A stretch of DNA of 64,000 nt, taken from assembly GCA_964464395.1 (NCBI GenBank), contig CAYXFY010000001.1, forward strand, positions 77,918-141,917, read 5' to 3'. Origin of the DNA: an uncultured Nitrososphaera sp. GTDB taxonomy: Archaea; Thermoproteota; Nitrososphaeria; Nitrososphaerales; Nitrososphaeraceae. Positions within the stretch are counted from its first letter, which is position 1, and the number at the start of each line of letters is the position of its first letter. The notes under the pieces were generated by a model. It ran no database searches, was not told the origin of the DNA, and was given only the letters and a program-made list of their open reading frames with translations. Position numbers and translations under genes: made by a program. Positions 1 through 64,000 of this stretch are shown here, piece by piece.

Positions 1-86
1 AGCAGGCTGCGAGCGCCGGCACGCTTCCCCAGGGGCTTGCAAACTGCATGACTGCAGTAACGGCAGAGCGGATGTTCGTGGACTGC

Positions 87-2684
87 TCAACGCCCTGAGC
101 ATATCTTGCAGACAAGCTCGCGCTTTATGAGCCCCTTCTTCTGCGAGCAGTTGACGCACGCCTTTCTGTTGCAGCTGCTGCACGTGCCGCTGTGGTTTGC
201 GCACGCAAGCAGACCGCAGACCTCGCACTTGACGCTATGCCTGGCGCAGAACATGGAGCTGCAGATATAGCATTTTGCGCGGTGCTCGTTGCACGCCGGC
301 TCGAGGCACAGCTTGCAGTATGCAAGGTGCGTGCTGCAGAGCAGGTTGCCGCAGCTGCACGCGCTTCCATCGGGAAGTGGGACAGAGCAGGTTGAGCACC
401 TTCCCCACGTCCCCTTGCCCGACCAGGCGCTCCACCTGACGTCGCCTGTGTGCTCTTTCCCGTTGACTGTTATGGTGGCGCGGTAAAACGTCTCGACCAG
501 CCACCCCGCTATCTCAAAGCTTGACTTGCTCTTTACTTCTGCAAGCGCCTCGTGGAACCTCTCCTTTTCCTCGGCCTCGATCTCCCGGAGCCTTTCCACC
601 AGGGCCTGTCTGTCTGTGCGCAGCTGCTCTATCTTGCGCTTTGCGGTCTGGATCTTGTGCTTCTTGGTGTCTATCTTGTTGTCCGCGGCGATCAGGCGCG
701 ACTTTTTGGCCTTTTCCTTTTTCAGCTGCTTGCGCAGCTTTTCCTGCTGTTTTAGCGCGTCGGACTCTGTGTCCAGCGCCTCCAGCAGTTTTTCTATGCT
801 CTCGTCGATGTCTGCTATTTTGGTTCTTGGCCTTTCCGTCTTGGCTGCCAGGTGCTCCCTTCGGGCGTCTTCCATTATGACATCGAATTTTGCAAGGAGT
901 TCTTTTTTCATGGCGGCGGCCCTTTTTTCCAGCTCGCCCTTCCACCTGCCGGTCTCCAGGCGCACGTCGGCCGGCACCAGGCGCTGCGACGTGAGCTTGT
1001 GTGCCGGCAATTGCACCAGTGTGCCGTCAAATGCGGCAAGCTCGTCCAGCTTGTCAAGCGTCTGCTTGGCGTAAGATTTCTCAAACACCGACGCGCTGAC
1101 CTCGAACACCGGATGGAACGTTTCAGAGGGCCCGACGGATATTGCCCTTGCCTCCTTGACGTTGCTTCCAAGCCCGATGAACGTGGCTAGGGCTTCCGGC
1201 TGGAACTTTTTCTCAAGTGCCATGAATGCTTCGTGGGACTGCGGTATCGTCTGCTCCTGCTCCCTTGCGCGCGCCTTTTGCCTGACAGGCTCGGGTCGCT
1301 CCTCTGGCTCCGGCTCGTCGCCCTGCACGACTTCGGGCGCGCTTGTCGCCTGCGGCATTTCCTGCTTGAATTCTGCCATCAGCTCGGCAATCTCGCTGTT
1401 CTCAAGCGGCCCCCGGTGGTATGTGAGAGGCCAGCGGGACTTTATCACGCCCTGGAACCGGGGCTCAAATATGTTGCAGAAAAACTCGCCTGCCTGCAGC
1501 CGGCCTATCTCCCTCTCTGCCTGCGAGCCGAGCTCCAGCCCGACGCTCACGCGCTGTATGTCGCGCTGCGCGCCCAGCCTGCCGATAAAGCGCACGTTGG
1601 CGTTTGAAATGACTTTGTAATCCAAGTCGACGGCGTTCTGGCTTGCAAGCATCAGCCCCAGCCCGAACGCGCGGGCCTGCTTTATCAACAACAGCAATAA
1701 TTTCTTTGACGGCGGCTCCCTTACCGGCGGGCAGTAGCCGGCTATCTCGTCAAAGTACAGAAGGTAGCGCAGCGTCTGAGCGCTTCCCTGCTTTATCATC
1801 CACTGGAATAATTGTTGCAACGTCAGTTCGACGAAAAGGTGCTTTTCCTGCTCCGACTGGATGTTGCGCAGGTCAAGCACGTTTACCGAGGGCTCTTTGA
1901 ACATTTCAGAAAAGTTGAACGGCTCTGCAGCAGACCAAGAGCGGAGTTTTGGATCTGAAACTAGCAGGTTGAGCCTCGTCTTGAGCTTTATTTTGTCCTT
2001 GTCGGCAAGGACGTCTGAGACGTGGAGCGAGCCTATCATGCTCACCGGCGGGCTCTCTATCCTGCGCATGAGCTCCCTCACAGTCAGGCTCTGGCCGGCC
2101 TTCCAGGCGTTTTCAAGAAGCGCCGAGACGAACGTTATCTCACTTCGGTCAGACTCGCTGTAGCCGGCAAGCCTGAGAAGGCTGTATGACGTCAGGTCGA
2201 GCAGGTCTGCTGCAGACGACACGTCGCTTGCAAGCAGGCTGTTAAAGTCCTTTGGAGCGGCCAAGTCCGGCGATATCCCAACCGGAAGCCCTGCAGACGA
2301 CTTGGGCGTAAATATGCGCACCGGGACCTTTTCGAGTTTGGAAGGCGCGTCCGGCGGGACTGAGAACTCTTTCATCTTGTCGCCGTACAGCTTGCGCAGG
2401 CTGACTGCGTACTGCGCCCTATCTAGCCTGAGCGCGTCGGCCTCCTTTTCGGACCACTTTGAAAAATCGAAACTCGCAGACTTGAACGCCAGGTTGCCGA
2501 TGTCGCCCTTGGGGTCGATGGCAAAAGTCGGAATCCCTTGCAGCGCGGCCTCTTCCACTACCACCTTCGAGAGCACGGTTTTGCCCGAGCCGGTGGCGCC
2601 GAGGATTATCGCGTGCCGGGTGAGCGACGAGAGGTCGACCTCGAACTTTGAATCACCAAACCTGCCGACGTGCAGTTTTGCCAT
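87..2684 (-). CDS. HerA/FtsK-like (DUF87-type) P-loop ATPase with coiled-coil middle region and C-terminal tandem Cys/His zinc-knuckle array
   Basis: 865-aa ORF. Walker A GATGSGKT near the N-terminus, Walker B-like LLYFDEIAGY, ASQNAVDLD motif. K/E/R-rich coiled-coil-like segment around aa 590-720. The last ~100 aa carry repeated C-x2-C-x4-C-x2-H units. Confidence 0.8.
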   Translation of the reverse strand: MAKLHVGRFGDSKFEVDLSSLTRHAIILGATGSGKTVLSKVVVEEAALQGIPTFAIDPKGDIGNLAFKSASFDFSKWSEKEADALRLDRAQYAVSLRKLYGDKMKEFSVPPDAPSKLEKVPVRIFTPKSSAGLPVGISPDLAAPKDFNSLLASDVSSAADLLDLTSYSLLRLAGYSESDRSEITFVSALLENAWKAGQSLTVRELMRRIESPPVSMIGSLHVSDVLADKDKIKLKTRLNLLVSDPKLRSWSAAEPFNFSEMFKEPSVNVLDLRNIQSEQEKHLFVELTLQQLFQWMIKQGSAQTLRYLLYFDEIAGYCPPVREPPSKKLLLLLIKQARAFGLGLMLASQNAVDLDYKVISNANVRFIGRLGAQRDIQRVSVGLELGSQAEREIGRLQAGEFFCNIFEPRFQGVIKSRWPLTYHRGPLENSEIAELMAEFKQEMPQATSAPEVVQGDEPEPEERPEPVRQKARAREQEQTIPQSHEAFMALEKKFQPEALATFIGLGSNVKEARAISVGPSETFHPVFEVSASVFEKSYAKQTLDKLDELAAFDGTLVQLPAHKLTSQRLVPADVRLETGRWKGELEKRAAAMKKELLAKFDVIMEDARREHLAAKTERPRTKIADIDESIEKLLEALDTESDALKQQEKLRKQLKKEKAKKSRLIAADNKIDTKKHKIQTAKRKIEQLRTDRQALVERLREIEAEEKERFHEALAEVKSKSSFEIAGWLVETFYRATITVNGKEHTGDVRWSAWSGKGTWGRCSTCSVPLPDGSACSCGNLLCSTHLAYCKLCLEPACNEHRAKCYICSSMFCARHSVKCEVCGLLACANHSGTCSSCNRKACVNCSQKKGLIKRELVCKICSGR

Positions 2685-2708
2685 CCGCTTTTACGGTGAA
2701 GCTACGTC

Positions 2709-3371
2709 CTAAAAAGTGCTGTGGATTTTTCCCGGGCGATAGCGCAGTACAAGCTCCCCGGTCTTCTTGCGCTCGGCTTTGACGAGCTTTAGCCTGACCC
2801 CCCTTGAAACAAGGTCGAACCCGTCGCCTTCAACCAGCGTGGGCGCCAGCCTGCCTCCCGCTATCCTGGGCGCGACGGTGACTATCAGCTCGTCTGCTAG
2901 CCCCAGTTTCAGGACCGACCAGTTCAGCTCGCCCCCACCTTCGACCAGCACGCGCCTGATGCCCATCCTGGCAAGCACAGAAAAGAGCTTTTTGAGGTCT
3001 ACTGTCTCCTTGCCGGCGACTATGACTCCTGCGCCTGACTGCCTTATCTTGCCTATCGTGTCTTCTGCTGCCTGCGCCGTTACCGCTATTATTGTCCTGG
3101 TCTGAGAAGCCGTCTGCAGGAGCCGGGAATCAAGCGGTATGCGGCCACGGCTGTCGACGACTATTCTGGTGGGGTTCTTCCCCTTGACCAGCCTTGCCGT
3201 GAGCATCGGGTCGTCTGCAAGGACCGTCGATATCCCGACCATCACCGCGTCTGAGGCCGCGCGCATCCTGTGCACGCGCTTTAGGTCCTCCTTTGACGAT
3301 ATGGCCGAGTCGCCGGTCGCAGTCGCTATCTTGCCGTCAAGGGTCATGGCCGCGTTTATCGTGACTTTCAT
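2709..3371 (-). CDS. 2,5-diamino-6-ribosylamino-4(3H)-pyrimidinone 5'-phosphate reductase (RibD C-terminal-type, archaeal ArfC-like)
   Basis: 220 aa. MKVTINAAMTLDGKIATATGDS... is the typical RibD_C/DHFR-like reductase N-terminus. No deaminase domain. Last gene of the riboflavin cluster. Confidence 0.85.
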   Translation of the reverse strand: MKVTINAAMTLDGKIATATGDSAISSKEDLKRVHRMRAASDAVMVGISTVLADDPMLTARLVKGKNPTRIVVDSRGRIPLDSRLLQTASQTRTIIAVTAQAAEDTIGKIRQSGAGVIVAGKETVDLKKLFSVLARMGIRRVLVEGGGELNWSVLKLGLADELIVTVAPRIAGGRLAPTLVEGDGFDLVSRGVRLKLVKAERKKTGELVLRYRPGKIHSTF

Positions 3372-4543
3372 GAAAGGACCCCCAGAAAGCGCCCGGCCGA
3401 CATTACCGCGGCTATCGAGTCCCTGCTTGCCCTGTGCACTATGGCTGCATATGGGTCGTGCACAGGATAGAGGTCTGCATGGCGCTTGTCAAGAAATATC
3501 AGATCCGCGCTCCTGCCCGGCTCTATGCAGCCGGCATTGAGTCCCAGCATCTGCGCGCCATTTACAGTCGCCATCTTGACAAGCTCGCGGGGCTCGATGA
3601 ATTGGCCCCGGGCGTGCGACGCCTTCCAGAGGTAGTCAAGCTCGCGGAACATGTCAGGTGAGTTGAGCATCACGTTGTCGGTGCCTATCGCCACCCTGCA
3701 GCCCCGCCTCAGCATCTCTGAAACCCGCGGGAGACCTGCTCCGAGCACGCCGTTTGCGCGCGGGCACACGACTATGCCCGACTTTGACGCAAGGGTCATC
3801 TCGTCGTCGGTAGCCTGGGTCATGTGCACGATTATGTCCGGCTGCAGGTGTTTCACTATCCTCTCGACCTCGCGCCTGCCGGTGTTTTTCAGCGAAAACT
3901 CGACGGTCTCGCTCGACTCGGCCGCGTGTATCGCAACTATCTTGTCGCCCGCCGCCTGCCTGTACTGCGCAAGCGCTGCGTCTGAATTCTCGTTTGCGCC
4001 GCTTATCCCGAGTCCGTCGGAGATGGCAAGCACTTCTCTTGCGGCGGCAAGCTCGCTCTCCGACAGCCCCTCGCCTGCCGGGCCGCCGTAGTGGTCCACC
4101 CTGCCCAGTGCTACGCACCTTATCGGCAGTCCAGAAACGGCGTCGCGCAAGAGCCGGACGCCTTCAGGTCCGCCCTCGCGAAAGTCCGCAAACGCGGTTA
4201 TCCCGCTCTTTAGCATGGAGACGGCCGTGCTTCTCACCAGAGCCTTGATGTGCCCGGGCCTGCTCCCTTCCAGAATCCTTTTCTTGGCGCCGAACACCGG
4301 ATGGACGCGGTCGTCAAGCCTCCTGCCCGCGGCGATGTCCTTGCCTATCGAGTCTGCCATGTGCGTGTGCGCGTTCACGAACGCCGGCATGACGAGAAAG
4401 CCGCCTGCGTCAAACTTCTTGCGCGCTGCAGAATTCCCGGCGCCGGCGGCCTTTATCGTGCCGTCCTGTATCTCGATGTAGCCGCGCTCAACGTGCTCTA
4501 GGCCGGGTCCAAGCAGAATGCTCGCGTTTTCTATTGCTAGCAT
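3368..4543 (-). CDS. Amidohydrolase-superfamily protein (chlorohydrolase/MtaD/SsnA-like), substrate unknown
   Basis: 391 aa. HxH metal motif FVNAHTHMADS. Start and stop overlap the neighbouring riboflavin genes by 7 and 4 nt. Confidence 0.8.
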   Translation of the reverse strand: MLAIENASILLGPGLEHVERGYIEIQDGTIKAAGAGNSAARKKFDAGGFLVMPAFVNAHTHMADSIGKDIAAGRRLDDRVHPVFGAKKRILEGSRPGHIKALVRSTAVSMLKSGITAFADFREGGPEGVRLLRDAVSGLPIRCVALGRVDHYGGPAGEGLSESELAAAREVLAISDGLGISGANENSDAALAQYRQAAGDKIVAIHAAESSETVEFSLKNTGRREVERIVKHLQPDIIVHMTQATDDEMTLASKSGIVVCPRANGVLGAGLPRVSEMLRRGCRVAIGTDNVMLNSPDMFRELDYLWKASHARGQFIEPRELVKMATVNGAQMLGLNAGCIEPGRSADLIFLDKRHADLYPVHDPYAAIVHRASRDSIAAVMSAGRFLGVLS

Positions 4544-5286
4544 CGTATTTCGTAGATTGTCTGTATCTTGCCCTCGTCGCGCAGGTCGCGAATGGTGTCA
4601 AGCGCTTTTGTCGCGGCCTCAGCCGCGCGCCTGCCTGTCCTGCCTATGCCGATGCCGCAGTTCAGCTTTACCTCGAGTCCTGCGGTCACCTTCCTTATTG
4701 CCTCGTCGGCCTGCGCGCCGGTCACGCGATTTGATATTACCATAAAGTTGTCGCCTCCAAGGAAGAATGTGAGCGCGCCCTTCTTCAAGAACTCGTCGGC
4801 AAGGCCGCTGTACACTTTCATGACAAGCGCCGTGACCTCGTATGGCGACAGCCTGCCCGACAGCTTGGTGGAGCTGTCCACGTCGATGTGCATCACCTGC
4901 GCTGACAGGTCGCCGGTTGCAGCGGATCCGAGTATCCGCGCCGGCTCGTCTGCAAAGCTGTTTTCCTGTCTTGCGCTGTACGCGGCCATGCTTGCTGCAA
5001 GCGCGGTGTCGCCAGAACCGATGGCCATTGACATCTTTAGGTCCTTGTACAGGCCTGCAAGCTCGCGCTGGATTGTGACGTGGTCCTTGACCGAGAGGCC
5101 GTTTGTGATTGCAAAATACTCGTCAAAGCGGTTAAAGTAGACGAGGCAGTCTTTTTCCGAGAATAACCTCTGCACGTCGTGGTATATCTTGGCCTGCAGC
5201 ATCTGGAGCTGCGCCTCACGGTCGTAGCCGAGCGTGAGCGTCCAGGGGCCGTATCCTTCTATCCTGATTATTGTAAGCTGTATCAT
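4537..5286 (-). CDS. arfA: GTP cyclohydrolase III (archaeal, FAPy-forming)
   Basis: 249 aa. N-terminus MIQLTIIRIEGYGPWTLTLGYDRE resembles the MJ0145-type GTP cyclohydrolase III signature. Lies in the riboflavin operon. Confidence 0.85.
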   Translation of the reverse strand: MIQLTIIRIEGYGPWTLTLGYDREAQLQMLQAKIYHDVQRLFSEKDCLVYFNRFDEYFAITNGLSVKDHVTIQRELAGLYKDLKMSMAIGSGDTALAASMAAYSARQENSFADEPARILGSAATGDLSAQVMHIDVDSSTKLSGRLSPYEVTALVMKVYSGLADEFLKKGALTFFLGGDNFMVISNRVTGAQADEAIRKVTAGLEVKLNCGIGIGRTGRRAAEAATKALDTIRDLRDEGKIQTIYEIRC

Positions 5287-5729
5287 CTTATCACCACTGT
5301 TCCCCTTGCTGCCGTTTTTTCTAGCTTTGCAAGCCTGGCGGCCATGTTTGCCGCGGCGTTGACTGCGCGTATCGGGACCTCGTCTGCGCGCGCTTTGGCC
5401 TGCTCGTCGGTCATCCCCGGACCGGTGATCCCAAGCGCGACCGGCTTTCCGTGCTTTAGCGACAGATCGGCAATGAGCCTCGCAGCGTTCTCGGATACGA
5501 TGTCGTCGTGGCGAGTGTCGCCCTTGATGACTGCGCCTATTGTCACCACCGCGTCGACTGTTCGCTTCTTCAATAATCGTTCCACGGCAAGCGGCATGTC
5601 GTAGACGCCTGGCACGTAAAAGACGTACGAAACGCCCGCGCCGATCTTTTCCGTTTGCTTTTTGGCGCTTTCAAGCATCCGGAGCGTCACCTCGCTGTTG
5701 AATTCTGAAACCACGATTGCCAGCCTCAT
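5283..5729 (-). CDS. ribH: 6,7-dimethyl-8-ribityllumazine synthase
   Basis: 148 aa. MRLAIVVSEFNSEVT... lumazine synthase pattern. 4-nt overlaps with both neighbours. Confidence 0.9.
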   Translation of the reverse strand: MRLAIVVSEFNSEVTLRMLESAKKQTEKIGAGVSYVFYVPGVYDMPLAVERLLKKRTVDAVVTIGAVIKGDTRHDDIVSENAARLIADLSLKHGKPVALGITGPGMTDEQAKARADEVPIRAVNAAANMAARLAKLEKTAARGTVVIR

Positions 5730-6412
5730 GCTACCTTGGCCTTCTGGTGCGCTTCCTTAAGTTCGCTTGCCTCAACAAGCGGTATTCCAAACCTGGCCGC
5801 GTAGTCGCGAGCCTTTTCTATTGACAACGCTTTGTGCGTCTGGCCGTCCATCATCTCGCAGATCGCCACCGCCGGAGTTATCCCGGCAAGCTTTGTGAGG
5901 TAGACGCACAGCTCTGTATGGCCGCTGCGCTCGGCAAGCAGGCGCCTTGACGCGATGAGTATCGGCACGTGGCCGGGCGCGCGAAAGTCCTTTGCGAATT
6001 CTTCTACGCCGCCGTTTTCGATGTTTCTGCACACCTGCGCCATGCGCGATATGGTAAGCGCCCTGTCGCTGTCAGTGATGCCCGTGTATGTCTGCCTGTG
6101 GTTTACTGAAATGGAAAACGAAGGCTTGTCGCCGTAGGCTGCTTTTCCTTCTGCCAGCTTCAAATAGAGCGGGTTTACCCTGCCCATGTCTGCTATCATG
6201 TCGTGCATGTATACCAGGCCCAGCTTGGCGGTAATTTCATTGGCTATTGCAAGGCACAAGAGTCCGCCGGCGTCCTGCCGCATCGCCGCTACGTGGGCTG
6301 GCATGACGTGCTCGGCGGCTATTACCATGTCTATCTCGTTCTCCCGGCCCTCGTCGTCGTGGACCAGTACGAACCTACCTGATTTGAGCGCTGATATCGC
6401 GTCGGCTAGCAA
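5726..6412 (-). CDS. ribB: 3,4-dihydroxy-2-butanone 4-phosphate synthase
   Basis: 228 aa. GRENEIDMVIAAEHV and GHTELCV motifs typical of DHBP synthase. Confidence 0.9.
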   Translation of the reverse strand: MLADAISALKSGRFVLVHDDEGRENEIDMVIAAEHVMPAHVAAMRQDAGGLLCLAIANEITAKLGLVYMHDMIADMGRVNPLYLKLAEGKAAYGDKPSFSISVNHRQTYTGITDSDRALTISRMAQVCRNIENGGVEEFAKDFRAPGHVPILIASRRLLAERSGHTELCVYLTKLAGITPAVAICEMMDGQTHKALSIEKARDYAARFGIPLVEASELKEAHQKAKVA

Positions 6413-6472
6413 CAGTGGTGCCTCGGCGCGATTGCTATTAAAAGGTTACTAGAAAGCTGGTAACTACCAGCA

Positions 6473-7075
6473 TTATGGTAGGCGCTTTGCGACGTACTTG
6501 CTCAGGACATCCGTCTCGATGTTCACCCTGTCGCCCTGCCTCTTGGAACCAAGCGAAGTTATCTCCAGCGTGTGCGGTATCAGCGACACGGAGAATTTCT
6601 CGCCGTCAACGTCTACGACTGTCAGGCTTATGCCGTCTACTGCGACCGAGCCTTTCGGGACGAGCGCGCTTGCCAGTGATTTATCATCAAGCGCAAACCA
6701 CATCGTAGTTTCGGATTGCTTCTCTATCCTGTCGATTATGGTCGCCGTGCCATCGACGTGGCCCAGCACAAAGTGCCCTTCCAGCCTGTCGCCGACCTTC
6801 ATGCTTCTTTCGATGTTCACCATGTCGCCTAGCTTTACCGATCCAAGCGACGTGCGCCGCATGGTCTCTGCGACCATCTCAAACTGCGCCTCGCCCTTTG
6901 CCAGACTTGTCACCGTCAGGCATGCGCCGTTTATGCAGACGCTGTCGCCTTTCTTCAGGCCCTTGGCCATCCTGCCAAGTTTTACGCGAATCACAGTGTC
7001 GGCGCCCTTTTTCGCTTTGGCTACCGACCTGACAACCCCGAGCCCCTCGACTATGCCGGTGAACATGCGCAGCAA
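6473..7075 (-). CDS. ribE: Riboflavin synthase alpha chain (bacterial/eukaryotic type)
   Basis: MFTGIVEG... N-terminus and two lumazine-binding repeats. The likely true start is the Met at 7066. Confidence 0.9.
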   Translation of the reverse strand: MLRMFTGIVEGLGVVRSVAKAKKGADTVIRVKLGRMAKGLKKGDSVCINGACLTVTSLAKGEAQFEMVAETMRRTSLGSVKLGDMVNIERSMKVGDRLEGHFVLGHVDGTATIIDRIEKQSETTMWFALDDKSLASALVPKGSVAVDGISLTVVDVDGEKFSVSLIPHTLEITSLGSKRQGDRVNIETDVLSKYVAKRLP

Positions 7076-7130
7076 CCGATCGCATTCATGGGGATAAAAG
7101 GATTATTTGCGCCGGCTCCGATGAAAGGGT

Positions 7131-8087
7131 GTGGGCACCGCTGTCTTTTTCGGCGACGAGCTTGCGCGCTACGGGTTTGGTGGCTCGCACCCGTTTGGCA
7201 CTGACAGGATCTACGCGTTCTGGAAGAGGCTTCAGGCAGAGGATGTTGCAAATATCATAGTGGAGCAGCCCGATATAACGACCGAGGAAACGTTGTTGTC
7301 GTTCCACGACAGGGACTATGTCGAGCTTGTAAAGATGGCGTCAAAGCAGTGCAGGAGCATACCGCTCGACAGGGGTGGCACGCCGTCTTTTCGCGGCATA
7401 TTCGAGGCGACACTCTACGTCGTCGGCTCCACTCTTGCTGCAGTTGACATGGTCATGAAAGGAACCGACAGAATTGGCCGCAAAATAGAGAACGCTTTCG
7501 TGCCCATTGCCGGCCTGCACCACGCCCGCAGGGACTCGGCCGGCGGCTTTTGCGTGTTCAATGACGTCGGAGTCGCGGTGATACAGGCGCGCAAGAAATA
7601 CGGCATAAAGAGGATAGCGTACGTCGACATCGACGCGCACCACGGCGACGGCGTGTTCTACGAGTTTGTAAGCGATCCGTTGCTGTTCTTTGCAGACATA
7701 CACGAGGACGGCCGGTATCTGTATCCCGGCACAGGGTCTGCCGACGAGACAGGCCTTGGTGAGGCAAAGGGGACAAAGGTGAACATACCGCTCTTGCCGG
7801 AGGCCGGCGACGGCGAGTTCTTTGACGCGTTTACCAAGGTAGAGGAGTTTATCGACGCATCGAGGCCGGAACTGATATTCCTGAACTGCGGCGCCGATAG
7901 CTTGGTAGGCGACCCGATAACGGACCTGCGGTATTCCGCGCAGGCGCACGCGCACGCGGCAAGGGCGCTGCGCAAAATAGCAGATAAGCACTGCAGCGGC
8001 AGGCTGGTGGCGGTCGGTGGCGGCGGCTACAACCGCACAAACATCGGAAACGCCTGGACAGAGGTCGTAAGAGCGCTTGCCGGCTGA
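7131..8087 (+). CDS. Histone deacetylase-family protein (AcuC/acetylpolyamine amidohydrolase-like)
   Basis: 318 aa. HHARRDSAGGFCVFNDV and DIDAHHGDG zinc/active-site motifs. Confidence 0.85.
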   Translation: MGTAVFFGDELARYGFGGSHPFGTDRIYAFWKRLQAEDVANIIVEQPDITTEETLLSFHDRDYVELVKMASKQCRSIPLDRGGTPSFRGIFEATLYVVGSTLAAVDMVMKGTDRIGRKIENAFVPIAGLHHARRDSAGGFCVFNDVGVAVIQARKKYGIKRIAYVDIDAHHGDGVFYEFVSDPLLFFADIHEDGRYLYPGTGSADETGLGEAKGTKVNIPLLPEAGDGEFFDAFTKVEEFIDASRPELIFLNCGADSLVGDPITDLRYSAQAHAHAARALRKIADKHCSGRLVAVGGGGYNRTNIGNAWTEVVRALAG

Positions 8088-8129
8088 GCGATATACTATT
8101 ATGGACTTGGCCTTGAAACTTTCATTATC

Positions 8130-9452
8130 ATGAGTGCAAGGAAAGCGTACGACGACGTCCTCAGGCTGATGCGCGAGCATCATGACTGGTTCAACCGTTC
8201 CATCCCCCTTATCGCAAGCGAGAACGTGCCAAGCCCCGCAGTCAGGGAGGCTTGCATGTCCGACTTTGCAAACCGCTACGCGGAAGGCTGGCCCGGCGAG
8301 CGGGTTTACGCCGGCTGCGTCTACATCGACCAGGTGGAGCTTATCTGCAACGACCTTGCAAGGCAGGTATTCAGGTCCGAGTTTGCCGACTGCCGCGCGA
8401 CGTCCGGCGTGGTCGCAAACCTTGCCATTTACGCCGCGTTTTCAAACCCGGGCGACTGGATGATGGCAGCGTCCATTCCGACAGGCGGCCACATATCTCA
8501 CGGAAAGAAGGAGCACGCAGGCACCGCCGGCCTGGTGCACGGCCTCAACATCGAGCATTACCCGTTTCTGAGAGAGGAGATGACAATAGACGTGGACGCG
8601 ACAAAGAAAAAGATAGAGGAGATGGCCCGCGACGGCAAGAAGCCGACGCTTGCCATGTTCGGAGGCTCGCTGTTCCTCTTTCCCCATCCGGTAAAGGAGC
8701 TGTCGCAGTTCATGCATGACAATGGTATCCACATCAACTACGACGGCGCGCACGTAGCGGGGCTGATTGCAGGAGGCGAGTTCCAAGATCCATTGAGGGA
8801 GGGCGCCGACACGATGACGATGAGCTCGCACAAGACGCTCTGGGGCCCACAGGGCGGGATCATAGTTTCGTATGAAAAGTTTGCAGACGGCATCAAGAAG
8901 GGCATATTCCCGGGCAACACTTCCAGCCACCATCTTCATCATGTAGCCGGCAAGGCCATAGCGCTTGCAGAGTCGCTCGAGTTCGGTAAAGACTATGCTA
9001 AACAAGTAGTGAAAAACGCCAAGGCACTTGCGGCCGCGCTTGCAGAAGCTGGCTTTGGAGTGCTGGGCGAGAAAAGGGGCTACACGATGTCCCACCAGAT
9101 GGCAGTCGACGTCACGAAATTTAGCGACGGCGGCACGATTGAAAAGGACCTCGAAAAGGCCGGCATCATTTTGAATCGACAGTTATTGCCGGGCGACATC
9201 AAGGCCGGCAGGCACTACATGCACCCCGGTGGCGTAAGGATAGGCGTGCCTGAGGTGACGAGGCTTGGCATGAAGGAAAGCGAGATGAAGGATATCGCTA
9301 ATTTCATCAAGAAAGTCGTCGTGGAAAAGAAGGACCCGGCGCTAGTGGCAAAGGACGTGGCGGAGTTCCGCAAGCAGTACCAGAAGGTGCACTATGCGTT
9401 TGACAGCGCGGTGGGCGCCTACGAGTACATCAGCCTCGTGAACAGGCGCTAG
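8130..9452 (+). CDS. glyA: Serine hydroxymethyltransferase
   Basis: 440 aa. SHMT-wide similarity, including the SSHKTLWGPQGG PLP-lysine motif. Confidence 0.92.
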   Translation: MSARKAYDDVLRLMREHHDWFNRSIPLIASENVPSPAVREACMSDFANRYAEGWPGERVYAGCVYIDQVELICNDLARQVFRSEFADCRATSGVVANLAIYAAFSNPGDWMMAASIPTGGHISHGKKEHAGTAGLVHGLNIEHYPFLREEMTIDVDATKKKIEEMARDGKKPTLAMFGGSLFLFPHPVKELSQFMHDNGIHINYDGAHVAGLIAGGEFQDPLREGADTMTMSSHKTLWGPQGGIIVSYEKFADGIKKGIFPGNTSSHHLHHVAGKAIALAESLEFGKDYAKQVVKNAKALAAALAEAGFGVLGEKRGYTMSHQMAVDVTKFSDGGTIEKDLEKAGIILNRQLLPGDIKAGRHYMHPGGVRIGVPEVTRLGMKESEMKDIANFIKKVVVEKKDPALVAKDVAEFRKQYQKVHYAFDSAVGAYEYISLVNRR

Positions 9453-9748
9453 GCAAGGCGCGACGCGGCTATCCCCATTCCGGTGGATACCAGGCCACCT
9501 ACAATGGTCACGAACCCGACCACCGCCCAGTCGACCTGCGGCCACTGGACCTGGGGCCAGACAAGCTGGATGTTCGAGATGCTCAGCGCGTACACCCCAT
9601 TCCCATCAGGAATATCCCGCAGACTATGAGCGACATTATCTTTATCATCAGTTGTTGACTGCGGATGGCGCTTAAGGAAAATCGAGCGCAAAAGAGTTGA
9701 CTTGCTGTCGAGCTTTAATTGATGAGGTGGAAAAGTTTTGCAGAGCAA
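9449..9748 (-). CDS. Hypothetical small protein with C-terminal hydrophobic helix
   Basis: 99-aa ORF in an otherwise empty gap. Only the C-terminal TM-like segment VVGFVTIVGGLVSTGMGIAA supports it. The start is uncertain. Confidence 0.25.
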   Translation of the reverse strand: MLCKTFPPHQLKLDSKSTLLRSIFLKRHPQSTTDDKDNVAHSLRDIPDGNGVYALSISNIQLVWPQVQWPQVDWAVVGFVTIVGGLVSTGMGIAASRLA

Positions 9749-9779
9749 AATGCCGGGATGCTGCCAGCAAGGAAATCAG

Positions 9780-10748
9780 CTACAACGCCGGACTCTCGTT
9801 TAACATTAGCGCCAAAAGCGCCGCTCTCAATTCCTTCCCGTTTGCAGCCTGCCTGAAGTACACCGCATTCTTTGACACGTCCACCGAGTGAGATATCTCG
9901 TCAAGGCGCGGAAGCGGGTGCATCACCGAAACGTCCTTCTTGGCCTTCTGCAGCGTCGCGCTGTCTATAGTGTAAGACCCCTTCACCTTCTCGTACTCCT
10001 GCAGGTCGGGGAAGCGCTCGCGCTGTATCCGTGTCACATACAGCACGTCTGCCTTCCGCAGCACGCCGTCAAGCTCGTGATGCTCCGTTATCTTGAGCTT
10101 GCCCTGCACGTCGTATATCGACTCTTTGCGCACTGCAAGAGACGGCGGCGACACTAAATGGACATCCACCTTATAGTTGGCAAGCCCGTACAACAGCGAA
10201 TACACTGTCCTTCCATATTTCAGGTCGCCCACGATCGCTATCGATAATCCGTCAATCCCGCCCTTCTCCTTCAGGATCGTATACAAATCCAAAAGCGCCT
10301 GCGTTGGATGCTCTTCGCTGCCGCTCCCGGCGTTTATTATCGGGTTTTCAGACAGTTCGGCGGCAAACCTACTAGAGCCATCCATCGGGTGCCTGAGCAC
10401 TATGACATCTGAGTACAGGTCGATGACTCTTATCGTGTCAGCAAGGCTCTCGCCCTTTTCCACCGACGACGACTTTAATTCCGATATTCCAATGGAACTG
10501 CCGCCAAGCGACGCAATTGCGGCTTCAAAGCTCATCCGCGTCCTTGTGCTAGGCTCGTAGAATATGTAGCCAAGAGTCCTGCCCTTGCCTAGCTCTCCTC
10601 TCTGCGACGGCTTCATCGCCCTTATCTTGTCGGTCGCTGAAAAGACGTATTCGAGGTCGGACTTGGAAAAGTCCTTTATCGAGACGATATCGCGGCCGTA
10701 AAAGGGGTTGGCCATCGCTATTTTGAAAGTGGGGGCCGTAATAAACAC
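9780..10748 (-). CDS. pyrB: Aspartate carbamoyltransferase catalytic subunit
   Basis: 322 aa. STRTR, HPMDG and HPLPR motifs. No pyrI follows it. Confidence 0.92.
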   Translation of the reverse strand: MFITAPTFKIAMANPFYGRDIVSIKDFSKSDLEYVFSATDKIRAMKPSQRGELGKGRTLGYIFYEPSTRTRMSFEAAIASLGGSSIGISELKSSSVEKGESLADTIRVIDLYSDVIVLRHPMDGSSRFAAELSENPIINAGSGSEEHPTQALLDLYTILKEKGGIDGLSIAIVGDLKYGRTVYSLLYGLANYKVDVHLVSPPSLAVRKESIYDVQGKLKITEHHELDGVLRKADVLYVTRIQRERFPDLQEYEKVKGSYTIDSATLQKAKKDVSVMHPLPRLDEISHSVDVSKNAVYFRQAANGKELRAALLALMLNESPAL

Positions 10749-11120
10749 TTACTTGTCAAAATAGCCGGCGGTGCGCTGGAACTCTGACAGGAACTTTTTG
10801 GCCTCGATGTCGTCTTTAAAGTAGAGCGCAAAACTGGTGACATACTTGCCGATGACCAAGCAGTACTCGCCGTCCTCGCCGTCCTTCTCAAATTCCAGAT
10901 AGTCGAGGTCGTTGGGGCCTCCCTTGAACCCGTCGTTGTACAAGACAGCCTGCATGAGGTTGACTATGTCGTAGAACTCGCTGTACTTCATGTTGAAGTC
11001 GACGCTCAGGCCAAAGTCGGAAGACTCGACATGGAGGTTGAACTCGCGACTGTTCTTCATCAGGCTGAAAGAGAAATAGGTCATCTCCGTCAGCTCTGGC
11101 AGCGTTTCGTCGACTTCCAT
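10749..11120 (-). CDS. Hypothetical acidic protein
   Basis: 123-aa ORF abutting the pyrB start. I recognise no motif. Confidence 0.5.
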   Translation of the reverse strand: MEVDETLPELTEMTYFSFSLMKNSREFNLHVESSDFGLSVDFNMKYSEFYDIVNLMQAVLYNDGFKGGPNDLDYLEFEKDGEDGEYCLVIGKYVTSFALYFKDDIEAKKFLSEFQRTAGYFDK

Positions 11121-11141
11121 GCGCCCCCTAGGTAAATACGA

Positions 11142-11414
11142 ATGTTTATTTTAACTTGCTTGTCTGCATGTCTCATCATGCCGGCGTCGTTTGTGTATGG
11201 CAACATTACACTCGACTTTGCAATAGAAGGCAGGCCGGCAAAGGTCACAGTAAAGTACCGCTACTATGCGCAGGACAAGCGCGTGGAATATGAGAGCATA
11301 GAATGCGACGACGAAAAGCTGAGGCAAAAGATAGAGAATGATCCGGCCATGAGAGAACGCATCAACAGCTACGTTGCCAGAGCCCTCGAGAAGCGCAACG
11401 AGGGGCTCAGCTGA
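11142..11414 (+). CDS. Hypothetical protein
   Basis: 90-aa ORF. The start is possibly at an internal Met (MPASFVYG). Confidence 0.4.
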   Translation: MFILTCLSACLIMPASFVYGNITLDFAIEGRPAKVTVKYRYYAQDKRVEYESIECDDEKLRQKIENDPAMRERINSYVARALEKRNEGLS

Positions 11415-11498
11415 AAGCGCGCTACAGAGGCGCCATAGCGGGGTTTTTAATAACTGCCGGCCCTATAGAGGGCCGGACCGACGGACAGAACATAGCCC

Positions 11499-11792
11499 AT
11501 GTCACACGAATACCGCGACCGCATATACATCAGAAAGGACATCATACTCAAGCTCACCGAGTACGGCGAGTTGAACCAGACATCGCTTCTGAGCTACTGC
11601 GGCCTGAACCTGATAAAGCATAAAGACATTCTGGACGACATGGAGGCAAAGGGCATAATCAAAAGGGTGGAGGAGCCCTGGGGCAACAAGAAGGTGATAA
11701 AGTACAGCGTGACAGAGAAGGGCAAGGAGTTCTGCAGCAACATACTCGGGCCGTACGAGGACATGTTCCCGCGCCGGGAAAAGAGGAGTTAA
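11499..11792 (+). CDS. Small winged-helix DNA-binding protein
   Basis: 97 aa. Helix-turn-wing pattern (LNQTSLLSYCGLNLIKHKDILDDMEAKGIIKRVE...KYSVTEKG). Confidence 0.6.
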   Translation: MSHEYRDRIYIRKDIILKLTEYGELNQTSLLSYCGLNLIKHKDILDDMEAKGIIKRVEEPWGNKKVIKYSVTEKGKEFCSNILGPYEDMFPRREKRS

Positions 11793-11834
11793 CAATGTTA
11801 GTGAAGTGTTTTAAGAGCAATAATCCAAGGAGGC

Positions 11835-12206
11835 TTGGCAATGGCTGAAGATGCACCCGCCGAGCGCAAGGAGAACATATTTGAAGTTCTTGACGAGCTG
11901 ATATTCCACCTGAACACGACCAAGAGCACGTTCACTTTCCTGATAGCGTCCGCGCTCATACTTGCGCCAATAACTTTCATCGTCGCCGGGGTGTTCGTGT
12001 TCCACCCGCGCTTTCTGCCGCTCTTGCTTGAGCGCGTGCCGCAGATAGGCGCCATCATGTTCGTGTTCATAGGAGTCTCGCTCGTGCTTGCCGCCATATG
12101 GCTTGGCATCGGCATAAAGGAGAGGAGGTTCTTTGCACGGTGGAACAAGCGCTATTCAAGGTTCATGTCACTCAGAGAAAGAATGGACAAAGAACTTGGC
12201 GACTGA
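11835..12206 (+). CDS. Hypothetical two-TM membrane protein
   Basis: 123 aa with two long hydrophobic segments. Confidence 0.55.
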   Translation: MAMAEDAPAERKENIFEVLDELIFHLNTTKSTFTFLIASALILAPITFIVAGVFVFHPRFLPLLLERVPQIGAIMFVFIGVSLVLAAIWLGIGIKERRFFARWNKRYSRFMSLRERMDKELGD

Positions 12207-12284
12207 TCGTGAACCTTGTTCACTAACCGTGTTCGTTTACAAAGGCCCGCAAACGCCTTTTTAACTCCTGTGAACATAGATGCG

Positions 12285-12851
12285 ATGTCTACAAGAACAT
12301 CGAAAACAACTGCCGTCGCGCTGGCTGGCGTCGTGGCTGCTGCAATTTTTGCGGCAGCCGCGTTCTCGCCTGCAAGCGTGCTGGCGCAGGAAAGCGAAGA
12401 AAGCGAGATTGCAGAAAACCAGCACAGAGGAACCTTCAGGATGGCCCGTGGCGCCGGGATTGCGACTGACGTCGCAACAGGCGAAAACTTCAGGACGGCC
12501 TTCCAGATAGTGGCGCAGCTGAGAAACGACCAGAGCACGCCTGACAGGGAGCACGAGATAGTCCGCGGACAGATAGTGGTTGGCAGGGACGGCGAACGCG
12601 TCCACTATGCGTTTGTGCCCGAGACGTGGAAGATAGCAGTCGCAGAGGACGGCCGCACGTTTGAGGCTGCCGGCGCCGCAGCTGACCGCGAGGGCAACCA
12701 GTACAGGGTCACCTTGGACGGCTACTTCGGCATGCACACGCGTGGCGGAAACATCTGGTCGCTTGAAGGAAGTCTGACCGGAAGCGACGTCGAGTACGAG
12801 CTGCACTATGCTGCAATCACGAACCCGATGACAACGGTGGCGAGGCGCTAG
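12285..12851 (+). CDS. Hypothetical secreted protein
   Basis: Signal-peptide-like MSTRTSKTTAVALAGVVAAAIFAAAAFSPASVLAQ. The ORF track starts earlier, at 12216. A T7 run follows the stop. Confidence 0.6.
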   Translation: MSTRTSKTTAVALAGVVAAAIFAAAAFSPASVLAQESEESEIAENQHRGTFRMARGAGIATDVATGENFRTAFQIVAQLRNDQSTPDREHEIVRGQIVVGRDGERVHYAFVPETWKIAVAEDGRTFEAAGAAADREGNQYRVTLDGYFGMHTRGGNIWSLEGSLTGSDVEYELHYAAITNPMTTVARR

Positions 12852-12863
12852 GCCTCCCACCAA

Positions 12864-12870
12864 TTTTTTT
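12864..12870 (+). terminator. Oligo-T tract (archaeal-type terminator candidate)
   Basis: TTTTTTT 13 nt after the stop codon at 12849-12851. Confidence 0.4.
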
Positions 12871-12904
12871 CAGACTTATTAGGTCGCACGACCCATAAGA
12901 CGGC

Positions 12905-13535
12905 GTGAAGGTCGGTATCATAGGCTCGGGCGACGTGGGCAAAAAGCTGGGCGACGGCTTTGTCGACCTCGGGCATTCTGTGAAGATAGGCACGCGCGAC
13001 GTGACCAAGCTTGCAGAGTGGGCTTCAAAGCACGGCGGGCGCGCTTCTGCGGGCAGTTTTGTAGACGCCGCAAAGTTCGGCGACATCGTCGTGATAGCGA
13101 CGTCGTGGTCCGGGACCCCGAGCGCGATAGAGATGGCCGGACAGCATGGCCGGCAAGGTTGTCGTCGACGTTACCAACCCGCTTGACTTTTCTTCGATGC
13201 CGCCAAAGCTGGCGGTAGGCGGCGCCGACTCTGCCGGCGAGACCGTGCAGCGATTGCTGCCGAAGGCAAGGGTGGTCAAGGCCTTCAACACAGTGGGCAA
13301 CCCGCACATGTACAAGCCCAAGTTCGAGGAGGGCGCGCCGACGATGTTCATCTGCGGAAACGACGACCCGGCAAAAAAGATGGTCACCGACTTGCTGACG
13401 GCATTTGGCTGGGACACCGTCGACATCGGGGGCATCGAGGGCTCGCGGTACCTGGAGGCGCTGGCCATGATCTGGATAGCCTACTACTTCCGCACCAACA
13501 CCGGCAACCACGCGTTCAAGCTACTGCGCAAGTGA
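12905..13535 (+). pseudogene. NADPH-dependent F420 reductase-like / NADP oxidoreductase, interrupted by a +1 frameshift
   Basis: ORF 12905-13186 carries the Rossmann motif MKVGIIGSGDVGKKLG. ORF 13146-13535 (KVVVDVTNPLDF...) is the C-terminal part of the same family, in a different frame. Deleting nt 13133-13145 joins them in frame. Confidence 0.75.
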
Positions 13536-14239
13536 GCATAGGTTCATATCCACTTGCCCCGGATCAAGCGTGTAACGTGGAGATTTACCGCTATACGTTT
13601 TACAAGAGCCCCAACATCGGGATATTCGTCAGGGCAAACGACAGCGTGATGCTCCTGCCGCAGGGCTTTGCCGAGACCAAGAGCGACAAGCTCGCCGAGT
13701 ACCTGCAGGTCCGGCCCGTCCCCACCTCCATAGCCGGCACCAGACTCATAGGGCCGATGTCGGTGATGAACAACAACGGCATACTGCTGCCCTCCCTTGC
13801 AGACGACGAGGAGGTCGCCTGGCTCAGGCAGAACACCGGCCTCAAGGTCGAGAGGCTTGCAAGCAGGTTCACCGCGCTCGGCAACCTGATTGCGGCAAAC
13901 GACAACGGCGCGCTCGTGTCGCCCCTCCTGAAGGAAGTTGAGGGCCAGATCCAGGACGTGCTGGGCGTCCCTGCGCACAGCATAGGCATAAGCGGCTTTG
14001 TGCAGACAGGCGCCGTAGTAGTAGCCACGAACGCGGGTGCGGCCGTCCACCCCAAGGCGACTGAGGACGAGGTCGAGGCGGTGTCAGAAGCATTGCAGGT
14101 GCCGGCGGAGCCCCTCACGATAAACGGCGGCGTACCGTTCTTGTCGTCAGGCATAGTGGGCAACACGAAGGCAGTCGTCGTGGGAAGCCTTACAAGCGGC
14201 CCCGAGCTTATCATGCTCAGCAGGATATTCCAGGCGTGA
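13532..14239 (+). CDS. eif6: Translation initiation factor 6 (aIF6)
   Basis: 235 aa. SPNIGIFVRANDS and repeated eIF6 pentein-fold pattern (NNNGILLP, NDNGALVSP). Confidence 0.85.
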   Translation: MSIGSYPLAPDQACNVEIYRYTFYKSPNIGIFVRANDSVMLLPQGFAETKSDKLAEYLQVRPVPTSIAGTRLIGPMSVMNNNGILLPSLADDEEVAWLRQNTGLKVERLASRFTALGNLIAANDNGALVSPLLKEVEGQIQDVLGVPAHSIGISGFVQTGAVVVATNAGAAVHPKATEDEVEAVSEALQVPAEPLTINGGVPFLSSGIVGNTKAVVVGSLTSGPELIMLSRIFQA

Positions 14240-15452
14240 GCTACCCACAACTCAAGTCATGGGCTTTTTCCTGCTTCCTCGACCGACGTACGATCTCTGC
14301 AGGCGTAACTTCCCGGCGTTCCACCGGTAGCAAAAGCAAGCCTCTTTGCAATATGTTCAGGCTTGCATTATAGTCACGGTCAATCACAAGACCGCATTTG
14401 TCGCAATGGTGAGTACGCATCGCGAGTATTTTTGGGACTTGACTATGACATCTTGAACAGTTGACAGATGTATAGGCGGGGTCAACCTCAACAGTCATTC
14501 CCGCCTTGTATTCCAACATAAGTTTGAATGTCCTCCAACCTGAATCTAACACGTATCTAGCAACCCGGCGATTCCTTGCTATGTTCAAAGTGCGCAAGCG
14601 TTCTAGGAAGATGATGTCATACCTAGAAGCGTAATATGTTGAAGTCTTATGAAGAAAGTCATTACGTTTTCTGGCTATCCTTTCATGGAGTCTTGCAATC
14701 CAGCTCTTCGCTTTGCCATAGTTCTTACTATCTTTCTGCCTCCTAGAAAGTTTACGGTGAGCACGGCGTAGCGGCTTGAGCATTTGCTTCAGGAATAATG
14801 GATTCTCTATCTCGTGGTCAGCCGAGTCATGGGAAAATTTCGTGATGCCTACATCAATGCCTATTGCTTTTTGTGGATCAATGAAAGAGAATATCCGCCT
14901 TCCAATCTCACAGGCAACGAGCGCGTACCAGTGTCTGTTCTTTCTGCATACAGTAATCTGTTTGATATTGATTGGTTGACGATGTAAGCGTATCTCGATG
15001 TATCCTATCTTGGACAGCCACAGCAAATCTGTATTTCCGTGTCTTGTAATCTTGAATCCTGACTGGTTGTAGGTGAAAGCGTTGTACTCCTCATGTGTAA
15101 GATAGCGCAGCCTGCCAATTCTGTGTCCCTTCTTTTTTAGCGCAGACAGCGATTTGATGTTGGCTGCTACCTTATTTGACATCATCTGAAGCATTTTGGA
15201 ATGATAGTTGTACAACCATGCCTCCTGTTCCTTAAGCTCCGTAAGAGCATAGCCCATCTCGTATTTCGATGAAAGACCAGTGCTGATGAAATAGTTGTAC
15301 ACCCATCTACAACCATCCAAGGCTTCTACAAGCCTTTGTTCCTGTTCGAATGTTGGATATAAACGAAAGTTGTAGTTACGCAAGTAGCTGGAATAATGAC
15401 AATCGGCGCGCACTATTTAACAACTGTAGCACTCAGGGGAGAGGGGGAGCTC
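14236..15452 (-). mobile_element. IS200/IS605-family element, tnpB-only (IS1341-like), family 1 copy 1
   Basis: Bounded by a left-end motif (reverse complement CTCCCCCTCTCCCCTGAGTGCTACAG...TTAAATAG) and a right end ...GGGTAGCTCAC, both shared with the copies at 46133 and 63807. No tnpA. Confidence 0.75.
14241..15413 (-). CDS. tnpB: TnpB (IS605 OrfB-family RuvC nuclease)
   Basis: 390 aa. RuvC triad contexts IGIDVGITKF, IIFLERLRTLNI and IDRDYNASLNI. Zinc ribbon CSRC...CDKC. Confidence 0.9.
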   Translation of the reverse strand: MRADCHYSSYLRNYNFRLYPTFEQEQRLVEALDGCRWVYNYFISTGLSSKYEMGYALTELKEQEAWLYNYHSKMLQMMSNKVAANIKSLSALKKKGHRIGRLRYLTHEEYNAFTYNQSGFKITRHGNTDLLWLSKIGYIEIRLHRQPINIKQITVCRKNRHWYALVACEIGRRIFSFIDPQKAIGIDVGITKFSHDSADHEIENPLFLKQMLKPLRRAHRKLSRRQKDSKNYGKAKSWIARLHERIARKRNDFLHKTSTYYASRYDIIFLERLRTLNIARNRRVARYVLDSGWRTFKLMLEYKAGMTVEVDPAYTSVNCSRCHSQVPKILAMRTHHCDKCGLVIDRDYNASLNILQRGLLLLPVERREVTPAEIVRRSRKQEKAHDLSCG

Positions 15453-15496
15453 CATGAAAGGCGAATCTATTCTGTCTATAAAGGTGCGAAGTTTAT

Positions 15497-16309
15497 TTGT
15501 TTCCTGCGTTCTTCACGCTAGTAGTGTTCACAATAGAGATTCTCTGCGTCGGAAACGAGCTCCTCTCCGGTATCACGCTCAACACCAACGCGCACTGGCT
15601 CGCAGCCAGGATTGCTAGGGCCGGCGGGACGGTGAACAGGGTCACGGTTGTAAGAGACGACCTGAACGAAATATCAACCGCTGTAAAAGAGTCGCTTGCA
15701 AGAAAGCCCGGCCTGCTGATAATAACAGGCGGCCTTGGCGCCACCTACGACGACATGACCCTTGAAGGGGTCGCAAGGGCACTTGGCAGGAATGTAGTTT
15801 TAGACAAGCGCGCGGTGCAGATGCTGAAAAACAGCTACGCCTACCGAGGCCTGCACTACAGGATTAACAAAACTAGGCTAAAGATGGCGACCATCCCGGA
15901 GGGCTCGACGCCTATAGAAAACACAGTGGGAAGCGCCCCGTCTGTCATGATAAACAACATTTTCTGCGTGCCCGGCGTGCCGAGGGAAATGAAAGCGGTG
16001 TTTGAGAGTCGCATATTGTCAATAATCAAAGAGCGTGTCGGCAGGTTCGTTTCAAAGGAAGTCAACTACCGCGTCAGGGGAGTGTCCGAGGCCATGATAG
16101 CGCCGGCGCTCGCAAGGATAGTAAGGGCAAACCCGGACGGCATGTACTTGAAGACGCACCCGAAAGGATACTACAGGAAGACGACGCCGCAGATCCGCGT
16201 CCAGCTTGTCTGCAAGGGCGACGACGCGAAAAAAGTGAAGCAGAGGCTCGGCAGGATATCAGAGCAGCTGCTCAAAGAGATAAAGAGGCTGGGCGGCAGG
16301 GTGTCATGA
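15497..16309 (+). CDS. CinA-like / MoCF-biosynthesis (MoaB-Mog fold) domain protein
   Basis: 270 aa. IEILCVGNELLSGITLNTNAHWLA and ITGGLGATYDD motifs. Confidence 0.75.
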   Translation: MFPAFFTLVVFTIEILCVGNELLSGITLNTNAHWLAARIARAGGTVNRVTVVRDDLNEISTAVKESLARKPGLLIITGGLGATYDDMTLEGVARALGRNVVLDKRAVQMLKNSYAYRGLHYRINKTRLKMATIPEGSTPIENTVGSAPSVMINNIFCVPGVPREMKAVFESRILSIIKERVGRFVSKEVNYRVRGVSEAMIAPALARIVRANPDGMYLKTHPKGYYRKTTPQIRVQLVCKGDDAKKVKQRLGRISEQLLKEIKRLGGRVS

Positions 16310-16551
16310 TACGATATGTTCTTGCCGGCATCGGCGCGGGGGCTGCTAGCGCGCTCTACCTCTATGTCACGTACCATCCGCTGCTGTTGCACGGCGCAAT
16401 TCACGCGGCCATATTTGCGTCGGGCATAATCGCGATGCTCATCACAAAAACGTTGACTGCGAAAAAGGCCGGCGCCTATGTCGCCGGCGCGCTGCCAGTC
16501 CACCTTGCGATACATTTTCTTGTGATAGGCGACCTCAGCTTACCGGTGTGA
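16306..16551 (+). CDS. Small hydrophobic membrane protein
   Basis: 81 aa with three hydrophobic segments. 4-nt overlap with the upstream gene. Confidence 0.5.
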   Translation: MIRYVLAGIGAGAASALYLYVTYHPLLLHGAIHAAIFASGIIAMLITKTLTAKKAGAYVAGALPVHLAIHFLVIGDLSLPV

Positions 16552-17455
16552 GCCAGTCCCTGAACCTGTCATCCTTGCCGTGAGCTGCAGCTTCGAAAAG
16601 CTCTTTGAGCCTCTTTGTCACCGGGCCGGGCCTGCCGCCGTCCCTTCCCACCAGCCGGTTGTCTATCTCGCCTACCGGCTTTACCTCCGCGGCTGTTCCT
16701 GTGAGGAACACCTCGTCTGCAAAATACAGCTCGTCCCGCGCAATGTTGCGCTCGACGCACCCTATGCCGTACGCCTCCGCTATTGCCATCACGCTGTCCC
16801 GGGTTATGCCGCACAGCGCGCCTATCGAAGTAGGCGGCGTCGCAAGCCCGCCGTCCTTGACGACAAAGACGTTCTCCGCCGACGCCTCGACCACCATGCC
16901 GGCAGAGTTGAGCATTATCGCCTCGTCAAAACCCGCCTTTATCGCCTCGACGCGTGCAAGCGCCGAATTTGCATAGTTGGCGGTCGCCTTGGCGTGCATC
17001 GGCATCGACTTGGGGTCGAGCCTCGCCCACGACGAGGTCATGAGCCGGGCGCCCTTTTCCTCGCCGGAGCCCTTGATGTATTCGTCCCACTTCCAGACCG
17101 CTATCGCCACTGACACCTTGTTTGGCATCGGGTTTACGCCCATCTTGCCGTAGCCGTAGAATGCAATGGGCCGGACGTAGCACTCGGCCATGCCGCTTGC
17201 CCTGACTGTTTCAATCGCGGCCTGCTCCAGCTGCTGTCTTGAATACCCAAGATCCATAAAGTATGCCTTGCCGCTGTCTATCAGCCTCTGCATGTGGTCT
17301 GCTAACCGAAAGAGCGCGCTGCCGCGGACCGTGCTGTAGCAGCGTATGCCTTCAAACACGCCGGTGCCGTAGTGCAGACCGTGCGTAAGCACATGAATCT
17401 TGGCGTCGTCGTAGTCTACCAGAGACCCGTTGAGCCAGATCCTGGGCTCTGTCAT
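16535..17455 (-). CDS. ilvE: Branched-chain amino acid aminotransferase
   Basis: 306 aa. Class IV aminotransferase pattern (HGLHYGTGVFEGIRCY, EVFLTGTAAEV). Confidence 0.9.
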   Translation of the reverse strand: MTEPRIWLNGSLVDYDDAKIHVLTHGLHYGTGVFEGIRCYSTVRGSALFRLADHMQRLIDSGKAYFMDLGYSRQQLEQAAIETVRASGMAECYVRPIAFYGYGKMGVNPMPNKVSVAIAVWKWDEYIKGSGEEKGARLMTSSWARLDPKSMPMHAKATANYANSALARVEAIKAGFDEAIMLNSAGMVVEASAENVFVVKDGGLATPPTSIGALCGITRDSVMAIAEAYGIGCVERNIARDELYFADEVFLTGTAAEVKPVGEIDNRLVGRDGGRPGPVTKRLKELFEAAAHGKDDRFRDWLTPVS

Positions 17456-18876
17456 CTCCGGGCTCCGTGTATCCTGTTTCTAGTCAAATGAATGGCCCTG
17501 ACTGCGTCTGCGACGCTTGAGCCCTTGTCCTCCAGCACGATAAGTATGCGCGAGGTCTCTTCCTGCGCGTCCAGGTTGAGTATGTTGATGTCGTGCTCGC
17601 TCACGGTGCTTGACGCTGTTGACGCTATCTTGGGCACGCGCCACATCTCGTCGCCTATGAGCGTCACCACCGCCCTGTCGTAGACGACCTCGGTCTTGGG
17701 GTAGTATGCGCGGAAGTGGCGCTCCTGCCTTCTGACATAGTCGGCGTCAAGGAACAGCAGACGCGTCATCTCGGTGTCGTCCTTGACGTAGGGCGACAGC
17801 TTGACAAAGTCGTGGTACTGCTTGTCGCGTTCCAGATTGGCAATGAGGTGTGAGGCCGACATGCTCTCCATCCTGACTATCGCGCAGTTCTTTTTGCCCG
17901 TCACTATCTTTATCGGGTTTGCCGAGTCGTCTGCAGGCGGCGTTCGCTTTATCACAGTCACGCTGCCCGGCTTTGTCATGTCCGTTATCGCAATCGGTAT
18001 GTCAAGCTCGTTGTCGTCAATCTCCTTTATCGCAATCGGGTCTAGTATCTTCATGCCAAACATGCCTGCTATCCTTGCCTCGTTGTACGAGAGGTACGGC
18101 ACGAAATCTAGCCCCTCCTTCACTATCTTGGGGTCCGCACTCAGCACCGCGCTGTCCTTTTCAAACGATATCTTGGTTTCATATCTGCCGTTCAGGATTA
18201 TGGCAATGTCCGCAGCCGTCCTGTCAGAGCCCCCGCGCTCGTACGTCGTTTCCAGGTTGTCGACGGTCCTGCCGATGAATCCTCCCATGCTCACCACGTC
18301 GTTTGCCTCCACCAGCTCCATCAGGTGCGACGCTGCCTGCCTCGATTCGTTTGGCATAAAGTTGGCGGCCTCAAAGTTGTCGTCGGTTATTATGGGCCAG
18401 TTCTCTATCGGGACATGGGCGGCCTTGATGCCGTTTGCGCGCATAACGTAGCCCATCAGGTAGCACATCGTCACCTCGCCGCTGTACGCAAGCGTCCTTG
18501 AGCGTATGACGTCGACAAAACGCCTGTTCTCCGCCGCGCCCTTCAATGATATTATGACCTGCCGGTAGAACCTGTCCAGCTGGTCGAGGAACTCTTTTTT
18601 CTCCTCCTTCAGGTCCGCCGCTGCAATGCGCTCGTAGACTTCCCGCAACACTTCGATTTCGACGGGGTTTGAGGCGGCATAGTTTCGGCCAACCCTTATT
18701 GCCACGTCGGTCATCGAGCTCGTCTTGCCCTCGTACTCTATCAGTGGCGCCGAGAACACGGTCACGACCTTGGAGGTTTTCTGCATCTGCTTTATCCTCT
18801 CGATGATCTGGGGGATCATCACGCCGTCGGCTCCAAGCGCGCTACCGCCGAATTTGGCAACGGTTACGGAGGTCAA
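17452..18876 (-). CDS. Aspartate kinase (amino acid kinase domain plus ACT-like C-terminus)
   Basis: 474 aa. VAKFGGSALG N-terminal kinase motif. 4-nt overlap with ilvE. Confidence 0.8.
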   Translation of the reverse strand: MTSVTVAKFGGSALGADGVMIPQIIERIKQMQKTSKVVTVFSAPLIEYEGKTSSMTDVAIRVGRNYAASNPVEIEVLREVYERIAAADLKEEKKEFLDQLDRFYRQVIISLKGAAENRRFVDVIRSRTLAYSGEVTMCYLMGYVMRANGIKAAHVPIENWPIITDDNFEAANFMPNESRQAASHLMELVEANDVVSMGGFIGRTVDNLETTYERGGSDRTAADIAIILNGRYETKISFEKDSAVLSADPKIVKEGLDFVPYLSYNEARIAGMFGMKILDPIAIKEIDDNELDIPIAITDMTKPGSVTVIKRTPPADDSANPIKIVTGKKNCAIVRMESMSASHLIANLERDKQYHDFVKLSPYVKDDTEMTRLLFLDADYVRRQERHFRAYYPKTEVVYDRAVVTLIGDEMWRVPKIASTASSTVSEHDINILNLDAQEETSRILIVLEDKGSSVADAVRAIHLTRNRIHGARR

Positions 18877-18934
18877 GTAAGGGCTAGAGCGCGGCGCACC
18901 CTATATTAAATATGGGCATGTTGGTTGCGGGGGC

Positions 18935-19042
18935 GTGGAAGACCTCTGCGTCAGGTGCGGCGGCTCTATGGTTCACATAGGCTTCAAGATTTATCGATGC
19001 GCAAACTGCGGGCATGAGGAAAAGCCAGAGGACGTCATGTAG
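18935..19042 (+). CDS. Small zinc-ribbon protein (35 aa), not in the ORF track
   Basis: GTG start. VEDLCVRCGGSMVHIGFKIYRCANCGHEEKPEDVM has two CxxC pairs. It fills the gap between two convergent genes. Confidence 0.4.
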   Translation: MEDLCVRCGGSMVHIGFKIYRCANCGHEEKPEDVM

Positions 19043-19065
19043 CGTCCGGTTAGAGCTGCTGGCAG

Positions 19066-19524
19066 TCAGGCAAAGTTCTCCACGACTATTACCTTTCCAG
19101 TCATGTGGGGGTGTGGGACGCAGTAGTAGGAATACTCTCCGACCTTGGTGAACGTGAATTCAAATGTTTCACCAGGCGGGATTAGCCCTATGGTGTCCAT
19201 CGAGTCGAACTTGCCGTTTATCTGGTCGACATAGTCGTCGCTGGTCACGCTGTGGGCAACCCCGTCGTTGTTGGTCCAGACGACCCTGTTCTCTATGCCT
19301 ATGGTCGCGCGGATTTCTGCCGGAACATAGAACCTGCCGTTGGTCTCAGATGCCGCGCCTTCGACTATCTGGATGTCGGTTGTTTCGGGCGGGTTGACGA
19401 TCTCATCGGGCAGTATAGGCTTGGCGTTGACCGACGGGACGTAGACGTACTGGTAGTATCCGATGCTCACGCCCACCGCGACTACGAAAGCCACCATGCT
19501 GATTCCAGCTGCGTTGCCAGTCAT
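19066..19524 (-). CDS. Membrane-anchored blue copper protein (plastocyanin/amicyanin-like cupredoxin)
   Basis: 152 aa. N-terminal TM helix. Type-1 copper ligand motif YYCVPHPHMTGKVIV. Confidence 0.85.
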   Translation of the reverse strand: MTGNAAGISMVAFVVAVGVSIGYYQYVYVPSVNAKPILPDEIVNPPETTDIQIVEGAASETNGRFYVPAEIRATIGIENRVVWTNNDGVAHSVTSDDYVDQINGKFDSMDTIGLIPPGETFEFTFTKVGEYSYYCVPHPHMTGKVIVVENFA

Positions 19525-19660
19525 CTAATCGTCGTCGCGCAATTTTTCCATTTAACACTTTGTCCGAACGGTTTGAATTCACATAGAACGATTGTATGTC
19601 CGCGCAGCCTGTCTGAGGTAGCTTGTTTTGCAAAAAAGTGCTCAGCAGTCTAGTCAAGGC

Positions 19661-20680
19661 TTATCTAAAAAGTGCAGAAATGATTTTTGCAGCATTTTCT
19701 GCACCTGCAGCGTTCACTGGATCGCGCCTGCGGCCGATTTTCTCCTCTATCAGCGACTCAAGCCGCATAATGTCGTCGGGCTTGTAACCGAGGCGCGCGG
19801 CGCCTTCCTCCTGCTCGAAGTGGCCTTTTATCGGTATGAATATTCCCGGCGTGCCGTACGCTATAGACTCGTCCATGGTTGACCTGCCAGCAAGCGATAT
19901 GACAAGGTCGGCGGCGTAGATTAGCTCGTGCAGGTTCTCGACAAACCCCAGATTGCGATAGTCCGCAGGATCGGGCAGCTTGAGCGACGGGCCGGGAACG
20001 ACTACCAGATCCGCGTCCAGTTTTTCCTTCAATTTTCTGTACGCCTCGATTGTTTTTTCGATCAGGTACCGGCCGGCGTCGGTGCCGCCCACGCTTGCCA
20101 CTATTGTCTTTCTTGAAAAGTTGAACCGCTGTCGAAGTGCGTCGCGGTCTGCGCTCACCTCGCGGACTATGGGGCCGACGTACCTCTTGTTTCCATGGTC
20201 GTCGCCGACATCAGGGATAATCACGCAGTCGCACTTTTCCATCATCTCGCGCATGGATTTGTTCATCTTTTTCTCTACTATAGACGCCGCGCCTTTTGTA
20301 AAGCGCGTCTCCAAGATGTCGGTGACAAGCACGCGTTTTCTGTTCATTTCTTCGGCAATGGCGATAGAGGCAAAGTCCTCGTCGCTGACAACGGGGCCGG
20401 AGTTCTCAGCGATTATCTTCTTTGCAGTCTCCTTGCACTTTTTGTAATATGAATAATAGGTCATCAGCCACCGGAACGACTGCTGCAACTGACCGTTGTC
20501 GACGTTGAACTTTTCCGGCCTGTACAGGTCGAGGCAGCGGTAGCCGCTCTTTTCGATAAGCGCCGGCGCGCCCTCGCCTGAGACAAACAATAGTTCATTT
20601 TTCGGGACTGCAAGCTTGTCTGCAATAGCAATGTCGCGGGTCGCGTGCCCCAAGCCTATGGGGCTTGTGAAGAACATCAA
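19661..20680 (-). CDS. MurG-like glycosyltransferase (GT28 C-terminal-type)
   Basis: 339 aa. N-terminal SPIGLGHATRD and a C-terminal nucleotide-sugar-binding pattern. Confidence 0.65.
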   Translation of the reverse strand: MMFFTSPIGLGHATRDIAIADKLAVPKNELLFVSGEGAPALIEKSGYRCLDLYRPEKFNVDNGQLQQSFRWLMTYYSYYKKCKETAKKIIAENSGPVVSDEDFASIAIAEEMNRKRVLVTDILETRFTKGAASIVEKKMNKSMREMMEKCDCVIIPDVGDDHGNKRYVGPIVREVSADRDALRQRFNFSRKTIVASVGGTDAGRYLIEKTIEAYRKLKEKLDADLVVVPGPSLKLPDPADYRNLGFVENLHELIYAADLVISLAGRSTMDESIAYGTPGIFIPIKGHFEQEEGAARLGYKPDDIMRLESLIEEKIGRRRDPVNAAGAENAAKIISALFR

Positions 20681-21060
20681 AGCGCTATCAACTTGACGTG
20701 GTCCATCTTCTTGTTTGTCTGGAACTTTTTGGTCATGTTCTTTATTTCAGACGCGTCGCCCCGCAGGAAAAAGATCTCCAGGCACCTGCCGCCATCTATC
20801 TTGTTGTGTATGTGCGTGCCTATCAGCTTGTCGTAGTCGTGCTCCATCTGCACCACCTGATCGTCTGACTTTTCGTCGTGGACCGCAAGCAGTATCGCGT
20901 ACAGGCTGCCCGAAAGGCTCTGCCGGTCCTTTTCCTCCGCAAGGAGCGTCCTGATGCCGGCGCGCACTATCTCGGACCTGCCTGAGAACCCTAGCGCCTT
21001 TTGCATCTTGTCGAGCTCGGCAACAATCTCGTCGTTGAGCGAAATGCTGACTATGGGCAT
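20677..21060 (-). CDS. nikR: NikR-family metal-responsive ribbon-helix-helix regulator
   Basis: 127 aa. The RHH N-terminus (SISLNDEIVAELDKMQKALGFSGRSEIVRAGIR) and the C-terminal metal-site pattern (VHDE...EHDYD...THIH...GRCLEI) match the NikR layout. Confidence 0.75.
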   Translation of the reverse strand: MPIVSISLNDEIVAELDKMQKALGFSGRSEIVRAGIRTLLAEEKDRQSLSGSLYAILLAVHDEKSDDQVVQMEHDYDKLIGTHIHNKIDGGRCLEIFFLRGDASEIKNMTKKFQTNKKMDHVKLIAL

Positions 21061-21306
21061 CGCGTTTTCTTGTTATTAACTGCTTTATAAACACACCTTA
21101 TTTGTTATTAAGAAAACTATTTATTCTTAATAACCCAATATCAGACGCACATCTCGAAAAGATAGTGTTGCCAACCAAACCAAACCCGGTGGAACCCCGA
21201 CAGCGGATGAGTGATGCTTCGGGGCCGGCCACCGCATTATTAACTCCCTTATATGCAATAGCATAGATGTTATTAATAAAAGTATATATTCTTAATAATA
21301 GAACTT
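21061..21306. promoter_or_regulatory. Divergent promoter/operator region with repeated AT-rich TTATTAAY / TTCTTAATAA boxes
   Basis: Boxes lie at about 21069-21080, 21101-21113, 21122-21133, 21235-21247, 21269-21279 and 21286-21299. They flank a GC-rich ~100-nt core. Confidence 0.5.
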
Positions 21307-22245
21307 TTGGCGATGAACAAGGGGATAATCGCCGCAATCGCGGGCGGCATCGCGGTGGCAATAGCCGCCGGGATAATCGCGGTTTCAAGCGCGCCGGCCG
21401 CCGTGCCGGAGGACGGCAGGGCAAAGGTGGTCGCTTCGTTCTTTCCGCTGTACGACTTTACGCGCAACGTGGCCGGCGACAGGGCCGACGTGTCGGTGTT
21501 CATACCGTCCGGCGTCGAGCCGCACGACTGGGAGCCGACTCCACAGAACGTCGCGCAGGCAGAAAGCGCCGATCTTTTGATCTACAACGGTGCCGGGTTT
21601 GAAAGCTGGATAGCCGACATCAACCCGAAAAACGCGGTGGATGCGACCGCGGGGCTGGAACTGATGGCCGCCACTGAAGAGCACGAAGAGGAGGAAGAAC
21701 ACGAGGGCGAGGAATTCGACCCGCATGTGTGGCTCGACCCGGTCCTTGCAAAGCACCAGGTGAGCGCCATAAGGGACGGTCTTGTGCGCGTCGACCCGGA
21801 CAACGCGGACTATTACAGAGACAACGCTGCCAGATATCTGGCGGAGCTTGACGAGCTGGACGCGTTCATAAGGTCGGAGCTCTCGTTGTGCGAAAAGACG
21901 GACTTTATCTCGTTCCACTCGGCCTTCAGCTACTTTGCCAACAGGTACGGCCTGACGCAGCACGCCATACAGGGGCTTGCGCCTGAAGGAGAGGTTCTGC
22001 CGCAGCGCATACAGGAGGTAAAGAGCCTGGCAAACGAGCTTGGCATCAGCGTCATATATGCAGAAGAGCTTGTGGACCCGCGCCTTGCGCAGGTCATAGC
22101 CGGCGAGATACCGGGCGGCCAAGTGCTAGTATTGAGCCCGCTTGAGGGCGTGAACGCGGAGGAAGAAAGAAAAGGCACCGGCTACATCGACAAGATGAGA
22201 GAAAACGTGGAGAACCTGAAGGTGGGCTTGAAGTGCACGCAGTGA
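21307..22245 (+). CDS. znuA: ZnuA/TroA-like metal-binding lipoprotein of an ABC importer
   Basis: 312 aa; the ATG at 21313 is the likely start. Cluster A-I substrate-binding-protein pattern with an acidic/His loop EEHEEEEEHEGEEFDPHVW. Confidence 0.85.
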   Translation: MAMNKGIIAAIAGGIAVAIAAGIIAVSSAPAAVPEDGRAKVVASFFPLYDFTRNVAGDRADVSVFIPSGVEPHDWEPTPQNVAQAESADLLIYNGAGFESWIADINPKNAVDATAGLELMAATEEHEEEEEHEGEEFDPHVWLDPVLAKHQVSAIRDGLVRVDPDNADYYRDNAARYLAELDELDAFIRSELSLCEKTDFISFHSAFSYFANRYGLTQHAIQGLAPEGEVLPQRIQEVKSLANELGISVIYAEELVDPRLAQVIAGEIPGGQVLVLSPLEGVNAEEERKGTGYIDKMRENVENLKVGLKCTQ

Positions 22246-22961
22246 GCGTGGAGGGCGTCAGCTACGACTACGGCCAGGGACTTGCGCTTGACAAGATCTC
22301 CTTTGCCGTGGACGAGGGCGACCTTTTGGGCATCATAGGCCCAAACGGCGCCGGCAAGACCACGCTCTTTTCGTGCATGCTCGGCCTCATTGAAGACTAT
22401 TCCGGCACGATAACGGTGTTTGGCAGTGACATAAGAAAGGACAGGCGCGCGCTCAAAGAAATAGGCTACGTGCCGCAGAAAAAGTCGATAGAGCAGAACT
22501 TTCCGGCGACGGTCGAAGAGGTGGTGTCGCTTGGCGCAGTCTCCAAAAAGCCGACAAGGCAGGAGATATCAACGGCCCTTGAAACGGTGGGCATGTCAGA
22601 GTTCAAGGACAGGCGCATCGGCGAGCTGTCTGGCGGCCAGCAGCAGCGCGTGCTCATAGCAAAGGCTCTGGTGAACAAGCCCCGGCTAATCATCCTCGAC
22701 GAGCCGGTGACCGGCATCGACCAAGAGACGCAAAACAGGTTCTACGCCCTCATCAAAAAGCTGAACCAGGAAAACAAGATAACGATAATCTGGTCCTCGC
22801 ACGACCTTGACGCCATAGAAAAGCTTGCCAACAAGGTGGCCTGCATAAACAGGTCCATGTTCTTCCATGGGCAGGCCGGCGACTTTTTCGGCGACGAGGA
22901 GATGGTCAAGAAATACTCCGAGGCCAGCATGCAGAGGCACATGCACACGCATTCGCACTAG
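22233..22961 (+). CDS. znuC: Metal ABC transporter ATPase
   Basis: 242 aa. Walker A GPNGAGKTT, signature LSGGQQQR, Walker B LIILDEP. Confidence 0.88.
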   Translation: MHAVSVEGVSYDYGQGLALDKISFAVDEGDLLGIIGPNGAGKTTLFSCMLGLIEDYSGTITVFGSDIRKDRRALKEIGYVPQKKSIEQNFPATVEEVVSLGAVSKKPTRQEISTALETVGMSEFKDRRIGELSGGQQQRVLIAKALVNKPRLIILDEPVTGIDQETQNRFYALIKKLNQENKITIIWSSHDLDAIEKLANKVACINRSMFFHGQAGDFFGDEEMVKKYSEASMQRHMHTHSH

Positions 22962-22970
22962 GCTGGTAAG

Positions 22971-23801
22971 ATGTTCGAGATCTTTGAAGCGGGCTTTATG
23001 CAGAGGGCGCTTGTGTCCGGCATAGCCGTCGCCGTGATATGCTCGGCAGTCGGCCTGTTCCTGGTGCTGAGGAGACACTCGCTTTTTGGCGACGCGCTGT
23101 CTCACATGGCTTTTGGCGGAATCGCCATAGGGCTTTTCATGAACGTCTACCCGCTGTGGACTGCCATCGTGGTGTCCATACTGGGCGCGCTTGGAATAAC
23201 AAAGCTCAGGCAGTCGACCAAGATCCCGGCCGACGCAACGGTCGCAGTGCTCCTGTCGTCCGGGCTTGCGCTTGGAGTCGTGCTTGTCAGCCTGTCGGGC
23301 GGCTTTAACGTCAACCTGTTCAGCTTCCTATTCGGCAGCATACTGCTTGTGAGCGCAGACGAGGTGATAATGATACTTGCAATTGCGGCCGGCATAGTGG
23401 CCGTTCTTTCTCTGTTGTACCGCAGGTTCATGTACATCACGTTTGACGAGGAGCAGGCAAAGGTGAGCGGGCTGCAGGTGACGCTTCTCAACTACCTGTT
23501 CATAGTGCTTGCAAGCATCACAGTCATCGCGTCGATAAGGCTCGTCGGCGTGCTCCTCATCTCGTCGCTAATAGTCATCCCCAACATCACGGCCATGATG
23601 TTCGGAAAAGGTTTCAAGAAGACTGCGCTCATCTCCGGCGGAATCGCCGTGTTTTCCGTTGTAACAGGGATAATCGTGTCGTACGCCGCCAACCTTGCGC
23701 CAGGCGGCACAATAGTGCTTGTAGCCATCATCATATTCCTAGGCACGCTTGCCGCAAAGACTGTCGCAAGAAAGACGCGGATTATAGAAGCAAAGGCCTG
23801 A
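22971..23801 (+). CDS. znuB: Metal ABC transporter permease
   Basis: 276 aa. ABC-3 family polytopic membrane pattern. Confidence 0.85.
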   Translation: MFEIFEAGFMQRALVSGIAVAVICSAVGLFLVLRRHSLFGDALSHMAFGGIAIGLFMNVYPLWTAIVVSILGALGITKLRQSTKIPADATVAVLLSSGLALGVVLVSLSGGFNVNLFSFLFGSILLVSADEVIMILAIAAGIVAVLSLLYRRFMYITFDEEQAKVSGLQVTLLNYLFIVLASITVIASIRLVGVLLISSLIVIPNITAMMFGKGFKKTALISGGIAVFSVVTGIIVSYAANLAPGGTIVLVAIIIFLGTLAAKTVARKTRIIEAKA

Positions 23802-23806
23802 GCGAG

Positions 23807-23968
23807 ATGGAAATGTCATGTAGGGCGTGCGGCTCAAAGCTTGTCCCGACAAAAATGTGCAGCAAGTGCGGCGAGCCTGTCAGGTGGCTGTGCCTGGTCT
23901 GCTGCATGATTTACGATCATGCCCACGTGCACGGAACGACTGGACATGCAAGGGCGGCGCAGGCGTGA
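23807..23968 (+). CDS. Small Cys/His-rich protein (53 aa), not in the ORF track
   Basis: MEMSCRACGSKLVPTKMCSKCGEPVRWLCLVCCMIYDHAHVHGTTGH... Starts 5 nt after the znuB stop. Contains CxxC, CxxC, CxxCC and HxHxH. Confidence 0.45.
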   Translation: MEMSCRACGSKLVPTKMCSKCGEPVRWLCLVCCMIYDHAHVHGTTGHARAAQA

Positions 23969-23972
23969 CGGC

Positions 23973-24294
23973 ATGATAGCGTTGTGGCAGCGCAGGCTGG
24001 GCCTTGAAGACTATGCCATCACGGCCGAGCGTCTGTCAGTGTTCCAAGTAGCCGACGACTTTTGCTCGGTAGGAAACAGCCTGGTCGGGGTCTGCACCGA
24101 CCACGCGGCCAAGACCGCGGTCATCTACCACACCGGCGACGAGGCTGCGGCAGGAAGACGTCGTCCACGAGCTTTTGCACGTGCGCTTTCCCTCTTGGTC
24201 CGAGGAGCAGGTGAATGAAAAGACGGCAGAGATTCTTGCCGTTCAGCGTGATGAGCCCTTATTAACAATATATAAGATGATACAGAATTATTAA
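23973..24294 (+). pseudogene. Small HExxH (metallopeptidase-like) protein gene split by a frameshift
   Basis: Frame A (from the ATG at 23973) reads MIALWQRRLGLEDYAI...AVIYHTG. Frame B is open from 24073 and reads QEDVVHELLHVRFPSWSEEQVNEKTAEILAVQRDEPLL, ending at 24294. The shift lies near 24140-24155. Confidence 0.45.
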
Positions 24295-24330
24295 TAATAA
24301 AAGCATATATAATTAATAACATGTCGATAA
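24250..24330 (+). promoter_or_regulatory. AT-rich promoter region with TTATTAAY boxes upstream of the small basic protein gene
   Basis: CTTATTAACAATATATAAG...ATTATTAATAATAAAAGCATATATAATTAATAAC. The motif is the same as in the znu intergenic region. Confidence 0.5.
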
Positions 24331-24334
24331 GAGT

Positions 24335-24547
24335 GTGAACATCCAGTTTTACAGCGTCAAGAACAAGAAGAAGGTGAGCGTGCCGGAGGAGAGCATCAGA
24401 AAAGTCAGGTATGAAAGAAAGACCAAGGCCGGTACCAGGACCAGCTACGCGCTGCGCGCAGAAATGAACGGACAAAAGCTGACCAAGTTTGTCAGCAAGC
24501 AGGACTGGGACAGGCTCAAGGTGCCGGAAGAAAAAGCCAGAAAGTAG
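24335..24547 (+). CDS. Small lysine-rich basic protein, possible nucleic-acid binder
   Basis: 70 aa, GTG start. NIQFYSVKNKKKVSVPEESIRKVRYERKTKAGTRTSYALRAEMNGQKLTKFVSK. Strong AT-rich promoter upstream. Confidence 0.65.
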   Translation: MNIQFYSVKNKKKVSVPEESIRKVRYERKTKAGTRTSYALRAEMNGQKLTKFVSKQDWDRLKVPEEKARK

Positions 24548-24718
24548 CTGTTCAAATATCCACAGCGAGTACTGATAATGTTGAAGCGGTGCTCCCAGTG
24601 CCTCTGCGTGCCGGTGCAGTGCGGCCAGATCCAGTGCCTTGTATGCGGCGAAGAGAAATGCTGCGTGGCTACCCACAGGCGCAGCGCGCTGCGCAGTTTC
24701 TTCTTTCACTCAAGGACG

Positions 24719-25216
24719 ATGTTTGCCGCAGCGCTTGGAATCGAGATCCTTTGCATCTCGTTTGCAGAGCTTGGTGAGAACATTGGCCTGTACGCCTTTG
24801 GGTTCAACCCCGCCGGCATAGCTATAGCGTACGCGCTGGGCTACGCTTTTGCAGGCGCAGCCACTTTTGTAACTATTCTGGGCAGGCACGGCTCCGGCGA
24901 CGACTGCAGCTGCTGTTCTGTATTGGAGCATGGAAACAGAAAGGGCTTTTACCCCAACTTCGCCGGCACGATGCGCGACTTTGCCTCGGGCCTGAAAAAG
25001 CTGGCTACTTTGAACAGGCAGCCCAACCTCAGGTCCATAGTGCGCACCAGCCTAGTGATACTTGTGACTGCCGAGTCGGCGTGCATACTCACGGCAGAGA
25101 CCGTCGGCATCGTCTTTTACCAGTATTCAATACTGCTGTCCGTGCCTCTTGCGCTTCTCGCCGGCGCCTTTACCGTAGTGGCGCCGCAGGCGTACAAAAA
25201 AGCTAGGGCCGGCTAG
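24719..25216 (+). CDS. Hypothetical membrane protein
   Basis: Hydrophobic segments start from MFAAALGIEILC. The ORF track starts at 24578 with a Cys-rich extension that I consider doubtful. Confidence 0.5.
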   Translation: MFAAALGIEILCISFAELGENIGLYAFGFNPAGIAIAYALGYAFAGAATFVTILGRHGSGDDCSCCSVLEHGNRKGFYPNFAGTMRDFASGLKKLATLNRQPNLRSIVRTSLVILVTAESACILTAETVGIVFYQYSILLSVPLALLAGAFTVVAPQAYKKARAG

Positions 25217-25752
25217 AAGCCAAAGTCGCCGCCGAAATCGCCGAAATCTCCGCCGCCGTCTTCAAAGCCGCCCGCTCCGCCGTCTGCTCCCACGTCGGCG
25301 CCGGCGTCGCTTGCGGCCGCGCTTTCTGCCGGGGTCATGGCGGCACCCATGAACGACATCATGGACATGAAGAACATGGCGTTCATGATGCCGGAAAAGA
25401 GCATGAACGGGATCCACATCCTGTCTGACTGCATCTGGTTCTGCAGCTGCTGCATCTGGCCGTTGGAGTACCACTGCTGGAACTGCTGGAACTTTTTCTC
25501 AAGCTCCTGCTTCTTTGCTGCAAGCATGCGCATGCCGGTCTCTGTTATCTGGAACTCCTCCTTCTTGCCCCCAAGAAAGCCCTTCTTTTCCACAATGACT
25601 ATGAGCCGCTGCGCGGCAAGGTCGTTTATCACTCCGTCCACGACGTTCTTGTCAAGCCTCGTGGCCTTGATTATCTTGCCAAACGTCTTCATCCCCCTCG
25701 AGATTGCATCGAGCACCATGAAGTGGTTGGGGCTATCGTTTACCGACGACAT
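25213..25752 (-). CDS. Winged-helix protein with coiled coil, TM segment and Gly/Asp/Phe-rich tail
   Basis: 179 aa. wHTH-like N-terminus, Q-rich helix, hydrophobic MWIPFMLFSGIMNAMFFMSMMSFMGAAM, and tail GGFEDGGGDFGDFGGDFGF. Confidence 0.6.
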   Translation of the reverse strand: MSSVNDSPNHFMVLDAISRGMKTFGKIIKATRLDKNVVDGVINDLAAQRLIVIVEKKGFLGGKKEEFQITETGMRMLAAKKQELEKKFQQFQQWYSNGQMQQLQNQMQSDRMWIPFMLFSGIMNAMFFMSMMSFMGAAMTPAESAAASDAGADVGADGGAGGFEDGGGDFGDFGGDFGF

Positions 25753-25782
25753 GGGGATATTTCCGCCAGAATAGGATTTAAG

Positions 25783-26355
25783 TCATTTGTCAGATTCGTG
25801 GTGCTGAATCGCCCTGTAGAGGGCCACCATGGACGCGGCGTTCAGTATCCTGCCTTTGAGGAGCATCTTCTTTATTTTTTCAACCGGGACGAACTCGATT
25901 TTCGATATCTTTTCCATCCTGCCCAGCCTCTGCCTGCCCGACTTTTCGATGCCGTAGGCGGCAAAGACGTTGCCCACCTGGGCAAACATCGAGTAGTCGA
26001 GCGTGTACGAGCCTATGTTGACCATCTTTTTTGCCCTGTAGCCTGTCTCCTCCTCAAGCTCGCGGACCGCCGCCTGCCTTGCAGTCTCGCCCCTGTCGAT
26101 AAAGCCCGAGGGCACCTCCACCTGCCACGAGTCGACTAGGTGCCGGTAGCTCTTGATTGTAAGTATCCTGCCGTCATCTGAAAACGGCACTATCGTGCAA
26201 TAGTCGGGGCGCCGGGCTCGGATGTAGACCTTCTTTGCGCCGGCAAGGTCCAGCACGTCTTCGTAGACTGTCAGGTAATGGTGGTCGTACACTTTTTTTG
26301 ATGATTGTAGTCTCCACCCTGCAGGCGCGTTTTTCACGCTGTTGTGCAGCACCAT
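25783..26355 (-). CDS. NUDIX hydrolase (ADP-ribose pyrophosphatase-like)
   Basis: 190 aa. Nudix box GFIDRGETARQAAVRELEEETGY. Confidence 0.88.
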   Translation of the reverse strand: MVLHNSVKNAPAGWRLQSSKKVYDHHYLTVYEDVLDLAGAKKVYIRARRPDYCTIVPFSDDGRILTIKSYRHLVDSWQVEVPSGFIDRGETARQAAVRELEEETGYRAKKMVNIGSYTLDYSMFAQVGNVFAAYGIEKSGRQRLGRMEKISKIEFVPVEKIKKMLLKGRILNAASMVALYRAIQHHESDK

Positions 26356-26361
26356 ACGGGA

Positions 26362-26544
26362 TTAAAAGATCTCGCCCTTGTCCTTCCTTACCCCGCCAAG
26401 CCCTGTCTTGACCTTCGTCGCGCACTCTAAGCAGACCCCCGGCGAGAACGGAAAGTCTCTGGTGCACTTTTTGCACACCGGCCTGCCGCAGTCAGAGCAT
26501 TCAAGAGTCGCCGTCCTGGTGTCGCATATGTAGCACAGGGTCAT
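26362..26544 (-). CDS. Small B-box-like zinc-finger protein (60 aa)
   Basis: MTLCYICDTRTATLECSDCGRPVCKKCTRDFPFSPGVCLECATKV. The longer ORF-track version (to 26700) has an implausible N-terminal extension. Confidence 0.5.
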   Translation of the reverse strand: MTLCYICDTRTATLECSDCGRPVCKKCTRDFPFSPGVCLECATKVKTGLGGVRKDKGEIF

Positions 26545-26612
26545 GCCACTATTGCGGCAAAGTGGCGTAAAAAGATTCGGCGCAAGCGTTAAATCTGAAA
26601 GGGCGGGCAATT

Positions 26613-27758
26613 GTGCAGATGCGAGCCGGAAGGCCGGGGCACATTTTCGCCTGCACGGGCAAGACTGAGCGTGAGTGCCTTGACCGCATGCTCTTTGCAT
26701 CAGGCAAGCTGTACGGCGACCGCGTGCTTGCGGTCAAAAAGGGCGACCCGCTGTTCCTGATAAATCTGGACACCGACACTATACACGGCGGGTTTTTCGC
26801 AAAATCAGACGGCAGAAAGGACATCGAGCCTGAAGCCTGGAAGGGTCGGTACCCGTACCAGGTGAGAGTCATGAAAAACGGCGCCGTGTATTCGACAAAG
26901 GGCGCAAAGAAGATGCTTGCCAAAATGGGCCTTTCGTGGCGGGACACGCTCGAGCCTGCTGCTGCAAGCGCTCTTGCGTCATATATCAAAAACCCCGACA
27001 GCACGATAGCCTCGTTCAAGAAAGAGGACGACAAACCCCGCCTCGAGTCAACGACGCTGTGGGACTATCCACGGCAGAGCTACGGCAAGACGCCCAAGGG
27101 CGACAACAAGTACGCCGGCGTCACGCCGGCGTTTGCCATCTACAACATGATAAAACGCTATACGGAACCCGGAGATCTTGTCCTCGACCCTATGGCCGGG
27201 AGCGGCACCACACTTGACGTCTGCAAAGAGGAGGGCAGGCGGTGCAAGGCGTTTGACGTAAACCCCGTAAGGCCCGAGATAGTCCGAAACGACGCGCGGA
27301 GAATCCCGCTGCAGGACGAGAGCGTTGACATGGTCTTTATCGACTCGCCGTACGGCGACAACATCGACTACAACGACCAGCCGGCCAATATCGGCATGAT
27401 CTCGGCGGAGACCGACGAGTTCTACGACGAGCTGGAAAAAGTGATGGTAGAGTGCAGACGCGTGATGAAGCCCGGCAAGGTGATAGGCTGGGTCATCGGC
27501 GACCAGTGGGTGAAAAAAAAATTCACGCCTGTTGGGTTTATGGTGTACGAGCGGCTTGCCCGGCACTTTGAGCCTGTAGACATCATCAGTCTTGTCAGGC
27601 GCGGCCAGACGTCCAACACCGGCGTCTGGCATTCGCGGGCCCTGCGCTTCAACTTTTACCTCCGGGGATTCAAATACCTGTTCATAATGAGAAAGCCCGA
27701 CGGCAGCGCGCCGGCAAAGAAGGGTAAGGTCAGCTGGACGCAGTACGCCAGACAGTAA
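26613..27758 (+). CDS. DCD/PUA-like domain fused to a SAM-dependent amino (N6/N4 or N2) methyltransferase
   Basis: 381 aa. N-terminus GHIFACTGKTERECLDRMLFASG...PLFLINLDTDTIHGGFFAKSDG...EAWKGRYPYQVRV matches DCD-domain motifs. C-terminal half has motif I VLDPMAGSGTT and motif IV FIDSPYG. Confidence 0.8.
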   Translation: MQMRAGRPGHIFACTGKTERECLDRMLFASGKLYGDRVLAVKKGDPLFLINLDTDTIHGGFFAKSDGRKDIEPEAWKGRYPYQVRVMKNGAVYSTKGAKKMLAKMGLSWRDTLEPAAASALASYIKNPDSTIASFKKEDDKPRLESTTLWDYPRQSYGKTPKGDNKYAGVTPAFAIYNMIKRYTEPGDLVLDPMAGSGTTLDVCKEEGRRCKAFDVNPVRPEIVRNDARRIPLQDESVDMVFIDSPYGDNIDYNDQPANIGMISAETDEFYDELEKVMVECRRVMKPGKVIGWVIGDQWVKKKFTPVGFMVYERLARHFEPVDIISLVRRGQTSNTGVWHSRALRFNFYLRGFKYLFIMRKPDGSAPAKKGKVSWTQYARQ

Positions 27759-27783
27759 TCAAGATATTATCCCTCAAGCGTAG

Positions 27784-28716
27784 TTGCGTGGGTTGCGCGC
27801 AATAGTACTGGCACTCGCCGCGGTCATTGCGCTCTCTGCGCTGAGTGTGAACCGGGCGTCCGCGCAGGCGCCGGAGGAGCGCACCATAGGAGTCTACCTC
27901 ATCAACGTGGGCAAGATAGAGTTGCAAACCGGCTCGTATGACCTAGACTTTTACATCTGGTTTGCCTCCACCAACCCGGACGTTGACTTTACCAGGCAGA
28001 CGCCACGCTTTGACTTCATGAACGCGCTGCGCACCACCGTCGAGCCCTCGCGCATCGAGCCCGACTACTACGAGGCTCGGGTCAAGGGCACGTTCATCAA
28101 GAACATGGACTTCAGGCAGTACCCCTTCGACACGCAGCTTGTGACGATAGAGATAGAGGGCTTTGACACTGTCGACAAGCTGGTGTTCGTGCCGGACTAT
28201 GAGGCGACCGGCTACGACGAACTGATAAACGTGCCTGGATGGGCGCTTGGCGAAGGGCGCTCTGAGGTTGTGGAGCACCGCTACCCTGACGGCACGTACT
28301 CGCGCTACGTCTTTACGTTCACGATAGAGCGCGCTCCGCTTTCGTCTTTCCTCAAGACGATATTCCCGGTCCTGATAATAACGACAATAGCCATGCTGGC
28401 GTTCTGGATGAGCCCCACCAACTTTGCTCCGAGGATAGGCCTTGCCGCATCGACGCTCCTCGCAGCCGTCGCCGCGCACCTGAATGCCGCAAACCAGCTG
28501 CCGCCGATAGGATACCTGACGCTGATAGACAAGGTGATGATAGTCGTGTATGCCCTGTTTTTGAACAACCTGCTCTCGATGGTCATGCAGATGAGGCTCG
28601 TTGACCATAACAACAAGGACGAGGCGGTGAAGGTGAACGCCAAGATGCGTAGGCTGATGCCGGTGATAATAGTGGTCATACTGGCCGCCCTGATACCGCT
28701 TGACTATCTGATGTAA
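27784..28716 (+). CDS. Prokaryotic pentameric ligand-gated ion channel (Cys-loop receptor family) homolog
   Basis: 310 aa. Signal peptide. Beta-rich ectodomain with YDLDFYIWF and the loop signature YPFDTQ. Followed by four TM helices (M1 FLKTIFPVLIITTIAMLAFWM, M2 RIGLAASTLLAAVAAHL, M3, M4). Confidence 0.75.
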   Translation: MRGLRAIVLALAAVIALSALSVNRASAQAPEERTIGVYLINVGKIELQTGSYDLDFYIWFASTNPDVDFTRQTPRFDFMNALRTTVEPSRIEPDYYEARVKGTFIKNMDFRQYPFDTQLVTIEIEGFDTVDKLVFVPDYEATGYDELINVPGWALGEGRSEVVEHRYPDGTYSRYVFTFTIERAPLSSFLKTIFPVLIITTIAMLAFWMSPTNFAPRIGLAASTLLAAVAAHLNAANQLPPIGYLTLIDKVMIVVYALFLNNLLSMVMQMRLVDHNNKDEAVKVNAKMRRLMPVIIVVILAALIPLDYLM

Positions 28717-28749
28717 TTGTGGCAGTGTTACTGCTCACGGGTCAAGCAA

Positions 28750-28760
28750 TTTTTTATTTT
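28750..28760 (+). terminator. Oligo-T tract between convergent genes
   Basis: TTTTTTATTTT about 35 nt after the channel gene stop. It overlaps the stop of the convergent PhoU-domain gene. Confidence 0.35.
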
Positions 28761-29839
28761 GCCCTGACCGCAGTCTGCTTCTCTATCACTTCGTCTATTG
28801 TCTCGTTGAGCGCCGCTTCTGCGATGTCGCTTGCGTATTCTGCGGTCCTCCTGATGTCTTCTAGTACCAGCTTGATGCTTGCCGGATCCTTCACCCTGTC
28901 CTTCTCTATTGCTGCAACTGCCTCGTCTTCCAGCGCGCGTATCCCCTCCACCGCGTCGACCGTCCTGTCAGCAAGCTGGTAGTCGCGCCTCAACAACGAC
29001 TCGACAGAATCGCCCAGCACCGTGAGCGCAAGGTAGCTCATCTTTTCCACCTTTTGCATTGTCTCCTTTGGCAGCTTTTCCCTGAGCTTTACAGCCATCT
29101 CGGCCACGCCGCACGCGTGGTCGGCGACGCGCTCGATGCTCTTTACCGTCACCCTGTAGCTGAGGCAGTCAGAGGGGTTCTTGAGCCCCATCTCGCGCAG
29201 CACGCGGCCGTTCTGCGTCGCCATCACCAGGTTGCGCAGGACGTACAGTGAAAAGCGGTCGACCTCGTCGTCCGACTTTATCACTTCTCTTGCCAGCTCG
29301 TGGTTGAGCTCGGCAAGCGCGGTCATCGAGTCCCTATGCATCGACGAAGCTATCAGGTACATGCGCCTTATCGCCGTGTTCACGGAAAGCTCCGGCAGCG
29401 ACAGCAGCACCTGCAGGGTGATGATGTCAGACGCGTCGGCAATCATCTCCGTCCCCACCAGGTTGCGCCTGGCGACCTCCCTGACAGCATCGCGGAGCGT
29501 CGGGTTTATCCTGCCGGCCTTTAGCTTCAAATGAATGACGTTGTAGCCTGCAAGGTACATCGACACGACCTTGCGCTTGAGCGAGCTTGCGCCGTCGCCG
29601 GCCGCAATTATTGCAGTCGCTTCGGCAAGCGAGTCTGCCGGGCCGGCGCTTATGGGTACAATGGACAGCGAGTTGTCGGCCTCCCTGACAAGGGTGACTT
29701 GGTCGCCGGCCTTTACGCGCATTTCCTCTATCCACTTTTTTGGCAACGAGAGAACATAGGTGGACCTGCCGGTGAACTGGACCTTGCGGACCTCCCGGTG
29801 GTCGCCTGAAACCGCCTCCTGCCTGGTGGCCGTCTTCAA
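28754..29839 (-). CDS. AbrB/SpoVT-domain plus double PhoU-domain phosphate regulator
   Basis: 361 aa. N-terminal swapped-hairpin motif FTGRSTYVLSLPKKWIEEMRVKAGDQV, then two PhoU-like helical repeats. Confidence 0.8.
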   Translation of the reverse strand: MKTATRQEAVSGDHREVRKVQFTGRSTYVLSLPKKWIEEMRVKAGDQVTLVREADNSLSIVPISAGPADSLAEATAIIAAGDGASSLKRKVVSMYLAGYNVIHLKLKAGRINPTLRDAVREVARRNLVGTEMIADASDIITLQVLLSLPELSVNTAIRRMYLIASSMHRDSMTALAELNHELAREVIKSDDEVDRFSLYVLRNLVMATQNGRVLREMGLKNPSDCLSYRVTVKSIERVADHACGVAEMAVKLREKLPKETMQKVEKMSYLALTVLGDSVESLLRRDYQLADRTVDAVEGIRALEDEAVAAIEKDRVKDPASIKLVLEDIRRTAEYASDIAEAALNETIDEVIEKQTAVRAK

Positions 29840-29910
29840 CGCATGAGACAGGCCGCTAACGGATAAACGGTTTGCGAGAATGGACTATGGCGCGCTATGT
29901 GTTCTATATA

Positions 29911-30573
29911 CTACCGGCGGGGGCTCGACGAGCCCGTGACGATGTAGTTGACCGAGTCTCCCACGTAGCACGCGTGGTCGGCCATCCTCTCCAGGTAGCG
30001 CAGGATCAAAAGTGTCGACACGTAGCAGCGCGGGTCGCTTATCATCTCGTTGGTGCCCTTTTTCGTGCTCGGCGTTATGGCCTCGCGCAGGTGCTTCCTG
30101 TACAGAGCGTCAACCGTGTCGTCCATCCTGTACAGCTTTTCTGCCGCGGTCTTGTCGCGTGCGCGCAGGGCCTGTACGCTCTGGTGGATCATGTCGGTAG
30201 CCGTCTTGGCCATCTCCATCACCGCGGTCTTGTCGCAATGCGATATAGAGCCCATCGCCCCTATGACGTCGACGATGTCGTACGCGTACCGGCCAAAGCG
30301 TGAAAAGCCGTATGATATCTCGATGCACGACCTGATGAAGCGCAGGTCCGTAGCGACTGGCTGGTATCTTGCAATCAGCTCTACTGCAAGCTCGGTCACC
30401 TCGTCCTGCAGCACGCGCAGCTCCTCGGACCACTCGAACAACTGCGTCTTGTCGCCGCTACCCTTTTCATAAAGCTCAATGGCGGTGTCAACTGAGCGCA
30501 CCGAAAGGTCGGCCATCTTCATGATGAGGTTGCTGAGACTTCCAAGGCCGTAGTCGAGCAGGCGGGTCATCAA
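29911..30573 (-). CDS. phoU: Phosphate transport system regulator PhoU
   Basis: 220 aa with two PhoU repeats (ERMADHACYVGDSV). Confidence 0.88.
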   Translation of the reverse strand: MMTRLLDYGLGSLSNLIMKMADLSVRSVDTAIELYEKGSGDKTQLFEWSEELRVLQDEVTELAVELIARYQPVATDLRFIRSCIEISYGFSRFGRYAYDIVDVIGAMGSISHCDKTAVMEMAKTATDMIHQSVQALRARDKTAAEKLYRMDDTVDALYRKHLREAITPSTKKGTNEMISDPRCYVSTLLILRYLERMADHACYVGDSVNYIVTGSSSPRR

Positions 30574-30607
30574 GGAGACCTACAAAAAGGCGCTCTATTG
30601 TGCTTTT

Positions 30608-31486
30608 CTAACCGAACTTGCCGGATATGTAGCGCTCTGTGAGTTCCTTTTCAGGGTTTTCGAATATCTGCTTGGTCGGCCCGTACTCGACGAGCTCGCC
30701 CAGGTACATAAACGCGGTAAAGTCAGAGACGCGGGCGGCCTGCTGCATATTGTGCGTGACTATGATGACTGTCAGGTCTCTCTGCAGATCGTGTATGAGC
30801 TCCTCTATCTTTGCAGACGCAATCGGGTCGAGCGCCGACGTGGGCTCGTCCATCAAAAGAACTTCCGGCTGCATGGCAAGCGCGCGTGCGATGCAGAGGC
30901 GCTGCTGCTGGCCGCCGGACAGGCTGATTCCCGGCTTGTCGAGCTCGTCTTTCACCTCGTCCCACAGGACTGCTCCCTTGAGGCTCTCCTCGACTATCTC
31001 ATTTATCAGGCCCTTGTCGCGGATGCCGTTCAGCTTCAAGCCTGCGGCAACGTTATCGTAAATCGACATCGTCGGGAACGGGTTTGGCTTCTGGAAGACC
31101 ATCCCTATCCTGCGCTTTATCAGGACCGGATCGGTGCCCCTGCCGTAAATGTCGACATCGTCTAGAAACACGCTGCCCTCCACGCGGGCGCCAAGCGTCA
31201 TCTCGTTCATGCGGTTCAGCGAGCGGATGAGCGTGGTCTTGCCGCAGCCGGACGGCCCGATGAGCGCTGTGACCGAGTTCTCCTTGACGTCCAAGTTGAT
31301 GTCCTTGAGCGCCTGCTTGTCAAAGAACCAAGAATTGACGTGCTGGACTGAAACCTTGTAACCCGGCTTTGCCACGGCCCTGGTAAGCTGGTAATCCTGA
31401 CTGCTTAAATACTCCTCGCTTGCCATCCGCCTCTCACTTGGCGCCATGCTAGATAATAATTCCCTAAATGAACTATGTAGGCCCAT
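30608..31486 (-). CDS. pstB: Phosphate ABC transporter ATPase
   Basis: [34 protein letters not shown]. The start may be an internal Met. Confidence 0.92.
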
Positions 31487-31501
31487 ATAGACAGCCGCCG
31501 A

Positions 31502-32410
31502 TTAGAGTCTCGGCGAGGGGACGCTCCCCCTCGTGCGCCTGAGCACCACAAACCTGAGTACCATCGAAAGCGACAGCACTATCAGTATGAGTATGAGCGC
31601 CGCGCCCCAGCCAAAGCTCTCGGCGTGCGCGTACGGGAGAGACGCCAGGCGCCATATCCTCAGCGGCAGCGCGTCGACAGGCGAGGTAAAGCCCTGGAAG
31701 AACAGGCTCGTGCCCAGAATAGTCATGATGAGGGGCGCGGTCTCGCCGGCTATCCTCGACATCGCAAGCACTATGCCCGTCAGTACGCCGCTCTTTGCGG
31801 CCATGAGCGTGATGAATATCGTGACCTTCCACTTTGGTATCCCAAGAGAGTGGCCCGCTTCGCGGACGGAGTTCGGGACGAGCTTGAGCGTTTCCTCCGT
31901 GACGCCGATGACAATCGGTATCATGATGATAGAGAGCGCGACCGCGCCGGCAATGATGTTGAACGAGCCGATTGTGACTACAAGTATGATAAAGCCGACG
32001 ATGCCTATCACTATGGACGGCAGTCCGGTCATCACGTTGTTGAAGAACCTGACTGCGCGTGCAAACTTGGTGTCGCTTGCGTACTCTGATAGGTAGATTC
32101 CCGCAAGCACGCCCACGGGCACACCTATGAGCGACGCAAACCCCACGACTAGGAGCGTGCCCTGTATAGCCGGCCCGATACCACCGCCGCCGGTGATTAT
32201 CGAGCCCTGTGGCTGCGTCAGGAACTCGGCGCTGATCGCGCCGGCGCCGTTCTTGACCACCTCGATGAGTATGCTTCCAAGAGGTATCATGGCAAGCGCC
32301 ACGCAGCCGATGGTGGCGTAGGTGAAGATCATGTTCATCAGCTTGCGCCGGGCGTTGGTCCGCTCGACGGCGTTCTGGAGTATCTTCATGCGCTCCTGGC
32401 GCTTGGACAT
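31502..32410 (-). CDS. pstA: Phosphate ABC transporter permease PstA
   Basis: Start chosen at MSKRQERMKIL (ATG 32408-32410), overlapping the upstream stop as TAATG. The ORF-track extension to 32737 is an Arg/His-rich shadow inside the upstream gene. Confidence 0.85.
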   Translation of the reverse strand: MSKRQERMKILQNAVERTNARRKLMNMIFTYATIGCVALAMIPLGSILIEVVKNGAGAISAEFLTQPQGSIITGGGGIGPAIQGTLLVVGFASLIGVPVGVLAGIYLSEYASDTKFARAVRFFNNVMTGLPSIVIGIVGFIILVVTIGSFNIIAGAVALSIIMIPIVIGVTEETLKLVPNSVREAGHSLGIPKWKVTIFITLMAAKSGVLTGIVLAMSRIAGETAPLIMTILGTSLFFQGFTSPVDALPLRIWRLASLPYAHAESFGWGAALILILIVLSLSMVLRFVVLRRTRGSVPSPRL

Positions 32411-34680
32411 TACTCCCTTCCTCCCGGCGCGACTTTGACCATCCTGGACACGAGGAACTGGGCGGCCACGTTGATGCCCATGGTGAGTATGAACAGCGTC
32501 AGGCCCAGGCCTATGAGCGCCGACACATGGAACGGCGTCGCAGCCTCGTTGAACTCGTTTGCGATGATGCTGGAGAGAGTCTGGCTCGAGCTGAAAAGCG
32601 TGGTCGGTATGGCGGCTATGCCCACCGCGTTGCCTATGACCATCGTGACAAGTATGGTCTCGCCGACAGCGCGCCCAAGTCCTAGGATGGCCGCGCCCAG
32701 TATTCCGGCCTTGGCGTACGGGAACACAAAGTGCCACACGGCCTCAAGGCGCGTCGCGCCAAGGCTGTAGGCTGCCTCGCGCTGCGTGTGCGGGACGGCC
32801 TTGAGCACCTCCCTTGATATCGACGAGATTATGGGGATTATCATAATGGCAAGCACTATGCCGGCAGTCAGTATGTCAAGGCCAAAAGGCGCCCGGCCGA
32901 ATATGGACAGCGACTGGCCCAGGCTGTCGTAGAGCGGCTGCTCTATCAGGTCAAGCACCCAGAACCTGAACACAAAGAGCGCCCACAGGCCGTAGACTAT
33001 GCTCGGCACTGCAGCAAGGATCTCGACGATAAAGCCGACAGGCGTGCCTATCCTTGCCGGCGCTATTTCGGAGATGAACACCGCGATGCCGAGGCTTATG
33101 GGGACGCCTATGGCCATAGCTATGACAGCGCTTGCAAGCGTGCCCGTGATGTATGGAAGGGCGCCGTACGACTCGCGGCCTTCCACAGGGTTCCAGTCGG
33201 TGCCGTAAAAGAACTCGAGCCCCTCAAGCGAAAGCGCGAGCAGCGACCCCTCGCCCACGGAAAACGCGACGAGCGCAAGCATCAGAAGCGAGTAGCCGGC
33301 TGCAGCTATCACTATGAACCTGAACGCCCTGTCCCCGCCCGGCCTTCTGAGCAGCAGGTCGGAGGAGACCTTCTCCCTGTTGTTCCGGCCCTCTGTGCGC
33401 GTTTCTTTCGCGCGACCTGCCCTGCGGCGCCAGTACAGCCAGTAGAAAACAGCTCCCGCGCCGGCCGCCACCACAACAGCTGCTATCTCGGCCCCGATGG
33501 CTGATTGGTCGGCGACGGCGTCCTGCCCCGGCGCAAGCAGCGGCTCGCCCTGGTACGTGAGCGAGCCGAGCGTCTCCTCGTTGAGCCGGACCACAGGTTC
33601 TGGCAGCGGGATGTAGCCGAGCGCGGGTGCAAACCTCTGTCCGTCCGTCACCGCCCACCGCACGAACTCGGCTATCTCGACCGCCTTCTCCTTAGTGACG
33701 GTTGGGTTGGTGCCCATCTCCTTGTACAGCAACAAGTACGAGAAACTGGAAATAGGATACGAGTTTTCGCCGGGAGCGTCGGTCGTTGACACATGCTCCC
33801 AGGACTGGTCGCCTGCAGGGAGCGACCCTGTGGAGGCGGCGATGGCCGCGCTTATGGAATCAAATGACGGCTCGATAAAGTTACCCGCCCTGTTCTGCAG
33901 GTGCGCATATGTCATGCCAGTGGTCAGCGCGTACGACAGCTCGACATAGCCTATGGAGTACGACGTAGCCTTGATGGAGCTCGAGACTCCCTCGTTGCCG
34001 GGAGAGCCCACGCCGGCGGGCCACTGCACCGCCTTGCCCGTACCGACCTTGTCGTACCACTCCTGACTCACCTTCGAGAGGTAGTCCGTCCACACAAACG
34101 TGGTGCCTGAGCCGTCAGACCTGTGGACGACGACTATCTCCCTTGGCGGCAGGCGGATGCCATCATTCATTTCCTGTATGCGCGGGTCGTTCCACCTTGT
34201 TATCTTGCCAAGGAAAATGTCTGCAAGGACCGGCCCGGAAAGCTTCAGCCCGCTGTCCGGTACTTCGGGCATGTTGTACGAAACCACAATCGAGCCGATG
34301 GTCTCAGGGATGTGCACCGCGCCGGGGGCAGCCTCCCTTTCCGAGGCTGAAAGCGGCGCGTCGCTCGCCCCAAAGTCGACGGTCTTTTCTGTAAACTGCC
34401 TTATTCCTCCGCCGCTTCCTATCGACTGGTAGTTGAGGTTGACGTCCGGCCGGACATTCTGGTACTCGACCCGCCAGGTGTCTATCAGGGGAAACGGAAA
34501 AGTCGCGCCGGCGCCCGTGAGCTGGACCTGCGCCGATGCAGCATCCTGCACGGCGTATTCAAGCAACAGCGCGATCAGGGCCATTGCAAGTAATGGCGTA
34601 AGCCAACGCGTGCGCCTTGCCGGCCCAAAAGACTCCACGAGGCAAGTCGTGGCGCTATTGCTATTATAACTAACCCACAT
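32410..34680 (-). CDS. Fused phosphate-binding protein PstS and permease PstC
   Basis: Single 756-aa ORF. aa ~45-400 are PstS-like (GAGATFPFPLIDTW...). A TM linker follows, then a PstC-like six-TM permease with the EAAYSLGATR loop. Confidence 0.8.
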   Translation of the reverse strand: MWVSYNSNSATTCLVESFGPARRTRWLTPLLAMALIALLLEYAVQDAASAQVQLTGAGATFPFPLIDTWRVEYQNVRPDVNLNYQSIGSGGGIRQFTEKTVDFGASDAPLSASEREAAPGAVHIPETIGSIVVSYNMPEVPDSGLKLSGPVLADIFLGKITRWNDPRIQEMNDGIRLPPREIVVVHRSDGSGTTFVWTDYLSKVSQEWYDKVGTGKAVQWPAGVGSPGNEGVSSSIKATSYSIGYVELSYALTTGMTYAHLQNRAGNFIEPSFDSISAAIAASTGSLPAGDQSWEHVSTTDAPGENSYPISSFSYLLLYKEMGTNPTVTKEKAVEIAEFVRWAVTDGQRFAPALGYIPLPEPVVRLNEETLGSLTYQGEPLLAPGQDAVADQSAIGAEIAAVVVAAGAGAVFYWLYWRRRAGRAKETRTEGRNNREKVSSDLLLRRPGGDRAFRFIVIAAAGYSLLMLALVAFSVGEGSLLALSLEGLEFFYGTDWNPVEGRESYGALPYITGTLASAVIAMAIGVPISLGIAVFISEIAPARIGTPVGFIVEILAAVPSIVYGLWALFVFRFWVLDLIEQPLYDSLGQSLSIFGRAPFGLDILTAGIVLAIMIIPIISSISREVLKAVPHTQREAAYSLGATRLEAVWHFVFPYAKAGILGAAILGLGRAVGETILVTMVIGNAVGIAAIPTTLFSSSQTLSSIIANEFNEAATPFHVSALIGLGLTLFILTMGINVAAQFLVSRMVKVAPGGRE

Positions 34681-34691
34681 AATCCCCGTAT

Positions 34692-34703
34692 TCTATATAG
34701 AAC
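34692..34703 (-). promoter_or_regulatory. Palindromic TATA-like box upstream of pstSC (leaderless-type spacing)
   Basis: TTCTATATAGAA lies 12-23 nt upstream of the ATG at 34680. Confidence 0.45.
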
Positions 34704-34981
34704 GCCGCAGGTGTGTGCCTGAGCGGCGGTCTTGCTGCGGCTCATGAAAATTGTTTCACAAAAAAGCACAGACTTTCGTTGACGGTTGTAACCCCGGGAG
34801 CCGTTTTGGGATGAGCGGGGGAACTGCGGGCCGGGGCTGCCAACCTCAACTTTGCTCTCATGTTGTCCCGCAGGAGCAAAAAGGCTATCCAATATAGAAT
34901 AACTGAAAGCTGGTGGACCGGCGCGCTCTACGTGTTAGCTGTTGGCAATGGTTATCAGCAGATTTGCCGAAACAAGTGACG

Positions 34982-35209
34982 ATGCAGGCAAACGTAGTAA
35001 TTGTAAACCAAAAGCTTGCCAGCAAGAAATTCGCGCTGTGCGAGTCGTGCTTCTGGAGCGCGACCCTGCTTGCCGAGCGCGACATTTCGTGCCCGTCGTG
35101 TCCTCGCTCTAACGTTTCGCTCATCCCTCTTGCAAAGGACGAAGAGTACAGGCTGAAGGTCTCCCCTTCCGCGGGGCTCGAGCTGTCGTTTTCAAGGCCG
35201 AAGAGATAG
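34982..35209 (+). CDS. Small zinc-ribbon protein (75 aa)
   Basis: MQANVVIVNQKLASKKFALCESCFWS...CPSCPRS has two CxxC pairs. The ORF-track start at 34913 is less likely. Confidence 0.45.
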   Translation: MQANVVIVNQKLASKKFALCESCFWSATLLAERDISCPSCPRSNVSLIPLAKDEEYRLKVSPSAGLELSFSRPKR

Positions 35210-35249
35210 AATCTGCTTTTATTTTCATACCGGGTTCATATAGACAAGT

Positions 35250-35780
35250 TTGATATACGTGCCTCATGTACCGGCGCACGTGGATCTGTACGTCCTGCGC
35301 CACGGCGAGGCTGGCAAGAGGCTTGCCGCCGGCAGCAAGGATTCCGAGCGGGCGCTTACTGTAGCCGGCGCAAAGGAGGTAGAGGAGATCGCCGGCGCGC
35401 TGGCAAAACTCGGCGTCAAGCCAGGTATTGTAGCGACAAGCCCGCTTGCAAGGGCGCGCCAGACAGCTCTTATCGTTGCCAAGAAGTTGAGGATAAAAAA
35501 CAGGCTAGAAGATTGGGACGAGCTCAAGCCTGAAGGCAGCAGGGCGAAATTATACGAACGACTTGCGCGGTTCAAGCCCGACGCGTCGGTCATGGTAGTC
35601 GGGCACGAGCCGTACCTGAGCACGCTTGTGAGCGAGCTTGCGTTTGACGGCATTAGAGGCAGGGTAGCGATGAAGAAGGCAGGCCTTGCGCGAGTGGACG
35701 TCGTCTCGCTCAGGCCGAGGCCCAAAGGCGAGCTCCGTTGGCTCCTGACTCCCAAGGTGATGAAGAGGTTGGGATCATGA
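35250..35780 (+). CDS. sixA: SixA-type phosphohistidine phosphatase (histidine phosphatase superfamily)
   Basis: LYVLRHGEAG catalytic RHG motif and VGHEP motif. The true start is possibly a few codons downstream. Confidence 0.8.
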   Translation: MIYVPHVPAHVDLYVLRHGEAGKRLAAGSKDSERALTVAGAKEVEEIAGALAKLGVKPGIVATSPLARARQTALIVAKKLRIKNRLEDWDELKPEGSRAKLYERLARFKPDASVMVVGHEPYLSTLVSELAFDGIRGRVAMKKAGLARVDVVSLRPRPKGELRWLLTPKVMKRLGS

Positions 35781-37294
35781 AGGTATCGGTCATAGACCTT
35801 GGCTTCAACTCGGTCAAGATGGTCAACTACGACATCAGAAAGGACGGCAGCTATCTCGCATACCAGCAGGAAGGGGTCAAGGTCAAGCTGGGCGAGGGAT
35901 TGACGAAAGCCGGTTACCTGGCAGGCGAGCCTGTCGAGCGAACGATTGAAGCGCTAAAGCTGTTCCGCGACGTCATCGGCTTTGACTCCATCAGGCACGT
36001 CCTGCCGGTTGCGACAAGCGCTGTGCGCGACGCCGCAAACAGGGCCGACTTTTTGAAGCTTGTCCGGGACCAGACGGGTTTCCAGTTCAAGGTCCTGACG
36101 GGGCAGGAAGAGGCGTTCTATTCCTACGTGGGCGCGCTCCAGTCTACTTGCGTGCCGACGTCCCTCTTTTTCGACTTGGGTGGCGGATCGCTTGAGATGG
36201 TATACACGGAGAACTACTCGATAAAGAAGGTGAGGTCGTACCCGCTGGGCTCTCTCAGGCTCTCGCAAAGGTACGGCGACGGCGGCGTGTTTTCCAAGAA
36301 AGCCTACGGCAAGATGGAGGACCACATACAGGACGTGCTCCCCGAGCGCAAGGAGCTTGGCATGAGCGTGGACACGACGCTTGTAGGCGTCGGCGGGACC
36401 CTGCGCGCAATCGCCCGCTACGAGCAGGAGCTGTCCGACTATGAGCTTGACAAGATACACAACTACAGGCTCGACTATTCGTCTGTATCTGAAATAGCAA
36501 AGAGTCTGTACCGCATGGACGCCGACGAGCTTGCGGAGGCAAAGGCCATCGGAAGCAACAGGGTCGACACCATCGTCGCAGGTTCTACAGTAATTTCGTT
36601 GCTGATGCAAAAGCTTGGCTTTGACAAGGTGGTGGTGAGCGCCCGGGGACTTCGCGAGGGTATTCTGTCGGCTTTTCTGCGCGACGCCAAGATGTTTTAC
36701 AGCGGCACAATCGCTGCCGAGCGCGCAAAGGCGTACGTCACGTTTGCGTGCCAGGTGGAGCCCCTGCCGCAGTTTGCGTTCTCGCTTGTAAGGCCGCTGG
36801 TGGCATCAGGCCTCATGCGCGAAAAAGAGCGCGTCATTCTCAGCCACGCGCTCAAGCAGATGTCAGACCTGCCTGCGGTCACGAACCTGAGCAACCTGTT
36901 TCATTTGATAATAGACGAGGACAACGCGTTTTTGACGCACCGCGAGCAGCTGATACTTGCGCTAGCCATAGTCCACACGAAGAAGGAAAAGACGGTTGAC
37001 TGGCTGTTCTCGCGGTATCGCTCGATCTTGGAGCCGCAGAACATGCGCTCCATAGAAAAGATATCGGCTTGCATCGCGCTTTCCACGATACTAGAGCGAG
37101 CAAAGGCCATGGCCCGGCTTTCGATATCGGGCAAGAAGGTGGCAATCAAGATACTGCAGGGCAGGCAGCCGGTGCCAGCGATGCTGGTCGCCGACGCGCT
37201 CAGGAACTTCGAGCGCGCGTTCAACGTGGATGTAAGCTGCCAAGTCAACAACGCGCCCAAGGGGCAGGCTGCGTCTGTGAGGGTGATAGCATGA
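35777..37294 (+). CDS. ppx: Exopolyphosphatase / GppA-family phosphatase
   Basis: MKVSVIDLGFNSVKMV, DLGGGSLE and VGVGGTLRA are ASKHA-fold Ppx/GppA motifs. ATGA overlap with sixA. Confidence 0.88.
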   Translation: MKVSVIDLGFNSVKMVNYDIRKDGSYLAYQQEGVKVKLGEGLTKAGYLAGEPVERTIEALKLFRDVIGFDSIRHVLPVATSAVRDAANRADFLKLVRDQTGFQFKVLTGQEEAFYSYVGALQSTCVPTSLFFDLGGGSLEMVYTENYSIKKVRSYPLGSLRLSQRYGDGGVFSKKAYGKMEDHIQDVLPERKELGMSVDTTLVGVGGTLRAIARYEQELSDYELDKIHNYRLDYSSVSEIAKSLYRMDADELAEAKAIGSNRVDTIVAGSTVISLLMQKLGFDKVVVSARGLREGILSAFLRDAKMFYSGTIAAERAKAYVTFACQVEPLPQFAFSLVRPLVASGLMREKERVILSHALKQMSDLPAVTNLSNLFHLIIDEDNAFLTHREQLILALAIVHTKKEKTVDWLFSRYRSILEPQNMRSIEKISACIALSTILERAKAMARLSISGKKVAIKILQGRQPVPAMLVADALRNFERAFNVDVSCQVNNAPKGQAASVRVIA

Positions 37295-37974
37295 AAAAGA
37301 TAGAGGGCAAACTGATAATCGTCGAAGGCGTTGACGGCTCGGGCAAGTCGACGCAGATACGGCTTCTTGAAAAGTGGCTAAAGTACGCCGGCGTTCCGGT
37401 GTATTTCACCGAGTGGAACTCGTCAGAGACCGTCAAGGAGATAACGTCAAAGGGCAAGAAGAAGGGGCTGCTGACGCCCATAACGTTCAGCCTGCTGCAT
37501 GCAACCGACTTTGCCGACCGCTATGAAAGACACATACTGCCACTCTTGCGCGCCGGTTATGTTGTCCTTGCAGACAGATACATCTACACGGCGTTTGCCC
37601 GCGACGTGGTTCGCGGCTGCCACCCGCGGTGGGTGCGCCAGATGTACGATTTTGCAGTCAAGCCGGACATCGCCTTCTATTTCCGCGTCCCGGTGGACAT
37701 TGCGTTTGACAGGATAGTCAAGAACAGGCCGAAGCTGAAGTATTACGAGGCGGGCATGGACCTGAACCTGAGCAACGACCCGTACGAAAGTTACCGTATA
37801 TTCCAGGGCAGGATAGTCGAACAGTACGAGTCGATGATAGGCCCGGAGAATTTCGCGGTCATCGACGGCACGACAGACATCGAGGAGCAGCAGCGCCAGG
37901 TGAGGCAGAAGGTGCTTGAGACCCTGCCGAAATCGATGTTCAAGAACCTGCAGAAGGAGGTCGCGGCAAAGTGA
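37291..37974 (+). CDS. Thymidylate-kinase-like P-loop kinase, paralog 1 (canonical P-loop)
   Basis: 227 aa. IIVEGVDGSGKSTQ and LADRYIYT motifs. ATGA overlap with ppx. Confidence 0.8.
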   Translation: MKKIEGKLIIVEGVDGSGKSTQIRLLEKWLKYAGVPVYFTEWNSSETVKEITSKGKKKGLLTPITFSLLHATDFADRYERHILPLLRAGYVVLADRYIYTAFARDVVRGCHPRWVRQMYDFAVKPDIAFYFRVPVDIAFDRIVKNRPKLKYYEAGMDLNLSNDPYESYRIFQGRIVEQYESMIGPENFAVIDGTTDIEEQQRQVRQKVLETLPKSMFKNLQKEVAAK

Positions 37975-38690
37975 GGCGCAAGGCGGCTCCCCAGGTCAGG
38001 ACGCTTGCGTTCTACGGCCACGGCATACCCTACGTCGACGACAGCGAGATAAAGGGCCGGCTGATAGTCATTGAAGGTCCAGACGCGTCTGGAAGGAGCA
38101 CGCAGATAGCCATGATAACAGCGCACCTGGAAGCCGCGGGCCACGCGGTCCTGAACGTCGGGTTGAAGAGGTCGGAGCTTATAAGCCAGGGCATCTTGGA
38201 GGCCAAGCGCAACTTTGCCGGCCGCAAGACGCTCAGCCTCTTTTACGCGGCAGACTTTGCAGACCAGCTCGAAAACAAGATAATCCCGGCGCTGCGCGCC
38301 GGCTATGTTGTCCTTGCCGACAGGTACATCTACACGCTGATGGCAAGGGAGGCTGTCAGGGGAATAAGCAGGCGCTGGTCGCACAACCTGTTCAGCTTTG
38401 CGCTGGTGCCGGACCTAGTCTTCTACCTTGATGTCGAGCCGGAAGAGCTGGTGCACAGGGTGTTCCAGAAAAACGCGTATCTCGACTACTACGAGTCGGG
38501 CGCCGACATGGGGCTCTCCGGCGACATGTTCGAGTCGTTTCTGATATACCAGAGGATGATGGCAAGAGAGTTCCGCAGGATGAAGAAGCGCTACAGCCTC
38601 GTGATAATCGACGGCAACAGGCCCGTCCCGGAGATAAACGCCGACCTGCAGAAGCGCATAGACTCGTTCCTTGCGTCGGTCCGGGGTTGA
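37971..38690 (+). CDS. Thymidylate-kinase-like protein, paralog 2 (P-loop lysine replaced by arginine)
   Basis: 239 aa. IVIEGPDASGRSTQ and LADRYIYT. GTGA overlap with paralog 1. Confidence 0.8.
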   Translation: MRRKAAPQVRTLAFYGHGIPYVDDSEIKGRLIVIEGPDASGRSTQIAMITAHLEAAGHAVLNVGLKRSELISQGILEAKRNFAGRKTLSLFYAADFADQLENKIIPALRAGYVVLADRYIYTLMAREAVRGISRRWSHNLFSFALVPDLVFYLDVEPEELVHRVFQKNAYLDYYESGADMGLSGDMFESFLIYQRMMAREFRRMKKRYSLVIIDGNRPVPEINADLQKRIDSFLASVRG

Positions 38691-39484
38691 AGATGGGCGC
38701 AGGCGCGCTTTTTGCCAGAAGCTTTGGAAAAAGCGCCCAGCGGGTAAAAGCGCGCCTAGCAGCGTATGTGGCAGAACCGGAAAACGAGGAAAACGTGCAC
38801 GACGTCAGGACCTCGCTCAGGCGCCTCGAGGCGTCGTTTTTGTTGATGCCCAAGAAGCTTCGCAAGCGCAACCGCCGGCAGATAGACGCGCACAAGCAGT
38901 TCTTCAGGGCAAACAGCCGGGTGCGCGACTACGACATCATACGCGGCAGGATTGCAGCACGAGCGCAGGGCGACCTCCTGGCGCAGCTTGCCGCAGACCT
39001 TGACAAAAAGAGAAAAACAGAAGCCGAAAGAGCGGCAGGCGACGCGCGGCTTGTCTCCGGCCTGCCGCCTGCAACCCTGAAGGGGCTCGAAGACGGCGAG
39101 CTTGAAAGCCGCATGGGCAAGGTGGCAGGCAGGCTGCTTGGCAAGGTGGAGGAGGGGCTCCCGGTCGTGGTCAAAGACAGGCGCAACGTCGAGGAGCTGC
39201 ACCAGTTGCGCAAGGACCTGAAAAAGCTGCGATACGTCCTAGAAGTGATGCCTGCCGGCGTCAAAAAGCAGTACGAGAAAAAGGCGTTAAAGATGTTGAG
39301 GGGCAAAAAGGCGGAGGACAGGCTCAAGGAGCTGCAGGACGCGCTTGGGGCCATACACGACATCGACGTAACCGTGCAGTACCTGGAGTCACTCCGGATA
39401 AAGGCCGCGGCGCCTCTGATAAGGGCTGAAAAGGCTGAGAGGGACGGGCTTTTCACGAAATTTGCAAAAGATTTCACGACCTGA
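38687..39484 (+). CDS. CHAD-domain protein (polyphosphate-binding helical domain)
   Basis: 265 aa. VHDVRTSLRRLEA and LHQLRKDLKKLRYVLEV are conserved-histidine helix motifs. Overlaps the upstream stop. Confidence 0.8.
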   Translation: MKMGAGALFARSFGKSAQRVKARLAAYVAEPENEENVHDVRTSLRRLEASFLLMPKKLRKRNRRQIDAHKQFFRANSRVRDYDIIRGRIAARAQGDLLAQLAADLDKKRKTEAERAAGDARLVSGLPPATLKGLEDGELESRMGKVAGRLLGKVEEGLPVVVKDRRNVEELHQLRKDLKKLRYVLEVMPAGVKKQYEKKALKMLRGKKAEDRLKELQDALGAIHDIDVTVQYLESLRIKAAAPLIRAEKAERDGLFTKFAKDFTT

Positions 39485-39605
39485 CGTGGCACCTGTGCGA
39501 CGAGTCAGAAACAGTAGAGCACCTAGCGCATCCGCGAAAAAGCAGGCCGCCGCAGACCCTGCACATCGACGCGACGGGGAGCTCGGCGCCGCAGCTTCGG
39601 CACAT
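39474..39605 (-). CDS. Possible small zinc-ribbon protein (43 aa), not in the ORF track
   Basis: MCRSCGAELPVASMCRVCGGLLFRGCARCSTVSDSSHRCHVRS. Overlaps the CHAD gene end by 11 nt. It could be a GC-rich chance ORF. Confidence 0.25.
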   Translation of the reverse strand: MCRSCGAELPVASMCRVCGGLLFRGCARCSTVSDSSHRCHVRS

Positions 39606-39854
39606 GCTGTCGGGCACGGAAAGACTCGCCGGTTTTGATATTTCATGCTTGCCTACGCCGGCTACATAGATCTACCGCCGCTACGCTGGTTCCTGTATTT
39701 TACATAGGATAGGCTTTTTTCCTGCGGGCGCAGAGTCAGGCTGCCTGTTGTCTAGGTTGACTGGAAACTCCGACAGCCGAACATGCACACAATCCGTGAC
39801 GCTTCGGAGCCACACCATCAACCTCCTTTGAACCAATATTTTCTATAGCCACAC

Positions 39855-40391
39855 GTGTTCTCGGTTGAATATGCACATATACTGACGGCCGCATACAGTA
39901 ACTACGTGACGCGGCAGCACGCCTTGGTCATAGACGCTGACGCCTCGCCTTCCGGCTATATTGCTTGGTACAACCACCACACCGAGAGCAGCAGGATATT
40001 GTCCGTCCGGCCCGCATCCAAAAACGAGCGCTTTGGGGTGCAGAGGATGGAGATGCTTGCAATCTACTTTGCCCTGAGGGACAACCTTGCGCAGATATGC
40101 AGGACGCTAAAGCACGCAAAGCGCCTCGTGATTGAGATTCGCAGCGACTCAAAATCGACAGTCGAGCAGCTGCGCGGGGCAGCAGAAATCCGCGATGCCG
40201 TCATGAAGCGCATAGTGTCTGTCATAGGCAAGCTTTTGGCAAAGATCGGCTGCACGACCATAGTGTTCGACCACCTTGAAAGGTCGCGCAACATCGCCGG
40301 CCTGATGCTCGAACAGCGCAGGAGAAAAGAGCGTGAAAGAGAAATGGAAATGTCGGGCTTGTACGCGTTTGCGCCGCTACCGCTTGCCTGA
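39855..40391 (+). CDS. RNase H-like (RNase HI / RVT_3-type) domain protein
   Basis: 178 aa, GTG start. The spacing of LVIDADAS, MEMLAIYFAL and IRSDSKSTVEQL resembles the RNase HI acidic residues. Basic C-terminal tail. Confidence 0.55.
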   Translation: MFSVEYAHILTAAYSNYVTRQHALVIDADASPSGYIAWYNHHTESSRILSVRPASKNERFGVQRMEMLAIYFALRDNLAQICRTLKHAKRLVIEIRSDSKSTVEQLRGAAEIRDAVMKRIVSVIGKLLAKIGCTTIVFDHLERSRNIAGLMLEQRRRKEREREMEMSGLYAFAPLPLA

Positions 40392-40748
40392 CCACTTGCG
40401 CATCCACTCAAGCAGGTTAAGGACCGACTCGACAAGCTCCTGGCCCTTTGGAGTAAGCCGGTATTCCACGCGGGGCGGAATCTCGTTGTACGCTTGCCTG
40501 TTCAGTATGCCCAGCTTTTCAAGCTCCTTTAGCCGGCTTGCAAGCGTCTTGCTCGATACGCCTTTTATCGTGCCCCGAAACTGTTTATAGCGAACAGGCT
40601 CGATCGTGCAGCAGAGCGGTATGAGTATCTCAAGTGTCCCGCGCTTTGTGATTATCTTCCTCAGTTTGGCGGTCTCGGCCATGAGCGACGACGCGTCGTA
40701 GCCGGAAAATCCACAACCCGGCGCCATCGGGAGCTTGGTTTCCACCAT
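40377..40748 (-). CDS. HxlR-family winged-helix transcription regulator
   Basis: 123 aa. RYKQFRGTIKGVSSKTLASRLKELEKLGILNRQAYNEIPPRVEYRLTPKG. Confidence 0.85.
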   Translation of the reverse strand: MVETKLPMAPGCGFSGYDASSLMAETAKLRKIITKRGTLEILIPLCCTIEPVRYKQFRGTIKGVSSKTLASRLKELEKLGILNRQAYNEIPPRVEYRLTPKGQELVESVLNLLEWMRKWSGKR

Positions 40749-40809
40749 TACACCAACTGCAACAGTTTATCCTTGACAGCTTAAATAGTTTCCTCAGTAA
40801 ACCATAGGC

Positions 40810-41535
40810 ATGCAGATCAAGGAGAAAATAAAGGAAAAATATGGTCGCGTCGCGGTCCTCAACGAGTCGTGCTGTGCACCCGGCGACTGTGGCTGCGGGA
40901 CGCCTGCTCAGGCGGCAGAGATGGTCGGGTACGACAAGAATGACCTTGCAAGCGTGCCTGAGGGCTCGGTGCTTGGGGCGGGCTGCGGCGCCCCGCTCAA
41001 CTTTGCAGGGCTGAAGGAAGGTGAGACCGTCGTCGACTTGGGTTCCGGTGCCGGCATTGACGTGTTCTTGTCGTCAAAGAGAGTGGGCAAGGCTGGAAGG
41101 GCGATAGGCATAGACATGACCGATGAGATGCTTGAAAAGGCAAGAAAGAACGCGGCCGGCTATAACAACGTCGAGTTCAGGAAAGGCGACATAGAAGAGC
41201 GCATACCGGTTGACGACGGTGTTGTGGATGTTGTAATCAGCAACTGCGTCATCAATCTGACTACAGACAAGGCGCGCGCGTTTTCACAAGTTTACAGGAT
41301 ATTGAAGCCCGGCGGCAGGATGGTCATATCCGACCTTGTGACAGACAGGGAAACGCAGCGCATCGACGCGGACAAGTGGTGCGGTTGTATAGACGGCGCG
41401 CAGACGCTTGAAAATTATATTGCTAGCATCAAGAAGGCTGGCTTTGCCGACGTGAGTGTGCTTCAGGAGCAGCCGTACATGGAAGAAGGCGACGGAAGAA
41501 AGATAACAAGCGTGGTTGTGAGAGCCGTGAAATGA
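40810..41535 (+). CDS. arsM: Arsenite S-adenosylmethionine methyltransferase
   Basis: 241 aa. N-terminal Cys cluster CCAPGDCGCG and SAM motif VVDLGSGAGIDV. Confidence 0.85.
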   Translation: MQIKEKIKEKYGRVAVLNESCCAPGDCGCGTPAQAAEMVGYDKNDLASVPEGSVLGAGCGAPLNFAGLKEGETVVDLGSGAGIDVFLSSKRVGKAGRAIGIDMTDEMLEKARKNAAGYNNVEFRKGDIEERIPVDDGVVDVVISNCVINLTTDKARAFSQVYRILKPGGRMVISDLVTDRETQRIDADKWCGCIDGAQTLENYIASIKKAGFADVSVLQEQPYMEEGDGRKITSVVVRAVK

Positions 41536-41936
41536 AGACGATACTTTTCGTGTGTGTGGAAAACGCCGGCAGGAGCCAGATGGCCGAGGGCTTTTTCAAC
41601 AAGTACGCACCAGAGGGGTTTCGCGCGGTTAGCGCCGGCACCAAGCCGGCGTCGCAGATAAACCCTCTTGCCGCGCAAGTCATGAAGGAGGCAGGAATCG
41701 ACATCAGCACGCAGAAATCAAAGATAATCACCGAAGAAATGATACGTGACTCTTCAAAAGCCGTGAACATGGGCTGTATGGACAGGTCCGAGTGCCCACT
41801 CCTGTTTCTGAACAACCCGATTGACTGGGGCATAGAGGACCCGAAAGACCAGCCGATTGAGAAGGTCCGGGAAATACGCGACGAGATAGAGAGAAGAGTA
41901 AAAGAGCTTGTCAACAACCTCGAGCATAGCCGCTAG
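41532..41936 (+). CDS. arsC: Arsenate reductase (LMW-PTPase family)
   Basis: 134 aa. ILFVCVENAGRSQMAEG CX5R motif. ATGA overlap with arsM. Confidence 0.88.
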   Translation: MKTILFVCVENAGRSQMAEGFFNKYAPEGFRAVSAGTKPASQINPLAAQVMKEAGIDISTQKSKIITEEMIRDSSKAVNMGCMDRSECPLLFLNNPIDWGIEDPKDQPIEKVREIRDEIERRVKELVNNLEHSR

Positions 41937-42588
41937 CCTTTCTGTGAACAGGAAAAGGTTTGCAGCAGAGCTTGTCGGCACGTTTTTTGTAGTGGTGTTT
42001 GCTACAGGATCAGTCGTCATCGACGCGCAGGCAGGTGGCGCGTATGGGACGCCGTTTGCGGCAGTAGCGCCAGCGATTGCAGTCGCGGCATCTGTCTACG
42101 CGTTCGGCAAGATTTCCATGGCGCACTTTAACCCTGCAGTGACAATCGCGTTCTTTATCACGGGCCACATTTCAAGGGCGCAGCTGCCTGTATACCTTGG
42201 CGCCGAGATGATAGGCGCAGTTCTTGGGAGCCTGTTCGTGATGACAGTTGTCGGTACTGATGCGAACCTCGGCGCTAACGCGCCTGACTACTCGTTCCCC
42301 CTGCCGCTGATAATCGCGGTCGAGGTGCTTGCCACCGGTCTTCTCATGGCAGTCATCTACGCCGTCGTCTACACGAAAGGGTTGAAGGGATTTAGCGGGA
42401 TAGCGATAGGGGGCATAATCGGGCTTGACATTCTGTTCCTTTCGTTCATATCCGGCGCGTCGATGAACCCCGCGCGGTCGTTTGCGCCCGCGATCTTTTC
42501 TGGTGCTATCGGCGATCTGTGGTTGTACTGGACCACGACTTTTGCCGGCACATCGATAGTAGCCTTTATCGCAAAGAAAAAGTTCTAG
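41908..42588 (+). CDS. MIP-family channel (aquaporin/aquaglyceroporin-like)
   Basis: 226 aa with two NPA boxes (HFNPAVT, MNPARS). Confidence 0.88.
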   Translation: MSTTSSIAASLSVNRKRFAAELVGTFFVVVFATGSVVIDAQAGGAYGTPFAAVAPAIAVAASVYAFGKISMAHFNPAVTIAFFITGHISRAQLPVYLGAEMIGAVLGSLFVMTVVGTDANLGANAPDYSFPLPLIIAVEVLATGLLMAVIYAVVYTKGLKGFSGIAIGGIIGLDILFLSFISGASMNPARSFAPAIFSGAIGDLWLYWTTTFAGTSIVAFIAKKKF

Positions 42589-43898
42589 CCGTACGGCTGG
42601 TCTTTCTTGCTCGACCTGTCTTCTGAAAGACGCAGCTTGTGTCCGAACCTGATGACGTAGGGCGCCATGAACGTGGTGACTATGGTTATGACACCAAGCA
42701 GCGGGAGTATCGACGAGCTGAGCACGCCGGCGTCTTGCCCTCCCTTTACCACGACCAGCGACAGCTCGCCTTTTGCTGCAGACATGCCAAAGCCTGTCCT
42801 GAGCGCGGTGACAGTGTCGTACTTTGTCTTGGCAAGTATACCTGTCACTATCAGGAACTTGGCTCCAAACGAGGTGAGTATCAGTATCGCGGCAGGTGCC
42901 ATGAACGCCGGCACCAGCGAGATGTCCATGAGTGCGCCAATTGAGATGAAGAATATGGCTGCGAACATGTCGCGCAGAGGAAGCGTGAGTATCCTTGCTA
43001 CCGCCGCGCTGTTTGATTCTGCAACTAGCACCCCTGCCAAGAACGCGCCAGTGGCGACCGAAAGCCCGATGCTGCTTGCAAAAAACGACAGACCGAAGGC
43101 AAAGCCGAGGATCACGACAAGCAAGAGAGCATAGTCGTTGGTCTTGCCCGCCCTGTCGATGACTCTGGGCAGGTACCTCGACCCGAGTAACAGCACACCA
43201 CCCACGAACGCGCCCACTATGCCTATCGATATCAGAATGCTTGTTACTGACAAGTCGCCGCCCGCGCCCGCTATGGACTGCAGCACCGCCAAGATGCTGA
43301 TGGCAAGTATGTCTTCCACGATGGAGATGCCCAGTATCAGGGTGGAAGACTTGTCCTTTATCATGCCAAGCTCCTCTAGCACCTTTATTGTGACGACGGT
43401 GCTGGTGATAGAAAGCGCGAGTCCTAGGAACAGCGAGTCAAAGAACGTGAACCCGAGGTACTGCGCAGTAAAGAACACGATGAACAGCGTCCCGAGCGAC
43501 TCTGCGAGCGCGACTACAATGGAGATCCTCCCCACGGACCGGAGCCTTGCCATCGGGAACTCGGTGCCGACGACGAAGAGCAGCATGATGATGCCTATTT
43601 CTGCCAGCGCGTTGATGGTCTCGAGGCTGGTGACAAGCGTGAACGGCGGGGTGAAAGGTCCTATTATTATCCCCGCAAGGATGTAGCCTATCACCGACGG
43701 CTGCTTCAGCTTGTACGTGATGGCAATCATCACGGCTGCGATTATCATGATTATGGCGAAATCCTGCACGATAAAGTCGGTCGGCGCGTCCCCCGGCGAG
43801 AAAAACTGCGGCAGAAAAGACGTTATGCCGGGACCTTCGTGGTTCACCTCATAGGTAAAGCTTGTCGGCAATAAAAACAAGTTGTTGCGCCACCTCAT
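42585..43898 (-). CDS. Cation:proton antiporter (CPA2, Kef/NapA-like)
   Basis: Polytopic membrane protein with KLKQPSVIGYILAGIIIGP. Start set at MRWRN (43898). The ORF-track start at 44072 would overlap the divergent gene. Confidence 0.75.
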   Translation of the reverse strand: MRWRNNLFLLPTSFTYEVNHEGPGITSFLPQFFSPGDAPTDFIVQDFAIIMIIAAVMIAITYKLKQPSVIGYILAGIIIGPFTPPFTLVTSLETINALAEIGIIMLLFVVGTEFPMARLRSVGRISIVVALAESLGTLFIVFFTAQYLGFTFFDSLFLGLALSITSTVVTIKVLEELGMIKDKSSTLILGISIVEDILAISILAVLQSIAGAGGDLSVTSILISIGIVGAFVGGVLLLGSRYLPRVIDRAGKTNDYALLLVVILGFAFGLSFFASSIGLSVATGAFLAGVLVAESNSAAVARILTLPLRDMFAAIFFISIGALMDISLVPAFMAPAAILILTSFGAKFLIVTGILAKTKYDTVTALRTGFGMSAAKGELSLVVVKGGQDAGVLSSSILPLLGVITIVTTFMAPYVIRFGHKLRLSEDRSSKKDQPYG

Positions 43899-43963
43899 GT
43901 GGTTGTTGTGCGCCAGAACTACGTGCAAAAAACTAATTATAGAATCAATGACAATCAACTGCA

Positions 43964-44503
43964 TTGCGTTTTGAGATCCGCCGGCGCGCCCTGTACCTGT
44001 TGATGGGCGCTGCGGTGTTTTTTGGCGCCTATTCTGCCGGCGCGGCTGTGCAGATGTCGCCGGATGAGGCAAGGGAGGTGCGCGAGCAGTTTTCCGAGCA
44101 GATAGAAGGTATAGACCAGAACGGCATATTCCTCAACAACATACGCATCGCGCTCGGCATGTTCGTGCCGGGTCTCGGCGTCGGTCTGGGTGCGCTTTCC
44201 GGCTATGTCACCGGCAACGTCTTTTCCGCCATAGCGGAGGGCGAGCCGGCGCTTGCAGGCGTGCCGCCGCAGGTGATACTTATCACCCCCTTTGGCATAA
44301 TGGAAGTATTCACGTACGGCCTTGCGATGTCGAGGAGCGGGATGCTGGTATACCAGTTCGTAAAGAAAAAGCCTTGGCGCGAGTACGCGATGCCTACTTT
44401 GATAGAGCTTGGCATTGCGGCTGCAGTGCTGTTTGCAGGTGCGGTCGTAGAGTGGTGGATGATAGAGGAGTTCGGCGGCCTGAACCTGGACCTTGCGTCC
44501 TAG
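43964..44503 (+). CDS. SpoIIM-like membrane protein
   Basis: 179 aa. Hydrophobic pattern with NNIRIALGMFVPGLG and FGIMEVFTYGLAMS. Confidence 0.55.
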   Translation: MRFEIRRRALYLLMGAAVFFGAYSAGAAVQMSPDEAREVREQFSEQIEGIDQNGIFLNNIRIALGMFVPGLGVGLGALSGYVTGNVFSAIAEGEPALAGVPPQVILITPFGIMEVFTYGLAMSRSGMLVYQFVKKKPWREYAMPTLIELGIAAAVLFAGAVVEWWMIEEFGGLNLDLAS

Positions 44504-44769
44504 TCTTCTGCAGGCCCCGACTGGCCGATGCCATATTTTGAGATAAATTCCTGCGCCTTTGCCGCTACCTCGGCCCATTTCCACCTCTTGACGCTCATCC
44601 TGCACAGGTCAACCTTCCACTGGTCGCCGCGCTTTATCCACCTGTAAAGCCTGAGGTCTTTTCCATAGTTGCTCTCCACTACAACGAGTGCCACTATCAG
44701 GTTCTCGCTCCTGTAAAGGTCGTGGCCGTCAAGCACCTTGAAGGTCGGGGAAACAGGATATTCGTTCAT
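44500..44769 (-). CDS. Hypothetical protein
   Basis: 89-aa ORF with no recognised motif. Confidence 0.45.
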   Translation of the reverse strand: MNEYPVSPTFKVLDGHDLYRSENLIVALVVVESNYGKDLRLYRWIKRGDQWKVDLCRMSVKRWKWAEVAAKAQEFISKYGIGQSGPAED

Positions 44770-44833
44770 GCCAGACTGGATACTGCCACACGAGTTTTAA
44801 GCTTTGAGACAAAAAGGAAAAGGGGAAAGGCCC

Positions 44834-44956
44834 TTACTGGGTCTCGCCGCAAGCCGGGCAGGTCTTTTGCGACTTGGGCATCCTGGCTCCGCATTCTGCG
44901 CAATACCTTGTCGAGGTCTTGTCCTGCCCCATGCCAACAGGCTTTTCCATTGACAT
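44834..44956 (-). CDS. Small zinc-ribbon protein (40 aa), not in the ORF track
   Basis: MSMEKPVGMGQDKTSTRYCAECGARMPKSQKTCPACGETQ. Sits in an otherwise empty 265-bp gap. Confidence 0.45.
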   Translation of the reverse strand: MSMEKPVGMGQDKTSTRYCAECGARMPKSQKTCPACGETQ

Positions 44957-45034
44957 TTCAGGATCTGAAAGCAATCCAGAATATATAAAGACGATTCAGA
45001 ACTGGGGCAGACGACTTCCTAATAAGCGATAATT

Positions 45035-45757
45035 CTACGCATCAAATTCCAGATAAGTCTGCCTTTTTGTCTGGTCTATGACCATCGCAGACAGGTCCGA
45101 GAACTCTTTTCCCTCCAAGTCGCTGACAAATCCCTGAAACGTGGTCTCTTTGTCGGTCGTGAGGTGCTCGAACACCCACACCTTGAGCTTGGCCGTGTCG
45201 ATGCCGTTTGCCTTCAGGAATTTCGCAATGTCAGACTGCATGAAGTGCTTTGAAAGGTCGCGGGGCCAGGGCCTTGGGAGCAGGATGACGCTTTTTCCGT
45301 CCTTTACTGCCTGCAGCAGGTCCTTCTTTTTCTGCTCGATGTCGCCGGTTACATGAAATGTAATGACAAGCGCCTTGTCGATGGGAACGCGCGACTTTGC
45401 TGCTGCTATCTGTATCGAGCTTATGCCCGGGATTATCTGGACGTTATCGTCGCCAAATATCTCCAACAGTCTATCAACGACTTCGGACTCGGAAAAGTTG
45501 GCGTCGCCGGTGAAAGGCACGGTGCAGTACTCGCCGTCTTTCATTTTCCCGTAGACGTCCTGGTAGACGTCTTCCTGCGACTTCATCGTGACTTCAAGCA
45601 CCTGCTGCTTTTGCCGGTCGATAACTCCCTCTATCGTCGAAAGAGTGTACTTGTAGCCCACAATATACTGCGATCTGCGCACGGCGTCTTTAGCCGCGTC
45701 CGTGAGGTAGGCAGGCGAACCGGGTCCCACGCCCACTATGAACAGCTTTTTGGGCAA
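45035..45757 (-). CDS. Tetrapyrrole methylase-family protein (CbiE / precorrin methyltransferase-like)
   Basis: 240 aa. LFIVGVGPGSPAYLT and IIPGISSIQIAAA motifs. Confidence 0.7.
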   Translation of the reverse strand: MPKKLFIVGVGPGSPAYLTDAAKDAVRRSQYIVGYKYTLSTIEGVIDRQKQQVLEVTMKSQEDVYQDVYGKMKDGEYCTVPFTGDANFSESEVVDRLLEIFGDDNVQIIPGISSIQIAAAKSRVPIDKALVITFHVTGDIEQKKKDLLQAVKDGKSVILLPRPWPRDLSKHFMQSDIAKFLKANGIDTAKLKVWVFEHLTTDKETTFQGFVSDLEGKEFSDLSAMVIDQTKRQTYLEFDA

Positions 45758-45785
45758 CTTGACTGTGTTAAACGGGACTCAATAA

Positions 45786-46049
45786 TTACCTTGCCACTAT
45801 CATCGTGTTGGTCCCGCGGATTCCCTTTATCTTGCGGAGCTCCCACGAGACGGTCTTCTGCACGTCCCTGTCGCTGTTTCCCTCGACGACTGCCAGGATG
45901 TCGTACTCCCCAAAAAGCTGGTAGACTTCCTTCACGCCTTCTAGCTGTTTTATCTCCTCTTGCAGGAGCGGCTCAACACCGGTTTCGGTGCTGATAAGAA
46001 CGAATGCCTTGGTCATTAATCGGTCGTTACTGAAGGTAGCCAGCTCCAA
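45786..46049 (-). CDS. Stand-alone Lrp/AsnC-type ligand-binding (RAM) domain protein
   Basis: AFVLISTETGVEPLLQEEIKQLEGVKEVYQLFGEYDILAVVEG. The start is possibly at 46016. Confidence 0.65.
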   Translation of the reverse strand: MELATFSNDRLMTKAFVLISTETGVEPLLQEEIKQLEGVKEVYQLFGEYDILAVVEGNSDRDVQKTVSWELRKIKGIRGTNTMIVAR

Positions 46050-46132
46050 ATGCTAATATAAATTCTGGCAAGCAGGAAAATCTTACGGCTTTTCAGCCTA
46101 AGATGAGAGCGGGTCTGTAAGCCTACTCACGA

Positions 46133-47386
46133 CTACTCCCTCTCCCTAAGGTGCTTCAGCCATTAAATAGTAACCCTTGCAAACAGACACTCACGCTCAA
46201 CTACAAATTCCGTCTCCGTCCAACCAGAGAACAGGAATTCATATTGGAGCAGACGCTGGACGGGTGCAGGTGGGTGTACAACTACTTTCTGGACAAGAAC
46301 ATGTCAGAGTATGACATGAACTATGCTCTCACTGAATTGAAAGAGCAGCATCCCTGGCTCAGAAACTACTATGGCAAGATGCTCCAGATGGTAGGAAAAC
46401 AAGTTGCAGCGGCAAGAAAAGCACTATCTCGCATGAAAAGGAATGGTTGTAAGACGGGTAGGCTGTCATACAAGTACCGTGATGATTTCAATGCTTTTAC
46501 CTACAATCAGACAGGTTTTAGAATCGAGGGAAACGTACTGGTACTTTCCAAAATAGGTCGCATAAAGGCAGTAATGCACAGGTGGCCTGTCCACGTCAAA
46601 CAAGTGATAATATGCAGAAAGAATGGAAGGTGGTATGCCGTTATGGCGTGCGAAATATTTCGCAAGCAGCACTCGACCATTGTCTATCACAGGCCAGTCG
46701 GCATAGATGTCGGTATCACCAAGTTTGCCCATGACTCCGACAATCATGTTGTAGAAAACCCACAGTTTCTTACAAAGATGTTCAAACCAATTAAAAAAGC
46801 TCATCGCAGATTGTCAAAGAGAGAGGTGAGGAGTAGTAACCACATTAAAGCCAAGCATATGCTTGCCCGGCTGTACGAAAGAATCAGCAACAAGCGTCGC
46901 GACTTTTTGCACAAGACATCAACGTACTACTGTAGCCGCTACGACCTGATATTCTTGGAGCGGCTGAGGATATTGAACATGGCAAGGAACCACAATCTTG
47001 CACGCAAGATGTTGGACGCAAGCTGGTCCACGTTCAGCATGATGTGTAACTACAAGGCCAACAGGATGGTGGAAGTAGAGCCGGCGTACTCTTCAATCAA
47101 TTGTTCAAGGTGCGGCAACCGCATCTCCAAGTCGCTTGCAATACGTACTCACTCTTGTCCAAGATGTGGCGTGGTCATTGACAGGGACTACAACTCTGCC
47201 ATCAATCACTTGCAGAAGGGTTTGGAGCTTTTGCAACTACCGGTGGAGCGCCGGGAAGTCACGCCTGTAGAGACTCCAATGGAGTCATTGAAGCAGGAAG
47301 TCTATACAGCAATGTACAGATTACCGGAGAAACGGGGCAACCCTGTCCGGGAAGCCAACGCCTTTCAAAGCTTGGTAGTTCACAAC
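46133..47386 (+). mobile_element. IS200/IS605-family element, tnpB-only, family 1 copy 2
   Basis: Left end CTCCCTCTCCCTAAGGTGCTTCAGCCATTAAATAG. Right end ...CTTGGTAGTTCACAAC. Both ends recur in the mini-element at 49735-49846. Confidence 0.75.
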
Positions 47387-47404
47387 GGTTTACCCCTAGC
47401 TTGA
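46151..47404 (+). CDS. tnpB: TnpB (IS605 OrfB-family RuvC nuclease)
   Basis: 417 aa, roughly 60 percent identical by eye to the 14241-15413 copy. VGIDVGITKF, LIFLERLRILNM, IDRDYNSAINH; CSRC...CPRC. No ATG near the 5' end, so the start codon is uncertain. Confidence 0.9.
   Translation: MLQPLNSNPCKQTLTLNYKFRLRPTREQEFILEQTLDGCRWVYNYFLDKNMSEYDMNYALTELKEQHPWLRNYYGKMLQMVGKQVAAARKALSRMKRNGCKTGRLSYKYRDDFNAFTYNQTGFRIEGNVLVLSKIGRIKAVMHRWPVHVKQVIICRKNGRWYAVMACEIFRKQHSTIVYHRPVGIDVGITKFAHDSDNHVVENPQFLTKMFKPIKKAHRRLSKREVRSSNHIKAKHMLARLYERISNKRRDFLHKTSTYYCSRYDLIFLERLRILNMARNHNLARKMLDASWSTFSMMCNYKANRMVEVEPAYSSINCSRCGNRISKSLAIRTHSCPRCGVVIDRDYNSAINHLQKGLELLQLPVERREVTPVETPMESLKQEVYTAMYRLPEKRGNPVREANAFQSLVVHNGLPLA
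47225..47404 (+). ncRNA. Putative TnpB guide-RNA (omega/reRNA) scaffold overlapping the tnpB 3' end
   Basis: Hairpins CCGGTGGAGCGCCGG and CCGGA...TCCGG are conserved at the nucleotide level across copies even where the protein frame differs. Placement follows the known TnpB omega-RNA layout. Confidence 0.45.
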
Positions 47405-47884
47405 GGCCGTCTTCACGAGCGATATGAGGGGCGACCAGTCCATGTTTTTCTGGAACGCGATCGGATCCTTTGCGGGGTATTTCACCCACCCCTTGACTAT
47501 GGAGAACTTCATCGTCTTTGTCCTGTCGCCCAGGTTTATCTTGACCTTCAGGAGCGTGCCCCACCTCTTTTCCTCCGACGATATGTCCATTATCTGCCTG
47601 TACGGAACCTCAAGATTATCCGGGCTCTTGTCAAGATCGGCCTCCAGATCTTTAACTCCGTAGCCTTCGGCGGGCCTAAAGACGTTCTCGCTGGCCTCAA
47701 ACCGGTTGAGCTGGCGCCTTGAATTGGCGTCGTGAGCGGGGTATTTCATCTCTGTCTTTGAAATGAAAGCCAGTCGCCTGTCGGTGATGACTAGCATGCC
47801 CTCCTTGCCGCGCTTCATGAAGCCGTCCTCTTCGCCCCAGATCCAGAACATATGAGCCTTGATCTGCTCGTCCCAGTCGACCAC
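47396..47884 (-). CDS. Bacterial PH (bPH/GRAM-like) domain protein
   Basis: 162 aa. GMLVITDRRLAFISK motif. Lies between two IS elements; its 3' end overlaps the tnpB ORF end by 9 nt. Confidence 0.6.
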   Translation of the reverse strand: MVDWDEQIKAHMFWIWGEEDGFMKRGKEGMLVITDRRLAFISKTEMKYPAHDANSRRQLNRFEASENVFRPAEGYGVKDLEADLDKSPDNLEVPYRQIMDISSEEKRWGTLLKVKINLGDRTKTMKFSIVKGWVKYPAKDPIAFQKNMDWSPLISLVKTASS

Positions 47885-47909
47885 GATAATGCGGGTAGAA
47901 AATGCGATA

Positions 47910-48075
47910 TTAAAGCGTTAAATGAAGGTTCTGCCGAGTCTTCGGATGACGCAGACCCAACTTGCTTGCATCGACTCTGAGGATTAGTGGTTCCTTCTCC
48001 ACGTTCCCCCTCATCGCTTCACCTGCAAGTCCTTTTGAACTGGCGAACCGGGCCAGCCCTTTGATGGACAGGTTC
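47910..48075 (-). ncRNA. Putative guide-RNA scaffold of the family 2 element
   Basis: The ~150-nt block overlapping the tnpB 3' end is conserved at the nucleotide level in the tnpB-less copy at 58762-58905. Confidence 0.4.
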
Positions 48076-49127
48076 ATGGCCGCAACCACATCCCTGTCCA
48101 TCCACCTCTTGCACTCGGCACAGTACAGCTGACGCCTGTCCACTTGGGTTATCTTCTTCCCGCATCGTGGACAGAGCTGTGATGTGCCTCTAGTTTCCTT
48201 GACTGATAACTGGATAGTCGGCACTCCTTCCCACATTGCTTTGTATTCTATCTGCCGTTTTATCTCGGCAAAAGACCATCCGTTGAGCTTGAATCGATGG
48301 TTCCTGCCCTGACCATTGCCCCTTCTGTACAACCTACGTATATGGGTGATATCTTCGAATACTACCGCCGATTTATCCTGCTTAGCTTTTTGAACAACTG
48401 TTTTTGAAACATGATGTAATAGCTGGCTTATCCTGTTTCTGCGGCGTTGGCCGTACTTGGATGCAAGTCTCTTTCGTATTCTCACGTCATTGCGCTTAAA
48501 CGATCTTATTATTGACCGATTATTCTCTGCAATGCTAGCTGCCTTTGCCAAGTCGTATTGAACTACCTTCTCTGTGGTTCCCACGGTCAGATTTCTTAAA
48601 TTCCTATCTATCCCTTCGATATTGGTATATTCTATTTCCGGAGCCTCCTTAGAAATGCAGATACCGACTGAGTCGATAGTTAACGTGATAGAGCGGACTT
48701 TTAGTGAGGAGTTTGACAAGATTGTTTTTACATGACTGTCGAGTGGGATGTCGAAGTATTGTCTGTCACCAAGAGGCACTTTTAACATTCCATTCGTTAT
48801 CTTGAAACCTATGTATGCTTGCAGCAATGGTTTCCTAGCATATGGTTGTCTTGGCTGCAGTCCTCGTTGGAGGGATTTTTTTCTGTTAGCAAGTATGCAC
48901 GCCGCATGAGAGATCGCGCATATCTTGTAAATTGAATAGACTTTGTATCTTTCAAGGTGGCGATAACACAGTTTGGTCAGAGCTATTCTGGTAGAAACGT
49001 CATTCTGTAGCCCAATTCTGATGCAATCGTTCGCCATTTGCCTGAATACCTCTGTTAGTTGAAGTAGTTCTGGTGCTGGTTGGTAAAGTTGCTTTACAGC
49101 CTTGATCGCGATATTGGTTTCAGGCAA
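47910..49127 (-). CDS. tnpB: TnpB-like RuvC nuclease, second divergent family
   Basis: 405 aa. EGIDRNLRNL, VVFEDITHIRR, MDRDVVAAMNL; zinc ribbon CPRC...CAEC. Confidence 0.88.
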   Translation of the reverse strand: MPETNIAIKAVKQLYQPAPELLQLTEVFRQMANDCIRIGLQNDVSTRIALTKLCYRHLERYKVYSIYKICAISHAACILANRKKSLQRGLQPRQPYARKPLLQAYIGFKITNGMLKVPLGDRQYFDIPLDSHVKTILSNSSLKVRSITLTIDSVGICISKEAPEIEYTNIEGIDRNLRNLTVGTTEKVVQYDLAKAASIAENNRSIIRSFKRNDVRIRKRLASKYGQRRRNRISQLLHHVSKTVVQKAKQDKSAVVFEDITHIRRLYRRGNGQGRNHRFKLNGWSFAEIKRQIEYKAMWEGVPTIQLSVKETRGTSQLCPRCGKKITQVDRRQLYCAECKRWMDRDVVAAMNLSIKGLARFASSKGLAGEAMRGNVEKEPLILRVDASKLGLRHPKTRQNLHLTL

Positions 49128-49188
49128 TGGGATTCAGAACTAACCGCTCCATATAAAATAGCAATCACCTTGGGGAGAGGGAGTATGC
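47927..49188 (-). mobile_element. IS200/IS605-family element, tnpB-only, family 2
   Basis: Left end (reverse complement) CTCCCTCTCCCCAAGGTG. The right-end block starting GGTTCTGCC (forward strand) is shared with the mini-element at 58762-59095. Confidence 0.7.
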
Positions 49189-49242
49189 TACCTTGTAGAA
49201 ACTAGGCAGAATGAAATGAAAAAAGAAAGGAAAAAGAGGCGT

Positions 49243-49536
49243 TTAGCCTTCTTCCCAACCCTTCACGAAGAGGCCGTGCTTCTTCAGTGGGATTGGCTGT
49301 CCTGGGGTGTAGTCCATCGGCCTCATCCAGAATATGGCCTTTGTCGGGCACACACCGATGCATGCTCCGTCGGAGATGCATCTTTCTGGATAGAACACGA
49401 ATGCCTTACCCCTCTTCCATCCTTCCACCGGCTTGACCCTGAGTACGTCTGGACCGAGTGCGGTGCAGATCTCTACGCAGAGTGCGCAACCGATGCAGTG
49501 CTGTTCAGAAACGTCAGGAAGTATTGCTACTGGCAT
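49243..49536 (-). CDS. Dicluster-type iron-sulfur ferredoxin
   Basis: 97 aa. CIGCALCVEIC and CISDGACIGVCP cluster motifs. Confidence 0.85.
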   Translation of the reverse strand: MPVAILPDVSEQHCIGCALCVEICTALGPDVLRVKPVEGWKRGKAFVFYPERCISDGACIGVCPTKAIFWMRPMDYTPGQPIPLKKHGLFVKGWEEG

Positions 49537-49734
49537 CTAGTTCACCGAAGTTGAAAACTGCTCGAATCTATTTAAACTGTATGCTATTTTTATAACACCG
49601 TTTTTTCCCAAAAAACGATTTCTCAGCCATGATCCGTCTCTTGCGCCGTATTTCACGTCGGTTGACACGCCTTTGGTGGCATCTCCATCAAGTTCAGTGC
49701 GGCGGGGAGTTGATGTAATTGTACACATCGTCAT

Positions 49735-49846
49735 ACCCCCTCCCCTCGAGGTGCTCCAGACGCTAAATAGCAATGTACAGATTACCGGAGAAAGGGGGCA
49801 ACCCTGTCCGGGAAGCCAATCGCTTTAGTCGTTGGTAGTTCACAAC
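49735..49846 (+). mobile_element. Mini-element (MITE-like): family 1 left end fused directly to right end, no tnpB
   Basis: CCCCTCCCCTCGAGGTGCTCCAGACGCTAAATAG is joined to CAATGTACAGATTACCGGAGAAAGGGGGCAACCCTGTCCGGGAAGCC...GTTGGTAGTTCACAAC. This equals copy 2 with about 46171-47309 deleted. Confidence 0.7.
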
Positions 49847-50079
49847 AGCGATATAATCGAGAAAAGACTGAACGATTGCAGGCCTGCGGTACGTGAGGGA
49901 TACGGCCAATGGTCTTGGCGTGTACAACGCTGGAACCTGCATCTTTTCAGCCAGTCTAATCTGGGCAGATAGACTGGATGTGTATCGACATTTGCTTAAT
50001 ATTAATACTGCTAATAAATGGCCGGTATTTTTTCACGTCCGGCCATACACTATTAAGCCAATTTCCGGCTCTATCAGGC

Positions 50080-51433
<1,354 letters not shown>

Positions 51434-51512
51434 GACCTGGCTTCCCCACCCCGCTGCCAGCTTTTCTTATACCGGGGAATATATCTCTGCCGAAAAATTG
51501 TTGCGACGCAAG

Positions 51513-51893
51513 ATGTCAAGGCAACAGTTTATTTCCGCCTTTGTCCCAAAAGAGCGCATGAACGTCAAGTCGGTAGACGACGTGGACTTTGCCAAGCGCG
51601 GCGGGGTGATACCGGTGGTCGTGCAGGACAAAAAGACCAAGGACGTCCTGACGCTAGTCTACGCCAACAAAGAGGCCCTTGCCAAGACCATCGAGACCGG
51701 CAATGCCTGGTTCTTCAGCACGTCGAGGAACAAGCTCTGGATGAAGGGCGAGGAATCGGGGAACGTCCAGCCCGTCTCCGAGATACGGGTCGACTGCGAC
51801 TCTGACGCGCTGCTGTACATCGTCGATTCGGACAAGCCGATGTGCCACACTGGAGAGCGGACGTGCTTCCACAATATGGTGGAAAAGGTGTGA
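51513..51893 (+). CDS. hisI: Phosphoribosyl-AMP cyclohydrolase
   Basis: IPVVVQD...LWMKGEESGN...DCDSDALL...CHTGERTCF motifs. Start at MSRQQF. Confidence 0.88.
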   Translation: MSRQQFISAFVPKERMNVKSVDDVDFAKRGGVIPVVVQDKKTKDVLTLVYANKEALAKTIETGNAWFFSTSRNKLWMKGEESGNVQPVSEIRVDCDSDALLYIVDSDKPMCHTGERTCFHNMVEKV

Positions 51894-52051
51894 TATCACA
51901 CAATTTCTCTAGCTTTTCTAGGCAAGAGAATAGAAATTTGAGCGTAAACAACAGTTAAGTATTACAATATACAAGAGCTTGAAAGTTAAGCAATACTAAA
52001 ATGTGACCAGTGAAGTTCTAATAATAAACTTCCCGAGAAAGTGCGTTAATC

Positions 52052-53269
52052 ATGGGCGATATCAAGTTCTTAAAGTGCCGAGAGTGCGGCAAAGAGTACG
52101 AGCCGCAGTTCCGGTATGTTTGTGAAGAGTGTTTTGGTCCGCTCGACGTCCACTACTCCGAGCCAAAGGTGGACAGGCACACATTTGAGTCGAGGGAAAA
52201 GACCTACTGGCGCTATTTCGAGCTCCTGCCTGTCAAGGATAAGAGCAACATTGTCAGCCTGCACGCAGGCCTGACGCCTCTGCAGTATGCAGACAAGCTT
52301 GGCGCGCGCCTTGGGCTGAAAAACGTCTTCATCAAGAACGATTCTGTCAACCCCACATTTTCGTTTAAAGACAGGCCTGCCGGCGTGGCGGTGTCAAGGG
52401 CAAAAGAAACCGGACTGAAAGCAGTCGGCTGCGCGTCGACCGGCAACCTTGCGTCTGCGACAGCCGCGCATGCTGCAAAGGCGGGATTGCCATGTTACAT
52501 TTTTGCGCCATCTGACATAGAGCACGCGAAAATCGCACAGGCGCTCTCGTACGGCGCCGAGTTTGTCGCTGTTGAGGGCACCTACGACGACGCCAACAGG
52601 ATAGCGTCCATCATAGGCGACTCGAAGGGCTACGGCATCGTCAACATCAACATGAGGCCCTACTACGTGGAAGGATCAAAGACGCTGGCGTACGAGGTCG
52701 CAGAACAATTAGGGTGGCAGGTGCCTGACAGGCTGATAATTCCTGTGGGCTCTGGCGCGATGCTCAACGCGATCTGTAAGGGATTTGAAGAATTACATCA
52801 ACTCGGCCTGATAGACAGCGTCAAGAACCTGAAAATAGTCGCGGCGCAGCCGCACGGGTGCGCGCCCATAGTCGACGCGTTCAAGAAAGGATCGGACGAA
52901 GTGATACCAGTAGAGCGTCCGGAGACTATTGCAAAGAGCCTTGCAATAGGCGACCCCGGCGACGGGCTTTACGTTCTCAAGCGCCTGAAGCAGTATAGCG
53001 GCATCGCTGAAGAGGTGAACGATGAAGAGATAACAGACGGAATAATGCTGCTGTCGCAGACAGAAGGGATATTCACAGAGCCTGCAGGCGGTGTTTCAGT
53101 CGGCGTCCTGAAAAAGCTCGTCGACGAGGGCAAGATAGAGAAAGACGAAAGAGTCGTCTGCTACGTGACAGGCAACGGGTTGAAGGCCACAGAAGCGATT
53201 ATAGGCCTGCTGCCAAAACTCAATGCCGTCAAGCCTGACGCGGCGGTCGTGTCAGCGATGATAAAGTGA
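52052..53269 (+). CDS. thrC: Threonine synthase-family PLP enzyme with N-terminal zinc ribbon
   Basis: 405 aa. CRECGKEY...CEECFGPLDV ribbon and PLP-lysine motif FSFKDRPA. Confidence 0.85.
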   Translation: MGDIKFLKCRECGKEYEPQFRYVCEECFGPLDVHYSEPKVDRHTFESREKTYWRYFELLPVKDKSNIVSLHAGLTPLQYADKLGARLGLKNVFIKNDSVNPTFSFKDRPAGVAVSRAKETGLKAVGCASTGNLASATAAHAAKAGLPCYIFAPSDIEHAKIAQALSYGAEFVAVEGTYDDANRIASIIGDSKGYGIVNINMRPYYVEGSKTLAYEVAEQLGWQVPDRLIIPVGSGAMLNAICKGFEELHQLGLIDSVKNLKIVAAQPHGCAPIVDAFKKGSDEVIPVERPETIAKSLAIGDPGDGLYVLKRLKQYSGIAEEVNDEEITDGIMLLSQTEGIFTEPAGGVSVGVLKKLVDEGKIEKDERVVCYVTGNGLKATEAIIGLLPKLNAVKPDAAVVSAMIK

Positions 53270-54600
53270 TAGAGATGGCAAAAGTTGAATTCACTGTACC
53301 TTCGGTATTGAACAAGGGACAGGGCGAGAAAAAGCTCCCGGTGGAGGCCTCCGACCTGCAGGAAGCGTTCAACAAGGTGTCGGAGCAGATGGGCGACGAC
53401 TTTAAGCGGCGCGTCTTTGACCACAACGGCAAGCCTAGGTCGCTTATCAACATCTACGTCAACGGCAAGAACATGAGGTTTTCCGGCGGCATGACGACCG
53501 CGCTCAAGGACGGCGATGCTGTCTACATACTGCCGGCAGTGGCGGGCGGCGCAGATCTCACAAGCGACGAGATCCAGCGGTATTCCAGGCAGCTCATGTT
53601 AGAAGAGATCGGCTTTGAAGGAATGGAAAAGCTTAGAGCAGCTAAAGTGTGCGTCGTCGGCGCAGGCGGGATAGGCAACCCTGTTTTGAACCAGCTCGTC
53701 GGAATGGGCGTCGGCAAGATCCGCGTGGTCGACAGGGACGTGATTGAGATTACAAACCTGCACAGGCAGCACCTCTACACCGACGAGGACATCGGCAAGG
53801 TCAAGGTCGAAGCGGCCGTCGAGCGCCTGCGCAAGATGAATCCGGGAGTAGAGATAGAGCCTGTCCCCACATCGGTGACAAAGTACACGGCAGAAAACAT
53901 CGTCAAGGGATTTGATGTTGTCATCGACGCCCTTGACAGCATAGACGCTCGCTATGCTCTCAACGACGCCTGCATCAAGCACAACATTCCACTGATTTAC
54001 GCAGGGGCAATAGGCGTGACCGGCACCGTGTGCACCATTCTGCCAAACAAGTCGGCTTGCGTGAAATGCAGGTTTCCCGAACTGAAAGAAGACGAGATGC
54101 CGGCGTGCAGCACTGAAGGCGTGCACCCGTCGATCCTGTACCTGGTTGCAGGCGTCGAGGTGTCGGAAGCCGTCAAGCTGATTATCGGAAAGGAACCCAG
54201 CCTGGTGAACACCATATTCCTGATGGATCTGGAGCACCTGACGTTTGAAAAAATCCAGATTGCACGGGCGCCAGAATGTCCTGCGTGCGGGGCTGCGCGC
54301 AAAGACTACAACCTTGTAGCGCAGGAGCTGATAATCGAGGAGCTGTGCGGCAGGGACCGTGGCAAGAGGACGTGGACCATAACACCGACAAACCCCGTGC
54401 CTGTCAACCTTTCTGGCATAAGCAAGAGGGCCGAGACTCTGGGCTACCAGGTGAGGACGCGTGGCAACTTGGGCATCACGGCTACAAACGATAACAGGAT
54501 GTCTGTCAGCTTCCTTTCAAGCGGCGCGGCAACCATAGTCGGCGCCAAAGACGAGAAGGACGCAATCGAGGTCTACAACACGTTTGTCAGCAGCGCCTAG
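53266..54600 (+). CDS. MoaD/ThiS-like ubiquitin-fold domain fused to a ThiF/MoeB-type E1-like adenylyltransferase, with an extra C-terminal domain
   Basis: 444 aa. aa 1-95 end in ...DGDAVYILPAVAGG. The E1 part follows, with RYSRQ, VVGAGGIGN, DRDVIEITNLHRQ, CxxC pairs and PACSTEGV. The last ~90 aa are an unassigned domain. Confidence 0.8.
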   Translation: MIEMAKVEFTVPSVLNKGQGEKKLPVEASDLQEAFNKVSEQMGDDFKRRVFDHNGKPRSLINIYVNGKNMRFSGGMTTALKDGDAVYILPAVAGGADLTSDEIQRYSRQLMLEEIGFEGMEKLRAAKVCVVGAGGIGNPVLNQLVGMGVGKIRVVDRDVIEITNLHRQHLYTDEDIGKVKVEAAVERLRKMNPGVEIEPVPTSVTKYTAENIVKGFDVVIDALDSIDARYALNDACIKHNIPLIYAGAIGVTGTVCTILPNKSACVKCRFPELKEDEMPACSTEGVHPSILYLVAGVEVSEAVKLIIGKEPSLVNTIFLMDLEHLTFEKIQIARAPECPACGAARKDYNLVAQELIIEELCGRDRGKRTWTITPTNPVPVNLSGISKRAETLGYQVRTRGNLGITATNDNRMSVSFLSSGAATIVGAKDEKDAIEVYNTFVSSA

Positions 54601-57600
54601 CCCATGAACTCTGTCAGGCTAGACTGCATCTTCTTTTCTTCCCTGAAAATTAATTTCAGTTCTGTGGCAAGCGAGTCCACGCGGCTTTTCAAATAGTCGT
54701 TAATTTTGTACTCTTGGCAGAAGCCGGTCGCTATGCCTAGGTACTTTTCGACCGCGCCCCTCGTCACGGTCTGCGTTAATTCATTACCACATTCCGTGCA
54801 CTTGCCCACAAGCGGCATGCGTCGGAACTTCTCGCCGCAGTTTGTGCACCTGAACGTCTGCGACGAGTACGAGCGCATGTTCCCCATTATGTCCGGCAAA
54901 ATGTGCGTCGTAAGCACCATGGCCGCTACCTCGTCGGCGTCAACCGCGTTTATCAATTTCGCGGTGTCAAACTGCATCTTTAGCTTCTCGTCCATCGTGT
55001 TCAATGTCGAATACGCGCTCCTCTGTTCCTTCGTGGTCAGGCCGCTTGTCGTGTGGGTAAAGTTGTAGCCGAAAAACTGCGACTCGCTGCCGATGCGGTT
55101 TTTCACTATCTCTATCATGCCGGCTACCTCAGCGGCCTTGGCCTGCTTCCACGTCGCCTCGTAGAACTCTAATGGATACGAGCCTGCGATGTCGACGTTG
55201 TGCGCCTGGCGCTGGACTTCATGTGGGAGCACGGTCGGCTGTATGAGAAGCGGTGCGTCCATGAGCCCGCCTATCTTGTCTGGGAGAAAGTCAAACGAGA
55301 AGTTCAAGAACGCGTCCATGAGGAGCATCACCGAGTCGGCGTCGCCGTCGCAGTCCCGGCGCTTTGCAGAGTGCCATATGGGAGACGCCAGGCACACCTG
55401 CGAATCTGAAAAGCCGATTATTCTGCCCATCACGCCGACAGACGTGTGCGGCGCAAGGCCGACTACCATGTGGCCTATCAGGTCGTCTATCCTGTCGACG
55501 TTGTAAAACGGCTCGCACTCGTACAGCCTTGTCAGCTCGTCGTCGATGAATTTCGCGGTGTTGACAAGGTGTCTTGCAGAATCGCGCGGTATGACCACGT
55601 CCTGCATCATCAACTCGATCAGCTGGTCAGGAGAAACAAACTCGCGGCCCTGAAAGTCGCGGGTGTAGCCCAGCTCCCTCAATTTGTCGACGCTTGCGCC
55701 TATCCAGGCCGGCCTAAAGTGCGTTAGTGGTTCATTGGTGGCGTCAAAGCGTATAGTGCCGTCTTTGAACGCATATAGGCTGTGCTTCTGCCGCAATATC
55801 CCTTTTTCCAGAGGCTCGACGGCCCTGTTGCGGCTCATCATCGATTTCACTCCTTTGAGCGGCTCCTGTGCCTTTGCGCCGACTTTTTTCTGCGCGGCCT
55901 CTAGCGCGTCTTTGAGTGGGAAGTTTGTCGTGCTAAACGTCTTGCCCTCCTTGCCGCAGCGCTGGCAGCGCTCGCCCTCTTCGACCTCGCCCCTGCAGAC
56001 CGGGCAGAGGTTGCGAAGCATGGTAGGCGCGCCGCATGATCGGCATTGAGTGCCAAGCGACGGCAGGTTGCACGCATCGCAGTAGCGGTTTGCTATCTCA
56101 GCGTAGACCGAACCCTCTGCTGCCGCCTTGATGATGTCCCTCGTCGCCCCGCCCTTGGTGCCTATCGGAAACAGCACGTGCACGGGAGGCTTCATCTTGC
56201 GCTCGGCTGCTTTTTCCGGCCTGCCAACCCTGACTGCGACCGATGACGCGAACTTGGGCAGGACGGTTATCCCGGACATTTTGGTGACCAGCTCTATTGC
56301 GGTCTCGGCCTGCACCGGCTCGCCTGCAAGCAGAATGGAAAGCGATGTTGCTTGGTCTGTGTCAAGCATTATGTTGTCGCCTGAAACAGAGTGGGTTGCG
56401 CCCAGCTTTTCCAGGACCTCCTTTACGGCCGGGTCGTTTGGCAGCCTGCCGCCTTTCATGCGCTCTTTTAGGAGCAACAGCTCTTGCGGCGTGACAAGGT
56501 CGAAATAAAACGAATACCTTGGATGCAGCGGGATGTCCAGCTTTTTGCTTGTCTCAAACGCCTCGGCGACGGTCGGGATTGCAAACGGGTTTTCTGCCAG
56601 CTTGACAAGACGTTCTCCGTCCACCTCGATGTCGGATGCTAGTTTCTGTTTCAGCTGGAGCGCCCATATCTCTTCGACATAGCTTGCGGGCGGCAGCTGC
56701 GCGTTGTTTTCCAGAAAGTCGCCGTAGCTGATGAGCATGTCGCCCAGGTACAGGATCTTGGCCACGCGCTGTCGGAGCTTTTCTGCTTGGTCAACGCTTG
56801 TCACTGCAAGAACGCCGCCGTCGTCCATTTTCACTATCGGCGGCTCGATGGTGTCGACGAGCGCTATCGTCGACGCCTTGCCAGGTATGTCCATCTTGAT
56901 CTGCGTGCCGGCCACAATAGCATAGTTGAGAAGCGCCGGGACTGCGGGGTGGATGCCGACTGTCGCAAAGCCGGTGTTGCACGCCCGGCCGTACCGCAGC
57001 CTAAAGCCGCCGGCCTTTTTCACCATGGAAAGCACCGGGCGGCCTGTAATAACTTCCGACATCCTGTGGTGCGCCGCGTCATCGTCGCCGGTCTGAATCG
57101 CGCCTTTCAGCTCTTTGAGCCAGTGCCAGCCGTCCAGCTTCAACGTTTCAACCAATTTCAAGAGTTTCCTGCTCCTGCCTATCAACCCGTCGTTCATGAC
57201 ACGCAACGCGCCTCCGCGCACCCTGTCGGTTGCGATCCTCTTCATGCCCTTGTGTCCCACCACATCGACGGGATCGGTATCCACGCCGTCAAGTTCTACA
57301 GGGAGGCTGGATATGCACTTCACGACATCCTCGTCAAGGACCTTGAACTGGAAGCCCATGACTTCCCTTTCATAAATGCGCAGTTCCTCGACGAACCGGC
57401 CCGTCTCGTCGTCAAACGAATTTGCGATATATGGTGAAAGGCCGGCCACCTTCCTTGCGTGGTCGGCTATGAGCATCGTGAGCGCCGCCTCGGTGCCGCC
57501 TGCGGACCTTATCGGGCCGGCGAATGAGACAGAGAGGTATTGAGAGCCGTCGGCATTGTTCTTTATCGTGACGTCGGATATGCCCTGCAATGGAGCGACT

Positions 57601-57971
57601 GTCACGCCCTCGGTCACCACTGCAAGCGAGACGCGGACCGCGTTGTCAAGGCGCGTCTTTAGGTCGTCAGAACCGTACTCTCCCCGGGCGATTTCCTCTG
57701 CAATTTTTAATGCTGCTTTTTCCTTTGTCGTCTGGCCGAGCAGTGCGCGCAGCCGGTCGGCTATGTCGATGTTGTGCATCTTGGCAACCCTGTCTGACAG
57801 ATCGAACGCTATCTTTGGTTCGACAACGCCGGCGATGTCTATGCCCTTGCGCCGGGCTACGAGCGCGTGCTCATAGTTTTTTTGCACATTTTCCAAGATG
57901 TCATGCTGGTACCGGCGATAATATGCCGGCATGCTGATGTCCGCAAGGCGCGCCTGTCCCTCTGCAAGCAT
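54597..57971 (-). CDS. DNA polymerase D (Pol II) large subunit DP2
   Basis: 1124 aa. Typical DP2 N-terminus (YYRRYQHDILENVQKNYEHA) and Cys-cluster zinc motifs. No intein evident. Confidence 0.92.
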   Translation of the reverse strand: MLAEGQARLADISMPAYYRRYQHDILENVQKNYEHALVARRKGIDIAGVVEPKIAFDLSDRVAKMHNIDIADRLRALLGQTTKEKAALKIAEEIARGEYGSDDLKTRLDNAVRVSLAVVTEGVTVAPLQGISDVTIKNNADGSQYLSVSFAGPIRSAGGTEAALTMLIADHARKVAGLSPYIANSFDDETGRFVEELRIYEREVMGFQFKVLDEDVVKCISSLPVELDGVDTDPVDVVGHKGMKRIATDRVRGGALRVMNDGLIGRSRKLLKLVETLKLDGWHWLKELKGAIQTGDDDAAHHRMSEVITGRPVLSMVKKAGGFRLRYGRACNTGFATVGIHPAVPALLNYAIVAGTQIKMDIPGKASTIALVDTIEPPIVKMDDGGVLAVTSVDQAEKLRQRVAKILYLGDMLISYGDFLENNAQLPPASYVEEIWALQLKQKLASDIEVDGERLVKLAENPFAIPTVAEAFETSKKLDIPLHPRYSFYFDLVTPQELLLLKERMKGGRLPNDPAVKEVLEKLGATHSVSGDNIMLDTDQATSLSILLAGEPVQAETAIELVTKMSGITVLPKFASSVAVRVGRPEKAAERKMKPPVHVLFPIGTKGGATRDIIKAAAEGSVYAEIANRYCDACNLPSLGTQCRSCGAPTMLRNLCPVCRGEVEEGERCQRCGKEGKTFSTTNFPLKDALEAAQKKVGAKAQEPLKGVKSMMSRNRAVEPLEKGILRQKHSLYAFKDGTIRFDATNEPLTHFRPAWIGASVDKLRELGYTRDFQGREFVSPDQLIELMMQDVVIPRDSARHLVNTAKFIDDELTRLYECEPFYNVDRIDDLIGHMVVGLAPHTSVGVMGRIIGFSDSQVCLASPIWHSAKRRDCDGDADSVMLLMDAFLNFSFDFLPDKIGGLMDAPLLIQPTVLPHEVQRQAHNVDIAGSYPLEFYEATWKQAKAAEVAGMIEIVKNRIGSESQFFGYNFTHTTSGLTTKEQRSAYSTLNTMDEKLKMQFDTAKLINAVDADEVAAMVLTTHILPDIMGNMRSYSSQTFRCTNCGEKFRRMPLVGKCTECGNELTQTVTRGAVEKYLGIATGFCQEYKINDYLKSRVDSLATELKLIFREEKKMQSSLTEFMG

Positions 57972-58721
57972 TTACTTCCGGGCCTGCCGCATTGCCTTTA
58001 TCATTGCAGATAACTTTTGCTGCCAATGCCCGTCCTTCTCTATCATGGTGCCTACGACAATCGCGTCGGCGCCAGCCTTGGCTATCTGTCCTGCCGTCTC
58101 GGGGCTCCTTATGCCGCCTCCGACGATAAGCGTGCCCTCGTAGTACTTTCTCACGGCCGACACCATCTCCGGTGAAATGCTTTGAGAGGCGCCCGAGCCT
58201 GCCTCGAGGTAGACGAACCTCATGCCCATATACTGGGCGGCCAATGAATACATCACTGCCAGGTTGGGTTTGGAAAACGGTATGGCCCTAGCCCTGCCGA
58301 CAAACCACGCCGCGGTCCCCTCGCCCACAATGATATAAGCGGTCGGCAAAGGCTCGATGTTGTGTTTCTTGACCGCAAGTGCGCCGAGTGCCTGGGCTCC
58401 TGTGATAAAGTAGGGGTCCTCCGAGTTGAGAAGCGAGCTGAACAGTATCGCGTCGGCCTTTGGTGATACGCCTGTGACGTTGCCCGGGAACAATATCACG
58501 GGGATCGTGACGTTTTTCTTGATTTCAGTCACGACGTTGGCGAGTTCAAACTGGTCGGTCGCCGACGAGCCTCCCACTAGGATGCCCGACGCGCCGGCCT
58601 CCTCCACCTTTTTTGCGACGGAAGCCGCATCCTTGGAGTTTTCAGAGTCGATGAGCGGGAGGCATATGGTGCCGTGCTTTTCGATCTCCTTTTTCAGCTG
58701 CTGCTCTACCTTTCCAGTCAC
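57972..58721 (-). CDS. Geranylgeranylglyceryl phosphate synthase (PcrB family)
   Basis: 249 aa. GGGIRSPETAGQIAKAGADAIVVGT and LEAGSGA motifs. Confidence 0.88.
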   Translation of the reverse strand: MTGKVEQQLKKEIEKHGTICLPLIDSENSKDAASVAKKVEEAGASGILVGGSSATDQFELANVVTEIKKNVTIPVILFPGNVTGVSPKADAILFSSLLNSEDPYFITGAQALGALAVKKHNIEPLPTAYIIVGEGTAAWFVGRARAIPFSKPNLAVMYSLAAQYMGMRFVYLEAGSGASQSISPEMVSAVRKYYEGTLIVGGGIRSPETAGQIAKAGADAIVVGTMIEKDGHWQQKLSAMIKAMRQARK

Positions 58722-58761
58722 GCCTCATTGAGAAGGGGTCCGGGGCATTTTAAAGTGTATG

Positions 58762-59095
58762 GGTTCTGCCAAGTCGTCAGCTGACACCTGACTTCTGCCC
58801 ATCGACTCGGAGGATTAGCGTCAGTCTCACGTTCCCCTTCATCGCTTCACTTGGGCAGCCTTTTGAACCGTGGAACACATCACGGCCCTTCGGAGCAATT
58901 CACTCCTCGAGTTCCGCACAGACACAGAGCTATACGGGATGCGATACCCGACCGGTTGCTCGCCCACATCAGACTACTTGGCATCCAGTTACTCCTTCAC
59001 CTGCCTTGCGCAGTCCTCATCGACTGATGGTTTGTAGCACATTGTATCAATGGTTGATATTTAATGAGAGGAGCGCCTCGGGGAGAGGGAGCGTA
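58762..59095 (-). mobile_element. Mini-element derived from the family 2 IS (right-end/guide-RNA block plus left end, no tnpB)
   Basis: 58762-58905 aligns with 47927-48070 (GGTTCTGCC...CATCGACTC.GAGGATTAG...CACGTTCCCC.TCATCGCTTCAC). 59075-59095 carries CCTCGGGGAGAGGGAGCG, the left-end motif on the reverse strand. Confidence 0.65.
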
Positions 59096-59178
59096 CTCGA
59101 ATCAATCGGAAACTTGCCTCAATCGAGAACCTGTGCAAGGTTTAATTACGCCGCTGTATACAGATTTGTATAGCTGCC

Positions 59179-59550
59179 ATGGCCGGCTCCGGATCGAATT
59201 CTAGCGCACTTTTGAACCAGCTTGTTGCAAATTCTCTATTTACACCCCGCCAGCTGGCCATAATTTCGAGCCACCTGAACAGGCGCGGCCGGTCGCAGAA
59301 CATCAGTTCCGGAGCATATTACAGGCAGGTAAAGCAGTGCCGGGACAAGGTGGCAGGCGTGCTTTACAGCGTGCTCCTTCTGCAATCGACGGGCGCGCTC
59401 CAGCCCGAAGCCCTAGCGACCCTGGCCCGGCTTGCAGACCAGATGGGTGTGATATTGAGCGCAGAAGGCAGTGACGTCCTTGACAAAGCACGCTTGAGCG
59501 ACGTGATGTCCGTGATGGACACGCTTGTAAAAAGAATGTCCAAGTTGTAA
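59179..59550 (+). CDS. Hypothetical protein
   Basis: 123-aa ORF. A helix-turn-helix (FTPRQLAIISSHL) is possible. No family recognised. Confidence 0.45.
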   Translation: MAGSGSNSSALLNQLVANSLFTPRQLAIISSHLNRRGRSQNISSGAYYRQVKQCRDKVAGVLYSVLLLQSTGALQPEALATLARLADQMGVILSAEGSDVLDKARLSDVMSVMDTLVKRMSKL

Positions 59551-59588
59551 ACAAAGTTTGGTCTGTAACATTAAATCACGGTTTTCGG

Positions 59589-60221
59589 TTGCGAAATCGT
59601 GATATGATAATAGAGATCCCCTACGTCGGCATCACGGTCGACCTTGACTACGTGATATACGGTGTGCTGTCGTACGGCGCAGGCCTTGTCACAGTGATGT
59701 CGGCCTACAAGCTCCACAGCAGCAGAAAGCGTGGTTACCGCGCCGACGACGCCGTGGTGGAGGCAGTCGTCATGGAATATACACGAAGACTGAAGGACTA
59801 TGACCGTGTAATAGCGGAGGTGCGCGCAAGGATGGACATCGTCGAGTCAAAGACGCAGTCACTCACACAACCTCACGCCACCGTGACGCCGTCACAACTG
59901 GCCCAGCCTCACGCGCAGCCCGTGAGTGAGCCTGTAGCACTCACGCAGCATCTGCAGGTCACAGAGAACGAGGCACAGAACGGCACGACCGACTACATCC
60001 TGAAGCTGTTGATGGAAAGGCCGCGCACTTCACGCGACGTGCAAAACGCGATCGGCAGGACCCGCGAACATACAGCACGCCTCATGAAAAAGCTGCACGA
60101 CGCAGGCCTTGTAAGCAGAGACTTGAACAGCAAGCCCTTCCGCTACGCAATCACCGAAGCTGGTCAAGCGAGGTTGAGGGAGAGACCTGCTCAGGCGGCC
60201 GGACTGCAGCGGGCGGCCTAG
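59589..60221 (+). CDS. Membrane-anchored winged-helix (MarR/ArsR-like) protein
   Basis: N-terminal TM segment and C-terminal wHTH TSRDVQNAIGRTREHTARLMKKLHDAGLVSR. The ATG at 59604 is the more likely start. Confidence 0.6.
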   Translation: MRNRDMIIEIPYVGITVDLDYVIYGVLSYGAGLVTVMSAYKLHSSRKRGYRADDAVVEAVVMEYTRRLKDYDRVIAEVRARMDIVESKTQSLTQPHATVTPSQLAQPHAQPVSEPVALTQHLQVTENEAQNGTTDYILKLLMERPRTSRDVQNAIGRTREHTARLMKKLHDAGLVSRDLNSKPFRYAITEAGQARLRERPAQAAGLQRAA

Positions 60222-60597
60222 CCGTTTTATACACCCATTCTTTTCCCTGGCGGGTTCGCACTAGCCTGCCACGCTCGGCATACCTCGAGAGGTAGGTCGA
60301 GATTATGCTCAGCTTTATCGGCTCGTTGTACGAGTCCTCGTATAGTTCCAGAATGTCAGACGAGGTGAAGCTGCCGTATGGGAACTTTGCGTCGACAAGG
60401 GCCCATATCCTGTCGCCGACTGACGCCGGCTTGGACATCTCGGTGTCGCGGGGCGCCTCGCCTTCCATGTTGAGGAGGTCCATGAACTCCATTATCTTGA
60501 CTATCTTGTCCTTGGAGATGTTACCTTCTAGTGAGAGGTTGTACTTGCTCCCCTCGGCGTCTTCCAACTCTATTCGGAACTTTTTGCGACCCGGCAT
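60151..60597 (-). CDS. Hypothetical protein with C-terminal winged-helix-like segment
   Basis: Start set at MPGRKKF (60597). The ORF-track start at 60660 would cover origin-proximal repeats. Overlaps the convergent gene by ~70 nt. Confidence 0.5.
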   Translation of the reverse strand: MPGRKKFRIELEDAEGSKYNLSLEGNISKDKIVKIMEFMDLLNMEGEAPRDTEMSKPASVGDRIWALVDAKFPYGSFTSSDILELYEDSYNEPIKLSIISTYLSRYAERGRLVRTRQGKEWVYKTARPPAAVRPPEQVSPSTSLDQLR

Positions 60598-60760
60598 CGA
60601 AAGTAGTTCACCAGCTGACACCTTAACACTTAACACAGCTTGTGTCAAACATGATAACAACTTAGCTAGCTGTTGTTAGCTGTGCATGAGACGCGTGCTC
60701 ATTTCGTTAACAACATTGCCCGGTTAACCATTTTTGGCGTGGCAAACTCGGCCGTTCGGG

Positions 60761-60782
60761 TTCCAGTGGAAATGGAGGGGTC
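60761..60782 (+). repeat. Origin recognition box ORB1
   Basis: TTCCAGTGGAAATGGAGGGGTC matches the archaeal ORB core (TCCAGTGGAAA ... GGGGT). Confidence 0.7.
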
Positions 60783-60822
60783 TGCCTGCCCCCTGTTAAC
60801 AGCGTTAAGCGCCACCTTAACG

Positions 60823-60844
60823 TTCCAGTGGAAACAAAGGGGTC
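60823..60844 (+). repeat. Origin recognition box ORB2
   Basis: TTCCAGTGGAAACAAAGGGGTC is identical to ORB1 at 19 of 22 positions and lies 62 bp downstream in the same orientation. Confidence 0.7.
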
Positions 60845-60920
60845 GTTTTCAGGCTCTTTTGGCAATTGATACTTGCAGCGTTAACCGGCCTGTTACCGGC
60901 GCTGTATTTCGGCTGCACAG

Positions 60921-60947
60921 CCACCCCTTGCTTTCCTGTCCACTGCG
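60921..60947 (-). repeat. Degenerate inverted ORB-like element
   Basis: The reverse complement CGCAGTGGACAGGAAAGCAAGGGGTGG keeps CAGTGGA and AAGGGGT with a longer spacer. Confidence 0.4.
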
Positions 60948-61035
60948 CGTCTCATCATATCATTTCTCTAGCTCGTACCAGCTAGTACATTTAGTAGCTA
61001 GGGTTGATTCGTCGGTTTAAAAGCGCCCTGTTAAC

Positions 61036-62307
61036 ATGACTGTTAAGGCAACCTTAACAAATACGATACTTGGAGAAGAAAGACAGGGGTGCGGGTGCAC
61101 GAGCGATATCGACAACATCTTTGACAGGGCGGCGAGCGGCAAGTCGCTTGTCAAGAACAGGCAGACTTTGACCATCGACTACGTGCCCGACAAACTTCCG
61201 TTCAGGGACGAAGAAGCAAGGGGGCTTGCAGAAACGTTGTCGACTGTTCTGAAAAAAGAGCCGGGGCGGCCGTCCAACCTGCTGTTGTTTGGAAAACCAG
61301 GAACGGGCAAGACCGCGGTAGTAAAATCAGTCGTCGACAGGCTGACAAAAAAAGCGGCCGAGCTTGGCATCGAAATAACAGTCCCGGTGATAAACGCGAA
61401 ACTTGCCAACAGCGCCTACAAGATCCTGTACGAAATAGCCGAGTACATGGGCATCAACAGACAGGAGAAAAAGGTGCACTTTACCGGGCTTTCCATGGGC
61501 GAGGCCACCGACAGGATACTGCAGTTCATACAGAAAAACAGGATGCACGTCATATTGGTGATAGACGAGATAGACTCGCTTGTTGACAGGAACGGCGACG
61601 ACGTGCTCTACTCATTTACCAGAGCAAACGAGAGGATGGCCAAGGGCGGTTTCATCACCCTCATCGGCATATCCAACAGTCTCACCTTCAAGGACAAGCT
61701 GGACCCGCGCGTCAGGAGCAGCCTGTCCGAAGAAGAGATGGTGTTCAACCCGTACGGCGTCGAGCAGCTGCGGAAAATTCTGTCGGAGCGGGCCAAGATA
61801 GCGTTCAATGACGGCGCGATAACAGACGCCGCCATCAACCTATGCGCGGCTATAGCCGGCAGGGAGCACGGAGATGCAAGAAAGGCCATCGATCTTTTGC
61901 GCGTCGCCGCAGAGCTTGCCGAGCGGGCGCACGCCGGCAAGGTGGAAGAAAAGCACGTACGCGCGGCGCAGGAAAAAATAGAGAAGGACACCAACCTAGA
62001 GGTGATAAAAAACGCGACGCTACATGAAAAGCTGGTCATAGTCGCGATAACAAAGTCAAAGAACGGAAACACCGGTGAGGTGTACGAGATCTACTCGTCG
62101 CTGTGCAAGCAGACCGACCACGACCCCCTCACACAGAGGAGGATGACGCAGATAATCAGCAGGATGGACCAGCTGGGGCTGATATCGACCGACATCATCA
62201 ACCAGGGGCGCTACGGCCGGTCGCAAAAGATCAAGGCGACGGTCCCGCTTGCGACGATAAAGGCAGCCCTCAAGGACGACTCTGTTATGTCGGAATTCAT
62301 TGATTAA
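61036..62307 (+). CDS. cdc6: Orc1/Cdc6 replication initiator
   Basis: 423 aa. AAA+ Walker A LLLFGKPGTGKTAV, Walker B VILVIDEID and a C-terminal winged helix. Confidence 0.92.
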   Translation: MTVKATLTNTILGEERQGCGCTSDIDNIFDRAASGKSLVKNRQTLTIDYVPDKLPFRDEEARGLAETLSTVLKKEPGRPSNLLLFGKPGTGKTAVVKSVVDRLTKKAAELGIEITVPVINAKLANSAYKILYEIAEYMGINRQEKKVHFTGLSMGEATDRILQFIQKNRMHVILVIDEIDSLVDRNGDDVLYSFTRANERMAKGGFITLIGISNSLTFKDKLDPRVRSSLSEEEMVFNPYGVEQLRKILSERAKIAFNDGAITDAAINLCAAIAGREHGDARKAIDLLRVAAELAERAHAGKVEEKHVRAAQEKIEKDTNLEVIKNATLHEKLVIVAITKSKNGNTGEVYEIYSSLCKQTDHDPLTQRRMTQIISRMDQLGLISTDIINQGRYGRSQKIKATVPLATIKAALKDDSVMSEFID

Positions 62308-63820
62308 AATCCTTGGTGAACGGCTGCATCGTCGCCAAGTTGACGACTATTGCGATTCCCGGCGACGGCGTTATCCCCATTGTCTGCTGGAACTTTGTCT
62401 GCGCCTGCCACGCCCCCGAGTTTACAACAAGCGTCCCGCGGTAGCTGTCAACGTCTGTCACATGCACGTGGCCGGAGTGCAGTATGTCCGGGACCTCGGT
62501 CATCACCATCATGTCCTCCGACTCGGGCGCAATCGGCGTGCGCTCGCCATAGGTGGGTGAGAGATGACGCGCCCTCAACAACACTTTCATGGCCTCTGCC
62601 GGCCGCTGGTAGCTGAGGCCCGGCGTCGTCGCTATCACATCGTCGAGGCTCTGCCCGTGGAACATCAACACCTTGACCCCGTTGAGGCTTACCATCGCCG
62701 GGTTGCCGAGCACCTCACAGTTTTCAAGATCGTAAAGGCCGCCCGACGTGCTCTTTGGGAAGCCTGGCTGCGGTAGTGCGCGCCTGCCCGGGTCGTGGTT
62801 GCCCGGTATGATGTACGTCTTGATCCGTTTTGGTATTTTCGATAACAGTTTTGTGGCGTGGGCCATCTGGCTTGCCGCGTCCATCATCAAGAGCTCCTTG
62901 TCCTGGTTGGGGAATATCCCTATTCCGTCTATGACGTCACCCCCTATGCAAAGGAAACTGATCCTGTGCGCCACGTCATCGTCAGACGACAGCCAGTCGA
63001 GAAAGCGCAGAAACTCTTGCTCCATGAAATACTTGCTGCCGACGTGCAGGTCGGATATGAGCACGGCGTACGCCTGGGACTTGCTCCTGTTCGGCAGATG
63101 ATCCGGCACGTCCGGCGAAAAGACGCTCTTGACAGACAGCCCCGGCACGCCCTTGGCGTTTTCAAGCTCGAGCATGACCACCTGGTCGAGCGCAAGCATC
63201 GACGCGGCTTTTCGCGCTTCTTCCGTGGCGGCTATCACCGACATTTTGCCCGTGTAGTCGTCTATCTCTAGCTCGACGCCGTTTTTCCTCTGCCGCCTCG
63301 ACATAAGTAATCCTGCGACGACGTGTGTGCCCGCGCTGCCAAGGCTCCTCTCACCCTTGGAGCTGCCGGCGCGCGCATTCTGCTTTACTGCAGATACCTT
63401 GGCTATCCTCCTGCTGTCCGGCCTCTGCGCCAGGATGCGCATCGTCTTTTCAAACCTGCTCTTGAACAGTAGGGAGTAGCCGTCTACGCCCTCGCCTGTG
63501 TTGACGGCAGGCGACGAGTCCATCAACACCTCCGCCTCTTGCTCTACAGGCGCCTCCTCGGCCGGGCCCGCAGGCGCGATCAACCCCTTGACATCATCGA
63601 TGACAATGACGGAACTTCCAGACTTTTTCTGCCTGATTATCTCCTGCACGGCCTTGAGCAGGTCGCCCTGTAGGCCCTTGAGCATCGCAAAAGCGTCCGG
63701 GTGGATCTGGTACCCCTTGCTCGAAGCGTATGAAAGCGCGTTCTTTATCTCACTTTGCAGTACCAAGAAACCGCATACCCTTGCGGGCCGGTCCTTAATT
63801 GCTTTTCTGTGAACCACCAA
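62297..63820 (-). CDS. DNA polymerase D (Pol II) small subunit DP1
   Basis: Calcineurin-like phosphoesterase motifs (ISDLHVGSKYF, GDVIDGIG, IIPGNHD, SGHVH). The track start (TTG at 63820) lies inside the IS right end. A TTG at 63766 is a more plausible start. Confidence 0.88.
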   Translation of the reverse strand: MVVHRKAIKDRPARVCGFLVLQSEIKNALSYASSKGYQIHPDAFAMLKGLQGDLLKAVQEIIRQKKSGSSVIVIDDVKGLIAPAGPAEEAPVEQEAEVLMDSSPAVNTGEGVDGYSLLFKSRFEKTMRILAQRPDSRRIAKVSAVKQNARAGSSKGERSLGSAGTHVVAGLLMSRRQRKNGVELEIDDYTGKMSVIAATEEARKAASMLALDQVVMLELENAKGVPGLSVKSVFSPDVPDHLPNRSKSQAYAVLISDLHVGSKYFMEQEFLRFLDWLSSDDDVAHRISFLCIGGDVIDGIGIFPNQDKELLMMDAASQMAHATKLLSKIPKRIKTYIIPGNHDPGRRALPQPGFPKSTSGGLYDLENCEVLGNPAMVSLNGVKVLMFHGQSLDDVIATTPGLSYQRPAEAMKVLLRARHLSPTYGERTPIAPESEDMMVMTEVPDILHSGHVHVTDVDSYRGTLVVNSGAWQAQTKFQQTMGITPSPGIAIVVNLATMQPFTKDFNQ

Positions 63821-64000
63821 TCCCTAAAAGGGCACTGGCTTCCCGGACAAGCTTGCGCCCGTTTCTCCGGTAAGCTGCATGTCGCCACGCAGCATTCCTG
63901 CTTCCTCGACTGCTGCACAATCTCTGCAGGCGTAACTTCCCGGCGTTCCACCGGTAAACGTAATTGCTTCAATCCATTGTGCAAATGGTTTATGGCAGAA
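63745..64000 (-). CDS. tnpB: TnpB C-terminal fragment (5' part outside the window)
   Basis: Reads SAINHLHNGLKQLRLPVERREVTPAEIV..., matching SAINHLQKGLELLQLPVERREVTPVE of copy 2. The tail past the right end is read-through into flanking DNA. Confidence 0.6.
   Translation of the reverse strand, partial: SAINHLHNGLKQLRLPVERREVTPAEIVQQSRKQECCVATCSLPEKRAQACPGSQCPFRDWWFTEKQLRTGPQGYAVSWYCKVR
63807..64000 (-). mobile_element. IS200/IS605-family element, family 1 copy 3 (right end only; continues beyond the window)
   Basis: The reverse complement carries ...CCGGTGGAACGCCGGGAAGTTACGCC...TTACCGGAGAAACGGGCGCAAGCTTGTCCGGGAAGCC...GATTGGTGGTTCACAG, homologous to the 3' ends of copies 1 and 2. Confidence 0.7.

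What the first reader, a model, noticed from the sequence alone, without database searches (positions are those of the whole stretch)
26613..27758. DCD (PUA-like) domain fused to an amino-methyltransferase: a possible reader-writer fusion
Seen:
- The N-terminal ~100 aa match the hallmark DCD motifs (GHIFACTGKTERECLDRMLF, PLFLINLDTDTIHGGFFAKSDG, EAWKGRYPYQVRV).
- The C-terminal half has a SAM-binding motif I (VLDPMAGSGTT) followed ~50 aa later by motif IV (FIDSPYG), the order seen in gamma-type DNA amino-methylases and in Trm11/RlmL-type RNA N2-G methylases.
- No restriction endonuclease gene is adjacent. The neighbours are a B-box-like mini-protein (divergent, 68 bp away) and a ligand-gated channel homolog.
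Established: DCD was described as a plant domain and belongs with EVE, YTH and ASCH in the PUA-like fold, several of which read modified bases.
Inference: this is an orphan methyltransferase whose targeting or regulation depends on recognising a modified or specific nucleic-acid feature.
Basis: partly seen in the sequence, partly recalled or inferred. Interest (0 to 1): 0.6.

Follow-up and report, generated by a model that had tools for sequence, protein, structure and literature searches.

The report
Orphan DCD-fused DNA methyltransferase
This Nitrososphaera gene encodes a DNA methyltransferase fused to a PUA-like DCD domain; it is a leftover of a widely exchanged restriction-modification system that has lost its restriction enzyme, and this fusion type has already been described.

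Summary
ORF 26613-27758 (+) encodes a 381-aa protein with an N-terminal DCD domain (Pfam PF10539, E=1e-16). Its C-terminal part is an N6/N4 amino-methyltransferase domain (PF01555, E=1e-23) that is circularly permuted: motif I comes before a D-S-P-Y motif IV.

The gene stands alone in this window. Full-length orthologs (55-66% identity) occur in about a dozen bacterial and archaeal phyla. There they sit 0-120 bp upstream of, or overlap, a BsaWI/CCGG-family PD-(D/E)XK restriction endonuclease: 26 intact copies and 6 decayed ones among 80 loci.

The window's gene belongs to a monophyletic clade of 41 Nitrososphaera rows (SH-aLRT 100). No clade locus with enough downstream sequence (39 of 41) shows the endonuclease. 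The clade occupies one fixed chromosomal site, and both domains are under purifying selection (dN/dS 0.16 and 0.08).

So this is a solitary DNA methyltransferase descended from a Type II R-M system, not a Trm11-like tRNA enzyme. Trm11 is nonetheless the best structural match, because it shares the same linear topology.

Bell, Wolf and Koonin (2020) already described DCD-methyltransferase fusions followed by PD(D/E)XK nucleases. The "reader-writer" idea remains untested. The new points are modest: the endonuclease family is identified, and the methyltransferase survives as an orphan in this lineage.

The parts
26613..27758 (+). DCD-methyltransferase gene. It is 381 aa from GTG 26613; the probable true start is ATG 26619, giving 379 aa.
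   Evidence: ORF list and translation. Orthologs at 55-92% identity. Orthologs start at the position of the ATG.
26589..26594 (+). TATA-like TTAAAT box about 27 nt upstream of ATG 26619, within the 68-74 bp divergent intergenic region. Candidate archaeal promoter for a leaderless mRNA (inference).
   Evidence: Sequence read directly. Not tested functionally.
26637..26990 (+). DCD (PUA-like) domain, aa 9-126. [quoted passage not shown]
   Evidence: Pfam PF10539, aa 9-88, E=1e-16. AF2 model with pLDDT above 90 across the region and a matching secondary-structure order. The window protein keeps all 12 positions that are invariant in 22 orthologs from many phyla.
27051..27086 (+). Family-specific conserved segment TTLWDYPRQSYG (aa 147-158) between the linker and the motif X/I region.
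   Evidence: Invariant or nearly invariant in alignments A1 and A2. Function unknown.
27033..27707 (+). Rossmann-fold amino-methyltransferase domain (aa 141-365), circularly permuted relative to beta-class N6/N4 DNA methyltransferases.
   Evidence: PF01555 matches in two swapped pieces. PDB 2zie aligns in two swapped pieces. PADLOC MTase_II, E=1.4e-23. Fold search spans model residues 141-364.
27180..27212 (+). SAM-binding motif I, VLDPMAGSGTT (aa 190-200).
27342..27353 (+). Catalytic motif IV variant D-S-P-Y (aa 244-247). It is invariant as DSPYGDN in all full-length DCD-fused orthologs aligned in A1/A2; the DCD-less relatives mostly have DPPY.

Best explanation
The gene encodes a solitary (orphan) SAM-dependent DNA amino-methyltransferase, producing N6-methyladenine or N4-methylcytosine. 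It descends from a horizontally mobile Type II restriction-modification operon made of a DCD-methyltransferase and a BsaWI/CCGG-family PD-(D/E)XK endonuclease.

In the Nitrososphaera lineage that includes this genome, the operon settled at one chromosomal site, between a resident 60-aa zinc-ribbon gene and the PhoU/pst genes. The endonuclease was then lost, and the methyltransferase has since been kept by purifying selection.

Basis of each part:
- Shown here: domain composition, the circular permutation, endonuclease linkage in the orthologs, clade structure, synteny and selection.
- Inferred: the enzyme still methylates a short site, probably one containing a CCGG core, because every partner endonuclease keeps the CCGG-reading R-E-R motif. 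In this genome the mark would serve a non-restriction role, either epigenetic or protection against incoming systems of the same specificity.
- Inferred and untested: the N-terminal DCD domain is an integral nucleic-acid-binding module of the enzyme. It occupies the slot where the target-recognition domain lies after the permutation. My rough odds for its role are:
  - 35%: it binds the already methylated base of a hemimethylated site (maintenance logic).
  - 35%: it is an ordinary targeting or DNA-clamping domain.
  - 15%: it senses another modification, as Bell et al. proposed.
  - 15%: something else.
For: Domains:
- PF10539 and PF01555 both score above cut-off.
- NCBIfam's best hits are adenine-specific DNA methyltransferase models, including CcrM.
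- The top PDB sequence hits are DNA methylases: 2zie, CcrM, N4C methyltransferases, RsrI.
- The best PADLOC hits are MTase_II.

Permutation: the profile halves are swapped.

R-M descent:
- In G122 the ortholog (64% identity) is followed after 3 bp by a PF18643 RE_BsaWI gene, E=1e-33.
- P0122 (58% identity) is followed by an overlapping RE_BsaWI gene.
- Of 80 GTDB-species loci with full-length orthologs, 26 have an intact endonuclease, 6 a frameshifted or remnant one, and 1 is cut by the contig end. Spacing ranges from a 74-nt overlap to a 120-bp gap, with a 4-nt overlap in five cases.
- All 26 endonucleases keep PD.D ... S.K..RER. This aligns with BsaWI D145, K165 and R169-D170-R171, the motif that reads CCGG (PMC4652773).

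Orphan clade:
- 41 rows, including the window, form one clade (SH-aLRT 100). Thirty-nine have no endonuclease within at least 800 bp downstream, and two contigs are too short to tell.
- Almost all clade loci with upstream flank have the zinc-ribbon gene divergently upstream, and PhoU/pst lies downstream in many. None of the R-M-linked loci has either.
- The own genome has no PF18643 hit.

Selection and structure:
- Median pairwise dN/dS within the orphan clade is 0.16 for the DCD part and 0.08 for the methyltransferase part.
- The catalytic and SAM motifs and all invariant DCD positions are intact.
- The AF2 model is confident: pLDDT 94.7, pTM 0.88.

Literature:
- Bell et al. 2020 report DCD-methyltransferase fusions usually followed by a PD(D/E)XK nuclease.
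- Nitrososphaerota are rich in persistent orphan methyltransferases (PMC10609329).
Against: - The best structural matches are tRNA m2G methyltransferases: Trm11 6zxv (Z 18.4, rmsd 2.5, 165 aligned) and TrmN/Trm14 (Z about 17). No DNA methyltransferase appears among the top 50. Sequential aligners are handicapped by the permutation.
- Motif IV is D-S-P-Y, not the canonical (D/N/S)-P-P-(Y/F).
- No methylation data exist. Neither the site nor the base (m6A or m4C) is known. The leading Asp leans toward adenine by the classical rule, while a CCGG core would lean toward cytosine.
- CCGG-containing palindromes are not avoided in this genome: ACCGGT O/E 0.90, TCCGGA 0.91, CCGG 1.32.
- The gene is not universal even in its own genus. 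Two of the five genus genomes sampled lack it, and one of these (G228) has a clean gap of 88 bp at the site.
- The partner endonucleases resemble BsaWI itself only weakly in pairwise comparison (E=0.18).
- A distant DCD-less relative overlaps a pseudouridine synthase gene.
- The DCD-EVE relationship could not be reproduced convincingly here: hhalign probability 11%.
Confidence: 0.75

Rival explanations
1. It is an RNA methyltransferase of the Trm11/Trm14/RlmL kind (m2G on tRNA or rRNA) or an rRNA N4-cytosine methylase. In this reading the DCD domain replaces THUMP as the RNA-binding or modified-nucleoside-reading module.
For: - The top fold matches are Trm11, TrmN and Trm14, with Z 16-18 and the same I-then-IV topology.
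- Weak UPF0020, TIGR01177 and Trm14 sequence hits surround the D-x-P-Y-G motif.
- The archaeal rRNA m4,2C synthase 8vyd is also a fold match, Z 14.1.
- No canonical Trm11 was found in this genome with TIGR01177; the best hit scores 30 bits against a cut-off of 316.
- A DCD-less relative overlaps a pseudouridine synthase gene.
Against: - Orthologs at 55-66% identity, with the same DSPYGDN motif, are operonic with a restriction endonuclease in 26 of 80 loci across many phyla. This makes sense only for a DNA-protecting enzyme.
- Sequence profiles favour DNA methylases by about 60 bits: PF01555 84.5 bits against UPF0020 22.2 bits, which is below its cut-off.
- The distribution is patchy: 7 of 61 Nitrososphaeraceae genomes, with clean absence in a congener. 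A core tRNA or rRNA modification enzyme would not behave this way.
- There is no THUMP domain.
Confidence: 0.08
2. It is still the modification half of a working R-M system, and the endonuclease is an unrecognised neighbour or lies elsewhere in the genome.
For: - The assembly is a draft of 44 contigs.
- Type II endonucleases are notoriously hard to recognise by sequence.
- A variable stretch follows the methyltransferase in many orphan-clade loci.
Against: - The downstream gene starts 25 bp after the stop codon and is a membrane channel homolog.
- The other neighbours are NUDIX, wHTH, PhoU and pst genes.
- No PF18643 hit was found in a genome that is 99% complete.
- tblastn with two partner endonucleases found nothing in the orphan-clade loci that have enough downstream sequence (39 of 41).
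- The content downstream of the methyltransferase differs between clade members, whereas a partner should be conserved.
Confidence: 0.05
3. It is a decaying, functionless remnant of the R-M system.
For: The partner has been lost, and the gene itself has been lost again in some congeners.
Against: - dN/dS is 0.08 (methyltransferase part) and 0.16 (DCD part) over about 200 pairs within the clade.
- The frame is open in the 39 clade sequences aligned codon by codon (the window plus 38 loci), and all catalytic and invariant residues are kept.
- The clade has 41 species-level rows.
Confidence: 0.03

Closest known systems
Prokaryotic DCD-Rossmann methyltransferase fusions followed by a PD(D/E)XK nuclease (Bell, Wolf & Koonin 2020, BMC Biol 18:159; PMC7641849)
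   Same: - The domain architecture is the same: N-terminal DCD, C-terminal Rossmann methyltransferase.
- The orthologs found here are followed by a PD-(D/E)XK nuclease, as that paper states.
- The distribution is the same: mostly archaea and thermophilic bacteria.
   Different: - The window's copy and its 41-row Nitrososphaera clade lack the nuclease. They sit at a fixed housekeeping locus under purifying selection.
- From what I read of that paper, it does not name the nuclease family, here PF18643/CCGG-family with an R-E-R motif. Nor does it mention the circular permutation of the methyltransferase or the D-S-P-Y motif.
Beta-class N6-adenine/N4-cytosine DNA methyltransferases (Pfam N6_N4_Mtase; TTHA0409 2zie, CcrM 6pbd, M.RsrI 1eg2, M.PvuII 1boo)
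   Same: Significant sequence similarity over both halves of the catalytic domain: motif X/I with the D-P-[MF]-x-G-S-G-T-T type, and motif IV through VIII.
   Different: - The linear order is permuted: X-I-II-III comes before IV-VIII.
- Motif IV is D-S-P-Y rather than D/S-P-P-Y.
- A DCD domain sits where the target-recognition domain would fall.
- The same genome also has four ordinary, non-permuted family members.
Archaeal Trm11 / Trm14 / bacterial TrmN (THUMP-containing tRNA m2G methyltransferases; 6zxv, 5e72, 3tlj, 3tma)
   Same: - They are the best structural matches (Z 16-18).
- The linear topology is the same, with an N-terminal nucleic-acid-binding domain followed by motif I and then D-P-P-Y-G.
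   Different: - Sequence scores are below the family cut-offs: UPF0020 22.2 against 22.3; TIGR01177 22 against 316.
- There is no THUMP domain.
- Orthologs are linked to a restriction endonuclease.
- The distribution is patchy and shaped by horizontal transfer.
Persistent orphan methyltransferases of Nitrososphaerota (HG3 GATC, HG10 GTAC, HG19 AGCT, HG12 CGCG, HG21; survey PMC10609329)
   Same: It is a solitary Type II-like amino-methyltransferase, inherited vertically within a thaumarchaeal lineage without an endonuclease.
   Different: - It is not one of those groups. HG21 proteins are 298 aa, and HG19 (383 aa) is present in all Nitrososphaerales surveyed, whereas this gene is in only 7 of 61 family genomes.
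- It is confined to one genus-level clade and carries a DCD domain.
UHRF1 SRA domain plus DNMT1 (eukaryotic maintenance methylation)
   Same: Functional analogy only. A PUA-like base-flipping reader of the methyl mark is coupled to a methyltransferase.
   Different: - The catalytic domain is not homologous (C5 versus amino-methyltransferase).
- UHRF1 and DNMT1 are separate proteins, whereas this is one polypeptide.
- No binding data exist for any DCD domain.

Membership tests
DCD domain (Pfam PF10539 Dev_Cell_Death) | Profile score above the curated gathering threshold. | tested here: met
   61.3 bits against a cut-off of 27.8, E=1e-16, aa 9-88 matching profile positions 2-84 of 126. 33 of 112 homologs also match, best E=2.6e-54.
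DCD domain (Pfam PF10539 Dev_Cell_Death) | Hallmark motifs: an N-terminal (F/I)F.C...T..EC..R.LF block, a central LFL.N......G.F.A.S.G block, and a C-terminal (Y/F)P.QV block. | tested here: met
   GHIFACTGKTERECLDRMLF at aa 9-28, PLFLINLDTDTIHGGFFAKSDG at aa 46-67 and GRYPYQVRV at aa 78-86. These positions are invariant or nearly so across phyla. The motif definitions themselves come from my knowledge of the plant literature.
PUA-like superfamily (EVE/YTH/ASCH/SRA) | [quoted passage not shown] | tested here: inconclusive
   - The secondary-structure order of the AF2 model fits: E9-14, H16-25, E27-30, H32-39, E46-51, E56-63, E82-96.
- hhalign of my shallow DCD and EVE alignments gave only probability 11%, E=0.003, over 39 columns at the KKGD hairpin.
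- A profile search of PDB sequences found no relative.
- The fold searches were filled by the methyltransferase domain, so the DCD part was barely tested.
- Bell et al. report HHpred probability 97%.
N6_N4_Mtase (Pfam PF01555) amino-methyltransferases | Profile score above the gathering threshold, and SAM motif I (F/M)xGSG(T/S)T. | tested here: met
   84.5 bits against a cut-off of 26.7. DPMAGSGTT lies at aa 192-200.
N6_N4_Mtase (Pfam PF01555) amino-methyltransferases | Canonical catalytic tetrapeptide (D/N/S)-P-P-(Y/F/W). | tested here: inconclusive
   The window has D-S-P-Y, with the first Pro replaced by Ser. The variant is invariant in all full-length DCD-fused orthologs aligned in A1/A2, including two whose endonuclease partner was confirmed (G122, P0122). 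DCD-less relatives have DPPY. It is therefore probably functional, but it is not the textbook motif.
Beta class of DNA amino-methyltransferases | Linear order IV-VIII, then the target-recognition domain, then X-I-III. | tested here: not met
   The order here is (DCD)-X-I-...-IV-VIII. Profile positions 113-213 map to aa 127-218, and positions 1-110 map downstream of them. 2zie aligns in swapped pieces. The protein is homologous to beta-class enzymes but has a gamma-like topology.
Type II restriction-modification system | A cognate restriction endonuclease gene adjacent to, or in the same genome as, the methyltransferase. | tested here: not met
   For this window: no nuclease among the neighbours and no PF18643 hit in the genome. 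For orthologs outside the Nitrososphaera clade the feature is met: 26 intact endonucleases directly downstream.
CCGG-family endonucleases (for the partner gene of the orthologs) | A PD...(S/x)xK active site and an R-(D/E)-R CCGG-recognition motif. | tested here: met
   PF18643, E=1e-33. PD.D, S.K and RER are invariant in 26 sequences and align with BsaWI D145, K165 and R169-D170-R171. The second acidic residue (BsaWI D175) is not conserved at the aligned position. The actual recognition sequence was not tested.
Trm11/UPF0020 tRNA m2G methyltransferases | Family profile above cut-off and an N-terminal THUMP domain. | tested here: not met
   UPF0020 scores 22.2 bits against 22.3, and only over aa 223-255. 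TIGR01177 scores 22 bits against 316.6. There is no THUMP hit; the N-terminus is DCD. The fold similarity is real (Z 18.4) but is shared by Rossmann methyltransferases of this topology.
Persistent (lineage-fixed) orphan methyltransferase | Presence without an endonuclease in most members of a taxon, at a conserved locus, under purifying selection. | tested here: inconclusive
   - For: a 41-row monophyletic clade without the endonuclease, a conserved locus, and dN/dS of 0.08-0.16.
- Against: only 3 of the 5 sampled genomes of the genus carry it, and 7 of 61 of the family.

The most novel reading that the evidence does not exclude
The DCD domain binds the enzyme's own product, a flipped m4C or m6A on the parental strand of a hemimethylated site. 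This would make the protein a single-polypeptide maintenance methyltransferase, following the UHRF1-SRA/DNMT1 logic in a prokaryote. In the ancestral R-M system, such a preference would keep the methylase from accidentally protecting unmethylated invader DNA. In Nitrososphaera, after the endonuclease was lost, the enzyme would have been retained as a heritable epigenetic marking system. If true, this would also give the first defined ligand for any DCD domain, including the plant cell-death proteins.
Probability: 0.2. Interest if true: 0.65.

Novelty: new member of a known kind. Interest (0 to 1): 0.33.

Why it matters
No DCD domain has a known ligand, although plant DCD proteins are linked to development and programmed cell death. 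A DCD domain built into a simple two-gene R-M system offers a tractable way to ask what DCD binds, because the R-M site and methyl mark can be read by sequencing. The orphan version in soil ammonia-oxidising archaea adds to this. It shows that both the DCD and the catalytic domain stay under selection without the endonuclease, so the pair has a role beyond self-protection. For annotation, the practical gain is that this gene should be called a solitary DNA methyltransferase of R-M origin, not a tRNA methylase. Its absence from congeners makes it a natural test case for lineage-specific epigenetic marks in Nitrososphaera.

Tried and rejected
- Single-sequence AF2 gave an unusable model (pLDDT 35). 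The alignment-based run replaced it.
- I tested whether the divergent 60-aa zinc-ribbon (B-box-like) gene is a dedicated partner. Rejected: it is in 43 of 61 family genomes against 7 of 61 for the DCD gene, it sits on a different contig in G122, and it is present in G228 and G200, which lack the methyltransferase. It marks the insertion site only.
- I tested whether the gene equals the survey's Nitrososphaera group HG21 (unknown site) or HG19. Rejected on length and distribution.
- Palindrome avoidance in the own genome gave no signal for CCGG-type sites as a clue to the recognition site. Only GATC (0.55) and CGCGCG (0.53) are low.
- DCD against solved structures by profile found nothing meaningful.
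- DCD against EVE by hhalign on my own shallow alignments gave probability 11%, which neither confirms nor contradicts Bell et al..
- Foldseek and VIA-align hits all fall on the methyltransferase domain.
- PADLOC has no model matching the partner endonuclease.
- A search for a canonical Trm11 in the genome found none above cut-off. This neither helps nor excludes the RNA reading.
Full report
**What is there**

The ORF at 26613-27758 (+) is open and codes for 381 aa. Orthologs begin at the position of the internal ATG at 26619. A TTAAAT box lies about 27 nt upstream of it, so a 379-aa product from a leaderless mRNA is likely.

Pfam places aa 9-88 in PF10539 Dev_Cell_Death (61.3 bits, cut-off 27.8). 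It places the C-terminal part in PF01555 N6_N4_Mtase (84.5 bits, cut-off 26.7).

**Anatomy of the catalytic domain**

The N6_N4_Mtase profile matches in two pieces that are swapped. Profile positions 113-213 (motif X/I) map to aa 127-218. Profile positions 1-110 (motif IV onward) map downstream of them. The best PDB sequence hit, the DNA methylase TTHA0409 (2zie), aligns in the same swapped way.

After this permutation the target-recognition domain would fall at the N-terminus, and that is where the DCD domain sits.

Motif IV reads D-S-P-Y-G-D-N. This variant is invariant in all full-length DCD-fused orthologs aligned in A1/A2, while DCD-less relatives mostly have DPPY. Relatives carry other N-terminal modules, such as ParB_N, HTH_ParB and winged helix, or none at all. 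The N-terminus therefore appears to be a slot for accessory DNA-targeting domains.

An alignment-based AF2 model is confident (pLDDT 94.7, pTM 0.88). [quoted passage not shown]

The fold searches are led by tRNA m2G enzymes. Trm11 6zxv scores Z 18.4 (rmsd 2.5, 165 aligned), and TrmN and Trm14 score Z about 17. Generic Rossmann methyltransferases follow at Z 14-16. Those enzymes share the linear order, and sequential aligners cannot follow a permutation. I therefore treat this result as the basis of a rival reading, not as an assignment.

**Context in this genome**

The neighbours are housekeeping genes:
- upstream: a ZnuABC-type importer, a wHTH membrane protein, a NUDIX hydrolase and a divergent 60-aa zinc-ribbon gene;
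- downstream: a pentameric-channel homolog 25 bp after the stop codon, then AbrB-PhoU, PhoU and pstB.

No nuclease is among them. The 99%-complete genome has no RE_BsaWI hit, one DCD gene and four ordinary, non-permuted N6_N4 methyltransferases.

**Relatives**

The protein has thousands of homologs. The nearest 120 clusters are 69-93% identical, and those that carry a name are called Nitrososphaera or "DNA methyltransferase".

Within Nitrososphaeraceae the gene is patchy. The DCD part was found in 7 of 61 genomes sampled: 3 of 5 in the window's genus, 1 of 1 in g3 and 3 of 4 in g67. One congener (G228) has the zinc-ribbon gene 88 bp from AbrB-PhoU, with nothing between them.

The decisive finding is in G122. 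There the ortholog (64% identity) is followed after 3 bp by a 239-aa PF18643 RE_BsaWI endonuclease (E=1e-33). A metagenomic ortholog (P0122, 58% identity) shows the same arrangement.

A scan of one genome per GTDB species returned 80 loci with full-length DCD-methyltransferases (55-86% identity). The phyla include Nitrososphaerota, Bathyarchaeia, Thermoplasmatota, Nanobdellota, Micrarchaeota, Archaeoglobales, Methanosarcinales, Baldrarchaeota, Nitrospirota, Thermodesulfobacteriota, Myxococcota, Chloroflexota and Kryptoniota. This spread is typical of horizontally exchanged R-M genes.

Endonuclease status downstream of the methyltransferase in these 80 loci:

| Status | Loci |
|---|---|
| Intact endonuclease (from a 74-nt overlap to a 120-bp gap; a 4-nt overlap in five cases) | 26 |
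| Frameshifted or remnant copy | 6 |
| Cut off by the contig end | 1 |
| None within at least 800 bp | 45 |
| Contig too short to tell | 2 |

**Tree, synteny and selection**

A maximum-likelihood tree (quick search, LG+C20) puts the window in a clade of 41 rows with SH-aLRT 100. All named rows are Nitrososphaera or unclassified Thermoproteota. Thirty-nine lack the endonuclease and two are undetermined. The clade is nested among endonuclease-linked forms, but the deeper branching is unresolved.

Nearly every clade locus with upstream flank has the zinc-ribbon gene divergently upstream, and many have PhoU/pst downstream. No R-M-linked locus has either. That fits one insertion, one endonuclease loss and vertical descent afterwards, with occasional later loss of the methyltransferase.

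A second group, of the Nitrosopolaris type (L087, L090-L092, L095), carries endonuclease remnants. It looks like an independent orphanisation still in progress.

Within the orphan clade the median pairwise dN/dS is 0.16 for the DCD part and 0.08 for the methyltransferase part, over about 200 pairs with dS between 0.05 and 1.5. Both domains are maintained without the endonuclease.

**The partner endonuclease**

All 26 intact copies keep PD.D, S.K and an uninterrupted R-E-R. In the pairwise alignment with BsaWI these fall on D145, K165 and R169-D170-R171.

The BsaWI structure paper states that CCGG-family enzymes use this R-(D/E)R motif to read the CCGG tetranucleotide, and that they have a PD...K...E variant of the active site (PMC4652773).

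I infer a recognition site with a CCGG, or possibly CCNGG, core. The flanks and the methylated base are unknown. The Asp at the first position of motif IV would classically suggest N6-adenine at an outer A, while the core itself would require N4-cytosine. Palindrome statistics in this genome give no hint.

**How it most likely works**

- Shown: the domains, the permutation, the R-M ancestry, the orphan status and the selection.
- Inferred: the enzyme binds duplex DNA, flips its target base into the D-S-P-Y pocket and transfers a methyl group from SAM to an exocyclic amine at a short CCGG-type site. In this lineage the mark no longer serves self-protection against its own endonuclease.
- Open: the role of the DCD domain. 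PUA-like relatives bind flipped modified bases: SRA binds 5mC, EVE binds 5mC and 5hmC, YTH binds m6A, and ASCH/YqfB acts on N4-acylcytosine (review PMC12707154). Bell et al. proposed that DCD recognises modified DNA that then receives supplementary methylation.

I see two readings of about equal weight for the DCD domain. It may read the methylated parental strand and so give a maintenance preference. Or it may be a plain targeting or clamping domain in the target-recognition slot.

A natural variant bears on this. In three independent assemblies, DCD (112 aa) and the methyltransferase (282 aa) are separate, overlapping ORFs that are still followed by the endonuclease. The split lies at an A/G homopolymer run. 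This shows the DCD is a discrete module, unless the split is a recurrent sequencing artefact or a recoding site.

**Rivals**

- An RNA methyltransferase of the Trm11 kind is supported by the fold ranking, by weak profile hits and by one distant relative that overlaps a pseudouridine synthase gene. The endonuclease linkage of close orthologs, the roughly 60-bit advantage of the DNA methylase profiles, the patchy distribution and the absence of THUMP all speak against it. I give it about 8%.
- A hidden endonuclease (about 5%) is disfavoured.
- A dead remnant (about 3%) is disfavoured.

**Comparison with what is known**

The architecture, and its usual nuclease neighbour, were published by Bell, Wolf and Koonin in 2020. 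This is therefore not a new kind of protein.

The additions made here are:
- the family of the nuclease, and hence a likely site class;
- the circular permutation and the D-S-P-Y variant;
- a lineage-fixed, endonuclease-less clade in soil ammonia oxidisers.

Nitrososphaerota are already known to be rich in persistent orphan methyltransferases (PMC10609329). This gene is not one of that survey's groups: HG21 proteins are 298 aa, and HG19 is universal in the order.

**Caveats**

- The tree is a quick search rooted on very long outgroup branches. Only the 41-row clade is claimed.
- "None" for the endonuclease means no tblastn hit at E <= 1e-3 within at least 800 bp downstream.
- dS values are high (median about 0.9).
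- The genome tallies include the unpublished genomes G132 and G225. No specific claim rests on either; they contribute only one count each to the totals 84 of 201 and 43 of 61.
- Identifying G184 as Ca. N. gargensis is my inference from the contig length, not a tool result.

Noticed in passing
window 27784-28716 (+): A 310-aa pentameric ligand-gated channel homolog starts 25 bp after the methyltransferase stop codon. Its Pfam Neur_chan_memb hit is sub-threshold (25.8 bits against 28.1). Among about 40 orphan-clade loci only L043 also has it (71% identity), so it looks like variable cargo at this spot.
   Followed up: partly
window 26362-26544 (-): A 60-aa four-cysteine zinc-ribbon gene with sub-threshold B-box and RING hits. 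It was found in 43 of 61 Nitrososphaeraceae genomes. It lies divergently next to the DCD-methyltransferase in nearly all orphan-clade loci, but it also occurs without it. It is a resident gene of unknown function that marks the insertion site.
   Followed up: partly
L143:1683-3509, L144, L145: In three independent assemblies the DCD domain (112 aa) and the methyltransferase (282 aa) are separate, overlapping ORFs in different frames. The split is at an A/G homopolymer run (GAAAAGGGGTAAAAA), and the BsaWI-family endonuclease still follows. This could be a true split, a recoding site or a recurrent homopolymer error.
   Followed up: partly
L087, L090, L091, L092, L095 (Nitrosopolaris-type clade); also L100, L110, L113, L114: Frameshifted or fragmentary endonuclease genes lie downstream of intact DCD-methyltransferases. 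These are further, independent cases of the methylase outliving its endonuclease.
   Followed up: partly
G000:C2:63195-63581 (outside the window): The same genome encodes a stand-alone 142-aa EVE-domain protein (PF01878, E=2.6e-40). It was found in 17 of 19 sampled genomes of the neighbouring family f2 (same order).
   Followed up: no
G000:C14:30651-31562, C4:5919-6560, C1:15254-15967, C3:85350-86048 (outside the window): Four canonical, non-permuted N6_N4 methyltransferase genes. They probably correspond to the persistent orphan m4C methylases reported for Nitrososphaerales.
   Followed up: no
whole genome G000: GATC is strongly under-represented (O/E 0.55), as are CGCGCG (0.53), CACGTG and AGCGCT (0.64). 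CCGG is over-represented (1.32).
   Followed up: no
L147:2283-4065: A DCD-less relative of the methyltransferase domain (P0130, 45% identity, DPPY motif) overlaps a PseudoU_synth_2 gene by 8 nt and is followed by a MazG-like gene. This hints that some distant members of this permuted family may act on RNA.
   Followed up: no
window 28754-29839 (-): An AbrB/MazE-like SpoVT domain is fused to PhoU domains (361 aa), upstream of a second PhoU gene and pstB. It is conserved at 78-94% identity in most relatives but is missing in G238, L039 and L040.
   Followed up: no

Follow-up and report, generated by a model that had tools for sequence, protein, structure and literature searches.

Two neighboring genes for thymidylate-kinase-fold paralogues lie beside an exopolyphosphatase gene in a 64,000-nt stretch of DNA from an uncultured Nitrososphaera sp. 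(the window), raising the question of whether the pair serves nucleotide metabolism or forms a polyphosphate (polyP) kinase. A precedent exists in Sulfolobus acidocaldarius, where saci_2017-2021 encodes SixA-Ppx-cPPK3-rPPK3-CHAD and the Tmk pair constitutes a heteromeric, reversible PPK3 (Hofmann et al., JBC 2026, PMC12995831). This enzyme, SaPPK3, combines Saci_2019 (catalytic) with Saci_2020 (regulatory), both encoded beside ppx; an earlier note on the window had accurately described such a heteromer in Sulfolobus. Saci_2019 makes polyP from ATP, its activity rises ∼10-fold with Saci_2020, and Saci_2020 is inactive alone (PMC12995831). The locus examined here is very probably the Nitrososphaera orthologue of saci_2017-2021, its two paralogues (subunits A and B) forming a heteromeric PPK3.

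Gene content and organization of the locus

Five co-directional, tightly coupled ORFs occupy positions 35280-39484 of the plus strand and encode SixA, Ppx/GppA, subunits A and B, and a CHAD protein. The five plus-strand genes and the family identities proposed for them in the earlier note were borne out by the ORFs, Pfam, TIGR00249 (sixA), and PDB matches, and Pfam likewise upheld the adjoining pstSC-pstA-pstB-phoU cluster, which is divergent from the operon and 600 bp away (28754-34680, minus strand). The features are as follows.

28754-29839, minus strand: AbrB/MazE-PhoU regulator-like protein (PF04014 and PF01895)
29911-30573, minus strand: PhoU (PF01895)
30608-31486, minus strand: PstB (PF00005)
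31502-32410, minus strand: PstA (PF00528)
32410-34680, minus strand: PstS-PstC fusion (PF12849 and PF00528)
34982-35209, plus strand: small ORF between pstSC and sixA, 75 aa, zinc-ribbon-like CxxC...CxxC in its translation
35247-35257, plus strand: TATA-box-like element A-n-n-TTGATATA, putative operon promoter (conservation across Nitrososphaera loci)
35280-35780, plus strand: sixA, SixA-type histidine phosphatase, 166 aa (TIGR00249, PF00300, PDB matches)
35777-37294, plus strand: ppx, Ppx/GppA-family exopolyphosphatase, 505 aa (PF02541, PDB matches, ATGA overlap with sixA)
37291-37974, plus strand: subunit A, predicted PPK3 catalytic subunit (cPPK3 orthologue), 227 aa (PF02223, PDB 2plr/5h70, identity to Saci_2019)
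37971-38690, plus strand: subunit B, predicted PPK3 regulatory subunit (rPPK3 counterpart), 239 aa (PF02223, Saci_2020 search, motifs)
38693-39484, plus strand: CHAD-domain protein, 263 aa from ATG 38693 or 265 aa from TTG 38687 (PF05235, start-codon comparison)

Direct reading of the sequence identified ATGA overlaps between sixA and ppx (35777-35780) and between ppx and the subunit A gene (37291-37294), a GTGA overlap between the genes for A and B (37971-37974), and TTGA at the B/CHAD junction (38687-38690). All four had been proposed as overlaps, and the first three stand. The closest relative, however, has CTG at the position of TTG 38687 and retains ATG 38693; the CHAD gene therefore probably starts at ATG 38693, and a 2-nt spacer is more likely at this junction than an overlap. 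The left edge of the operon, previously set at 35250, also required revision, since TTG 35250 falls inside a conserved TATA-like box and the conserved sixA start is GTG 35280 (ATG at the aligned position in three relatives). The sequence TTGATATA (35250-35257) was invariant in six Nitrososphaera loci (the window and five others), with flanks that were not conserved, and the center of the box lies ∼26 nt upstream of the sixA start codon. Judged by the usual TATA-to-start spacing of archaeal promoters, this distance suggests a leaderless mRNA.

The sixA product matched TIGR00249 (96.4 bits; cutoff, 74.5) and PF00300, aligned to PDB structures 3f2i (E value, 2e−20) and 1ujb (E. coli SixA; E value, 2e−7), and was 35% identical to Saci_2017. 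Ppx matched PF02541 (E value, 6e−49) and the GppA/PPX structures 6pc0, 3hi0, 1t6c, and 1u6z (E values, 1e−35 to 1e−16), scored 260 bits against TIGR03706 (below the 307-bit cutoff), and was 32% identical to Saci_2018. The family match was confined to its N-terminal 300 aa, and a Pfam scan of the C-terminal ∼200 aa returned no match; Sulfolobaceae Ppx proteins are 411 to 420 aa long, compared with 505 aa here. The CHAD protein scored 69.4 bits against PF05235 (cutoff, 25.6), with a weak match to the CHAD structures 6qv7 and 3e0s.

Of 80 related loci, 76 had the A and B genes side by side and in one direction. All five genes in colinear order were found in 15 of the 50 Nitrososphaerales loci, a set with many truncated contigs, and SixA-Ppx-A-B-CHAD also occurs in this order in four Sulfolobaceae genomes (S. 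acidocaldarius, S. tokodaii, M. sedula, and S. solfataricus). Such recurrence argues against chance juxtaposition. The S. acidocaldarius operon has the identical genes and order, all on one strand, with frames that overlap or abut; SixA and CHAD, regarded in the earlier note as components added in this lineage, are therefore not additions. Moreover, PPK3 has been predicted in Nitrososphaeraceae, with PPX, SixA, CHAD, PstS, and PstC listed as neighbors (PMC12995831), so the proposal of an equivalent enzyme, although correct, is not new: the locus is a soil ammonia-oxidizing archaeon's copy of a published polyP operon.

Relationship of subunits A and B to PPK3

Subunit A matched PF02223 (E value, 1e−21). 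Its P-loop (GVDGSGKST) is intact, DRY is present, and among its conserved basic residues K56-58, R77, R80, R132, R146, and K150 are common to Sulfolobaceae cPPK3; A thus keeps the P-loop, DRY, and basic cleft residues of Saci_2019. It is 52% identical to Saci_2019 and 53% identical over the full length to the crystallized STK_15430 of Sulfurisphaera tokodaii (E value, 2e−69, against 2plr/5h70). All A sequences, including those of Sulfolobaceae, formed one clan (100/100 neighbor-joining bootstraps). From these comparisons, subunit A is a clear orthologue of Saci_2019/STK_15430. The latter (PDB 2plr, 4nzy, 4rzx, and 5h70) was deposited as a "probable thymidylate kinase," is now regarded as a cPPK3 homologue, and was the best solved-structure match for both A and B (E value for B, 5e−35), although the crystals are of the catalytic subunit alone and the B subunit and heteromer lack a solved structure.

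Subunit B, 38% identical to A, matched PF02223 with an E value of 4e−20. When Saci_2020 was searched against the window, B was the best match (E value, 6e−30), followed by A at 3e−17, and the motifs ADQxEN, YTL, and LDxxES are common to B and its Sulfolobaceae equivalents. In BLASTP comparisons, Saci_2019 gave B a slightly better score (128 bits) than Saci_2020 did (114 bits), and the orthology of B is therefore argued from the common motifs and the reverse search rather than from a rooted tree. Subunit B is predicted to be the counterpart of Saci_2020 (rPPK3). Together with the operon order, these relationships support the presence of the equivalent enzyme in this lineage.

Subunit B retains residues lost in Sulfolobaceae

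The P-loop of subunit B in the window reads GPDASGRST, with the Walker-A lysine replaced by arginine, and DRY is kept. All 75 B orthologues with a readable P-loop, archaeal and bacterial, carried GSGR (GSGRST, arginine for the Walker-A lysine) and DRY. Among distant representatives of clusters at 50% identity, GSGR and DRY were frequent and arginine was the commonest Walker-A residue. Outside Sulfolobaceae, the DRY arginine, R126, R130, R163, and the IDG loop were at or near 100% conserved in the B clade, whereas B of Sulfolobaceae is long-branched and no longer has DRY, R126, or IDG. Saci_2020 and the three other Sulfolobaceae B subunits have DGY; their Walker-A residue is lysine in Saci_2020 and S. 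solfataricus and, as in the window, arginine in S. tokodaii and M. sedula. They also lack the 25-aa N-terminal extension with an FYGHGI motif found in the window protein. Conservation across phyla is nearly as high for B as for A (for example, 55% versus 64% identity to Verrucomicrobiota).

At the positions of A's conserved basic residues, B has Q, N, or D, and few of the basic residues in the proposed polyP cleft are present. This pattern, shared with rPPK3, matches the published statement that cPPK3 proteins conserve the cleft residues, whereas rPPK3 proteins do not (PMC12995831). The rPPK3 proteins are also said to lack the DRY arginine (PMC12995831). On its motifs, subunit B therefore departs from the published explanation of why rPPK3 is inactive, a small difference in the helper subunit, and the retained DRY arginine, R126, R130, R163, and IDG loop suggest that it may be more than a scaffold.

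Alternative functions of the pair

Public annotation would make A and B ordinary dTMP kinases whose place beside ppx is incidental. NCBI, JGI, and UniRef label homologues "dTMP kinase," both proteins match PF02223, and both have the fold family, P-loop, and DRY motif of canonical Tmk (TIGR00041/PF02223). Subunit A lies just above the NCBIfam equivalog cutoff (85.0 versus 83.25 bits); B, at 82.0 bits, falls below it. The best canonical Tmk structures, however, gave E values of only 1e−13 to 1e−11, compared with 2e−69 for the PPK3 homologue, and the dTMP-site motifs are replaced: EPGG by EWNSS or GLKRS, LLF-ADR by HATDFADR or YAADFADQ, and AYQG by FARD or MARE. The A and B genes are also conserved as a pair, grouped in archaea with ppx, sixA, and CHAD. 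In S. acidocaldarius, dTMP kinase activity is absent from Saci_2019 and Saci_2020 and resides in the unlinked paralogue Saci_0893, and PPK3 does not conserve the residues that bind dTMP (PMC12995831). Ordinary dTMP kinases are thus a highly improbable reading of the pair.

A more plausible, though still doubtful, variant is a PPK3 subtype in which B binds adenine nucleotide through its arginine P-loop, DRY, and lid arginines, acting as an allosteric ATP/ADP sensor or a slow second active site. The residues retained outside Sulfolobaceae, the uniform Walker-A arginine, and the conservation of B across phyla favor it. Nonetheless, P-loop enzymes are usually badly impaired in phosphoryl transfer when the Walker-A lysine is exchanged for arginine, most of the cleft basics are missing, and the AF2 prediction for B had low confidence and gave no structural support for an active or nucleotide-binding B; Saci_2020, moreover, shows no activity by itself.

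Alternatively, the operon could serve only polyP consumption (hydrolysis by Ppx and ATP regeneration from polyP), and a canonical PPK1 or PPK2 from another part of the genome would account for net synthesis. Homologues of PPK and PPX similar to methanogen proteins are reported for the genome of N. evergladensis (PMC4084955), so some Nitrososphaera may also carry a canonical PPK, in which case PPK3 would be nonessential for polyP synthesis. This reading is unlikely, given that most PPK3-bearing genomes encode neither PPK1 nor PPK2 and that Saci_2019 forms polyP from ATP (PMC12995831). No PPK1 or PPK2 was identified among the scanned ORFs of the 64-kb window.

Proposed working of the module

The comparisons show what the genes are, their orthology and synteny, and the state of their motifs; the activity of the enzyme, the roles of its subunits, and the direction in which it works in the cell we infer from the Sulfolobus enzyme. 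A leaderless mRNA from ∼35280, driven by the conserved TATA-like box, would carry five translationally coupled genes. The A and B proteins would form a heteromeric family-3 polyphosphate kinase able to move the terminal phosphate between ATP/ADP and polyP in either direction. Subunit A, with its Walker-A lysine, DRY clamp arginine, and basic cleft for polyP, would be catalytic, and B a noncatalytic or weakly catalytic partner that oligomerizes with A and activates it. SaPPK3 strongly prefers polyP + ADP → ATP (PMC12995831); the earlier description of a synthesis/turnover module is therefore apt, whereas calling the enzyme the polyP synthase is too strong. By analogy, polyP would be made only at a high ATP/ADP ratio, and ATP otherwise regenerated from polyP, here in a presumed mesophile (from its taxonomy) rather than a thermoacidophile such as S. 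acidocaldarius. Ppx would hydrolyze polyP to Pi, the CHAD protein is presumably on the polyP granule, and SixA may be regulatory.

PPK2 (PF03976) and PPK3 are both P-loop kinases that prefer polyP-dependent nucleotide phosphorylation, although neither A nor B gave a PPK2 Pfam match at an E value of ≤0.01. In two-domain class II PPK2, an inactive N-terminal domain supports the active one, an analogy drawn previously (PMC12995831); there the helper is a fused domain, whereas in PPK3 it is a separate polypeptide. The ADP and polyP sites of PPK3 are swapped relative to PPK2 (PMC12995831).

Phosphate-uptake neighbors

Pi for the module could be supplied by the neighboring Pst transporter. The pst genes also adjoin the operon in Nitrososphaera loci L001 to L005, whereas the operons of the four Sulfolobaceae are not beside pst. 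The small ORF at 34982-35209 gave no match in a Pfam scan; it was conserved in the same position only in loci L002 to L005 and L021 (TBLASTN, 32 to 51% identity).

Gene content of the operon

The earlier note had read five consecutive plus-strand ORFs within 35250-39484 as encoding SixA, Ppx/GppA, two thymidylate kinase (Tmk)-fold proteins and a CHAD protein, and profile searches bore out each of these families. The two Tmk-fold paralogues, referred to as A and B, are the predicted counterparts of cPPK3 and rPPK3, the two subunits of the heteromeric polyphosphate kinase PPK3 of Sulfolobus acidocaldarius.

Genes of the operon and their profile matches
From 35280, + strand: SixA; TIGR00249, 96.4 bits (cutoff, 74.5), residues 1-158/166
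+ strand: Ppx/GppA; PF02541, E value 6e-49, 167 bits (cutoff, 27), residues 30-298 (N-terminal ASKHA domains)
37291-37974, + strand: A; PF02223, E value 1e-21
37971-38690, + strand: B; PF02223, E value 4e-20
To 39484, + strand: CHAD protein; PF05235, 69.4 bits (cutoff, 25.6, the Pfam gathering score), residues 22-233

The claimed overlaps ATGA at 35777 and 37291 and GTGA at 37971 can be read in the sequence, the last of them joining the genes for A and B, which share 38% identity. Among solved structures, the SixA protein matched the SixA-type phosphatases 3f2i and 1ujb, the Ppx/GppA protein matched 6pc0, 3hi0, 1t6c and 1u6z, and the CHAD protein weakly matched the CHAD structures 6qv7 and 3e0s. 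The Ppx/GppA protein fell below the TIGR03706 "exopolyphosphatase only" model (260 against a cutoff of 307 bits), so that its sequence does not decide between PPX and GppA specificity. By analogy with other CHAD proteins that have been studied, the CHAD protein would bind polyphosphate (polyP) granules.

For both A and B the best structural match was STK_15430, the cPPK3 homologue of S. tokodaii (PDB 2plr/5h70; E values, 2e-69 and 5e-35, respectively), with canonical thymidylate kinase structures far poorer (1e-13 at best). Against TIGR00041, the dTMP-kinase equivalog (cutoff, 83.25), A scored 85.0 bits and B 82.0 bits. As A lies above the cutoff, annotation pipelines will go on naming it "dTMP kinase", a misannotation that persists in NCBI, JGI and UniRef for homologues of both proteins. 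HMMER alignments revealed motifs flanking the dTMP site in A and B that are unlike those of canonical kinases; the residues that we take to be dTMP binding were chosen from general knowledge together with the statement in PMC12995831. Neither A nor B matched PPK2 (PF03976) at an E value of ≤0.01. Across the window, which covers 64 kb of a 354,780-bp contig, tblastn identified A and B as the only Tmk-like sequences, with no third, and neither PPK1 nor PPK2 turned up when 20 more of its ORFs were scanned with Pfam.

Relationship to the PPK3 system of Sulfolobus

The report on a Sulfolobus PPK3 that the earlier note had cited corresponds to Hofmann et al. (J Biol Chem 2026, PMC12995831), and the note describes it accurately. 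Saci_2019 and Saci_2020 were formerly annotated as thymidylate kinases, although dTMP kinase activity is absent in both (PMC12995831; preprint 10.1101/2024.08.28.610084). Together they constitute PPK3, a heteromeric, reversible polyphosphate kinase in which Saci_2019 (cPPK3) is catalytic and Saci_2020 (rPPK3) is inactive and boosts activity about 10-fold via oligomerisation, with polyP + ADP → ATP as the favoured direction of SaPPK3 (PMC12995831). Reversible ATP:polyP phosphotransfer, lack of dTMP kinase activity and an alpha2beta2 composition have been demonstrated solely for the S. acidocaldarius enzyme (PMC12995831). Its operon comprises saci_2017 (SixA), saci_2018 (PPX), saci_2019, saci_2020 and saci_2021 (CHAD). 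PPK3 was described as occurring mainly in Nitrososphaeraceae and Sulfolobaceae, with both subunits always encoded in the predicted operons, with PPX, SixA, CHAD, PstS and PstC as neighbours, and with PPK1 and PPK2 absent from most PPK3 genomes (PMC12995831). The literature is divided on this last point, as methanogen-type homologues of PPK and PPX have been mentioned for the N. evergladensis genome (PMC4084955).

To reach the Sulfolobaceae loci, STK_15430 served as a protein query, and the contigs encoding its matches were retrieved. Gene content and gene order in the window were the same as in the S. acidocaldarius, S. tokodaii, Metallosphaera sedula and S. solfataricus loci. SixA and CHAD, which had been taken for additional components, are not specific to this lineage, since the S. 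acidocaldarius operon already has both in the same order. The central proposal of the earlier note, that the operon encodes the PPK3 equivalent, gained support: the orthology of A, the order of the five genes and the polyP-related neighbours all agree, and the activity itself would be assigned by analogy with the Sulfolobus enzyme. Sequence comparison thus supports membership of the window operon in the published PPK3 operon family. Since PMC12995831 places PPK3 and its PPX/SixA/CHAD/Pst neighbourhoods in Nitrososphaeraceae, nothing here is new as regards the family, the operon context or the occurrence in this group, all of which were published in 2026. The locus confirms soil ammonia-oxidising archaea as carriers of a third, recently discovered polyphosphate kinase family, encoded in a five-gene operon as in Sulfolobus and adjoining, here, a high-affinity phosphate transporter. 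Its presence has a bearing on phosphate storage and ATP buffering in slow-growing, energy-limited nitrifiers.

Orthology of A and B

A was 52% identical to Saci_2019 and 53% identical to STK_15430, and A and Saci_2019 were reciprocal best hits. A neighbor-joining tree (52 sequences, A and B combined; corrected p-distances; 100 bootstraps) was constructed without a canonical-Tmk outgroup, leaving the duplication unrooted. All A sequences, including the four from Sulfolobaceae, formed one clan in 100/100 bootstraps, and the A proteins of Nitrososphaerales and bacteria grouped apart from those of Sulfolobaceae in 99/100. Separate duplications in Sulfolobaceae and in Nitrososphaerales, each giving rise to its own pair, were considered and rejected; the union of Sulfolobaceae A with all other A sequences (100/100) excludes independent events in the two archaeal lineages.

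The affinity of B was assessed from pairwise scores and motifs. With Saci_2020 as the query, B was the top match in the window (E value, 6e-30), ahead of A (3e-17). The motifs ADQxEN, YTL and LDxxES are common to B and the four Sulfolobaceae rPPK3s, the A counterparts being ADRYER, YTA and LKxxEAG. In blastp searches Saci_2019 gave B a marginally higher score than Saci_2020 did, and the Sulfolobaceae B sequences form a long branch. Overall, B is likely orthologous to rPPK3 Saci_2020, and this is put no higher than likely because the tree has no canonical-Tmk outgroup. The phylogenetic placement against the Sulfolobus pair envisaged in the earlier note thus stands for A, which clusters with its Sulfolobaceae counterparts; for B, monophyly is not shown by a tree of this design.

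Conserved residues in A and B

Residue conservation was compared between 80 sequences of A and 76 of B. The P-loop of A is invariant (GSGKST), and A also has a DRY motif and the conserved basic residues K49, K54, K56-58, R77, R80, R132, R146, K150 and R169. Most of these basic residues are shared with Sulfolobaceae cPPK3: K56-58, R77, R80, R132, R146 and K150 are kept in the 80 A sequences and in four Sulfolobaceae cPPK3s. At the positions corresponding to R77, R80, R132, R146 and K150 of A, B carries Q99, N102, D154, N168 and D172. According to PMC12995831, cPPK3 but not rPPK3 conserves a basic polyP cleft, and the pattern of basic residues seen in the A and B alignments fits this published contrast. 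We infer that the columns that are basic in A and lost in B form the actual polyP cleft.

The inactivity of rPPK3 has been explained by the replacement of the DRX arginine (PMC12995831). Contrary to this published feature, B contains ADRYIYT and keeps the arginine. DRY or DRF was found in every motif-readable B orthologue among the best 80 of at least 581 loci, and DGY in B was confined to the four Sulfolobaceae subunits, all of which have Trp at the R126 position.

Sulfolobaceae rPPK3 genes (locus, positions within it)
L081, 5621-6253
L083, 4626-5243
L084, 4624-5256
L085, 4617-5243

As judged from these motifs, loss of the DRX arginine characterises Sulfolobaceae and not the PPK3 family as a whole, and the DRY motif retained in B is therefore no argument against PPK3 membership.

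The Walker-A Lys is replaced by Arg in B (G-x-D-x-S-G-R-S/T), a change present in 75/75 P-loop-readable orthologues from Nitrososphaerales and Verrucomicrobiota among the best 80 of at least 581 loci. For a broader view, the 150 best 50%-identity cluster representatives were taken, and the 110 of them that were full length were aligned to B. The Walker-A position was Arg in 66 of these 110, Cys in 8 and Lys in 31, the Lys group including A-type sequences; nearly all of these distant representatives retain the DRY arginine. Sulfolobaceae B subunits are divided at this residue: those of S. tokodaii and M. sedula have Arg, those of S. acidocaldarius and S. solfataricus Lys. Outside Sulfolobaceae, B retains R126, R130, R163 and the IDG loop, and an N-terminal FYGxG extension is conserved. 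The cross-phylum conservation of B is almost that of A. An AlphaFold2 model of B built with 41 close homologues aligned was too poor to interpret (mean pLDDT, 57.9; pTM, 0.60).

With Arg in place of the Walker-A Lys and with the cleft lost, B would appear to be catalytically impaired, yet strongly constrained, and it may retain nucleotide binding. It is conceivable, though we would sooner bet against it, that PPK3 outside Sulfolobaceae represents a distinct and numerically dominant subtype. Rather than a decayed scaffold, B would then be a strongly constrained pseudo-kinase (with a GSGR[ST]T Walker-A Arg, an intact DRY clamp, lid arginines, an adenine loop and the FYGxG N-terminal extension) that binds ATP/ADP without turnover and sets the ATP/ADP threshold between polyP making and consuming. 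If this were the case, the published DRX-arginine explanation of rPPK3 inactivity would be a Sulfolobaceae peculiarity. The B subunit with a Walker-A Arg and a retained DRY is in itself a modest refinement that leaves the identity of the system unchanged. What it adds to the text of PMC12995831 is that B of the Nitrososphaerales and bacterial enzymes keeps the DRY arginine and has the Walker-A Lys-to-Arg change.

Distribution and gene neighbourhoods

A scan of the genome collection returned at least 600 matched stretches, at least 581 of them encoding relatives, and the best 80 were analysed. These best 80 of at least 581 were from Nitrososphaera, from other Nitrososphaerales, including MAGs labelled Nitrosopumilaceae, Nitrosotalea, Nitrosotenuis and Nitrosocosmicus, and from about 30 bacteria, mostly Verrucomicrobiota. 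Within this same set, A and B were adjacent in 76/80 loci. The archaeal loci linked the pair to Ppx in 38/50, to SixA in 34/50 and to CHAD in 30/50, sometimes in rearranged order, and in the bacterial loci the pair was mostly alone, usually without ppx, sixA or CHAD nearby. In the single bacterial locus scanned with Pfam, the genes around the pair were for NADH dehydrogenase and other, unrelated proteins. With adjacency in 76/80 loci and variable partners, the conserved core is the A-B pair.

Loci L050-L080 of the collection (e.g., L051, 5971-7433), mostly from Verrucomicrobiota, encode A proteins 61 to 66% and B proteins 52 to 61% identical to those of the window, the latter with GSGR/DRY. 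The bacterial carriers of PPK3 have been described as "a few bacteria" (PMC12995831); the many Verrucomicrobiota A-B pairs suggest a wider spread. That such pairs are common in Verrucomicrobiota and in Nitrosopumilaceae-labelled MAGs likewise goes beyond the text of that paper.

Start codons and the probable sixA promoter

The region upstream of sixA was aligned for the window and five Nitrososphaera relatives. TTGATATA (35250-35257, within an element at 35247-35257) was invariant across the six loci, and the rest of the upstream region was variable. The sixA start codon was conserved at 35280, as GTG in the window and ATG in three relatives. The TTG at 35250, at which the operon had been thought to start, sits inside the TTGATATA box; given the invariance of the box and the conserved start at 35280, this TTG belongs to a TATA-like promoter element. 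The box lies about 23-26 nt upstream of the start (centre, about 26), a spacing that suggests a leaderless transcript, and, judged by general archaeal promoter architecture, TTGATATA probably serves as the TATA box for an operon mRNA that lacks a leader.

The fourth overlap proposed in the earlier note was TTGA at 38687. The letters are there, but the TTG is CTG in the closest relative and an ATG at 38693 is conserved, which places the CHAD start more credibly at 38693. The CHAD gene would thus probably begin 2 nt past the B stop codon, without overlap.

The pst cluster and the intergenic region

A pst cluster does lie beside the operon, as had been claimed. It is divergent, lies 600 bp from sixA and encodes on the minus strand a PstS-PstC fusion, PstA, PstB, PhoU and an AbrB/MazE-PhoU protein.

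Features of the pstSC gene and the pst-sixA interval
32410-34680, - strand: single 756-aa protein consisting of PstS (periplasmic phosphate-binding domain) and PstC (permease)
34689-34702: perfect 12-nt palindrome TTCTATATAGAA, just upstream of the pstSC start
34886-34901: TATCCAATATAGAATA, related to TTCTATATAGAA, ~200 bp further on and upstream of the 75-aa ORF
34982-35209, + strand: 75-aa ORF between pstSC and sixA, with two CxxC pairs, zinc-ribbon-like

The PstA start overlaps the PstS-PstC gene by 1 nt (TAATG) at 32410. The 75-aa ORF had no Pfam match and, among the best 80 of at least 581 loci, was conserved in place only in the Nitrososphaera-genus loci L002-L005 and L021. TTCTATATAGAA and TATCCAATATAGAATA may represent TATA boxes or else the binding site of a regulator. 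A repeat search of the pst-sixA intergenic region identified short TATA-like palindromes only, with no element common to both promoters.

Other features of the window

The window is archaeal chromosome encoding PolD DP1 and DP2, Cdc6 and TiaS. Its proteins have their nearest homologues in Nitrososphaera, with identities of up to 95% overall and of 89% to Ca. N. evergladensis. No tRNAs and no Rfam matches at gathering thresholds were identified in the whole window.

Additional features downstream of the operon
39855-40391: 178-aa ORF conserved in Nitrososphaera, without a Pfam match
40810-42588, + strand: overlapping genes for a SAM methyltransferase (Methyltransf_31), an LMWPc/ArsC-like low-molecular-weight phosphatase and an MIP channel
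46000-50000: low-GC patch (GC, 0.47-0.49, against about 0.56 elsewhere)
46151-47404, + strand: TnpB/IS605 OrfB-type gene (OrfB_IS605, Cas12f1-like TNB domain), within the low-GC patch
54597-57971, - strand: DNA polymerase D large subunit
61036-62307, + strand: Cdc6/Orc1
62297-63820, - strand: DP1

The genes at 40810-42588 look like an arsenic detoxification cluster beside the phosphate genes. The TnpB gene in the low-GC patch at 46000-50000 is probably an insertion element, and a replication origin may lie near the PolD/Cdc6 cluster at 54597-63820.

What the first reader, a model, noticed from the sequence alone, without database searches (positions are those of the whole stretch)
52052..54600. 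Threonine-synthase-family gene translationally coupled to a Ubl-E1 fusion: possible protein-thiocarboxylate-dependent sulfur chemistry
Seen:
- The thrC-like ORF stop (53267-53269) overlaps the GTG at 53266 of the next ORF (alternative ATG at 53275).
- That ORF begins with a ~95-aa MoaD/ThiS-like beta-grasp ending in the diagnostic ...LPAVAGG (GG codons at 53545-53550).
- It continues without a stop into a ThiF/MoeB-type E1 domain (GAGGIGN, NLHRQ, CxxC pairs, PACSTEGV cysteine).
Established:
- Free Ubl C-terminal GG is adenylated and thiocarboxylated by such E1s.
- Ubl thiocarboxylates deliver sulfur to PLP enzymes of the CysM / O-acetylhomoserine sulfhydrylase / ThrC-like class in several bacteria.
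Inference:
- The fusion must be cleaved after GG, or act in cis.
- The adjacent PLP enzyme may use the thiocarboxylate, for cysteine/homocysteine-type synthesis, rather than being an ordinary threonine synthase.
- No JAMM protease gene is in the window.
Basis: partly seen in the sequence, partly recalled or inferred. Interest (0 to 1): 0.65.

Follow-up and report, generated by a model that had tools for sequence, protein, structure and literature searches.

The report
MetM-like homocysteine synthase with fused carrier-E1
In this soil ammonia-oxidising archaeon, a gene annotated as threonine synthase most likely makes the methionine precursor homocysteine using sulfur from a small carrier protein, a bacterial pathway described in 2024, and here the carrier is made fused to its own activating enzyme.

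Summary
A 405-aa ThrC-family gene (52052-53269) is followed after 5 nt by a 441-aa ORF (ATG 53275-54600). That ORF reads Ubl(...LPAVAGG)-ThiF/MoeB E1-TBP-like domain. The organism is a Nitrososphaera, and the pair occurs in 80/80 related genomes.

- **Clade:** the PLP enzyme falls (200/200 bootstraps) in a ThrC subfamily distinct from canonical threonine synthases.
- **Bacterial members:** they are followed by a free GG-ending Ubl in 72/80 and 71/80 loci. A SAM-I riboswitch precedes them in 23/33 tested loci, which marks a methionine regulon. This matches the MetM/MetO pathway (O-phosphohomoserine + carrier thiocarboxylate -> homocysteine; Hasebe 2024).
- **Carrier type:** the Ubl domain is CysO-like, not MoaD-like.
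- **Origin of the fusion:** other archaea have the same gene order unfused, so the fusion arose by loss of a stop codon.
- **Prior reports:** the Ubl-E1-TBP fusion in Thaumarchaeota was reported in 2010 and 2024, the latter reading it as MoaD-MoeB.

What may be new is the link to MetM, and the implied need to cleave after GG. No JAMM gene is nearby.

The main gap is that I could not determine whether Nitrososphaera also has a canonical ThrC.

The parts
51953..52005 (+). Conserved upstream block, a putative promoter or operator, 47-99 nt before the ATG of ORF A. It contains a direct repeat AGTTAAGyAwTAC (51953-51965 and 51984-51996).
   Evidence: Alignment of 200 nt upstream in 77 Nitrososphaeraceae loci. 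Positions 51980-52003 are mostly >=90% conserved, while the rest of the spacer is not. Function not tested. No Rfam family matches in the window.
52052..53269 (+). MetM-like (ThrC-family, fold-type II PLP) gene, 405 aa. Predicted Ubl-thiocarboxylate-dependent homocysteine synthase acting on O-phosphohomoserine.
   Evidence: PALP 2e-75. It passes the NCBIfam thrC models, but so do SAM-riboswitch-controlled bacterial orthologues. The LNRY clade has 200/200 bootstrap support, apart from canonical ThrC. Identity is 47-54% to bacterial Ubl-linked or SAM-regulated genes and 38-42% to canonical ThrC.
52076..52132 (+). N-terminal four-cysteine zinc ribbon (CxxC...CxxC, residues 9-27) of the PLP enzyme.
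   Evidence: All four Cys are invariant in 70/70 bacterial Ubl-linked homologues and 21/21 Nitrososphaeraceae. The ribbon is absent from the four solved canonical ThrCs. It is also present in other ThrC subfamilies, so it is not diagnostic.
52361..52375 (+). SFKDR motif holding the PLP-binding lysine (K106).
   Evidence: It aligns with SFKDR of the solved threonine synthases. The next two residues are P-A here, V-V in bacterial MetM-like proteins and G-M in canonical ThrC.
52436..52684 (+). Active-site signature region: STGNL (L133, where canonical ThrC has T88) and NINMRPYYVEGSKT (N200 and R202 in a 2-residue insertion; Y205 where canonical has R160; S209 where canonical has Q164).
   Evidence: Column comparison of 70 Ubl-linked bacterial proteins, 21 Nitrososphaeraceae and 4 solved ThrCs. 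The L-N-R-Y pattern marks 29 (plus about 12 variants) of the 131 ThrC-family sequences scored (125 of the 150 best representatives, the window protein and 5 solved ThrCs).
53275..53550 (+). MetO/CysO-like ubiquitin-fold sulfur-carrier domain (residues 1-92), ending in LPAVAGG.
   Evidence: ThiS PF02597 2.5e-8. Best solved relatives are CysO 3dwg_C at 4e-13 and 4n6e_B at 7e-12, while MoaD proteins reach only 1e-5 to 0.27. It is 31-43% identical over residues 4-92 to the small gene downstream of the ThrC-like gene in 72/80 and 71/80 loci. LPAVAGG is invariant in 77/77.
53551..53574 (+). Junction (ADLTSDEI). Predicted processing site between G92 and A93. This stretch is the native N-terminus of the E1.
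   Evidence: Fixed length of 8 aa in 76/77 fusions. A93 aligns to residue 2 of E. coli MoeB (AELSDQEMLRYNRQ). Unfused archaeal E1s start M-(E/S)LSD..E..RYSRQ. AF2 pLDDT is below 50 over residues 88-113, in an overall poor model.
53575..54300 (+). ThiF/MoeB-type E1 adenylyltransferase domain. It carries the GxGxxG ATP site, two CxxC zinc pairs and a crossover-loop cysteine (C278).
   Evidence: ThiF PF00899 2.5e-77. ThiF 1zfn 3.4e-43 and MoeB 1jw9 2.3e-36. Query C278 aligns with the Cys of ThiF NCRTAGV and MoeB LTCVEAGV, and both CxxC pairs align. No rhodanese domain is present.
54301..54600 (+). C-terminal domain of about 100 aa, TBP-like, function unknown.
   Evidence: Weak PF00352 match at 0.0098. 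NCBIfam PRK12475 (MoeB/ThiF family) covers residues 104-440, so E1 plus this domain is a common architecture. AF2 pLDDT is 68-86 with order beta-beta-alpha-beta4-alpha. The 'Ubl-E1-TBP in Thaumarchaeota' architecture is described in PMC2948915.

Best explanation
The two genes form a methionine-biosynthesis module of the MetM/MetO type in a Nitrososphaera.

ORF A is a MetM-like PLP enzyme. It takes O-phosphohomoserine, eliminates phosphate and adds sulfur from the C-terminal thiocarboxylate of a ubiquitin-fold carrier, giving homocysteine. Release may be direct or via a carrier-homocysteine adduct.

ORF B is translated as a precursor with three parts: the CysO/MetO-like carrier ending in GG, its ThiF/MoeB-type E1, and a TBP-like domain.

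Proposed sequence of events:
1. A protease encoded elsewhere, most likely a JAMM/Prok-JAB hydrolase, cuts between G92 and A93. This frees the carrier with a C-terminal Gly-Gly and an E1 with a native-like N-terminus.
2. The E1 adenylates the carrier.
3. A persulfide donor, not identified here, converts the acyl-adenylate to a thiocarboxylate.
4. The PLP enzyme consumes the thiocarboxylate.

**Shown:** domain identities, clade membership, conserved synteny, the SAM-riboswitch link in bacterial orthologues, the unfused ancestral arrangement, and invariance of the GG tail.

**Inferred:** substrate, product, cleavage, the protease and the sulfur donor.
For: 1. **Clade.** A clusters with all 'LNRY'-type ThrC homologues in 200/200 NJ bootstraps. 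Canonical ThrCs fall apart from this clade (the six short canonical ThrCs group in 192/200).
2. **Carrier link.** In bacterial members of that clade, a homologue of the window's Ubl domain lies immediately downstream in 72/80 loci and 71/80 loci. These homologues are 31-43% identical over the full length and end ...DGDEVxxVPxxAGG.
3. **Methionine link.** A SAM-I riboswitch (RF00162, 63-87 bits against a gathering score of 44.4) sits directly upstream of the ThrC-like gene in 8/11 Acidobacteriota loci, 1 Chloroflexi locus, and 14/16 Actinomycetota loci.
4. **Known pathway.** MetM/MetO, with Mec and MoeZ, converts O-phosphohomoserine to homocysteine in Streptomyces albulus. MetM is 'often misannotated' as threonine synthase (GapMind 2026 preprint). 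The S. albulus metM has an upstream SAM riboswitch, and the cyanobacterial homologue is 51.6% identical with a MetO-like neighbour (PMC12172450).
5. **Carrier type.** The Ubl domain is closest to CysO-type carriers that feed PLP enzymes.
6. **Non-redundancy with ThrC elsewhere.** Two Nitrospirota loci carry MetM-like, Ubl and a canonical ThrC in a row. Cyanobacteria keep a canonical ThrC2 as well.
7. **Gene order.** thrC-like -> Ubl -> E1 is present unfused in other Thaumarchaeota, Bathyarchaeota and Nitrospinota. There the Ubl ends in GG-stop.
8. **JAMM partnership.** Prok-JAB genes lie inside the cluster in 7 loci, including Bathyarchaeota L161, which has all four components.
9. **Not molybdenum cofactor.** N. 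maritimus and C. symbiosum have the same ThrC-like + Ubl-E1 pair. They have no Moco biosynthesis genes, only one E1, and two JAB proteases each (supplement of PMC2948915).
Against: - No experiment bears on the archaeal proteins.
- I could not establish that Nitrososphaera has a separate canonical threonine synthase. PMC7603488 treats the AOA arCOG01434 gene as the threonine synthase.
- The Microcystis member of this clade shows threonine synthase and deaminase activity in vitro. It did not raise methionine in vivo under the conditions used.
- No JAMM, rhodanese or cysteine desulfurase lies in the window or within 10 kb in 80 related genomes.
- 78 of 80 actinobacterial loci lack an adjacent Ubl, so the enzyme family does not always travel with its carrier.
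- I never obtained the sequence of the characterised S. albulus MetM. The link to it rests on published identities and shared architecture.
Confidence: 0.62

Rival explanations
1. ORF A is the organism's genuine, and perhaps only, threonine synthase, or it is bifunctional. In the bifunctional case it makes threonine by default and homocysteine when the thiocarboxylate is supplied. The neighbouring Ubl-E1 would then serve other sulfur-transfer or Ubl-conjugation roles as the cell's single E1.
For: - A passes the NCBIfam equivalog cutoffs for threonine synthase (TIGR00260 at 306 bits against 167; NF006050 at 317 against 303).
- PMC7603488 counts the AOA arCOG01434 gene as the acquisition that gave AOA threonine synthesis.
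- I found no second ThrC homologue in the 64-kb window or in 80 loci of about 20 kb. I could not search whole genomes.
- The Microcystis clade member has ThrC-like kinetics in vitro.
- Marine AOA have only one E1, so that E1 must serve every Ubl in the cell.
Against: - The same NCBIfam thrC model is passed by SAM-riboswitch-regulated bacterial orthologues (237-341 bits), so it does not discriminate.
- A differs from all four solved ThrCs at positions that are invariant among them (T88L, S155N, a 2-residue insertion with Arg, R160Y, Q164S, F134Y, A240S, W249G). At each of these it agrees with the Ubl-linked clade.
- The clade is separated with 200/200 support.
- Where genomes could be checked (Nitrospirota loci, cyanobacteria), a canonical ThrC coexists.
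- Synteny with a CysO-like carrier holds across at least 8 phyla.
Confidence: 0.2
2. ORF B is a MoaD-MoeB fusion for molybdenum-cofactor biosynthesis, as read in the 2024 archaeal fusion survey. Its adjacency to thrC would then be incidental.
For: - PMC11237513 lists a 'MoaD-MoeB' fusion in Thaumarchaeota (61/98 assemblies) under cofactor biosynthesis.
- JGI names for orthologues read 'molybdopterin-synthase adenylyltransferase'.
- Nitrososphaerales do encode Moco genes, and a MoCF_biosynth-domain gene lies at 15497-16306 in the window.
Against: - N. maritimus and C. symbiosum carry the same fusion next to the same ThrC-like gene but have zero MoaA/B/C/E, MoeA and MobA genes.
- The Ubl domain matches CysO-type carriers (4e-13, 7e-12) far better than MoaD proteins (1e-5 to 0.27).
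- Its orthologues sit after SAM-regulated ThrC-like genes in bacteria.
- The E1 may still serve MoaD as a second client in Nitrososphaera.
Confidence: 0.05
3. The fusion is never cleaved. The N-terminal Ubl domain would be a docking or regulatory module on the E1. The PLP enzyme would take sulfur from free sulfide or from another carrier, for example the Cgi121-Ubl fusion protein of Thaumarchaeota.
For: - No JAMM gene lies near the pair in 80 genomes.
- Iyer et al. 2006 noted Ub-like-ThiF fusions that co-occur with a separate ThiS and proposed a non-carrier role for the fused domain.
- Most actinobacterial SAM-regulated homologues have no adjacent carrier.
Against: - The seven C-terminal residues LPAVAGG are invariant in 77/77 fusions that are otherwise 62-89% identical to the window's.
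- The direct orthologues in sister archaeal lineages are free proteins ending in GG-stop.
- The junction reproduces exactly carrier C-terminus plus E1 residue 2.
- Marine AOA have no free-standing Ubl at all but do have two JAB proteases.
- MoaD-MoaE fusions are known to need JAMM cleavage (cited in PMC11237513).
Confidence: 0.1

Closest known systems
MetM/MetO thiocarboxylate pathway of Streptomyces albulus (Hasebe et al. 2024, AEM e01247-24; components MetM, MetO, Mec, MoeZ as summarised in GapMind 2026)
   Same: - A ThrC-homologous PLP enzyme paired with a ThiS/MoaD-fold carrier ending in GG.
- An E1 for activation.
- JAMM genes in the cluster in some relatives.
- Bacterial clade members under SAM-riboswitch control, as reported for S. 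albulus metM.
- Routinely annotated as threonine synthase.
   Different: - The carrier is translated fused to the N-terminus of the E1.
- The E1 carries a TBP-like domain and no rhodanese domain (MoeZ is an E1-rhodanese).
- No JAMM gene is nearby.
- The host is an archaeon with no riboswitch.
- I did not have the S. albulus sequences, so orthology is inferred through cyanobacterial, actinobacterial and acidobacterial members.
CysO-CysM-Mec-MoeZ cysteine pathway of Mycobacterium tuberculosis (structures 3DWG/3DWM)
   Same: - The carrier domain is the closest solved relative (4e-13), with an almost identical tail (DGDSVTILPAVAGG against DGDAVYILPAVAGG).
- A thiocarboxylate is delivered to a fold-type II PLP enzyme acting on an O-phospho amino acid.
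   Different: - The PLP enzyme here belongs to the ThrC family, not the CysK/CysM family.
- Bacterial orthologues are SAM-regulated, which points to homocysteine and not cysteine.
HcyS-HcyF-HcyD-MetY homocysteine pathway of Wolinella succinogenes (from my own knowledge; Krishnamoorthy and Begley 2011)
   Same: - A Ubl thiocarboxylate is the sulfur donor for homocysteine.
- The carrier needs C-terminal processing by a JAMM protease.
   Different: - The PLP enzyme there is an O-acetylhomoserine sulfhydrylase (fold-type I).
- The carrier has only a one-residue extension, not a whole E1.
Ubl-E1-TBP fusion of Thaumarchaeota (Makarova and Koonin 2010, PMC2948915), also reported as 'MoaD-MoeB fusion' (PMC11237513, 2024)
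   Same: It is the same protein family. N. maritimus GI 161529056 (443 aa) and C. symbiosum CENSYa_2046 (458 aa) each lie next to an arCOG01434 ThrC gene.
   Different: Neither paper connected the fusion to the adjacent ThrC-like gene or to methionine synthesis. The 2010 paper found 'no new strong functional links', and the 2024 paper filed the fusion under molybdopterin biosynthesis.
MoaD-MoaE (MoaX) fusions cleaved after GG (M. tuberculosis from my own knowledge; D. radiodurans DR0402 as cited in PMC11237513)
   Same: A sulfur carrier with an internal GG is fused to its partner enzyme, and is thought or shown to need cleavage (by a JAMM protease in D. radiodurans) to become active.
   Different: The partner there is the synthase subunit, not the E1, and the pathway is Moco, not methionine.

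Membership tests
MetM (Ubl-thiocarboxylate-dependent homocysteine synthase, ThrC homologue) | Belongs to the ThrC-family clade that contains the characterised enzyme, distinct from canonical threonine synthases. | tested here: inconclusive
   A sits in the LNRY clade (200/200), separate from canonical ThrC. The S. albulus sequence itself was not available. Its membership of this clade is inferred from the published 51.6% identity to the cyanobacterial member.
MetM (Ubl-thiocarboxylate-dependent homocysteine synthase, ThrC homologue) | Genetic linkage to a ThiS/MoaD-fold carrier ending in Gly-Gly (MetO). | tested here: met
   The Ubl domain begins 5 nt downstream in the window. The pairing holds in 80/80 Nitrososphaeraceae loci, and in 72/80 and 71/80 loci of other phyla.
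MetM (Ubl-thiocarboxylate-dependent homocysteine synthase, ThrC homologue) | Membership of the methionine regulon (SAM riboswitch upstream, as reported for S. albulus). | tested here: inconclusive
   Met for bacterial clade members, with RF00162 upstream in 23/33 tested loci. It does not apply to the archaeal gene: there is no Rfam hit in the window, and the conserved upstream block has unknown function.
MetM (Ubl-thiocarboxylate-dependent homocysteine synthase, ThrC homologue) | Catalyses O-phosphohomoserine + carrier-COSH -> homocysteine. | not testable with these tools
   This needs an enzyme assay.
Canonical threonine synthase (ThrC, EC 4.2.3.1) | Active-site pattern shared by the solved enzymes (Tth numbering T88, S155, N157, R160, Q164, F134, A240, W249). 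| tested here: not met
   A has L, N, R (with a 2-residue insertion), Y, S, Y, S and G at these columns, identical to the Ubl-linked clade. The roles of these residues in phosphate binding come from my memory of the T. thermophilus structures and were not checked here.
Canonical threonine synthase (ThrC, EC 4.2.3.1) | Passes curated family models (TIGR00260, NF006050). | tested here: met
   306 and 317 bits, both above cutoff. The test does not discriminate, because SAM-regulated MetM-like genes also pass TIGR00260.
Canonical threonine synthase (ThrC, EC 4.2.3.1) | Is the only ThrC-family gene of a threonine prototroph. | not tested
   Whole Nitrososphaera genomes could not be searched. Attempts to find a thaumarchaeal canonical ThrC failed.
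CysO/MetO-type sulfur-carrier protein | Beta-grasp ThiS/MoaD fold with a C-terminal Gly-Gly, and closest to carriers that serve PLP enzymes. | tested here: met
   PF02597 2.5e-8. CysO 3dwg_C at 4e-13 and 4n6e_B at 7e-12, against 1e-5 or weaker for MoaD. GG is invariant in 77/77.
CysO/MetO-type sulfur-carrier protein | Free C-terminal carboxylate available for adenylation. | tested here: not met
   In the gene as encoded, GG is followed in frame by 349 residues. A free end would require proteolysis, which was not shown.
ThiF/MoeB-type E1 adenylyltransferase | Rossmann ATP site, two zinc CxxC pairs and a crossover-loop cysteine. | tested here: met
   PF00899 2.5e-77. Alignment to ThiF 1zfn and MoeB 1jw9 shows GxGxxG, both CxxC pairs and the Cys equivalent to that of ThiF NCRTAGV.
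MoaD-MoeB of molybdopterin synthesis | Co-occurs with MoaA, MoaC, MoaE and MoeA. | tested here: not met
   The orthologous fusion is present in N. maritimus and C. symbiosum, which have none of these genes (supplementary table of PMC2948915). This is a literature table and not my own genome search.

The most novel reading that the evidence does not exclude
Ammonia-oxidising archaea may have only this one ThrC-family enzyme and only this one E1. A single PLP enzyme would then partition O-phosphohomoserine between threonine (water as nucleophile) and homocysteine (carrier thiocarboxylate as nucleophile). The Thr/Met branch point would be set by how much carrier is released from the Ubl-E1 precursor by a JAMM protease. 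That would be a proteolytically gated, one-enzyme branch point with no known precedent.
Probability: 0.12. Interest if true: 0.75.

Novelty: new variant of a known kind. Interest (0 to 1): 0.45.

Why it matters
Ammonia-oxidising archaea are among the most abundant nitrifiers in soil and ocean, and they grow on mineral media, so they must make methionine.

If this reading is right, three things follow.
- The gene annotated 'threonine synthase' next to the Ubl-E1 fusion in Nitrososphaera, Nitrosopumilus and Cenarchaeum is their homocysteine synthase. Metabolic reconstructions that count it as ThrC, or that file the fusion under molybdopterin synthesis, need correcting.
- A fusion noted since 2010 gets a concrete function.
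- The system offers a clean case for studying obligatory post-translational release of a sulfur carrier from its own activating enzyme.

The chemistry itself is not new, because MetM/MetO was described in 2024.

Tried and rejected
1. **Rosetta-stone search.** I looked for fusions of this ThrC type with a Ubl among longer homologues. The extensions turned out to be LeuA_dimer, PadR or inositol-phosphatase domains.
2. **Second thaumarchaeal ThrC.** Three attempts failed. The ThrC-LeuA_dimer family is NC10/Methylomirabilota. The Zn-ribbon ThrCs with canonical signature are Thermoplasmata. Cluster look-ups of ten other representatives returned no organism names.
3. **Extending the window.** I tried to extend the window by 10 kb on each side through exact-protein look-ups. 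Four proteins were not on record.
4. **Reaching Streptomyces.** A scan with an actinobacterial representative returned Micromonosporaceae, Frankia and Blastococcus but no Streptomyces within the 80 best loci. The Hasebe 2024 paper is not held.
5. **Structure.** The AlphaFold2 model of the fusion was too poor (mean pLDDT 59.9) to justify a fold search or any statement about geometry at the junction.
6. **Recoding.** I considered programmed frameshifting or an internal stop as a way to make a free carrier. Reading the sequence, neither alternative frame has a stop at or near the GG codons.
7. **Start codon.** I rejected the GTG at 53266 as the start.
8. **Literature.** Searches for thaumarchaeal threonine or homocysteine gene inventories gave nothing decisive.

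Full report
**What is there**

The window comes from a Nitrososphaera, a soil ammonia-oxidising archaeon. The fusion protein's nearest relatives are all Nitrososphaera, and the 80 best genomic matches to the PLP enzyme are all Nitrososphaeraceae.

ORF A (52052-53269, + strand, 405 aa) is a fold-type II PLP enzyme of the threonine-synthase family. It matches PALP at 2e-75 and carries an N-terminal four-cysteine zinc ribbon.

ORF B follows on the same strand. It has three parts:
- a ThiS/MoaD-fold domain ending ...LPAVAGG;
- a ThiF/MoeB E1 domain (PF00899, 2.5e-77);
- a domain of about 100 aa with a weak TBP-like match.

The one correction concerns the start codon. The N-terminus MAKVEF aligns from residue 1 in all related loci, and gene callers give 441 aa. 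The start is therefore ATG 53275, five bases after the TGA of ORF A, and not the GTG that overlaps the stop.

The neighbours are unrelated housekeeping genes:
- near the pair: TnpB transposases, ferredoxin, TiaS, HisI, the PolD subunits, GGGP synthase and Cdc6;
- further away: a riboflavin operon, SHMT, aspartokinase and phosphate transport genes.

No JAMM, rhodanese or cysteine desulfurase lies in the window.

**Is it more than chance?**

In 80 of 80 Nitrososphaeraceae loci the ThrC-like gene is directly followed by a full-length fusion. Across 77 fusions that are 62-89% identical to the window's, LPAVAGG is invariant. The spacer between GG and the E1 motif QRYSRQ is eight residues long in 76 of 77.

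The supplementary tables of Makarova and Koonin (PMC2948915) show the same pair in two marine relatives:
- Nitrosopumilus maritimus: 404-aa arCOG01434 next to a 443-aa Ubl-E1;
- Cenarchaeum symbiosum: CENSYa_2045 next to CENSYa_2046.

**What the PLP enzyme is**

A search of 1.84 billion representative proteins gave 1979 homologues below 1e-30. The nearest outside the family is 57% identical.

I scored 131 ThrC-family sequences for their active-site pattern: 125 of the 150 best representatives, the window protein and 5 solved ThrCs. They split into subfamilies, as read against the four solved bacterial threonine synthases.
- The solved enzymes share T88, S155, N157, R160, Q164, F134, A240 and W249 (T. 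thermophilus numbering).
- The window protein has L, N, R (within a two-residue insertion), Y, S, Y, S and G at these columns.
- The same residues are found in 70 bacterial proteins that have a Ubl gene downstream.

I call this the LNRY subfamily. In a bootstrapped neighbour-joining tree of 63 sequences, all LNRY-type proteins form one clade in 200/200 replicates. That clade includes the window protein, Nitrososphaeraceae, other Thaumarchaeota, Bathyarchaeota and the bacterial members. It is separate from canonical ThrCs and from other zinc-ribbon ThrC subfamilies.

Identity of the window protein to each group:

| Group | Identity (%) |
|---|---|
| Other Thaumarchaeota | 62-63 |
| Bathyarchaeota | 56-62 |
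| Nitrospinota, Aquificota, Cyanobacteria | 52-54 |
| Acidobacteriota, Actinomycetota | 47-50 |
| Canonical ThrCs | 38-42 |

The NCBIfam 'threonine synthase' models that the protein passes do not discriminate, because SAM-regulated bacterial members pass them too.

**What the relatives say about function**

Three lines of context converge.

1. *A carrier gene follows.* In two independent sets of 80 loci from other phyla, a homologue of the window's Ubl domain lies immediately downstream of the LNRY gene in 72 and 71 loci. These homologues are 31-43% identical over residues 4-92 and end ...DGDEVxxVPxxAGG, with zero to five extra residues.

2. *A SAM-I riboswitch precedes the gene.* RF00162, scoring 63-87 bits against a gathering score of 44.4, lies just upstream of the LNRY gene in:
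   - 8/11 Acidobacteriota loci;
   - one Chloroflexi locus;
   - one Actinomycetes MAG;
   - 13/13 cultured-type Actinomycetota (Micromonospora, Actinoplanes, Frankia, Blastococcus and others).

   This places the gene in the methionine regulon.

3. *The literature describes this module.* In Streptomyces albulus, MetM is a ThrC homologue 'often misannotated' as threonine synthase. It uses the thiocarboxylate of the carrier MetO to convert O-phosphohomoserine to homocysteine. Mec (a JAMM protease) and MoeZ (an E1) are the helpers (GapMind 2026 preprint citing Hasebe 2024). The S. albulus metM has an upstream SAM riboswitch. The cyanobacterial homologue is 51.6% identical and has a MetO-like neighbour (PMC12172450).

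In addition, two Nitrospirota loci carry MetM-like, Ubl and a canonical zinc-ribbon-less ThrC in a row. Cyanobacteria keep a canonical ThrC2. In those organisms the LNRY enzyme is therefore not the housekeeping ThrC.

**What the fusion is**

The Ubl domain's best solved relatives are M. tuberculosis CysO (3dwg_C, 4e-13) and an Amycolatopsis ThiS/MoaD-family carrier (4n6e_B, 7e-12). Both have almost the same tail. MoaD proteins score only 1e-5 to 0.27.

The E1 domain aligns with E. coli ThiF (3.4e-43) and MoeB (2.3e-36). The ATP site, both CxxC zinc pairs and the crossover-loop cysteine are conserved. The residue after GG (A93) aligns to residue 2 of MoeB (ADLTSDEIQRYSRQ against AELSDQEMLRYNRQ).

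In other Thaumarchaeota (L164-L166) and in Bathyarchaeota (L161, L163, L167), the gene order is the same but the genes are separate. The carrier there is a 90-93-aa protein ending GG-stop. In L161 and L164 the E1 was read out and starts M-(E/S)LSD..E..RYSRQ with the same TBP-like tail. The L167 E1 instead carries a C-terminal rhodanese-like extension. Nitrospinota show the same order, with a shorter E1.

The Nitrososphaeraceae gene is therefore a head-to-tail fusion of adjacent carrier and E1 genes, created by loss of the stop and start codons.

The architecture is already published. Makarova and Koonin 2010 describe it as 'Ubl-E1-TBP in Thaumarchaeota'. The 2024 archaeal fusion survey reports a 'MoaD-MoeB fusion', present in 61/98 Thaumarchaeota and also in Rokubacteria/NC10. 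Neither paper linked it to the ThrC-like neighbour.

**How it most likely works**

An internal glycine cannot be adenylated. The invariant GG tail, the free GG-ending orthologues and the exact junction all point to proteolytic release of the carrier.

JAMM/Prok-JAB genes lie inside the cluster in seven loci of other lineages. One of these is Bathyarchaeota L161, which has JAMM, MetM-like, carrier and E1-TBP together. N. maritimus and C. symbiosum each have two JAB proteases encoded elsewhere.

The precursor bond GG|A resembles the carrier-amino-acid adduct that JAMM enzymes hydrolyse in the CysO and HcyS systems (my own knowledge). One hydrolase could therefore do both jobs. This is inference.

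The sulfur donor is unknown, because the E1 has no rhodanese domain.

**Why not molybdopterin?**

The two marine AOA in the 2010 tables carry the fusion next to the ThrC-like gene. They have no MoaA/B/C/E, MoeA or MobA genes, no ThiS and no Urm1. They have a single E1. The E1 may nevertheless have other clients, such as the Cgi121-Ubl fusion, or MoaD in Nitrososphaera.

**Main caveat**

I could not search whole Nitrososphaera genomes, so I do not know whether a canonical ThrC exists there. All attempts to find one failed.

PMC7603488 treats the AOA arCOG01434 gene as the threonine synthase. The Microcystis clade member shows threonine synthase and deaminase activity in vitro. A bifunctional or purely ThrC role therefore keeps a real probability.

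The AlphaFold2 model of the fusion was poor (mean pLDDT 59.9) and was not used.

**Verdict**

I did not find stated elsewhere the assignment of the AOA 'ThrC + Ubl-E1' pair to the MetM/MetO pathway, with the carrier made as an E1 fusion that must be cleaved. I rate it a new variant of a known kind, of moderate interest.

Noticed in passing
L162:1991-3500 (Bathyarchaeota MAG JANXET010000006.1): A second kind of internal-GG fusion. A ThiS-fold domain ending ...FIPAVSGG continues in frame, through a linker of about 150 aa, into a CysK/CysM-like PALP domain (Pfam ThiS 1.1e-15, PALP 5e-44). It lies just downstream of the MetM-like gene, and a Prok-JAB homologue is also in the locus.
   Followed up: partly
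window 51953-52005: The spacer before ORF A contains a block conserved in 77 Nitrososphaeraceae genomes. It includes two copies of AGTTAAGyAwTAC spaced 31 nt apart, which could be a promoter plus a regulator site for this operon.
   Followed up: partly
L241-L318 (Micromonospora, Actinoplanes, Frankia, Blastococcus and others): Actinobacterial LNRY-type genes all carry a SAM riboswitch (13/13 tested), but 78/80 have no carrier gene within 5 kb. Their sulfur donor is either encoded elsewhere or is not a Ubl.
   Followed up: partly
P0140 and about 10 other representatives (616-627 aa); NC10/Methylomirabilota: A zinc-ribbon ThrC retaining the canonical Arg is fused to a C-terminal LeuA allosteric (LeuA_dimer) domain. 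Other ThrC homologues carry a C-terminal PadR domain or an N-terminal inositol-monophosphatase domain.
   Followed up: partly
L144:7856-8836 and L158:2186-3256 (Nitrospirota): A canonical, zinc-ribbon-less ThrC gene sits directly after the MetM-like and carrier genes, so one locus holds both users of O-phosphohomoserine.
   Followed up: yes
window 14241-15413 (-), 46151-47404 (+), 47910-49127 (-): Three TnpB/OrfB_IS605-type genes (Cas12f-like TNB domain) lie in 64 kb. Two of them are within 6 kb upstream of the locus studied.
   Followed up: no
window 54597-57971 (-), 61036-62307 (+), 62297-63820 (-): The PolD large subunit, Cdc6/Orc1 and the PolD small subunit cluster just downstream, which suggests that the locus lies near a replication origin.
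   Followed up: no
window 26613-27758 (+): A DNA methylase (N6_N4_Mtase) has an N-terminal match to the 'Development and cell death' domain (PF10539, 1e-16), an unusual combination for an archaeon.
   Followed up: no
window 17452-18876 (-): A 474-aa amino-acid kinase, probably aspartokinase, which catalyses the first step towards both threonine and methionine. It lies 33 kb from the locus next to a class IV aminotransferase.
   Followed up: no
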